In this document: positions 1 through 18,846 of the stretch, in pieces
How positions within the stretch are numbered: position 1 is the first letter of the stretch
Layout: each line of letters begins with the position of its first letter
Origin: a virus
Taxonomy: Duplodnaviria > Heunggongvirae > Uroviricota > Caudoviricetes
Length of the DNA stretch: 18,846 nucleotides
Virus record (IMG/VR): IMGVR_UViG_3300032954_000003
Span: 1-18,846 of that record
Strand: one strand, 5' to 3'
The notes under the pieces: generated by a model
Database searches by the model: none
What the model saw: the letters and a program-made list of their open reading frames with translations, nothing else
Told to the model about the DNA's origin: nothing
Made by a program: the position numbers and the translations under genes

Positions 1-1
1 G

Positions 2-316
2 TCAACAATTAACCCTAACCGCTCAAAACCTGCCTCGGCAACCGCACGAGGCTACGGAACACATCATCGGGCGTTGCGTCGGTGTTTGGATCGTAAGGTA
101 AAAGCGGGCGAAGCCTACTGTTGCAGGTGCTTCCGGTGGATCGACCCAAATGACCCAGATGGTTGGCACCTAGATCATGCAGATGACCGTCAAGGGTATA
201 ACGGAACCGCGCATGCTCAATGTAATGTAAAAGCTGGTTCGCGGAAGGGTTTGCGTAACCGGAGACGCAAAGCTCAAATGCGAGCAGCGTTGAAGCGCAA
301 TTCGCGTAAGTGGTAG
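2..316 (+). CDS. HNH endonuclease, small phage type (5'-partial)
   Basis: The frame is open from base 2: ...TARGYGTHHRALRR-C..CCRC..WHLDH..GTAHAQCN. The RGYG..H..R lead-in plus CxxC and DH...H..CN are typical of small phage HNH proteins. Confidence 0.8.
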   Translation, partial: STINPNRSKPASATARGYGTHHRALRRCLDRKVKAGEAYCCRCFRWIDPNDPDGWHLDHADDRQGYNGTAHAQCNVKAGSRKGLRNRRRKAQMRAALKRNSRKW

Positions 317-1273
317 CTAGTTGCTCCAGCTAGCTACGACCTGTTCAATATGTGCGGCCGATAACAAAGAGTTGCTACGGATTGTGTTGCAGTAGTGATG
401 GGCTAATGCAACGTTCTGCCGTTGATGCAAACCGCCACGCGATAATGGGACAAGGTGGTCTAGTGACCAATCCCTGCGATGCACTAGCTTGCCGCAAAGG
501 TGGCATCGCCAGCCGTCGCGGTTAGCTATGTCTAAATGACTAATCGATTCGCGGTAACCGAACGCTTTGATGCGCTTACTAAGCGAACGCGAGGTTCGGT
601 AATAACGTTTGCAGCATATCCTGGAACAAAAGGTCTTACGAGGTTGCCCTTGTCGTGGCGAGCGTGTAGGTTCAAAGGTAACGCCGCAATTATGACAGAC
701 TACTGTGGTGGGCAGAGGCTTCAGTTCTTCGGAACGTCTCCCGTACCAGTAATAAGGGTTGGCGGGTGCCAGATCCTTGCATTGTTTGCAGATTTTGCCG
801 GTAGGGCTGCGACTAATGAATTGCTTCCCGCATCCGATACAGTCAACCCAATATAAGGTACATGCAGCGCCGTAAGCGATAGGGAACCGAAATGGCGGTA
901 ATGTACCTGTGATGTAGCGTCTTAGTTTTGCGCCGCAAGCGCGGCTGCAAGTGCGTTGGGTCTCGCCGGAGCGCGCACGAGGTCGAAATCGTTTACCGCA
1001 TATCTCACAGATCCTTCCTCGGCAGTTATCACACTTTGGTCTGCCACACGGTTTACCGGGAAGTAAAGCCCCACAGTCGCTACATTGGGCTAGCTTACAA
1101 CTATTAGGCGTGATGCTAGGTTCGGGTGGTGTCCAGCTAATACCCGTGGCATCTCGCTCGGCCCGTCTCTGTTTTTGTGCTCGGCGTTGACAGCGTGAGC
1201 TGCAATATGCACGAGGTCTGCCCTTGCGAGGTCCGCGTTGAATTATTAAAACACCACATGCTAAGCACAGCAT
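317..1273 (-). CDS. Multi-zinc-finger protein with C-terminal HNH endonuclease domain
   Basis: It has repeated CxxC and CSxxC motifs. The C-terminus reads RDGWRCHLCG..WSLDHLVPLSRGGLH..NVALAHHYCN, a classic HNH core. Confidence 0.85.
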   Translation of the reverse strand: MLCLACGVLIIQRGPRKGRPRAYCSSRCQRRAQKQRRAERDATGISWTPPEPSITPNSCKLAQCSDCGALLPGKPCGRPKCDNCRGRICEICGKRFRPRARSGETQRTCSRACGAKLRRYITGTLPPFRFPIAYGAACTLYWVDCIGCGKQFISRSPTGKICKQCKDLAPANPYYWYGRRSEELKPLPTTVVCHNCGVTFEPTRSPRQGQPRKTFCSRICCKRYYRTSRSLSKRIKAFGYRESISHLDIANRDGWRCHLCGKLVHRRDWSLDHLVPLSRGGLHQRQNVALAHHYCNTIRSNSLLSAAHIEQVVASWSN

Positions 1274-1315
1274 AGTCTACAATTTTACTAGCGTTGGTGG
1301 CGGTAGGAGGTCAAT

Positions 1316-2329
1316 ATGCGTCGGATCTTAGTTGGAGCCATGACATTGCTGTTAGGAGTAGGTACAGCAACGGCAATAGCACGTAGCGGCAGACATCATC
1401 GAACACACACAACTACCAGCACGACAACTACAACTAAAACCGCAACTTCCACCACTACATCCTCTACAACCACCGCCACTACAACAACAACCACCTCAAC
1501 GGTAACAGGCGCTTATGATCCAACGGTGCTAGCAGGTAGCCCTGTGGCGCTCTGGGATGGCGCTACAGACGTATCAGGGCACGGACATAACGGAACGTAT
1601 AAGGGTGGTACACCAACGCTCACAACGCTTCCGAACGGCGAATCTGCACCGGACTTTACAGGACACGAGTACCTCACTGTCCCTAATAGCTCAGTATTCT
1701 CGATCCCTACTACTGGTCAACTTACATGGGAGGCATGGATACGGCCGGACGTTTTGCAGTTCAGCTCTGCAAGTGACCCCGACAATCAAGGGTACATTGA
1801 CTGGATGGGTAAATGTCAGGAATACTCACCTAGTTGTGAGTGGCAGGCACGGATGTACAGCAGCGTTAATGAAGAAGGTCGCTGTAACCGCCTTAGTGCT
1901 TACGTGTTCAATCCAGGCGCAGGCCTCGGCAGTGGTGCCGATTGGCAGCCAAAATGTAACCTACTACGCGCTGGACAATGGCTGTACGTTGTAGGTGAGT
2001 ATCAGACGCTTACTACACCTTCTCAGTGCAATAGCTCTTACCCTGGAACTATCAACATCTGGGTGAACGGAGTCCCGTGGGATGTGGCGGAACATTATCC
2101 GACAGGTTGTATGAGCCAATACAAGATCAAACCTAAAGCAGGCAGCTCATCATTCGATATCGGCACAATGGCTTTGGATAGCTGGTTCCCAGGAGCTATC
2201 GCCAAGGTCGCCATCTACAACTACCTCCTAAGTACCGAACAGATACGCACCCATTTCACCGCTATGACAGGAGCTACACCATCGGGAGAATGCAAGGCTA
2301 CATGTACGATTCCTGTCCCTACGCCGTAG
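1316..2329 (+). CDS. Secreted-type protein: signal peptide, Thr-rich linker, LamG/concanavalin A-like domain
   Basis: SD AGGAGG at 1305-1310. A hydrophobic N-terminus is followed by a poly-Thr linker. LamG-like motifs are D.SGHGHNGTY, LTWEAWIRP, QWLYVVG, INIWVNG and FPGAIAKVAIYNYLLS..QI..HF. Confidence 0.8.
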   Translation: MRRILVGAMTLLLGVGTATAIARSGRHHRTHTTTSTTTTTKTATSTTTSSTTTATTTTTTSTVTGAYDPTVLAGSPVALWDGATDVSGHGHNGTYKGGTPTLTTLPNGESAPDFTGHEYLTVPNSSVFSIPTTGQLTWEAWIRPDVLQFSSASDPDNQGYIDWMGKCQEYSPSCEWQARMYSSVNEEGRCNRLSAYVFNPGAGLGSGADWQPKCNLLRAGQWLYVVGEYQTLTTPSQCNSSYPGTINIWVNGVPWDVAEHYPTGCMSQYKIKPKAGSSSFDIGTMALDSWFPGAIAKVAIYNYLLSTEQIRTHFTAMTGATPSGECKATCTIPVPTP

Positions 2330-2341
2330 TATGATTACTGA

Positions 2342-2587
2342 ATGAATCAAAAGGAATACGAAAAACACCTCAAGCAGTTAGCTGAAAAACCTCAACTCAT
2401 AGGACCGATGCGTCGTGCATGGATCTGCACCTCTCAAAGCCATGATCCAGATAGGCGAGGCATACCGTACCGAGTGTTCCTAACAAGTGAGCCTCAGGAC
2501 TACATACCAACTTGTCCTGAGCACGGGAAAACAATGAAGCGTCAGATCAACCAACCATATATGGGTAAGTTAGTTCCAACCGTTTAG
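2342..2587 (+). CDS. Hypothetical protein, possible zinc ribbon
   Basis: It follows the LamG gene closely and carries CTSQSH and CPEH motifs. Confidence 0.6.
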   Translation: MNQKEYEKHLKQLAEKPQLIGPMRRAWICTSQSHDPDRRGIPYRVFLTSEPQDYIPTCPEHGKTMKRQINQPYMGKLVPTV

Positions 2588-2608
2588 CCGCATTTTGCGG
2601 GCTCGTGC

Positions 2609-2637
2609 TTGCGCTAGGCGTACCGATGCGCTAATAT
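2609..2637 (+). promoter_or_regulatory. Sigma70-type promoter of tRNA cluster 1
   Basis: TTGCGC (2609-2614), 17 nt, TAATAT (2632-2637). A near-copy sits at 4110-4138. Confidence 0.7.
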
Positions 2638-2644
2638 GCCGATC

Positions 2645-2686
2645 GCATCCGTTAGCCGTTTCCTCACTTGTCAGCTAGCGGATGCA
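2645..2686 (+). ncRNA. Leader hairpin RNA X0 (12-bp stem)
   Basis: GCATCCGTTAGC (2645-2656) pairs fully with GCTAGCGGATGC (2674-2685), with one G-U. It begins at the predicted transcription start. Confidence 0.45.
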
Positions 2687-2690
2687 ACTA

Positions 2691-2762
2691 GCACCTGTAG
2701 CTCAGTGGACAGAGCATCGGTCTACGGAACCGAAGACAGAGGTTCGAGTCCTCTCGGGTGTA
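2691..2762 (+). tRNA. tRNA-Arg(ACG)
   Basis: Full cloverleaf: acceptor GCACCTG/CGGGTGT, anticodon arm TCGGT-CT ACG GA-ACCGA, T arm AGAGG-TTCGAGT-CCTCT. Confidence 0.95.
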
Positions 2763-2764
2763 CT

Positions 2765-2832
2765 GGACAGGATGGTAGTCACTGCCTGGTCTCCACCACC
2801 AAGGGAAGTCGCTGAACCAGCCATCCTGTCCA
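2765..2832 (+). ncRNA. Structured tRNA-like RNA X1 (degenerate, CCA anticodon-like loop)
   Basis: Perfect terminal inverted repeat GGACAGGATGG/CCATCCTGTCC. An internal hairpin TGGT-CT CCA CC-ACCA is present, but there is no TTC T-loop. Confidence 0.5.
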
Positions 2833-2837
2833 ATTTT

Positions 2838-2911
2838 GCCCATATAGCTCAGCTCGGTAGAGCGCTGCGTTGAAGGCGCAGGCGGCGGTGGTTCAAATCC
2901 ATCTGTGGGCA
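2838..2911 (+). tRNA. tRNA-Phe(GAA)
   Basis: Acceptor GCCCATA/TGTGGGC, anticodon arm CTGCG-TT GAA GG-CGCAG, T loop TTCAAAT. Position 37 is G. Confidence 0.93.
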
Positions 2912-2912
2912 C

Positions 2913-3034
2913 TCGGCCTTAGCTCAGTGTATATCCATAAAGAGCTGCGAAGAAGCGGGTACGGGTAGCGGTGTACAACGTCCGGCCCATGATGAATCGT
3001 GTGTCGCCACTCGTTGGGCAAGTGGCAGGTCGAG
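2913..3034 (+). ncRNA. Enlarged tRNA-shaped RNA X2 (122 nt)
   Basis: 7-bp acceptor-like stem TCGGCCT/AGGTCGA, then TA at positions 8-9. D stem GCTC/GAGC with a 16-nt loop. T-position hairpin GCCACT/AGTGGC lacks TTC. Confidence 0.5.
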
Positions 3035-3037
3035 CCC

Positions 3038-3113
3038 GCCCGAATAGCTCATGCTGGCCGAGCACTCTTGTCTTGTAAACAAGAGATCGCAGGTTCGATT
3101 CCTGTTTCGGGCT
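3038..3113 (+). tRNA. tRNA-Thr(TGT) with 7-bp anticodon stem
   Basis: Acceptor GCCCGAA/TTCGGGC, anticodon arm CTCTTGT-CT TGT AA-ACAAGAG, T arm GCAGG-TTCGATT-CCTGT. Confidence 0.88.
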
Positions 3114-3115
3114 CT

Positions 3116-3193
3116 GGCGTCGGTGTTTATCGCTAAGGTGTGTCGTTTAGGCGTACGACGCGCTGGCTGCGTGTTCAGGGAGCACCGACGCCA
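3116..3193 (+). ncRNA. Structured RNA X3 (long terminal stem plus 9-bp internal hairpin)
   Basis: GGCGTCGGTG pairs with CACCGACGCC, extendable with G-U. Internal hairpin GTGTGTCGT-TTAGGCGT-ACGACGCGC. A GTTCA motif lies at the T-loop position. Confidence 0.5.
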
Positions 3194-3197
3194 ACAA

Positions 3198-3271
3198 GCC
3201 CCTGTTGCCTAACTGGAAAAGGCCACGGTGTTCTAAGCCGTTGCATGAGGGTTCGAATCCTTCCAGGGGTA
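3198..3271 (+). tRNA. tRNA-Arg(TCT)
   Basis: Acceptor GCCCCTG/CAGGGGT, anticodon arm ACGGT-GT TCT AA-GCCGT, T arm GAGGG-TTCGAAT-CCTTC. Confidence 0.93.
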
Positions 3272-3273
3272 CT

Positions 3274-3347
3274 GGGTCCGATGCCGAAGTGGTCGAGGCT
3301 CCTGTTTGTGGAACAGGCACAAGGGGATTCGAGTTCCCCCGGACCCC
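3274..3347 (+). tRNA. tRNA-His(GTG)
   Basis: Acceptor GGGTCCG/CGGACCC with discriminator C, anticodon arm CCTGT-TT GTG GA-ACAGG, T arm GGGGA-TTCGAGT-TCCCC. Confidence 0.9.
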
Positions 3348-3372
3348 TTTGTGGCACGCAATTGAAATACGC

Positions 3373-3552
3373 ATGACTAAGTGGGTGACCATCGGCTGGT
3401 CAGCTACACCGATCTGGGTCGATGACGATTCGTGTCAGTTCGAAAGCTGGAGCGTGTGGCGTCCAACAGCGAAGATGGCAGATAAGGCGGCGCAACGCAA
3501 GATAGCTCGCCAGATTCGCAGACGTGAACGATGCTACAACGTCAAGCTGTAA
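3373..3552 (+). CDS. Hypothetical protein (59 aa)
   Basis: MTKWVTIGW...ERCYNVKL has coding-like GC3 and stops 3 nt before the next ATG. No SD is visible. Confidence 0.45.
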   Translation: MTKWVTIGWSATPIWVDDDSCQFESWSVWRPTAKMADKAAQRKIARQIRRRERCYNVKL

Positions 3553-3555
3553 TCG

Positions 3556-3873
3556 ATGTACATAAAACAACCGCTAAAGGACGCTGTTGACGAGGTGCTT
3601 GAGATCCTCGGTCTACCATCGAACGAGTGGAAGGATAGAGAGTACGCTAAGCGCGTCAAACGAGACGAGAAGACAGCAGGAATGCAGTATGAGATGGACG
3701 AGTCAATCTACATACTGCGCGCTGCGCTCGGACAGCCGGTCCCACGTTTGCGTTGTAAGGTGTGCGAGGCGCGGGATGCGATCTATTGGGAGAGCGAGCC
3801 CAAAGATCCAAGCAAGGCGCCAAAAGGACAACCCAGAAAACAAGCATTGGTGTCATCAATGCGGGACGCTTGA
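3556..3873 (+). CDS. Hypothetical protein; may continue in the +1 frame to 3910
   Basis: The translation is protein-like and includes CKVC. A second CxxC (WCHQCG) lies in the +1 frame just downstream. Confidence 0.6.
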   Translation: MYIKQPLKDAVDEVLEILGLPSNEWKDREYAKRVKRDEKTAGMQYEMDESIYILRAALGQPVPRLRCKVCEARDAIYWESEPKDPSKAPKGQPRKQALVSSMRDA

Positions 3874-3968
3874 TCCGCCACAAGAGTGGATAAACGAGGT
3901 TGTTGAATGAGTGTGTGCGAATGCCACGGCCTAGTAAGGTACGAATGCCCAGATAGGGAGGCACCAGT

Positions 3969-4118
3969 GTGTTCTACTTACCAGAGGGTGATGCTAAGGC
4001 TGCACATGATGCCCTGAGTGCTATTAGGTTGTGCCTGCGTCACCAAACTATCTCACCGCAAGAGGCTGAGGACTGGCGACGCTTAGCAATGACTCGTATC
4101 GGCGAAGGCTTGCACTAG
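3969..4118 (+). CDS. Hypothetical protein (49 aa)
   Basis: SD GGGAGG, then GTG. It translates MFYLPEGDAKAAHDALSAIRLCLRHQTISPQEAEDWRRLAMTRIGEGLH and is too short for the ORF track. Confidence 0.55.
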   Translation: MFYLPEGDAKAAHDALSAIRLCLRHQTISPQEAEDWRRLAMTRIGEGLH

Positions 4119-4138
4119 TCGGCGCGATGCGATAAGAT
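4110..4138 (+). promoter_or_regulatory. Sigma70-type promoter of tRNA cluster 2
   Basis: TTGCAC (4110-4115), 17 nt, TAAGAT (4133-4138). The spacer shares TAG.CG..C.GATGCG with the 2609 promoter. Confidence 0.7.
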
Positions 4139-4145
4139 AGCTAGC

Positions 4146-4244
4146 GCGTCTGTAGCTCAGTGGTAAACCTGAACCTTCGGGGTCAGAAAGAGCGCCGGTC
4201 TTTCAAACCGGAGGCCGCGGGTTCGAACCCCGTCAGACGCACCA
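4146..4244 (+). tRNA. tRNA-Glu(TTC) with an extra hairpin in the D-loop; CCA encoded
   Basis: Acceptor GCGTCTG/CAGACGC-A-CCA, anticodon arm CCGGT-CT TTC AA-ACCGG, T loop TTCGAAC. The D loop is 31 nt and contains CTGAACC-TTCG-GGGTCAG. Confidence 0.85.
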
Positions 4245-4245
4245 A

Positions 4246-4320
4246 GCCCGTATAGCGTAGCTGGCCTAACGCACTTCCCTGTCGAGGAAGGGACCGTGGG
4301 TTCGAATCCCACTGCGGGCG
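4246..4320 (+). tRNA. tRNA-Asp(GTC)
   Basis: Acceptor GCCCGTA/TGCGGGC with discriminator G, anticodon arm CTTCC-CT GTC GA-GGAAG, T arm GTGGG-TTCGAAT-CCCAC. Confidence 0.95.
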
Positions 4321-4322
4321 CT

Positions 4323-4467
4323 GCATCGTTGAGGTTAGCGTAAGTAGTGCATCTAGCGCAAGGGTTGGTACAGCATCGGTACGTAACTAGTGAGTGCCGA
4401 TGCGCGGGATGAGCAACAGGGGCCAACACGGTTATGCACCCCAAAGGGCTCATTGTGTAAACGATGC
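4323..4467 (+). ncRNA. Multibranched structured RNA X4 (145 nt)
   Basis: Terminal stem GCATCGTT/AACGATGC. A 10-bp hairpin joins 4373-4382 and 4394-4403. ATGAGC/GCTCAT encloses GGGG/CCCC. The element exactly fills the gap between two tRNAs. Confidence 0.55.
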
Positions 4468-4473
4468 CAACAA

Positions 4474-4546
4474 GGCCCTATCGTCTAACGGCACAGGACG
4501 CCGACCTCTCCAGTCGGTAATCGGAGTTCGACTCTCCGTAGGGCTA
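4474..4546 (+). tRNA. tRNA-Glu(CTC)
   Basis: Acceptor GGCCCTA/TAGGGCT, anticodon arm CCGAC-CT CTC CA-GTCGG (C at 37), T arm CGGAG-TTCGACT-CTCCG. Confidence 0.92.
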
Positions 4547-4550
4547 CTCA

Positions 4551-5015
4551 ATGAAAGTTGCAGTTAGTGGACCTGTTGATCCTAAGCGCCCACGCGGTGC
4601 TTCTAGTGCTGCGCAACTTGTAAAGGATACACTGTCCTTTTTGGCAGCGGGGCATGATGAGCTGTACAGCGGATCAGCGCACGGCATAGATTCGTACGCC
4701 GTATTAGCGGCACGGGACTATAATGCTCGTGTCACTTTGGTTGTCCCAGAAGGAAATTGGTATAACCGAGAAGCTGAGGGTGATGCGACAATTGTTGTAC
4801 CTGCTCGCAGTAGCAGTGCGGCTACGTACATGGCACGTAATTTCAAATTAGCCGAGCTTGCCGACGTGCTGTATGCATTTCCGCAGACAGAAAACGAGGA
4901 GCAGCGATCCGGTACATGGGCCACTATCCGGCGCTTTCAAGCTTTTGGGAAATCCGTGTGGATAACTCCACTCGATGGTAGTGAACCTCACTGCTTAGTT
5001 AGACGGACTGTCTAG
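4551..5015 (+). CDS. SLOG-superfamily (DprA/YspA-like Rossmann) nucleotide-binding protein
   Basis: Motifs VAVSG, LYSGSAHGIDSYA, ARN..LAELADVLYAFP and SGTWATIRR match the SLOG pattern. Confidence 0.75.
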   Translation: MKVAVSGPVDPKRPRGASSAAQLVKDTLSFLAAGHDELYSGSAHGIDSYAVLAARDYNARVTLVVPEGNWYNREAEGDATIVVPARSSSAATYMARNFKLAELADVLYAFPQTENEEQRSGTWATIRRFQAFGKSVWITPLDGSEPHCLVRRTV

Positions 5016-5082
5016 CTAGCTAGATAACGACTGACACGAGAGCCTGCCTTAGAGCGGGTGTTTTGTGCTGAAAGGGGTCGGT

Positions 5083-6159
5083 ATGCCGACAGCTCTCGAA
5101 CAAGCAATAAAAGCACGCTCAGCGGCCGAATTGGTGCGTAAAGATGCACAGACAGCGGTGGAACAAGCTAACGCTGTTGTACAGGCACTTGAAGTTGCTC
5201 CAGAACCAACTCCTAAACCTGTTCCCAACCCTATATCTGAACCGACTTGGCTTGGACTTACACAAAAGGCTGCAATCCCAGGCAAGGTGCAGTTGTTCTC
5301 ACCGTTGTCATTTTGGAACCACAAGCTAACAACTAACGAAAAGGCAGCTACAGCCTCTAACTCAGCAAGCATAATCTCACAGCTGATGAGTGTGAGTGGT
5401 GGCCATCCGGCAACACTTACAAACGAAGCTGCATGGGGGAAGCCAGTGTACCTCGCATCGACATCCGATGCATTGGTGGAAGTAGTTTCGCAGGAGCAAT
5501 TTCATTACACCCCGGCTAAAGGTTCAAAGTTCCACATCCCATCGTGGGCAAAATGGACAACCGGCGGCGACGATCAGATGACGATCATTTTGCCAGAAGG
5601 TTCAATGCTGGACTTCTACCAAGTAAAGAGCTTTTCAGGCACAAGGATTGAAGCTACGCTCTGTTCCCATACAAAAGGCTCTGAAGGGCTCGGCAATGAA
5701 GGTGAATGCACTGCCGCCGACTTCGATTTGATGGGTGGCATTACACGTGGACCTGAACTTCTGGAAGGCAAAATCAACCATGCACTCTTTATCGTTACAA
5801 CACTGAGTGGTTCGAGTAAGACTGCACCGGCTCGTAGTAATGACGGTAACGAGGGATGGCGCTTGTGTCTTGATTTCGGCATGAGCAGCATCGCAGAAGA
5901 AGTAGCACACGTACAGTCACTCGGGATGTCCAAGTATGAAACCGCTCTTGCTGTTGCGATGGTGGAATACGGCGGATATGTAGGCGACCGAGGTGGTCCA
6001 GGATTCGCTTTCGGCGGTGAGGCTACCGAGACGTACACGGCAATCGGCGTTACGAATCCCTGGTCACAGATCGGCTCGGTACCAGGAGCCGCCAAGGTGC
6101 CATGGTCTTCTGCTCTCAGAGTTATTGCACCGCCACCAACAGGCAGTTATGTGGCTTGA
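5083..6159 (+). CDS. Uncharacterised protein with an extracellular-type domain after a Pro-rich linker
   Basis: SD-like AAAGGGG precedes the ATG at 5083. An Ala-rich helix leads to a PEPTPKPVP linker. The domain carries FSPLSFWN, GGITRGPEL..GKINHAL, PA..NDG and EYGGYVGDRGG, which I recall from uncharacterised bacterial extracellular proteins. Confidence 0.6.
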   Translation: MPTALEQAIKARSAAELVRKDAQTAVEQANAVVQALEVAPEPTPKPVPNPISEPTWLGLTQKAAIPGKVQLFSPLSFWNHKLTTNEKAATASNSASIISQLMSVSGGHPATLTNEAAWGKPVYLASTSDALVEVVSQEQFHYTPAKGSKFHIPSWAKWTTGGDDQMTIILPEGSMLDFYQVKSFSGTRIEATLCSHTKGSEGLGNEGECTAADFDLMGGITRGPELLEGKINHALFIVTTLSGSSKTAPARSNDGNEGWRLCLDFGMSSIAEEVAHVQSLGMSKYETALAVAMVEYGGYVGDRGGPGFAFGGEATETYTAIGVTNPWSQIGSVPGAAKVPWSSALRVIAPPPTGSYVA

Positions 6160-6210
6160 GTTCCTTGCTGAACTACTAGCGCCGCTTTTCTTGCTAGGCT
6201 ACGTGACTAT

Positions 6211-6585
6211 ATGTATGCGACACTGACAAAGGAATTCAAGTTCGAGGCTGCACATCAGCTTCTAAATCACCAAGGCAAGTGTCGTAATTTGCATGGACAC
6301 AGTTACAAGGTAGTGGTCGAGCTGGTAGGTGAGGTTCAAGGTCAGACAGGGATGTCTGACGAGGGTATGGTTGTTGACTTCGATGAAGTCAAGGCAGTCT
6401 GGAACACACTAGAACCGCTGTTAGACCATCGAAACCTCAACGAAACCCTTGGTCCACATATAGGTCCCACAACGGCTGAGAACATCGCAGGATGGCTCCT
6501 AGCTGCCTTTGTAGAGAACCTGCCACAGACTACAGCAGTAACTGTGTATGAGACCGCCACTAGCAGCGCAACGGTACGGGTGTGA
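6211..6585 (+). CDS. queD: 6-carboxy-5,6,7,8-tetrahydropterin synthase
   Basis: FEAAH, CRNLHGHSY, GMVVDF, LDHRNLNE, PTTAENIA and VYET motifs. Confidence 0.95.
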   Translation: MYATLTKEFKFEAAHQLLNHQGKCRNLHGHSYKVVVELVGEVQGQTGMSDEGMVVDFDEVKAVWNTLEPLLDHRNLNETLGPHIGPTTAENIAGWLLAAFVENLPQTTAVTVYETATSSATVRV

Positions 6586-7004
6586 TAGATCGTCTGCCTG
6601 CCAACTTACGCCAGCGTATTGTTGTAGCTGAGGATGGTTGCTGGTTGTGGGTGGGCCATTGTAATCGAGGTGGCTATGGTATCCTTGGCGGTCGTCCTAG
6701 ACCACAACTTGCGCATCGGTTGGTGTGGGCAGCACTTGTAAGTTCGGATGTACCAGAGCATCTTCACCATAGGCTGACGTGCGCAAAGCGTTGCGTCAAT
6801 CCAGACCATCTAACGGGAACAACTAACGCGGAGCATCCTGATTCGGCACCGCGTTGGCAGGCTGCTAAGACGCACTGTAAGCAAGGTCACGAGTTTACTC
6901 CTGAGAATACCTATCGCCCATCGCGTGGTGGCCGTAAGTGCCGCACATGCGCTAGGGAAGTCGAGGCGCGCAGGGCTGCGCGTTTGCGCGCTGAAGGGAG
7001 GTGA
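6582..7004 (+). CDS. Free-standing HNH homing-type endonuclease
   Basis: CWLWVG..GYG..LAHRLVW..HLHH..CVNPDHL, plus a THCKQGHEFTPENTY..RKCRTC zinc module. It overlaps the queD stop (GTGA). Confidence 0.88.
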   Translation: MIDRLPANLRQRIVVAEDGCWLWVGHCNRGGYGILGGRPRPQLAHRLVWAALVSSDVPEHLHHRLTCAKRCVNPDHLTGTTNAEHPDSAPRWQAAKTHCKQGHEFTPENTYRPSRGGRKCRTCAREVEARRAARLRAEGR

Positions 7005-7009
7005 TGCCA

Positions 7010-7768
7010 ATGGACGCTGTATCAACAGTGCGGCTCAAGACAACTCCAGTTATCGAGTGTTTTGGGCCTACCTAAGCGGGACCATTCAAGGTGAGGGCCC
7101 AGACGCTGGGAAGTCCTGTTACTTCATCCGCGTAGGTGGATGTGATTACAGATGTTCATGGTTAAAGGTGTGATAGTCTTTACGCCGTAGACCCAGCAGA
7201 AGTGCGGGAGAATGCAGAGAAGCTAACTGACGAGGAGATCCTCGCGCGTGTCGCTGTGCTGGGTGATCCCAAATTAGTGGTCATTTCAGGCGGAAATCCA
7301 GCTCTTCATCGGCTGGGTCCACTTACAGACAGATTACATGATGAAGGCTACAGAGTAAGCGTAGAGACACAAGGTTCTATCTGGCGTGATTGGTTGTACA
7401 AGGTCGATCGGCTTGTTGTAAGTCCAAAGCCACCGTCGAGCAATATGGCAACCGAAGCTCACGAAAAACAGACTGCGTCATTTATGGATGCTGCGAAGTG
7501 GATGTTGGGTCGAGTAGCCGTCAAGATTGTTGTCTTTACTGAGGATGATTATGAATGGGCGCTACGGTTCCATCAGAGATACAACTACTATCCTTTCTAC
7601 ATGAGCGTAGGAACAACTCAAGGCTTAGATGATCCCTCAACGATCGGTATTGTGTTAGACCGCTTACGATGGCTCTGTGAGCGGGTAGCAGGTGATCCTA
7701 GAGCATCCAACGTAACGGTAGGAACACAGCTTCATGTACTTGCCTGGGGAACGCGTCGTGGCGTCTGA
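7010..7768 (+). CDS. queE: 7-carboxy-7-deazaguanine synthase (radical SAM), split into three reading segments by 11-nt and 7-nt inserts
   Basis: SD GGGAGG at 6996-7001. Segment 7010-7072 ends ECFGPT. Segment 7084-7161 reads IQGEG..FIRVGGCDYRCSW. Segment 7169-7768 reads CDSLYAV..VVISGGNPAL..VSVETQGS..VVSPKPPSS..QLHVLAWG. Confidence 0.9.
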
Positions 7769-8360
7769 CGCGCCCGACTGGGCTAAAGACAAGCGTAAGG
7801 CTGTGCCTTATAACTGGTATGAGGAAGCGTTCCTCAATCTGCTATACGGCGTTGAGGGTGACGGTGCCAACCGCGATGGTCTCAAGGAGACTCCTAAGCG
7901 TGCGGCTAAGGCTTGGATAGAAAAAACAGATGGGTATGGCCGCGATCCTAGTGAGTTGTTCAAGACCTTTGAGTCAGACGGCTATGACGAGATGGTGGTT
8001 GTGCGAGATATAGAGTGGGCGAGCACATGTGAGCATCACCTCGTACCATTCTTTGGTCATGCTCATGTTGCATACATCGCACAAGGGCGGATTATTGGCT
8101 TGAGCAAGATCCCACGTTTAGTTGACCTGTATGCTCATCGCCTACAGACGCAAGAGCGTATAACCATGCAGGTAGCTGATGCATTGGAGAAGTATCTCGA
8201 ACCGGCAGGTGTGGCGGTAGTCCTGCAAGCACGGCATATGTGCATGGAGTGTCGTGGCGTCAAAAAGAGCGCCACCACGATGACAAGCGTAACCCGAGGT
8301 GCCATGCGCGACAAGGCGGCAGCTCGGGGCGAGTTCCTTCGATTGATTGGAGTACAATGA
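7758..8360 (+). CDS. folE: GTP cyclohydrolase I
   Basis: GLKETPKR, STCEHHLVPFFG, GLSKIPR, RLQTQERIT and HMCMECRGV motifs. The GTG start overlaps the end of queE. Confidence 0.96.
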   Translation: MASDAPDWAKDKRKAVPYNWYEEAFLNLLYGVEGDGANRDGLKETPKRAAKAWIEKTDGYGRDPSELFKTFESDGYDEMVVVRDIEWASTCEHHLVPFFGHAHVAYIAQGRIIGLSKIPRLVDLYAHRLQTQERITMQVADALEKYLEPAGVAVVLQARHMCMECRGVKKSATTMTSVTRGAMRDKAAARGEFLRLIGVQ

Positions 8361-9052
8361 GCGGTGCGATCGTGAGTCTGTCTGGTGGACAAGACTCGGC
8401 AACTTGTTTATTCTGGGCGCGCAAAAACTATGACACCGTAGAGGCTGTCAGCTTTGATTATGGGCAGCGCCACGCGGTTGAGCTTGAATGCGCTGAAGCT
8501 TTAGCCCATCGTTGGGATATCGCACACCGCGTCATAGCTATGCCAGCGCTTATGTCTATCGGTGGCGCTTCTCTTATAGACAACTCTATTCCTTCAAAGT
8601 TAGATGCAACTGATACAGGCAATGAGTTCGCAGCAGCGCGTGGATTGCCTTCTAGCTTCGTACCAGGTAGAAACATCCTCCTACTAGGTTGCGCAGCCGC
8701 ATACGGGCTTACACGCGGTCTCAGCACCCTTGTAAGCGGGATATGCCAAGAGGACGAGGCAGGTTATCCCGACTGTCGCGCCGCATTTGCGTCAGCACTA
8801 CAGACGACTGTACAGATTGGTACCGATACTCCCGAGTTCCAGCTAGTAACACCCCTAATGTACAAGTCTAAGGCAGAGACCTGGCAGATGGCCAAAGAGC
8901 TAGGTGTACTGGATGAGATAGTCGAGCTTACGCACACCTGCTATAACGGTAACCATTCAGATCAGCACCAGTGGGGCTATGGTTGTAACGAGTGTCCAGC
9001 ATGCCAGACACGCGCCAAAGGTTTCAATGAAGCATTCCTGGTGCATGCATGA
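8357..9052 (+). CDS. queC: 7-cyano-7-deazaguanine (preQ0) synthase
   Basis: SLSGGQDSAT, FDYGQRH, FVPGRN, GYPDCR, TPLMYKSK, THTCYNG and GCNECPAC motifs. ATGA overlap with folE. Confidence 0.96.
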   Translation: MSGAIVSLSGGQDSATCLFWARKNYDTVEAVSFDYGQRHAVELECAEALAHRWDIAHRVIAMPALMSIGGASLIDNSIPSKLDATDTGNEFAAARGLPSSFVPGRNILLLGCAAAYGLTRGLSTLVSGICQEDEAGYPDCRAAFASALQTTVQIGTDTPEFQLVTPLMYKSKAETWQMAKELGVLDEIVELTHTCYNGNHSDQHQWGYGCNECPACQTRAKGFNEAFLVHA

Positions 9053-9795
9053 TCCCAGAGCTGCCGATTCAAGATGTTCCTCTATCCGATCTACACACCA
9101 ACCCTAAGAATCCCAGGAGGATTACGCCGGAGCGTAAGGCGGCGTTGTCGAAGTCGCTTGAGCGTGAGCCGTCCATGCTTCGTGCTCGTCCGCTTGTGGC
9201 GTTGCCGGACGGCACAGTTATTGTAGGGAACATGCGACTAGCAGTCGCTCAGGAGCTTGGCTGGGAGAGCCTGCCTACAGTCTATGTCGATCTAGATGAC
9301 GAGCGCGCCAAGCTGTGGATGTTGCGAGATAACCAGGAGTATGGTGAGTGGGTGCAAGAGGATCTAGAGGCGCTCATCTACGAACTCAACGAGCAATCGG
9401 CCGATTTGGAGCTAACAGGTTTCAGTAACGAAAAGCTCGAAGAGTTGTTACACCTAGACAAGGTGGCCGAAAACGGTGAGGACGGTCAAGGTGACAAGCT
9501 GGCGCTAATGAGCGTAAGTCTTGGTGAGCCACGACACAAGACTGAGCGTGGTGAGGTCTGGATGTTAGGTGACCATCATCTTGTCATTGAGGATGTATAC
9601 ACTGGCTGGGCGACCGCTATCAAGTTCCTTGAACCTCATGATCTGTTCGTCCCTTACCCGATCCTTATTGCGCCGTTGACAGAAAGAGCCCGCGAAAAGC
9701 GTTTCGTCATGATGCAACCTGACGCATGGCTCGCAGGGCATATGTTGGACAAGTATGCTGAGATAAATGGCGAGGATACAGTGGTGAAGCTGTGA
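9049..9795 (+). CDS. ParB/Srx-like N-terminal domain protein
   Basis: L..NPKNPR.I..L..SL..PLV...GTVIVGNMRL.VA.ELGW..LP..MLRDN..GEW is the ParB-like domain of phage ParB-methylase fusions. GEVWMLGDHHL follows, but there is no methylase core. Confidence 0.8.
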   Translation: MIPELPIQDVPLSDLHTNPKNPRRITPERKAALSKSLEREPSMLRARPLVALPDGTVIVGNMRLAVAQELGWESLPTVYVDLDDERAKLWMLRDNQEYGEWVQEDLEALIYELNEQSADLELTGFSNEKLEELLHLDKVAENGEDGQGDKLALMSVSLGEPRHKTERGEVWMLGDHHLVIEDVYTGWATAIKFLEPHDLFVPYPILIAPLTERAREKRFVMMQPDAWLAGHMLDKYAEINGEDTVVKL

Positions 9796-10751
9796 TCCAA
9801 ACGGGTGGCGGCAAGTTTGATCCCGACGAACCATTTGTGTTCTTCATGGCAGCGTCCGCTTCTGTCTTCCAAATGGTTGAGGTAGGACGTTACGAACACC
9901 TACTGGTGCCTATCGGCAAGACAGGCGAACAACGACAACTCGAATCGCTGCTCGATGGTAAGATTTTCCTTGACAGTGGGATCTTCTCGCTAGCCGCTGC
10001 ACATGCACGTAAGCATGGAATGCTTGTCAACGAGGCGTTTACCTTAGCGCCGGATCAGGTAGATGGGTTTGACGCTCTCCTAAGCCGTTACATCGACCTA
10101 GCGCGCAAGCTAGGGCCGAGACTATGGGGATACGTTGAGCTGGACCTAGGAGGCGCCGACAACAAGCGCAGGATGCGCCGGTACTTAGAGGATCAAGGGC
10201 TACGGCCGATTCCCGTGTATCACCCGTTAGCGGACGGCTGGGACTATCTAGACGAGCTGCTGGACGAGTATGACCGAGTGTGCATATCGAACCTAGCTCG
10301 CTCAAGTCAAGAAGCTCGTAAACAGATCCTGCTGATGGTATGGGAACGCGTACGTCGGCACCACAACAAACCGTGGATACACCTACTAGGCTTGTCGGCT
10401 AGCCAGATCCTTCTCTCATTGCCATTCAACAGCTGTGATTCAGCCAGCTTGGCTTACAGTTTGCAGTATGGAAGTGACATGCAGATGGGCCGCGCAATGA
10501 TGGGCAACTTCAGCCAGCTAGGCGACAAAGGCTACAGCTATGACCAGTCTGTTCCCTCAGACGAGGAACGTGGCACGCCAAAGGCAGGTAAGATTGTATC
10601 TCTACTAGCACTGAGTGAACTACGCTGCTGGCGCCGGATCTGGGACGATCTCGAAACGGCAATAGGCCCTATGCCTTTGTACCCCGAGCCTTTTCCTCTC
10701 GAGCTAGATGTGCGAAGAGCGACGACCGGCTTAGGCCCACTAGTTCGCTGA
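9792..10751 (+). CDS. dpdA: DpdA-like tRNA-guanine-transglycosylase-fold DNA 7-deazaguanine inserting enzyme
   Basis: FLDSGIFS, YVELDL, PIPVYHP, WIHLLG and SCDSAS motifs of phage DpdA/TGT-like proteins. It is the last gene of a folE-queD-queE-queC cluster. Confidence 0.75.
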   Translation: MIQTGGGKFDPDEPFVFFMAASASVFQMVEVGRYEHLLVPIGKTGEQRQLESLLDGKIFLDSGIFSLAAAHARKHGMLVNEAFTLAPDQVDGFDALLSRYIDLARKLGPRLWGYVELDLGGADNKRRMRRYLEDQGLRPIPVYHPLADGWDYLDELLDEYDRVCISNLARSSQEARKQILLMVWERVRRHHNKPWIHLLGLSASQILLSLPFNSCDSASLAYSLQYGSDMQMGRAMMGNFSQLGDKGYSYDQSVPSDEERGTPKAGKIVSLLALSELRCWRRIWDDLETAIGPMPLYPEPFPLELDVRRATTGLGPLVR

Positions 10752-10911
10752 TCTCAGGCATTGTAAAGCGCTTCTCACGGGCATTGCGGATAAGGTCTGG
10801 CAGTTCCCCTCGTAGCTGCTCTAGTTCCTTCTCAGTGTCTTGTATGCGTTTGCCGACTGCCTCTAGAGCCAGCGCTGTTGTTGCATGTGGGTATTGCTTG
10901 TAGCTAGCCAT
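10669..10911 (-). CDS. Small HTH DNA-binding protein
   Basis: A coiled-coil leads to LIRNAREKRFTMPEISELVGLSRSSLFAHL. SD GGGAG is present. Confidence 0.7.
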   Translation of the reverse strand: MASYKQYPHATTALALEAVGKRIQDTEKELEQLRGELPDLIRNAREKRFTMPEISELVGLSRSSLFAHLAREEKARGTKA

Positions 10912-11188
10912 GTTTCTCCCCTGTGCTTGGGTCGCGGTGTTCCCGCAACGATGTAACGATTTGCTCAGGTGTTAGCTGTGCTTCGTTGGGTCCTGCACGA
11001 TTGTACCTCTCGTTACCAAACGGCTGCGGGTAGAAGTCCTCAGGCCAATCGTCCTCAGGACGGATGTGGAAGTGAGCTTTGAGCTGCGCCTCGTTGATGA
11101 TCCAAGAGACGGGCGCATCAACGATAGTGGACCACACAAGGTACTCATCGTTATCGGCGTCAACTATGATCGGGTAGTGCGGCATCAC
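10904..11188 (-). CDS. Hypothetical protein
   Basis: It is coupled to both neighbours by overlaps and reads YLVWSTIVDAP...NRAGPNEAQLT. Confidence 0.7.
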   Translation of the reverse strand: MMPHYPIIVDADNDEYLVWSTIVDAPVSWIINEAQLKAHFHIRPEDDWPEDFYPQPFGNERYNRAGPNEAQLTPEQIVTSLREHRDPSTGEKHG

Positions 11189-11439
11189 TTCCCCCGGATG
11201 ATTTGGTGGATGCGCTGAACTGAAAGTTTCGCCAATTGCGCCATGACCGTTATACTTAGGGTGGCTTCTGCGCCGTCTCGGATGGCGCTCTGTTGTGCAG
11301 CTCGCCGTTCGTCCAACAGGGATTGGGCCTCGGCAACCGCCGCCGTGGTCTGCTTGATCTTGGTTGTGGCTTTTGCTTGCTCGGCCACTATCACTTTGTT
11401 TGGCATCTGTCTAGGTAGAGCCTTTTGTCTTTTTGCCAT
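11185..11439 (-). CDS. Small HTH DNA-binding protein
   Basis: SD AAAGGAG. RRAAQQSAIRDG..LSITVMAQLAKLSVQRIHQIIRG has the same architecture as 10669-10911. Confidence 0.75.
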   Translation of the reverse strand: MAKRQKALPRQMPNKVIVAEQAKATTKIKQTTAAVAEAQSLLDERRAAQQSAIRDGAEATLSITVMAQLAKLSVQRIHQIIRGK

Positions 11440-12121
11440 TGTCGTCTCCTTTGTAGGTGTGTTCCAGGGTCAGCCGAGCTACGTTCAGCCGGTCGATTAG
11501 TACGGGTATGTACTTCCGACCAGTAGCCTCATCCATCTCGCGGAGTCGCTCGGCATCATCTGCAATCTCTCCTGTTACCTCAATGATGGATGAGTACCAG
11601 CCCTCGGCGAATTCCTCAGGCTTGAACTCCGGCTGTGGAATCTGCTCTGGTAGTCGTCGAGGAACTGGCTCCGGTTGCATGAGCAGCCGACACGCTGCGT
11701 TGACCGCAGTGCTCGTTACATTGCCTTTACAGGCGTCGAAAACGCGCAGCATGGTGTCCGTCCCTAGGCGTGCCTCGATCGAGGCTAGCGCTCGTATGCC
11801 ACTGACGCCAGGGTAGGTGGACTCCTTCTCAAGGTTGATGCGCCCATGCTCATCTAAGAGCAAGAGAATCCGTCCCTGAGCTGACAACTTACGTGCCAGA
11901 TTGGGTTCCAAATCATCCCACTCCGACGCTGCCCACGAACCAAAGTTCGTCTGTCCGTGCAGTTCGTGAGCATTGGCATCCTGAAGCCGGCGCAAGTCCA
12001 CGCAAAACTTCAGGCTGTTGGTCTTGATGGCTGTCCAGTGCTCCGTTGCAACAGCCATCAGCTTACGCACAGACTTCGGTGCAACCTCGCTAGATGGTCG
12101 CCTCGCTAGCTCCTTAGACAT
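11411..12121 (-). CDS. Hypothetical protein
   Basis: Long protein-like ORF. The ATG at 12121 overlaps the upstream stop. Confidence 0.7.
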   Translation of the reverse strand: MSKELARRPSSEVAPKSVRKLMAVATEHWTAIKTNSLKFCVDLRRLQDANAHELHGQTNFGSWAASEWDDLEPNLARKLSAQGRILLLLDEHGRINLEKESTYPGVSGIRALASIEARLGTDTMLRVFDACKGNVTSTAVNAACRLLMQPEPVPRRLPEQIPQPEFKPEEFAEGWYSSIIEVTGEIADDAERLREMDEATGRKYIPVLIDRLNVARLTLEHTYKGDDNGKKTKGST

Positions 12122-12305
12122 CGGACCCACCAAAGTGCCTACGAGCTGCCTCGGCTTCCAACCCAGGGGTTTCCTCGGTTATCTCACGGACACCTAGCGG
12201 AAGGAGCTTGTGTCCTGGGTGCGCTTGGACCGTTAGGAGATCGGCAATCTCGTTAGCGGTCTCGGTGTCGTCTGCTTCGAATGCTATGCGTGTCTCGAAG
12301 ATCAT
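12114..12305 (-). CDS. Hypothetical protein
   Basis: ATGA overlap with the upstream gene, in operon order. Confidence 0.6.
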   Translation of the reverse strand: MIFETRIAFEADDTETANEIADLLTVQAHPGHKLLPLGVREITEETPGLEAEAARRHFGGSDV

Positions 12306-12688
12306 ATAACGCCATCCTCGTAGGCATTGAGCGTTGCCGCACGGTCTTGAGCCTTATGGATGAGCGCTTGTAGCTGCTCTTCAAAGTTCTCGTCCGTGAC
12401 ATCGACTGTTCCTATTACGTGCTTTTCGCTAGCGCTACGTGTAATTCGTACTGCTGTAGTGCTTGACACTGGGCGCGGTGTTCCCTTCCACGATATGTGG
12501 TGTCCGATATCGGCAATGTACCCAGTGGCAGGTGCTATCTCCACGCGCCATTTGCGTTGTGTAATTTGCCTTCTGCCTTTTCGGCTGCTGCCTTTTCGGA
12601 ACGTGTACAAATCGCCAGCGCTTTTCAGGAACAACAGGACACATAGGAATATGCCGAAGATCAAGCCAGTGTCAACTAGGGAGATCAC
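12302..12688 (-). CDS. Hypothetical membrane-anchored protein
   Basis: N-terminal hydrophobic helix GLIFGIFLCVLLFL. GTGA overlap with the upstream gene. Confidence 0.65.
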   Translation of the reverse strand: MISLVDTGLIFGIFLCVLLFLKSAGDLYTFRKGSSRKGRRQITQRKWRVEIAPATGYIADIGHHISWKGTPRPVSSTTAVRITRSASEKHVIGTVDVTDENFEEQLQALIHKAQDRAATLNAYEDGVI

Positions 12689-13245
12689 AGCTTTACCCCA
12701 ATTGCTTCAAGTTGTGCCTTTGCCTCGTTGGGATCGGTCAGGCTGACAAAGGTCCAGTTCCCACCATTGGGGCTTGTCACTTTCACAACGCCGTCGCCGG
12801 TGTGTTCGGTGGTGTACTTCTGGTCCCGAGCCGTGCTCAGGTATCCGTCCACCGGCGTACGTGCCGAGGCTTCTACCCCAACCCACGTGTAGCGCTGGCG
12901 GGACGGTCCTCGACCGCTGTTAGGCTCAGCGGTCTTGCTCAGCAGTCCCTCAGCGACTAGCGGCCGAACGATTTCGTAGCAGCGACCCTCAGTCAGCTCA
13001 AACGCCGTTGCCAGCTCAGGGATCGTAAAGCCGTCTGCGCCCAGCTCACGCATCCACTGCCGGATGTCCTCCCGCTTGGTCGATTGCGTCCTAGCGGCCT
13101 TACGACGCCGCTTAGGGGCAGGTTTAGCAGGTGCCGGCGTAGGGTCGCCGAGGATCGCTTCGAGCTTCTCAGCGGCTGCGGTGTCGTTCGCAATGCGGGC
13201 CTTCAGTGCTTGCAGTGCTTCGCGGATGAGTCGATCAGCTTCCAT
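12685..13245 (-). CDS. Winged-helix DNA-binding protein
   Basis: SD AAAAGGAG. REDIRQWMRELG.DGFTIPELATAFELTEGRCYEIVRPLVAEGLL is a wHTH pattern. Confidence 0.7.
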   Translation of the reverse strand: MEADRLIREALQALKARIANDTAAAEKLEAILGDPTPAPAKPAPKRRRKAARTQSTKREDIRQWMRELGADGFTIPELATAFELTEGRCYEIVRPLVAEGLLSKTAEPNSGRGPSRQRYTWVGVEASARTPVDGYLSTARDQKYTTEHTGDGVVKVTSPNGGNWTFVSLTDPNEAKAQLEAIGVKL

Positions 13246-13376
13246 GTTGTCTCCTTTTGGTTAGTTGTGCGCGGGGCCAGTGCATCCGTGCACCAACCCC
13301 GCTTCGTGCCGTTCAATTACCTTCCAAGTCCTCGTCTAGGGATTAGGTCACTAGTGGCTCCTTTCGCTTGGTGTAA

Positions 13377-13448
13377 TGCGCGGCCTGGGATTCGAACCCA
13401 GTCCGCCCGATTAAAAGTCGGGTGCTCGGCCGGTTGAGCTTGCCGCGC
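13377..13448 (-). tRNA. tRNA-Lys(TTT)
   Basis: Reverse complement: acceptor GCGCGGC/GCCGCGC with discriminator A, D stem GCTC/GAGC, anticodon arm CCCGA-CT TTT AA-TCGGG, T arm CTGGG-TTCGAAT-CCCAG. Confidence 0.93.
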
Positions 13449-13451
13449 TAT

Positions 13452-13649
13452 TCAGATGTGCCGCCGCACTGCATCAAGCCGTGGGCAGACGTACCCGCCA
13501 GATCCTATGTCGGTACTAGCGGTACAGCCCGCTCCCATTGCCGTCAGTGCTGACGGGGTGTCCACCGTGTCGAAGTTGCACCGGCAGCGACCGCCGTTGA
13601 CTTTGACGGTCGCCGCCAGCGCACTCTCTAGGCGGCGGCGGAAGCTTTT
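13452..13649 (-). other. Start-less coding-like frame; candidate -1 frameshift extension of 13628-13951
   Basis: It reads KSFRRRLESALAATVKVNGGRCRCNFDTVD...GCTAST..YVCPRLDAVRRHI with high GC3. The entry point is the C_CCA_AAA heptamer at 13652-13646. Confidence 0.5.
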
Positions 13650-13951
13650 GGGCTCGCCGTCGCGGCCTTGCCGTTCCCTGCCTTCGCCGTGCTGGGCTTT
13701 GCGGCCTTCGCAGCGGGCTTCGCAGCCGGCTTCTTTGCAGGTGTCTCCTTCTTGTCCAGCGCCGGAGGCTTCTCACCACCGTTGGCGCGCTGAGCGGCCT
13801 GGTATGCCATCGCAGGATATGCGAGGCCCAGCGCCTTAGCGATGTTCGGGAACGTCATCTGCTTCTTGACGCGCATGTCAAGGCACTTCTGATCGAACTT
13901 CGGGTCGTGCTGCCGACGCGTGCGCGTCTCGGTGTTGGTCTTGGTTGCCAT
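13628..13951 (-). CDS. HTH protein with histone H1/HupB-like PAKK-rich tail
   Basis: SD AAGGAG. MTFPNIAKALGLAYPAMAYQAA is a helix-turn-helix, followed by PAKKPAAKPAAKAAKP repeats. Confidence 0.75.
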   Translation of the reverse strand: MATKTNTETRTRRQHDPKFDQKCLDMRVKKQMTFPNIAKALGLAYPAMAYQAAQRANGGEKPPALDKKETPAKKPAAKPAAKAAKPSTAKAGNGKAATASPKASAAA

Positions 13952-14042
13952 TGCTTGGATTCTCCTTGTGTTGGTGTATGACTTGCTCATTCAGCGGTAA
14001 GGTCGTCATCCCTACCGGACGCGGCCCGTGGACCGCGTTTCG

Positions 14043-14225
14043 CTATGCAGCGGTGATCGTGACGCTGATGGTGGTGGGCTTGCCCAACTCCTCAACGAGC
14101 GCCTTTGGGAGATAGACGGTCCGGAGCACTGGGTCAGCTCCGTTCTCCGTCACCTCGGCGTAGCGCCACGTTCCAGGAGTCTCCTTCTCCTTCGTAAGCG
14201 TCACCTTCTTATTCGCTGCGGCCAT
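14043..14225 (-). CDS. Hypothetical protein
   Basis: SD AAAGGAG. It is the first gene after the 14270-14298 promoter. Confidence 0.7.
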   Translation of the reverse strand: MAAANKKVTLTKEKETPGTWRYAEVTENGADPVLRTVYLPKALVEELGKPTTISVTITAA

Positions 14226-14418
14226 CGTTGTTCTCCTTTGCTTGGTTTGTTACTGAACTGTCTTGCAACAGCGTAGCGGATGCGGACGCTGAAGTCAAGG
14301 GATCGGACGAAGTTGAGTAGTTTCGGGCCATCTCGGCGGCATACAGGCGAGCGTCTGCGCGGCGTTCTGCGGCTGCGCGCGGGCTCAGGAAGGCCGGACC
14401 TATCGGTTGCTCAAGCAT
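14209..14418 (-). CDS. Hypothetical protein (doubtful; its 3' half overlaps a promoter)
   Basis: The ATG is coupled to the upstream stop, but the 3' half is Ser-rich and lies over regulatory sequence. Confidence 0.35.
   Translation of the reverse strand: MLEQPIGPAFLSPRAAAERRADARLYAAEMARNYSTSSDPLTSASASATLLQDSSVTNQAKENNDGRSE
14270..14337 (-). promoter_or_regulatory. Early promoter module, degenerate copy 4
   Basis: TTGACT (14298-14293), 17 nt, TACGCT (14275-14270). Upstream is the AAGTTGAGTAG..GGGCCA motif at 14310-14330. Confidence 0.6.
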
Positions 14419-14656
14419 TGCCCTCAGCGTCCTTTAGGATGCGTTCAGTGCATGCCTGTACCTGCTTGGTCGTGACAGTGCCGGTCTCGAACGTCCTAGC
14501 TAGCGCCGTGACCGTCGCAGCTTCTTCACTGCGGTCATCCTCAGGCTGGATGTCAGGCTCTTCAATCTCCTCGGCGTAGTCCAATAACGCTTGGATAATG
14601 TCCCTGAAGCTTTGCTCGTCTAGACAGACGGTGCGCGTTGTGACCCGCTTGCTCAT
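14411..14656 (-). CDS. Hypothetical protein
   Basis: It abuts the upstream stop and is acidic and protein-like. Confidence 0.65.
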   Translation of the reverse strand: MSKRVTTRTVCLDEQSFRDIIQALLDYAEEIEEPDIQPEDDRSEEAATVTALARTFETGTVTTKQVQACTERILKDAEGNA

Positions 14657-14878
14657 CTATGCCTCCAGCTTGCGAACGATGCCGCCGGTCTGGACTGTGA
14701 GTCGGCCGATGTCGTCGAAGTTGATAACGACGAGTGGGCCTACGTCGCGGAGATCGTCTGCCGTGAACGGCTTGCCGTCGAAGAACTCGTTGAGATCGTC
14801 TCGGTCGCCGACGCTAAGCGGGCCGATGTGGGTCTGGATCGTCTGCATTGTCTGCTCCTTGAGGTTGATCTTGCTCAT
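14657..14878 (-). CDS. Hypothetical protein (leaderless ATG 14878, or SD-led ATG 14848)
   Basis: First gene after promoter copy 1. AAGGAG lies between the two in-frame ATGs. Confidence 0.7.
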   Translation of the reverse strand: MSKINLKEQTMQTIQTHIGPLSVGDRDDLNEFFDGKPFTADDLRDVGPLVVINFDDIGRLTVQTGGIVRKLEA

Positions 14879-14884
14879 AGTCCT

Positions 14885-14954
14885 ATAGTAGCTCAGCCTG
14901 TCGCCGTCGTCAACCCCCCAGACGCAAGTTGAGTACAAAAGGGCCAGACTCAAC
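14885..14954 (-). promoter_or_regulatory. Early promoter plus upstream inverted-repeat site, copy 1
   Basis: TTGACG (14913-14908), 17 nt, TACTAT (14890-14885). GTTGAG-N15-CTCAAC at 14928-14954. Confidence 0.85.
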
Positions 14955-14977
14955 CAGCGCCTGAGGGTTCTAGCCGG

Positions 14978-15823
14978 CTAGCAATCCTCGGCGCGCTTAT
15001 CCGGCCGGCGCCGCTTGAACTGAGGGTGCCTTAGTCCTTCGATTCCACCGTGATAGGCGATCTCAATGACAGTGCCGACCCACGACTCGTCAGGCGCTTC
15101 GGATTGTTTGTAACCCGAGCAGCTTCCTAGTCGCTTCAACTTGCCGTTGACGTACTGACCAAAGACAATGGACGAACACGGACCACGAGCGCCAGACTTG
15201 AAGCCCATAACTACAACATCCATCGTTTCCTGCGGTTTGATCTTGAACCAGCCGCCACCACGCCGGCCGCTGCCGTAGGGTGCGTCGAGCGCCTTTACAA
15301 CGCCACCCTCGTACTCTTCAGAGAGCAGCCGTTGGACGTTCTCATCGGACGCAGTAGGCAGCTGGAAGATGAGTTCCATGTATGCAAACTCATTTAGGTG
15401 GAACATATCGTTCAGCAGCGTACGCCGACTAGACAGGGGCAACGACCGTGCATCGATACCCTCAATGGCGAGAACATCGAACACGACATATCGCAGGTTT
15501 GATGCATTGGACCCACCGTCTGTCATTTCCGACTGCACAGATCCCCAGTTCTCACCGACCATCTCGCCGTCGAACCACGTACCGACTGGGAAAATATCTG
15601 CCATCTCGTACGCGAGCCCTCGGTGGGTGTACTCCTTGCCTGATCGTGAATAGAAGTGACAGCCATCCTCGGCGATCTCAGCTAGGATGCGCCAGCCGTC
15701 GAGCTTAGGCTCAAGGACAAACCGTCCTGAGGGTGCGCTCTTGATCGCCTGTGCGTTTTGGGCTAGCTGGCCGCTCAGGGCCAGTTCTCGGTGCTGCTGT
15801 GCTGTTGGAAGTGTTTTCGTCAT
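14978..15823 (-). CDS. ATP-dependent DNA ligase (adenylation plus OB domains)
   Basis: Motifs EPKLDGWR, FDGEM, YVVFDVL, EGGVVK and WFKIK, then an OB fold ending LRHPQFKRRRPDK. Confidence 0.93.
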   Translation of the reverse strand: MTKTLPTAQQHRELALSGQLAQNAQAIKSAPSGRFVLEPKLDGWRILAEIAEDGCHFYSRSGKEYTHRGLAYEMADIFPVGTWFDGEMVGENWGSVQSEMTDGGSNASNLRYVVFDVLAIEGIDARSLPLSSRRTLLNDMFHLNEFAYMELIFQLPTASDENVQRLLSEEYEGGVVKALDAPYGSGRRGGGWFKIKPQETMDVVVMGFKSGARGPCSSIVFGQYVNGKLKRLGSCSGYKQSEAPDESWVGTVIEIAYHGGIEGLRHPQFKRRRPDKRAEDC

Positions 15824-16662
15824 GCTGCCACCTTCTTCCGGCTCTTAGGCTTGACCGCTGCAATGGAAGCTTCCAGTGCTGCTGTCAGATCAGGCGTCTC
15901 AGCTGCGACTGCCTTCTCAGCAGCCTTGGCGATCGGCTTGCCAAGCAGAGCGGCGTCAATCGCCTCACCGCGCGCCTCGACAGATGCATCCGTCAGGGTG
16001 GCAAAGTCCACCTCAGTCGGCAATACCTGCCCTAGAAACGTGGACATAAGCGTGACAGCCTTCTCCGGTGCGGTGGCGGTATTCTCTTCAGCCGGTCGCA
16101 CCTCCTGCGCGTACCGCACACGATTCATGCACAGCACGTTCCCGACAGGGTGGATCGCCACGATGTGTTCACGACCGCGTGTAGCCCATTTTGCAATCAG
16201 CGCCTTGCCGTCCAATGCGTGCGCAAGGGTGGCGACTGCTTGGTCAGAGCCCTTGATCTTGCGCGACGGACGCACGTACCAAAGTTCGTTCACCTGCTGC
16301 ATCGGTACGCTGTCCATCGGCACAATTGCCACAGGCGTCAGTTCCTTACTGCTGATCGCCTCATCGATTTCAGCAAGCGTGCTGTCATCGATTGCGTGGA
16401 AGTGTCCTTCAGCGTCCTCGACTGCCTTGACAACCGGCGTGGTGTTCTCGAATTCGCCGGCCTTCTCACGGGCTGCCGTGCGTCGCAGCTTGCCTCCGGT
16501 GCATCGTTCCTCGCGGACGAAAGGCTCGTGGTGACACTCGCACACTTGCCTCAGCGGGATGTCTCCCTCGTACGCGTCTGTTCCCTTAGTGACCTCAACT
16601 GCAATTGGCGGCAATCCCGCCAGCGGGATAGACCCGCTCCAGATTGATCGTGCTACTGCCAT
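15820..16662 (-). CDS. ku: Ku (non-homologous end-joining DNA end-binding protein)
   Basis: RSIWSGSI, VVKAVE, WYVRP, RGREHIVAIHP and PDLTAALEASI motifs of prokaryotic Ku. SD AAGGAG. Confidence 0.85.
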   Translation of the reverse strand: MAVARSIWSGSIPLAGLPPIAVEVTKGTDAYEGDIPLRQVCECHHEPFVREERCTGGKLRRTAAREKAGEFENTTPVVKAVEDAEGHFHAIDDSTLAEIDEAISSKELTPVAIVPMDSVPMQQVNELWYVRPSRKIKGSDQAVATLAHALDGKALIAKWATRGREHIVAIHPVGNVLCMNRVRYAQEVRPAEENTATAPEKAVTLMSTFLGQVLPTEVDFATLTDASVEARGEAIDAALLGKPIAKAAEKAVAAETPDLTAALEASIAAVKPKSRKKVAA

Positions 16663-16693
16663 TTTGTCTGCTCCTTGGTTCTTGGTGGTTTTC

Positions 16694-17107
16694 TTAGCGG
16701 CTTGCCAGCTCAGCCTTGACGGCTTCGGCTGCTTCCAGATCGTTGCCTTCCCGTGCGATCGCGCGAGCGGCTGACTCCAGCTTGGCGTCGCTCATCCGAG
16801 CGAAGTTGCGAAGCCTGCCCTTCGGGCCTCGGCCGGCGCCGTGCGGACGCGAGCATCCGTGAGCGATCGACGGTTCCCAGCCACCCTCGCGCTCACCCTC
16901 GCGCATCGGCGGCCGGCTCAGCTCGGCTGCGAGTGGCTGCTGCCGCTGGGCTGCCTCTTCAAGCCTGACGGCTAGCGCCTGCGCTTCGGCGACGGCGCCG
17001 CTCTCAAGGCTCGTTTCGGCGAACTCGTAGATGAGGTCTGCTGCTGCTATAAGGTCTGCTCGCTTGATCTGCATTGCCTGCTCCTTGCTTTGCTTGGTTG
17101 ACTGCAT
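16694..17107 (-). CDS. Hypothetical protein (leaderless ATG 17107, or SD-led ATG 17074)
   Basis: First gene after promoter copy 2. Confidence 0.7.
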   Translation of the reverse strand: MQSTKQSKEQAMQIKRADLIAAADLIYEFAETSLESGAVAEAQALAVRLEEAAQRQQPLAAELSRPPMREGEREGGWEPSIAHGCSRPHGAGRGPKGRLRNFARMSDAKLESAARAIAREGNDLEAAEAVKAELASR

Positions 17108-17113
17108 AACCCT

Positions 17114-17183
17114 ATAGTAGGGCCATCGGACCTCGACGTCAACCCCCGAGATTCAAGTTGAGTAGTAAAGGGCCAGTCTAAAC
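17114..17183 (-). promoter_or_regulatory. Early promoter plus upstream inverted-repeat site, copy 2
   Basis: TTGACG (17142-17137), 17 nt, TACTAT (17119-17114). GTTGAG-N15-CTAAAC at 17157-17183. Confidence 0.85.
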
Positions 17184-17232
17184 CGAAGCTTGAGAAGCTT
17201 GTCTCTCGATATGGTGCGGAATGCGGACAAAG

Positions 17233-17270
17233 CGAAGGCCGGCTCCGGAGCAGGGTGGAGCCGGCCTTCG
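17233..17270 (-). terminator. Probable intrinsic terminator
   Basis: Perfect 14-bp inverted repeat CGAAGGCCGGCTCC/GGAGCCGGCCTTCG, just after the 17296 stop. A short CTTTGT tail follows on the minus strand. Confidence 0.65.
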
Positions 17271-17295
17271 TCTGCGACGCTCTAGGCGTCGGCAG

Positions 17296-17484
17296 CTAGT
17301 TTAGCGCAGCACGTCGCGCGAACTCAAGCTCGAACACTTCAACCGCCTCAGACTCGCGCTCCATGATCGCCTGAACGGTTTGCATACCGAGATCATGCAT
17401 ATTCAGGTGTGCGAGGCCATCGATAACGCGCTGAGGCATAGGGTCGAGTGCCGCTATGAATGGGCTGTGTGTCTGGTTGTTCAT
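17296..17484 (-). CDS. Hypothetical protein
   Basis: SD AAGGAGCAGACA precedes the ATG at 17484. Confidence 0.7.
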   Translation of the reverse strand: MNNQTHSPFIAALDPMPQRVIDGLAHLNMHDLGMQTVQAIMERESEAVEVFELEFARRAALN

Positions 17485-17494
17485 TGTCTGCTCC

Positions 17495-18277
17495 TTAGAG
17501 TAGGCCCGCTGCCTTCGCCTGCGCAGTGAGCTGTTGAGTCGGATCATCGTTACCTTCAGATGCGCAACCGATCCGCACGGTGTTGTTGTCCTTGTCGTAC
17601 CTCACGGTCCAGCCATAATGGTTTGAACCGCCGCATCCACCTTCCTGTCCTGCTAGGTCCGCTGCCATCCCGCGTGCCGTGAAAATCAGATGCCGGTGGC
17701 AGGTAGGTGCGAACAGTGCGGACCAGCTTGTGAAATCGCTTGCCTCGTTCGGGCGCTTGACTACGATGCGGAGATCGGTGCTACCGCCTCCTCGGATTAC
17801 ACCTGTCGCGCTGCTGACGATTGCGACCTCCAGGTCATAGCCGCGCGACTCAAGTGCACCGACGAACGAGGTAACCCATGCGCCGTAGCGTGCAATTGTG
17901 GAAGCGCGCACGCCTCCGCGAAAGCCGATCTCAACCTCGATGCTGAGACCCTGCTTGCCTTCGCGGTCGGCACGCGTCAAGTAGAAATCATCCGCGCCAC
18001 CGACGAGCCGCGCTACGTCAATGTCCCCATCCTCGGAGTCCCAATGTGCCCGCCTACGGCGCCGGCTATAGTCGCCGACATCCTCTTGCGTCGAGAACTC
18101 TGGTGCACGGTAACCGTTTTCTAGCCACCCTACGGTGTCGGCTACAGTCCCGCCGCTCCAGGACCCACCGCCTAGCACGACGTTGGCTATGTCATCCTGC
18201 GAAGACCACGCCCGTGTCTTTGCGAGGTCAAGGAACTTGTCCTTGAGGTCGATCCAGTTAAAGGTGTAGGTGCTCAT
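17495..18277 (-). CDS. VWA/CobT-like partner protein of the AAA ATPase
   Basis: GDIDVARLVGG, IEVEIG..G.V.A..I..YG..V..FV.ALESRGYDLEV and VVKRPNE patterns. It lies downstream of a MoxR/CobS-type ATPase. Confidence 0.55.
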   Translation of the reverse strand: MSTYTFNWIDLKDKFLDLAKTRAWSSQDDIANVVLGGGSWSGGTVADTVGWLENGYRAPEFSTQEDVGDYSRRRRRAHWDSEDGDIDVARLVGGADDFYLTRADREGKQGLSIEVEIGFRGGVRASTIARYGAWVTSFVGALESRGYDLEVAIVSSATGVIRGGGSTDLRIVVKRPNEASDFTSWSALFAPTCHRHLIFTARGMAADLAGQEGGCGGSNHYGWTVRYDKDNNTVRIGCASEGNDDPTQQLTAQAKAAGLL

Positions 18278-18279
18278 CG

Positions 18280-18441
18280 TTAGGCGTCCTTACGAATCGT
18301 GGTGCGGTACTTCGCCTCGGCTACTCGTTCGGCGTCGTGCCGTTCGCGTGCTAGGGGTCGAAGGTTGGCTGCCTTCATCTCTGCAAAGTAGGTTTCGGCT
18401 GCTGTGCTCACTGCCTGCTCCTTAAGGTTGATTGACTGCAT
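18280..18441 (-). CDS. Hypothetical small protein (leaderless ATG 18441, or SD-led GTG 18411)
   Basis: First gene after promoter copy 3. Confidence 0.6.
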   Translation of the reverse strand: MQSINLKEQAVSTAAETYFAEMKAANLRPLARERHDAERVAEAKYRTTIRKDA

Positions 18442-18447
18442 AGGTCT

Positions 18448-18517
18448 ATAGTAGGGCCACGAGGCGGTCCCGTCAACCCCTAGGACTGAAGTTGAGTAGT
18501 AGAGGGCCACTCTCAAC
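18448..18517 (-). promoter_or_regulatory. Early promoter plus upstream inverted-repeat site, copy 3
   Basis: TTGACG (18476-18471), 17 nt, TACTAT (18453-18448). GTTGAG-N15-CTCAAC at 18491-18517. Confidence 0.85.
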
Positions 18518-18537
18518 TCCAGCCTGAGGGTTAGCGG

Positions 18538-18846
18538 CTAGGCGTTGATAATCGCCTCGGCCAGTTCGGTCTCCAGCGCCTCGTCCAGCTCGACTCGGAT
18601 GCGACCGGCGCTCCAGCGGTCGAGGGTCGCAGCATCCAGACGCTCGCGTCCTACGTAGTCTCGGCCGCCACCGAGGCCCATCGTGTTCGCGGCTGCCAGC
18701 GGGATGAAGTCTGGGTGCCGTGCGATTTCCTCGCCGGTCTGAGGGTTAGAGAAGTGACCGTTAGCAAGCGCTGAGTTCACGATCAGCAGGATGTTTGAAT
18801 CAGCTGCATCGATCTCGTCAAAGAGAAACACGCCTCCGTCGCGGTA
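18538..18846 (-). CDS. MoxR/CbbQ/CobS-type AAA+ ATPase (5'-partial)
   Basis: The frame is open to the window edge. Walker B FLFDEID, HPDF..LAAANT, and Arg-finger YVGRERLDAATLDR. Confidence 0.85.
   Translation of the reverse strand, partial: YRDGGVFLFDEIDAADSNILLIVNSALANGHFSNPQTGEEIARHPDFIPLAAANTMGLGGGRDYVGRERLDAATLDRWSAGRIRVELDEALETELAEAIINA

Follow-up and report, generated by a model that had tools for sequence, protein, structure and literature searches.

Predicted structured RNA modules interleaved with the tRNA genes of an uncultured myovirus

Small stable RNAs that are not tRNAs have been known from phage tRNA clusters since T4. The array considered here is a compact case with precisely defined borders, and it raises a simple question: are the segments that lie between its tRNAs RNAs in their own right, or are they parts of a precursor that are discarded as the tRNAs mature? 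The array lies within a window of 18,846 nucleotides (positions 1 to 18,846 of IMG/VR virus record IMGVR_UViG_3300032954_000003), for which a preliminary description had proposed that tRNAs strictly alternate with structured non-tRNA RNAs in one transcript. The record as a whole is 82.8 kb long, encodes tail sheath, terminase and portal, and represents an uncultured myovirus with a genome near 83 kb. Its probable host is a soil actinobacterium of the order Solirubrobacterales. The phage tRNA-Arg(ACG) and a Solirubrobacteraceae chromosomal tRNA share 89% identity. Below, we describe the layout of the array, the folds of the intervening segments and a second copy of one of them, and then consider what these segments might be.

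Layout of the two tRNA clusters

Cluster 1 reads, from 5' to 3', X0, Arg, X1, Phe, X2, Thr, X3, Arg, His, where X stands for the segments in question, and cluster 2 reads Glu(UUC), Asp, X4, Glu(CUC). The tRNA positions called by ARAGORN and Rfam (Table 1) bear out the order noted earlier for cluster 1 and for X4 between Asp and Glu. tRNA-Glu(UUC), with its insert in the D loop, was missed by ARAGORN and seen by Rfam only (67.1 bits, 4146-4241). The five X modules are packed in 1.9 kb. Their alternation with tRNAs holds up to tRNA-Arg(UCU), but it is not strict in the way that had been claimed, because the Arg-His and Glu(UUC)-Asp pairs adjoin with no X between them. In the other tRNA clusters of the genome, the tRNAs alternate with small ORFs, not RNAs, so an insert between tRNAs need not be an RNA module.

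Table 1. Features of clusters 1 and 2, with positions in the window. Terminal stems were read from the sequence.
Feature	Position	Strand	Core	Description
Promoter-like motif A	2608-2637	+		CTTGCGC, 17 nt, TAATAT; ends 7 nt before X0
X0	2645-2690	+	2645-2685	12-bp hairpin 2645-2656/2674-2685; 17-nt loop; 5-nt tail AACTA
tRNA-Arg(ACG)	2691-2762	+		ARAGORN/Rfam; encoded CCA absent; CU follows
X1	2764-2837	+	2764-2832 (69 nt)	12-13-bp closing stem 2764-2775/2821-2832; 45-nt structured insert; 5-nt tail ATTTT
tRNA-Phe(GAA)	2838-2911	+		ARAGORN/Rfam
X2	2913-3037	+	2913-3033 (121 nt)	cloverleaf-like; 7-bp acceptor-like stem 2913-2919/3027-3033; 4-nt tail GCCC
tRNA-Thr(UGU)	3038-3113	+		ARAGORN/Rfam
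X3	3115-3197	+	3115-3193 (79 nt)	11-14-bp closing stem 3115-3125/3183-3193; inner 10-bp hairpin; 4-nt tail ACAA
tRNA-Arg(UCU)	3198-3271	+		ARAGORN/Rfam
tRNA-His(GUG)	3274-3346	+		adjoins Arg(UCU), no X between
Promoter-like motif B	4109-4138	+		CTTGCAC, 17 nt, TAAGAT; ends 7 nt before tRNA-Glu(UUC)
tRNA-Glu(UUC)	4146-4244	+		encoded CCA included; 25-nt hairpin insert in D loop
tRNA-Asp(GUC)	4246-4320	+		ARAGORN/Rfam
X4	4323-4473	+	4323-4467 (145 nt)	four-helix; 8-bp closing stem 4323-4330/4460-4467; 6-nt tail CAACAA
tRNA-Glu(CUC)	4474-4546	+		ARAGORN/Rfam

The borders of the modules are regular. Every X that follows a tRNA starts 2 nt past the discriminator of that tRNA, and the X elements end about 3-6 nt before position +1 of the next one, in agreement with the short spacers described earlier. 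The dinucleotide CU follows all of the CCA-less tRNAs of both clusters (7/7), and the X elements begin directly after it. Few clustered tRNAs were found in 120 host-lineage loci, which limits the comparison of tRNA spacing.

A promoter-like motif precedes cluster 1, and a paralogous motif precedes cluster 2. An extended form of this motif is common to both sites and to a third at 59845(-) of the record, upstream of a relative of X4 (X4b, see below), and the distance from the motif end to the first element is 7 nt in all three tRNA clusters. The motif is a putative promoter, which would make X0 the 5'-terminal element of its transcript; a generic sigma-70 scan does not accept motif A. No terminator-like site was found on the + strand within 2300-4800. 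The common motif and the uninterrupted + strand support the earlier proposal of co-transcription, and each cluster would thus be expressed as one precursor.

Folds of the X elements

Each of the five X elements is closed by its own terminal stem, as had been described, with lengths from 7 to 14 bp. When dinucleotide shuffles (5000 for each test) were counted for those reaching an equal stem length, a terminal stem as long was found once for X1, never for X3, 175 times for X2 and 183 times for X4; for X0 the count was 12, in a window that took in only 9 of its 12 bp. Folding energies give a similar grouping, with X0 (MFE -20.4 kcal/mol, z -4.3), X1 (z -4.0) and X3 (MFE -44.2 kcal/mol, z -4.9) well beyond shuffles, X4 at z -2.4, and X2 at only z -0.7, an overall fold no more stable than shuffles. 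X4 consists of a P2 hairpin, a 10-bp P3 hairpin and a 3' domain (P4/P5), with a candidate loop-loop pairing of 4348-4352 with 4436-4440.

Do these inverted repeats act as RNA at all? X0 and X1 are perfect Watson-Crick palindromes in which either strand folds equally well, and the terminal repeat differs in each X, as it would in independent insertions. Moreover, the capsid relatives of this phage (24 records, 41-57% MCP identity) carry 0-1 tRNA each, so the arrays were acquired. These features would suit protein-binding palindromes, recombination or cassette boundaries, or the scars of small mobile elements between tRNA genes. We nevertheless consider such a role at the DNA level very improbable. 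The + strand folds better than the - strand by 8 (X2), 14.6 (X3) and 9 (X4) kcal/mol, a bias toward the tRNA strand that is expected for RNA helices containing G-U pairs, and a covariance model of X3 scores 111 bits on the + strand versus 20 bits on the - strand. No X repeat is copied elsewhere in the genome except in the X4 paralogue, where the changes keep RNA pairing, G-U pairs included.

The search of Rfam and the relaxed ARAGORN run that had been proposed as checks assigned no X to tRNA or to any known family. None of X0-X4 matched any of the 4227 Rfam families at E<=10, including tRNA (RF00005), and ARAGORN with introns allowed and thresholds lowered called no tRNA among them. No tmRNA was called by ARAGORN at default settings or matched by RF00023, and an 80% threshold gave only implausible permuted tmRNA calls that span tRNAs. 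Self-cleaving ribozymes and riboswitches were rejected for lack of an Rfam match. Protein-coding spacers were rejected as well: none of the X elements accommodates a start-led frame, and the ORFs that overlap them lack a Pfam match. An intrinsic terminator calls for a U run behind a short GC-rich hairpin whose loop is 3-8 nt long; X1, by comparison, encloses 45 nt and is followed by only four U. With X0, X1 and X3 folding beyond shuffles and no tRNA call from Rfam or ARAGORN, the view of the X elements as structured non-tRNA RNAs is upheld.

A tRNA ancestry could still be imagined, in which the X elements arose from tRNA genes by decay or remodelling and are functionless relics of a longer array. 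X2 retains an acceptor-like stem, followed by TA at 8-9 and a 4-bp D-like stem (GCTC/GAGC), and a 6-bp hairpin adjoins its 3' acceptor-like strand; the D-like loop, as read from the sequence, has no GG and the T-like loop no TTC. X1 and X3 are tRNA-sized, and the X slots are exactly tRNA slots, as seen where His follows Arg(UCU). However, decay leaves mismatches, whereas the 11-14-bp stems are perfect and continue across residues 8-9, which are unpaired in tRNAs. The failure to detect any tRNA signal in the searches just described also speaks against this origin, as do the compensatory changes between X4 and X4b, which point to continuing selection. We regard decay as quite improbable.

A second copy of X4 and the search for homologues

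A covariance model of X4 detected a diverged paralogue, X4b, at 59691-59808(-) of the same 82.8-kb record (37.5 bits, E ~2e-8), 4 nt upstream of tRNA-Gly(GCC). Between X4 and X4b, eight pairs are changed on both sides, and the 8-bp closing stem accounts for four of these. Pairing is seen in 95.7% of cells, as against 31-39% in slid controls, in a comparison that involves two sequences only and an alignment fitted to the model. Folded alone, X4b keeps the four-helix architecture, and unpaired stretches and the candidate loop-loop pairing are conserved along with the closing stem. The eight compensatory changes mark X4 as a selected RNA structure; to the extent that two sequences can show it, the fold of X4, and of X4 only among X0-X4, is under selection. 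Compensatory changes in homologues had been named beforehand as a test of the structures, and the internal paralogue supplies them for X4, giving covariation support without any outside homologue.

X4 and X4b make up a new two-member RNA family, which can be defined by an 8-bp closing stem followed by the motif GAGGTT, a P2 hairpin whose loop contains AAGTA, a P3 that varies, and a 3' domain that adjoins the closing stem. Both members (4323-4469 in the window and 59691-59808(-) in the record) have all of these features. Searches with the X4 and X4+X4b covariance models, which took in the remainder of the genome, 29 related virus records and 150 genomes from the likely host order, added no third member.

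In the searches that were run, no homologue of any X was found outside this genome, and covariation therefore cannot be counted for X0-X3. A blastn search of 50,697 phage records with the 771-nt segment 2590-3360, which covers X0-X3 and their tRNAs, returned tRNA matches only (E<=1e-5), and X2, X4 and X4b searched singly gave no match at E<=10. Exact-word scans for X4 in viral contigs and for X2 in genome contigs uncovered no homologue; two such matches to X3 in metagenome contigs were rejected as unrelated DNA without a tRNA array, one of them inside coding-looking sequence. Among genomes of the likely host order, X4 was not found in 401, which gave short GC-rich chance matches only, and X2 was not found in 301; one of the 401 (G255) is unpublished and carries no claim made here. 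Within the phage genome, the X3 covariance model located no second copy of X3, and when all non-coding gaps were compared by nhmmer and by shuffled local alignments, the X4-X4b pair alone was recovered. An nhmmer match at 61857-61968 lies inside an ORF and was rejected as an X copy.

Four flanking proteins had no match in IMG/VR, nor did one flanking protein that was searched in JGI metagenomes. A 154-aa neighbor protein has three distant homologues, and the two contigs examined both lack a tRNA array; the capsid relatives, with 0-1 tRNA, likewise provide no arrays to compare. A similar pattern recurs in a second phage (G029), which has the same D-loop-insert tRNA and an array of about 31 tRNAs; of the 19 gaps in that array that measure 40-260 nt, nine are closed by terminal stems at p<0.08. 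Once tRNAs are masked, the D-loop-insert tRNA is the sole element common to the arrays, and a search of 401 host-order genomes for a stem-closed element of G029 gave no match.

Release of the X RNAs and comparison with known systems

Considering that X4 occurs a second time in diverged form and folds alike in both places, the X elements are probably real small RNAs that are excised along with the tRNAs, comparable to the pair of unexplained small RNAs in T4. The fuller proposal, that X0-X4 are structured non-tRNA RNAs in promoter-driven tRNA operons and are released as discrete trans-acting RNAs, is one that we advance with confidence slightly above even. In this proposal, the precursor would be cut at tRNA maturation sites. 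A first cut after each discriminator, made by an RNase Z-type enzyme or by an endonuclease followed by trimming, would leave CU plus X, and a second cut, made by RNase P at position +1 of the following tRNA, would then release each X as a discrete RNA. Processing of the tRNAs is enough to account for the cuts that flank the X elements. With their 5' and 3' ends paired over 7-14 bp and only 2-6 nt left unpaired, the X RNAs should be shielded from exonucleases, and X0 and X4b, located at the predicted transcription start, would keep a base-paired triphosphate 5' end. Once released, the RNAs would most probably have a trans-acting role during infection, like the one assumed for RNAC and RNAD of T4. 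The roles suggested earlier, as decoys for anticodon nucleases or tRNA-sensing defences or as recoding helpers, are speculative.

Perhaps, however, the X elements work only in cis, within the precursor, and are then degraded and have no function of their own. They might serve as folding insulators, as docking or cleavage signals (RNase III, RNase E), or as 5'/3' stabilizers that aid tRNA maturation. The hairpin-type elements X0, X1 and X3 are indeed simple stem-loops flush with tRNAs, a hairpin at the predicted transcript 5' ends, where X0 and X4b lie, would stabilize the whole precursor, and X1-X3 have no homologue that might reveal a conserved loop sequence. In addition, the 14-bp stem of X3 stacked on a 10-bp stem resembles phage RNase III sites, and rRNA leader-trailer stalks and T7-type RNase III sites share with the X elements an end-to-end helix that delimits a module in a polycistronic precursor. 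RNase III usually needs roughly 20 bp, however, and the terminal stems of 7-14 bp fall short of its typical substrates. Nor does tRNA processing need spacers, since at least eight tRNA pairs in the same genome adjoin with 0-7 nt spacing. X2 and X4 are multi-helix RNAs of 121-145 nt, far beyond what an insulator needs, and X4 and X4b have kept more than their closing stem, namely unpaired stretches and the candidate loop-loop pairing. On balance, we find a purely cis-acting role unlikely.

How do the proposed trans-acting RNAs compare with those of T4? RNAC and RNAD, also called species 1 and 2, are stable non-tRNA small RNAs of unknown function that are encoded in the T4 tRNA gene cluster and co-transcribed (PMC3014915), and both have been detected as RNAs by Northern blot (PMC9697503). 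Like them, the X elements are predicted non-tRNA RNA genes inside a phage tRNA cluster, on the tRNA strand. The likeness extends to size, RNAC and RNAD being about 120-140 nt. X2, X4 and X4b have no sequence similarity to the T4 RNAs (blastn, 50,697 phage records), and judged on this basis the likeness is one of kind, not of descent. Here, at least five modules are interleaved one-for-one with tRNAs, and three of them are simple long hairpins. In addition, T4 grows on E. coli whereas the likely host here is actinobacterial, and the X RNAs are predicted from sequence whereas those of T4 have been seen as RNA. By itself, the array adds one instance and one two-member RNA family, and no new principle. 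It supplies defined constructs with which to probe the release of such RNAs by tRNA-processing enzymes and their role, and the likely host order consists of soil actinobacteria that are almost unstudied.

GOLLD, ROOL and Y-like RNAs had been cited earlier as precedents, and they stand as analogies only. GOLLD and ROOL often adjoin tRNAs and occur in phages and prophages (PMC5737381); they are several hundred nt long (ROOL mean 581 nt), whereas the X elements span 41-145 nt and have no Rfam match to either. YrlA and Y RNAs (RF02553) resemble the X elements in that their two ends pair into a terminal stem; they also have a tRNA-like module, which is echoed in X2 and X4, and they often lie near actinophage tRNAs. 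Indeed, Streptomyces phage Comrade has a Ro-like protein beside its tRNAs, and its tRNA-Arg resembles that of the present phage. Even so, it is scarcely credible that the X elements are YrlA-class partners of a Ro60-type protein. Neither RF02553 nor RF00019 matched any X even at E<=10, and Ro60/TROVE (PF05731) was found neither in the 82.8-kb record, which may be incomplete, nor in 61 sampled genomes of Solirubrobacterales, the inferred host order, in a search that was positive in two control genomes known to carry Ro60.

Finally, the ends of the X elements invite comparison with tRNA acceptor/T-arm minihelices, which are substrates of RNase P, RNase Z and the CCA-adding enzyme. The terminal helices of X0, X1 and X3, at 12-14 bp, have the length of an acceptor plus T stack. 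As to the acceptor-like ends pointed out earlier, an unpaired A follows the 3' strand in X0, X1 and X3, and the first paired position is a G preceded by a U in X1 and X3. Unlike minihelices, X0, X1 and X3 lack a T loop or elbow and contain large structured inserts instead, and X tails read ACAA, ACTA or ATTTT, not CCA. One might propose that the hairpin-type X0/X1/X3 and the cloverleaf-like X2/X4/X4b are deliberate mimics of the tRNA "top half". In that case they would be processed and tagged, as tRNAs are, by the RNase P, RNase Z and CCA-adding enzyme of the host, and would then serve to divert or soak up tRNA-directed host defences or tRNA-binding factors as decoys or sponges. Such mimicry is improbable; if it did occur, it would protect the phage's own near-complete tRNA set.

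The phage and the order of its tRNA arrays

The window makes up the initial 18.8 kb of an IMG/VR virus record of 82,846 bp (53% GC). Genes for a large terminase, portal, head protease, major head protein and tail sheath identify the virus as a myovirus. In an ENA assembly (sample ERZ27256576), a contig of 108,815 bp shares the record's genes and their coordinates, and the IMG/VR record, though rated complete by CheckV, may therefore lack about 26 kb. ARAGORN finds 29 tRNAs in the record; tRNA-Glu(UUC) is recognized by Rfam alone, because its D loop has 25 extra nucleotides. The tRNA coordinates in the preliminary description were correct according to both tools.

Five folded elements, X0 to X4, lie among the tRNAs in the order X0-Arg(ACG)-X1-Phe-X2-Thr-X3-Arg(UCU)-His in the first cluster and Glu(UUC)-Asp-X4-Glu(CUC) in the second. 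The strict alternation originally described holds up to Arg(UCU) but not beyond, since Arg(UCU) abuts His and Glu(UUC) abuts Asp. Reading of the sequence and of the regions flanking the 30 tRNAs yields an array grammar: CU comes after the discriminator of every CCA-less tRNA in both clusters, the next element (an X, or once tRNA-His) begins immediately afterwards, and 3-6 nt separate each X end from +1 of the following tRNA.

Structured elements and promoter-like motifs (record positions; those of X4b and its motif lie outside the window)
Feature	Position	Strand	Details
X0	2645-2685	+	terminal helix 12 bp, 2645-2656 with 2674-2685
X1	2764-2832	+	terminal helix 12-13 bp, 2764-2775 with 2821-2832
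X2	2913-3033	+	terminal helix 7 bp, 2913-2919 with 3027-3033
X3	3115-3193	+	terminal helix 11-14 bp, 3115-3125 with 3183-3193
X4	4323-4467	+	terminal helix 8 bp, 4323-4330 with 4460-4467
X4b (diverged X4 paralogue)	59691-59808 (L011:2192-2309)	-	37.5 bits, E about 2e-8, whole model covered
Promoter-like motif before X0	2608-2637		
Promoter-like motif before tRNA-Glu(UUC)	4109-4138		
Promoter-like motif before X4b	59845	-	

A motif consisting of CTTGCRC, 17 nt and TAnnnT stands in front of three elements, in each case ending exactly 7 nt short of the element, and spacer bases are also common to the three copies. Because a generic sigma-70 scan accepts none of them, we infer promoter function from recurrence and position. 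The class is distinct from the phage's three near-identical promoters of the form TTGACG, 17 nt, TACTAT (14913, 17142, 18476 (-)). If the CTTGCRC motif is a promoter, X0 and X4b would each form the 5'-terminal hairpin of its precursor and bear the triphosphate. A wider class with 16-18 nt between the two blocks has further copies at 4332-4362 (-), 67109 (-) and 75566 (+) of the record; the first is antisense inside the P2 helix region of X4, possibly by coincidence.

In other clusters, outside the window (27487-29100 and 58542-59043, both minus strand), small ORFs and tRNAs alternate, each ORF opening with an ATG 1-5 nt past the tRNA end. Examples are one of about 62 codons in 27637-27836 and a Shine-Dalgarno-led one of 31 codons in 59044-59169. 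Thus, tRNAs would punctuate mRNAs as well as RNAs.

Folds and identity of the X elements

Compared with dinucleotide shuffles, stability is strongly elevated for X0 (z -4.3), X1 (z -4.0) and X3 (z -4.9) and moderately so for X4 (z -2.4); the X2 fold is not over-stable (z -0.7). Among 5000 shuffles, a terminal stem at least as long as that observed arose 12 times for X0, once for X1, 175 times for X2, never for X3 and 183 times for X4.

Could these be repeats that act at the DNA level? X0 and X1, as perfect Watson-Crick palindromes, are strand-uninformative. For X2, X3 and X4 the fold on the tRNA strand is the more stable one, by 8, 14.6 and 9 kcal/mol respectively, and the X3 covariance model scores 111 bits forward versus 20 bits in reverse. 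This bias, expected of RNA helices containing G-U pairs, argues against a DNA-level palindrome; we consider the repeat explanation highly improbable.

The initial designation as non-tRNA structured RNAs has stood up. No X matches any Rfam family at gathering thresholds or at E<=10 (including tRNA, tmRNA, Y RNAs, GOLLD, ROOL, ribozymes and riboswitches), and ARAGORN calls none even with introns and lowered thresholds; descent from decayed tRNAs has very little to recommend it. A coding role was rejected, as no start-led frame fits and the overlapping ORFs lack Pfam matches and all overlap tRNAs too. Terminators were likewise rejected: no terminator-like plus-strand site occurs within 2300-4800.

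Since actinophages such as Comrade encode Ro beside tRNAs, we considered Y-RNA-like partners of Ro protein. A search for TROVE genes found none in the record and none in 61 genomes sampled from the probable host order, and this identity seems most improbable. In Streptomyces phage Comrade itself (L054, 68326-76397), the gene for the Ro-like RNA-binding protein lies just upstream of the tRNA region, in which tRNA-Ala and tRNA-Lys are separated by 272 nt with no annotation, a candidate Y-RNA site.

A solitary tRNA-Lys(UUU) is immediately preceded by a sixth stem-closed element (13449-13556, minus strand; MFE -48.9 kcal/mol, z -3.3), whose tail before the tRNA is 12 nt long.

X4 and its paralogue

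A covariance model of X4 alone, run over 125 kb of sequence, gave a single additional match: X4b, which directly follows a promoter-like motif and stops 4 nt short of tRNA-Gly(GCC), the tRNA that opens another cluster. The pair is invisible to blastn and nhmmer; by shuffled local alignment it ranks first of all gap pairs, at only z 3.6. In the model-fitted alignment of these two sequences, pairing is kept in 95.7% of cells, versus 31-39% with the partners slid. The preliminary description had looked to homologues for compensatory changes, and these are present for X4 relative to its paralogue in the same genome: eight pairs in the model-fitted alignment are changed on both sides (four of eight in the closing stem, two in the 3' domain, one each in P2 and P5).

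Folded alone, X4b reproduces X4's closing stem, P2 and 3' domain. Conservation extends to unpaired stretches (GAGGTT following the closing stem, AAGTA within the P2 loop, and GGGTT and AGCAA). P3, the middle arm, is reduced from 10 bp in X4 to 3 bp in X4b. X4 and X4b are a new two-member RNA family. A five-base pairing of the P2 and P5 loops can form in both, with one G-C to A-U switch; it is a candidate only, because the 5' strand is offset by three bases between the two loops. Further along the X4b cluster come another two gaps of 141-142 nt that lack ORFs (z about -2.1), followed by an ORF of 31 codons and a larger one between tRNAs.

Proposed release from the precursor and relatives in other genomes

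The cuts that mature the flanking tRNAs would necessarily release each X, and modules with paired ends and 2-6 remaining unpaired nucleotides should withstand exonucleases. The X elements could instead be purely cis-acting parts of the precursor. However, at least eight tRNA pairs abut in this genome, so spacers are not needed for processing, and X2 and X4 greatly exceed in complexity what an insulator requires. On these grounds we consider a purely cis-acting role rather unlikely, and lean slightly towards released, stable small RNAs.

The nearest known counterpart is the RNAC/RNAD pair of phage T4, transcribed from the tRNA region and detected on Northern blots, with no known function (PMC3014915, PMC9697503). 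GOLLD and ROOL share with the X elements a tRNA/prophage neighbourhood (PMC5737381) and nothing else.

Searches of phage records, related virus records, metagenome contigs and Solirubrobacterales genomes found no homologue of any X outside this genome. Capsid relatives in IMG/VR (41-57% identity) carry 0-1 tRNA, and the tRNA arrays are therefore a lineage-specific gain. A pattern for the D-loop insert of tRNA-Glu(UUC) (4146-4244) retrieved five further virus records, placing the signature in seven IMG/VR virus records (G001/G002, G025-G029). More than 120 GTDB species genomes carry it too, almost all of them from Solirubrobacterales (loci L071-L190); one, a Solirubrobacteraceae chromosome, has a tRNA-Arg with 89% identity to that of the phage. 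A Solirubrobacterales bacterium is thus the probable host, and its oversized D loop is probably a trait of the host lineage that its phages have copied.

One of the seven virus records, G029 (IMGVR_UViG_3300039286_000350; L062:1-9200 (-)), is 108 kb long and carries about 31 tRNAs within 9 kb, only 57-81% identical to those of this phage. Structured, stem-closed modules of 58-240 nt fill many of the gaps in this array; none can be aligned with an X element, and one such module sought in 401 Solirubrobacterales genomes was absent from them. Like the X elements, these modules lie flush against tRNAs, and terminal stems reach p<0.08 in 9 of 19 gaps.

What the first reader, a model, noticed from the sequence alone, without database searches (positions are those of the whole stretch)
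7010..7200. queE is broken by two micro-insertions inside its most conserved motifs: candidate double ribosomal bypass
Seen in sequence: after a good SD, the 7010 frame reads ..PVIECFGPT(ACC) and then hits TAA. Removing 11 nt (7073-7083, TAAGCGGGACC) restores GPT-IQGEG. Removing 7 nt (7162-7168, TTAAAGG) restores GCDYRCSW-CDS, the CxxxCxxC radical-SAM motif. Gap 1 has a take-off ACC, a stop and a matched landing ACC. Gap 2 has a take-off TGG, then TTA, then a near-matched AGG. A simple frameshift at gap 2 would add residues and destroy the Cys spacing, so removal must be exact. Established knowledge: Bacillus-type QueE has EIFGPTIQGEG and GCDYxCSWCDS. T4 gene 60 bypassing uses a matched take-off/stop/landing layout, and short UUA-associated candidate bypasses are reported in Streptomyces phages such as Hau3. 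Inference: QueE is made by two successive hops, or by micro-splicing, in one mRNA. The other five genes of the cluster are intact, which argues against random decay.
Basis: partly seen in the sequence, partly recalled or inferred. Interest (0 to 1): 0.92.

Follow-up and report, generated by a model that had tools for sequence, protein, structure and literature searches.

The report
Ribosome-hop gaps in phage queE
The phage's queE gene is cut by two tiny stop- or TTA-led inserts, and about a hundred other phage and Streptomyces queE genes keep the same kind of gap while staying under selection. Ribosomes therefore most likely hop over the gaps, which would be a rare natural case of short translational bypassing.

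Summary
queE starts at ATG 7010 and is split by an 11-nt block (7073-7083) after FGPT and a 7-nt block (7162-7168) after CSW. Removing both gives a full-length Bacillus-type QueE.

It is neither an artefact nor decay.
- I found 12 more such inserts in 11 other phage or metagenome contigs, at the same two motifs.
- I also found 84 actinobacterial genomes, mostly Streptomyces, with a 5-9 nt insert after FGPT.
- Every insert starts with a stop codon or TTA and ends in a triplet that fits the take-off tRNA.
- In the Streptomyces orthologues the insert length changed at least 15 times and the frame relation at least 13 times. Both the mini-ORF (pN 0.018, pS 0.41) and the 223-codon body (dN/dS 0.33) stay under purifying selection.
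- Only a hop to a matched landing triplet gives one uniform product across all these lengths.

In phages the gaps tend to sit next to homing-endonuclease genes, here an HNH gene at 6582-7004. The Streptomyces copies have no such neighbour.

The cultured Gordonia phage Sour carries such a gap and is a ready test system. No protein, RNA or read data could be obtained. Gap 2 rests on only four cases.

This scan has already noted similar short hops in phage polA and dnaE genes, on other DNA.

The parts
6582..7004 (+). HNH homing-endonuclease-like gene directly upstream of queE. Its stop codon TGA (7002-7004) lies immediately after the queE Shine-Dalgarno.
   Evidence: phrog_826 'HNH endonuclease', E 2.8e-36. 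It is homologous to the HNH_3 ORFs upstream of interrupted queE in L022, L064 and L162. Pfam itself gave no HNH hit for the window ORF.
6996..7001 (+). Shine-Dalgarno GGGAGG, 8 nt before ATG 7010. The ..GGAGGTGATGCC.. junction is shared with the other interrupted queE genes.
   Evidence: Sequence; alignment of Streptomyces loci; contexts.
7010..7072 (+). queE segment A, a 21-codon mini-ORF ending ..PVIECFGPT. Take-off codon ACC at 7070-7072.
7073..7083 (+). Coding gap 1 (11 nt): stop TAA at 7073-7075 directly after the take-off codon, and landing triplet ACC at 7081-7083.
   Evidence: The same site carries 5-9 nt stop-led inserts in L006, L022, L064, L173, L180, L181, L183 and 84 actinobacterial genomes.
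7084..7161 (+). queE segment B, 26 codons (IQGEG...GGCDYRCSW) in the +2 frame. Take-off codon TGG at 7159-7161.
7162..7168 (+). Coding gap 2 (7 nt): TTA at 7162-7164 directly after the take-off codon, and landing triplet AGG at 7166-7168, which matches TGG at 2 of 3 positions.
   Evidence: There are three comparable cases: L005 (7 nt after CSWC), L162 (5 nt after CEWC) and L064 (8 nt after CDFR).
7169..7768 (+). queE segment C: 199 codons (CDSLYAVDP...GTRRGV) plus the stop codon, back in the ATG frame.
   Evidence: P0001. TIGR03365 gives 182.9 bits over profile positions 39-238. It is 60-62% identical to the intact proteins P0003 and P0004.
6211..6585 (+). queD (PTPS), intact.
   Evidence: PF01242, E 2.5e-32.
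7734..8360 (+). folE (GTP cyclohydrolase I), intact.
   Evidence: PF01227, E 4.5e-65.
8240..9052 (+). queC, intact. The true start is probably later than 8240.
   Evidence: PF06508, E 1.4e-66.
9792..10751 (+). DpdA-like transglycosylase (TGT fold), intact, preceded by a ParB-like gene at 9049-9795.
   Evidence: phrog_887, E 2.1e-22, and phrog_498/620.

Best explanation
queE is expressed as one polypeptide by two short programmed ribosomal hops (translational bypasses). At gap 1 the ribosome carries peptidyl-tRNA-Thr on ACC and meets the stop TAA in the A site. The tRNA lets go, the mRNA slides 11 nt, the tRNA re-pairs with the next ACC, and decoding resumes at ATT, giving FGPT-IQGEG. At gap 2 peptidyl-tRNA-Trp on TGG meets TTA, re-pairs 7 nt further on AGG, and decoding resumes at TGT, giving CSW-CDS. 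What is shown: the layout, its recurrence, the covariation and the purifying selection. What is inferred: the hop itself, its efficiency and its purpose. The gap after FGPT is an old, conserved feature of a QueE lineage shared by actinophages and Streptomyces 7-deazapurine gene clusters. It probably throttles or times QueE synthesis. In phages, further gaps such as gap 2 may also shield the gene from the neighbouring homing endonuclease, as the gene 60 insert does in phage T4.
For: (1) The layout is exact in the window.
(2) Twelve more inserts in 11 independent phage or metagenome contigs, with GC from 45 to 72%, lie at the same two motifs. All 14 inserts begin with a stop (9) or TTA (5) and end in a triplet compatible with the take-off tRNA.
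(3) Removing the inserts gives a full-length QueE with all motifs in all 12 genes and no other lesion.
(4) 84 actinobacterial species genomes carry an orthologous queE made of a mini-ORF ..LVVNEIFGPT, a 5-9 nt insert and an intact 222-223-codon body. The first codon of the insert is TGA in 50, TAG in 30, TAA in 3 and TTA in 1.
(5) The third bases of take-off and landing triplets co-vary: ACY goes with NCY in 81 of 81 cases, ACG with GCG twice, and ACA with GCG once.
(6) Purifying selection acts on both sides. For the last 10 codons of the mini-ORF pN is 0.018 against pS 0.41. For the body the median dN/dS is 0.33 at dS 0.95.
(7) On the tree the insert length changed at least 15 times and length mod 3 at least 13 times. 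No fixed frameshift and no readthrough can serve all copies, whereas a hop can.
(8) The resume codons (GTC, GTA, GTT, TTC, ATT, CTT and others) are mostly not start codons, which argues against re-initiation.
(9) Precedents exist: two 10-nt UUA-led inserts in the phage Hau3 terminase, with bypassing shown by mass spectrometry in E. coli on a UAA variant (PMC10732093), and stop-hops between matched codons (PMC5009743).
(10) The rest of the pathway is intact: queD, folE, queC and DpdA.
Against: Short unassisted hops measured in E. coli are inefficient, and two in series would multiply the loss. No significant stimulatory RNA structure was found in the window (z -0.4 to -1.9). None was found in 44 aligned Streptomyces loci either (0 compensatory pairs), and there was no Rfam hit. 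Gap 2 is supported by only four cases, all in related HNH-linked phages. Its landing triplet matches at only 2 of 3 positions. TTA is not rare in this phage (170 codons), which also encodes tRNA-Leu(UAA). The genome scan required T-D-R at the first insert codon, so the stop-or-TTA rule is partly built into that set, although TGG and TTG were allowed and never seen in queE. The Streptomyces copies are orthologues and not independent samples.
Confidence: 0.68

Rival explanations
1. Gap 1 is a working hop site inherited from the QueE lineage, but gap 2 is a recent inactivating lesion, for example a repair scar after cleavage by the neighbouring HNH. On this reading queE is dead in this particular phage, which then relies on host preQ0 synthesis or goes without the modification.
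For: Gap 2 has only four counterparts, all in HNH-linked phages. Two dedicated IMG/VR scans found no more. The landing triplet AGG is only a 2 of 3 match. TTA is not rare here and the phage supplies tRNA-Leu(UAA). The phage encodes Ku and a ligase, so end-joining scars are plausible.
Against: All four site-2 inserts again start with TTA or TGA right after the last conserved codon and end in a tRNA-compatible triplet. A random scar would do this about once in 100 to 200 cases each. The 199-codon segment C is open and well conserved. L064 also carries two gaps in an otherwise perfect gene.
Confidence: 0.14
2. queE is a plain pseudogene, broken by homing-endonuclease damage or random indels at both sites, with no recoding anywhere.
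For: There are two frame-breaking inserts with premature stops. Gene callers and the annotators of phage Sour treat the gene as truncated. Phages can survive on host preQ0 supply (my own knowledge of phages that carry DpdA alone).
Against: The same interruption is kept in 84 species with strong purifying selection on both sides of it. There is not one additional lesion in 12 phage genes. Among 138 distinct survey loci the only other kind of break was a single 1-nt slip in a T-run, in L139. The sequence signature of the inserts is unexplained by decay.
Confidence: 0.06
3. The ribosome frameshifts instead of hopping: +2 or -1 at gap 1 and +1 at gap 2. The landing triplet and neighbouring codons are then decoded, so QueE carries 1-4 extra residues inside the motifs.
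For: Many landing triplets are not identical to the take-off codon (GCC, TCC, AGC, AGG) and could be read as their own amino acids. L068 and L006 show that the Cys motif tolerates some in-frame extra residues.
Against: Insert lengths of 5, 6, 7, 8, 9 and 11 nt would require a different shift in each lineage, including none at all. The first codon is a stop, so it cannot be decoded. There are no slippery runs. The third bases of take-off and landing triplets co-vary, as expected for re-pairing of one tRNA.
Confidence: 0.06
4. The inserts are removed from the RNA by micro-splicing or editing, or they are assembly or sequencing errors.
For: None beyond the fact that exact removal restores the gene. 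Reads could not be inspected.
Against: Comparable inserts occur in more than 95 independent assemblies, including complete Streptomyces chromosomes and a cultured, finished phage genome. Blocks of 5-11 nt have no known splicing machinery. There is no conserved structure and no homopolymer that would allow polymerase slippage.
Confidence: 0.04

Closest known systems
[quoted passage not shown] 2013, as cited in PMC10732093; PMC10732093, RNA Biol 2023)
   Same: Both have two separate short frame-breaking inserts (10 nt, and 7 nt in one prophage) in one essential conserved gene. The flanks are contiguous in homologues, a slow codon directly follows the take-off codon, and a landing codon lies at the 3' end. 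Both occur in actinobacterial phages. Stop and UUA are interchangeable: UAA worked in E. coli, and here one Streptomyces orthologue has TTA where the others have stops.
   Different: The gene is different (queE, a radical-SAM enzyme). The inserts are mostly led by a stop and not by UUA, and range from 5 to 11 nt. About a hundred carriers are known instead of three. The feature also sits in chromosomal biosynthetic clusters. There is comparative proof of selection but no experiment yet.
Phage T4 gene 60 50-nt bypass with the MobA homing-endonuclease cassette (bioRxiv 10.1101/2022.08.31.505936)
   Same: Both have matched take-off and landing codons, a stop right after the take-off codon, and an insert inside a highly conserved coding stretch. 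An HNH homing-endonuclease gene lies next to the interrupted gene, and some carriers have lost the endonuclease but kept the gap.
   Different: The gaps are 5-11 nt instead of 50. No take-off stem-loop could be demonstrated. The gene is not split by the endonuclease ORF. The Streptomyces copies have no endonuclease at all. Nuclease protection is untested here.
[quoted passage not shown]
   Same: The codon geometry is the same, notably in the 15 Streptomyces orthologues with 6-nt in-frame inserts (such as ACT TGA ACC) and in the portal gene of this same phage.
   Different: The laboratory cases are synthetic and inefficient. The review states that no natural use of in-frame stop hopping was known. 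Here the sites are natural, conserved and under selection.
Short stop-led gaps in phage polA and dnaE genes next to homing endonucleases, noted earlier by this scan (e1-5357855, e1-1067941, e1-5399104, e1-5388475; unchecked AI notes)
   Same: They show the same signature (stop plus a few bases, matched codons, variable length among relatives) and the same endonuclease linkage.
   Different: They concern different genes. None was reported to extend into cellular chromosomes. I did not re-test them.

Membership tests
Programmed translational bypassing (hop) sites | A take-off codon and a landing triplet that can pair with the same peptidyl-tRNA | tested here: met
   Gap 1 is ACC/ACC and gap 2 is TGG/AGG. 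In the phage and metagenome set 13 of 14 fit at positions 2-3, and one more pair is synonymous. In the genome set 84 of 84 fit, with third-base covariation.
Programmed translational bypassing (hop) sites | A slow-to-decode codon (a stop or a rare sense codon) in the A site at take-off | tested here: met
   TAA at 7073 and TTA at 7162. In unconstrained searches 14 of 14 inserts begin with a stop or TTA. Whether TTA is rare in the host is not known, and it is not rare in the phage.
Programmed translational bypassing (hop) sites | Stimulatory mRNA structure or internal SD-like element, as in T4 gene 60 | tested here: inconclusive
   The window folds are not better than shuffles. The consensus fold of 44 Streptomyces loci has no compensatory pairs. 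G-rich interiors of the inserts were noted but not tested.
Programmed translational bypassing (hop) sites | A single polypeptide spanning the gap, with the gap not decoded | not testable with these tools
   This needs mass spectrometry or reporters. It is inferred from selection on both sides and from the variable frame relation.
T4 gene 60 / MobA-type mobile bypass cassette | A homing-endonuclease gene adjacent to the interrupted gene | tested here: met
   The window has an HNH gene at 6582-7004. In the survey 3 of 6 endonuclease-linked loci carry inserts against 1 of 132 others, Fisher p 1.8e-4. The loci are related, so independence is limited. This feature is not met in the Streptomyces chromosomal copies.
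T4 gene 60 / MobA-type mobile bypass cassette | The insert protects the carrier from cleavage by that endonuclease | not testable with these tools
   No cleavage data exist and the target site is unknown.
T4 gene 60 / MobA-type mobile bypass cassette | A homologous 50-nt cassette with a take-off stem-loop and a nascent-peptide signal | tested here: not met
   The gaps are 5-11 nt and have no similarity or structure in common with the cassette.
QueE, Bacillus type (NCBIfam TIGR03365) | FGPTIQGEG and CxxxCxxC motifs in one reading frame, with a full-length profile match | tested here: inconclusive
   This is met only after the two inserts are removed. As encoded, the longest piece scores 182.9 bits against a cut-off of 206.1 and covers profile positions 39-238. 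The joined protein could not be submitted as a reference.
Pseudogene | Relaxed selection and further disabling changes | tested here: not met
   There is no other lesion in the 12 phage genes. The orthologue set is under purifying selection on both sides of the gap.

The most novel reading that the evidence does not exclude
The gap after FGPT is an ancient, selected stop-hop that is built into a whole QueE lineage. It is shared by actinophages and by chromosomal 7-deazapurine clusters in roughly 4% of Streptomyces species sampled, and it is re-framed at least 13 times without loss of the gene. That would make it the first large natural family of very short translational bypasses in cellular genes. 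Natural covariation between take-off and landing triplets would then read out the P-site re-pairing rules, and the gap may act as a growth-phase or translation-state valve on 7-deazapurine synthesis. Phage homing endonucleases may then have exploited the same tolerance to add further gaps such as gap 2.
Probability: 0.55. Interest if true: 0.95.

Novelty: new variant of a known kind. Interest (0 to 1): 0.88.

Why it matters
Natural translational bypassing is known from very few systems: T4 gene 60 and its relatives, yeast mitochondria, and the candidate in phage Hau3. The 2016 recoding review states that no natural use of stop-hopping was known (PMC5009743).

This finding offers a family of about a hundred carriers with variable gap length. 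That makes it a natural mutagenesis series for the rules of take-off, landing and slow codons. It includes culturable hosts and one cultured phage.

It also has practical consequences for annotation. These queE genes are called truncated, as in phage Sour gene 6, or are missed altogether. Phage DNA-modification capacity and Streptomyces 7-deazapurine clusters may therefore be scored wrongly as lacking QueE.

Finally, it links short bypass gaps with homing endonucleases in a second kind of gene, which supports the idea that hop tolerance lets selfish nucleases and their hosts coexist.

Tried and rejected
- Near-DNA relatives of the window: none in the phage collection or IMG/VR.
- Stimulatory RNA: single-sequence folds were not significant. 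The consensus fold of 44 Streptomyces loci showed no covariation. Rfam, including the preQ1 riboswitches, gave nothing.
- Phage-encoded ribosomal protein uS12 as a hop helper: the gene is present in this genome only (74428-74712) and absent from eight other insert-bearing phage records, three of them at least 90% complete. I rejected it as a general requirement.
- Genome-wide search for further hop sites in the 82.8-kb genome: inspecting the gaps between ORFs and a signature-plus-coding-score scan gave only ordinary gene junctions. The scan was too crude even to recover the queE sites, so it is uninformative.
- Two IMG/VR pattern scans for more site-2 inserts found none.
- L002 and L004, whose gene calls also start at 'M(Y/H)AV', turned out to be intact genes with miscalled starts.
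- Most pattern hits were unrelated genes and were discarded after translation.
- Re-initiation after the stop was rejected because the resume codons are mostly not start codons.
- Suppressor tRNA or an altered genetic code was rejected: the 29 phage tRNAs are all standard and all three stops are used as gene ends.
- Similarity of phage Sour gene 5 to the C-terminus of the window HNH ORF is weak (E 0.018) and is not relied on.

Full report
**1. The observation**

The window is the first 18.8 kb of an 82.8-kb IMG/VR phage record. The phage has 53% GC and 29 tRNA genes.

A Shine-Dalgarno GGGAGG (6996-7001) precedes ATG 7010. That frame reads 21 codons ending ..PVIECFGPT, with ACC at 7070-7072, and then meets TAA at 7073. 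From 7084 the +2 frame reads IQGEG...GGCDYRCSW as far as TGG at 7159-7161. From 7169 the original frame reads CDSLYAVDP... for 199 codons to the stop at 7766-7768.

Taking out exactly 7073-7083 (11 nt) and 7162-7168 (7 nt) gives a 246-residue QueE counted from ATG 7010. The script printed 249 because it started at GTG 7001. This joined protein aligns codon for codon with the closest intact relative, L210/P0003 (60% identity).

The neighbouring genes are intact:
- queD, 6211-6585
- folE, 7734-8360
- queC, 8240-9052
- a ParB-like gene, 9049-9795
- a DpdA-like transglycosylase, 9792-10751

**2. The same thing occurs elsewhere, in phages and metagenomes**

Among the best protein matches to segment C, several gene calls start just after the CDS motif. 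Two of these are truly broken:
- L003 has GGT[TTAGC]CCG after FG.
- L005 has TGC[TGACTGC]GAC after CSWC.

A survey of 160 queE loci (138 distinct) from IMG/VR and JGI metagenomes added four more contigs:
- L006, ACC[TGACC]ATC
- L022 (identical to L150), ACT[TAACC]CTT
- L064, with two gaps: ACC[TAGCC]ATT and CGA[TTACCCGT]TGT
- L162, TGT[TTAGC]GAC

The only other kind of break in the survey was a single 1-nt slip in a T-run (L139).

Two IMG/VR pattern scans put no constraint on the insert sequence. They added five genes of a second QueE subfamily, the CNLxCxWC type: L173, L180, L181, L183 and L178. In L178 the gap lies after FGPTIQ, as CAA[TTAGGCAG]GGC.

This gives 14 inserts in 12 contigs, with GC from 45 to 72%.
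- In all 14, the codon right after the last conserved codon is a stop (9) or TTA (5).
- In 13, the last triplet of the insert fits the take-off codon at position 2 and in the purine/pyrimidine class of position 3. The 14th pair is CGA/CGT, which is synonymous.
- Under uniform expectation these two properties have probabilities of about 1e-17 and 1e-11 (and my own arithmetic).
- After the inserts are removed, all 12 genes are full-length QueE with no other defect.

**3. The same thing occurs in cellular genomes**

I scanned one genome per prokaryotic species for FGPT, then T-D-R, then 1-11 nt, then QGEG. The scan returned 84 queE genes, almost all from Streptomyces. Kitasatospora, Actinosynnema, Micromonospora and some MAGs also appear.

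These genes are orthologues with one layout:
- a strong SD;
- a 14-16-codon mini-ORF ending LVVNEIFGPT;
- an insert of 5 nt (5 genomes), 6 nt (15), 7 nt (42), 8 nt (21) or 9 nt (1);
- a 222-223-codon body starting (V/F/I/L)QGEG.

The first insert codon is TGA in 50 genomes, TAG in 30, TAA in 3 and TTA in 1. TGG and TTG were allowed by the pattern but never occur.

The landing triplet is GCC, ACC, TCC, GCT or ACT when the take-off codon is ACC or ACT (81 of 81). It is GCG when the take-off codon is ACG (2) or ACA (1). This is the covariation expected if one tRNA must pair at both places.

In two loci the gene sits in a chromosomal queC/queD/queE/folE cluster. That cluster also holds an aminotransferase, a 2OG oxygenase, an ATP-grasp enzyme and a LuxR-type regulator, so it looks like a 7-deazapurine secondary-metabolite cluster. 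There is no endonuclease nearby.

In a sample of 401 genomes of that genus, 15 carry the interrupted form and 7 an uninterrupted form of the same motif. Three carry both.

**4. Selection**

I analysed 77 complete orthologues.
- The body has a median dN/dS of 0.33 at a median dS of 0.95.
- The last ten codons of the mini-ORF have pN 0.018 against pS 0.41. The mini-ORF is therefore translated and its amino acids matter.
- On a tree of the bodies, the insert length changed at least 15 times, the frame relation (length mod 3) at least 13 times, and the identity of the first codon at least 10 times, always to another stop or to TTA.

A pseudogene is excluded for this lineage. A fixed +1 or -1 frameshift or a readthrough cannot serve all members. 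Re-initiation is unlikely because the resume codons are mostly GTC, GTA, GTT, TTC, ATT and CTT. A hop of the peptidyl-tRNA to the landing triplet yields the same FGPT-xQGEG product in every case.

**5. Mechanism proposed for the window**

- Gap 1: tRNA-Thr on ACC, with TAA in the A site, re-pairs on ACC 11 nt downstream, and decoding resumes at ATT.
- Gap 2: tRNA-Trp on TGG, with TTA in the A site, re-pairs on AGG 7 nt downstream, and decoding resumes at TGT.

Gap 1 belongs to the large family described above. Its sequence resembles the 8-9-nt Streptomyces inserts, being a stop, then a G-rich stretch, then ACC.

Gap 2 has three counterparts (L005, L162 and L064 site 2), and all show the same signature. 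However, TTA is not rare in this phage (170 codons, 6.9 per 1000), and the phage encodes tRNA-Leu(UAA). If the host is a high-GC actinobacterium, TTA would be slow early in infection and fast once the phage tRNA accumulates, and QueE synthesis would be confined to the early phase. This is inference only.

I found no supporting RNA structure and no known RNA family.

**6. Homing endonucleases**

The ORF directly upstream (6582-7004) matches PHROG HNH endonucleases at E 2.8e-36. Other contigs have these upstream ORFs:
- L022, L064 and L162 have homologous HNH_3 ORFs.
- L178 has a NUMOD4-HNH ORF.
- L173 has another endonuclease-like ORF.
- L003 keeps only an HTH remnant.
- L006 has none.

In the unbiased survey, 3 of 6 endonuclease-linked loci carry inserts against 1 of 132 others (Fisher p 1.8e-4). 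The linked loci are related, so they are not independent. All four site-2 gaps lie in HNH-linked genes.

The closest intact relative has no HNH. L062 (HNH_3) and L061 (GIY-YIG) have endonucleases next to uninterrupted queE.

This parallels the T4 MobA/gene 60 cassette, where the bypass insert blocks self-cleavage (bioRxiv 10.1101/2022.08.31.505936). Because the Streptomyces copies lack endonucleases, protection cannot be the original or only role of the site-1 gap.

**7. A cultured carrier**

L183 is Gordonia phage Sour (MH153810.1).
- Its mini-ORF ends at TAG 3044-3046.
- The insert TAGCACC spans 3044-3050.
- Decoding would resume at CTC 3051.
- The deposited annotation starts QueE at 3084 and so loses the QGEG motif.

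Its relatives Rosebush, Bipper, Sonali, Funsized, Finch and PenguinLover67 have uninterrupted queE directly after queD. This gives a ready experimental pair.

**8. Comparison with what is known, and novelty**

The closest described case is the pair of 10-nt UUA-led inserts in the Hau3 terminase (PMC10732093). The codon geometry is that of laboratory stop-hops (PMC5009743). The link with an endonuclease resembles T4 gene 60.

I found no paper that links QueE with frameshifting or bypassing.

This scan has earlier noted similar short gaps in phage polA and dnaE genes. Those are unchecked notes and I did not use them as evidence.

I rate the finding a new variant of a known kind. It lies in a new gene, has the shortest gaps so far, has many carriers, and reaches into cellular chromosomes for the first time.

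**9. Limits**

No read, RNA or protein data were available. Hop efficiency is unknown, and two hops in series may give very little enzyme. Gap 2 could still be a recent lesion. The host of this phage is not identified.

Noticed in passing
G000:C1:24746-24970 (same phage, outside the window): The portal gene starts at ATG about 24746 and carries two in-frame stops with a stop-hop look, GGC TAA CGC and GTT TAG GTT, before the long ORF called from 24968.
   Followed up: partly
G000:C1:61136-61210 (-) and 74428-74712 (+), outside the window: The phage encodes tRNA-Leu(UAA) among its 29 tRNAs, and a uS12 ribosomal protein gene. uS12 was not found in eight other insert-bearing phage records.
   Followed up: partly
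L326:941-1800 (Gordonia phage Sour MH153810.1, record 2857-3716): The deposited QueE-like gene 6 starts at 3084 and lacks the QGEG motif. The true gene appears to begin about 2990 with a mini-ORF, followed by a 7-nt gap at 3044-3050. Gene 5 (56 aa) between queD and queE has a CxxGH...RxCxxC zinc-ribbon-like motif that is weakly similar to the C-terminus of the window HNH ORF.
   Followed up: partly
L068:1400-1510 and L006:1470-1500: There are natural in-frame variants of the radical-SAM Cys motif. L068 reads C-x3-C followed by about 13 extra residues before the third Cys. L006 reads CDYQHC, one extra codon. The spacing is therefore not absolutely fixed in this family.
   Followed up: no
L061:772-1377 and L062:872-1390: A GIY-YIG/NUMOD3 endonuclease gene and an HNH_3 endonuclease gene sit directly upstream of uninterrupted queE genes. 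L061 has the variant motif EIFPAIQGEG. queE seems to be a hot spot for free-standing homing endonucleases of several families.
   Followed up: partly
G009 (Streptomyces iranensis DSM 41954, NZ_CP136563.1): 9544952-9544989 (-) and 9686777-9686808 (+): One genome holds both an interrupted queE (6-nt in-frame TGAACC) and an uninterrupted one about 140 kb apart. Two other sampled Streptomyces genomes do the same.
   Followed up: no
L139:1440-1470: A queE with a plain 1-nt insertion in a T-run. It was the only ordinary frameshift seen among 138 distinct survey loci, and it is a useful contrast to the stop-led inserts.
   Followed up: yes
window 14978-16662 (-): The phage encodes an ATP-dependent DNA ligase and a Ku homologue side by side, so it has its own end-joining repair. 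This could matter for how short inserts arise at nuclease cut sites.
   Followed up: no
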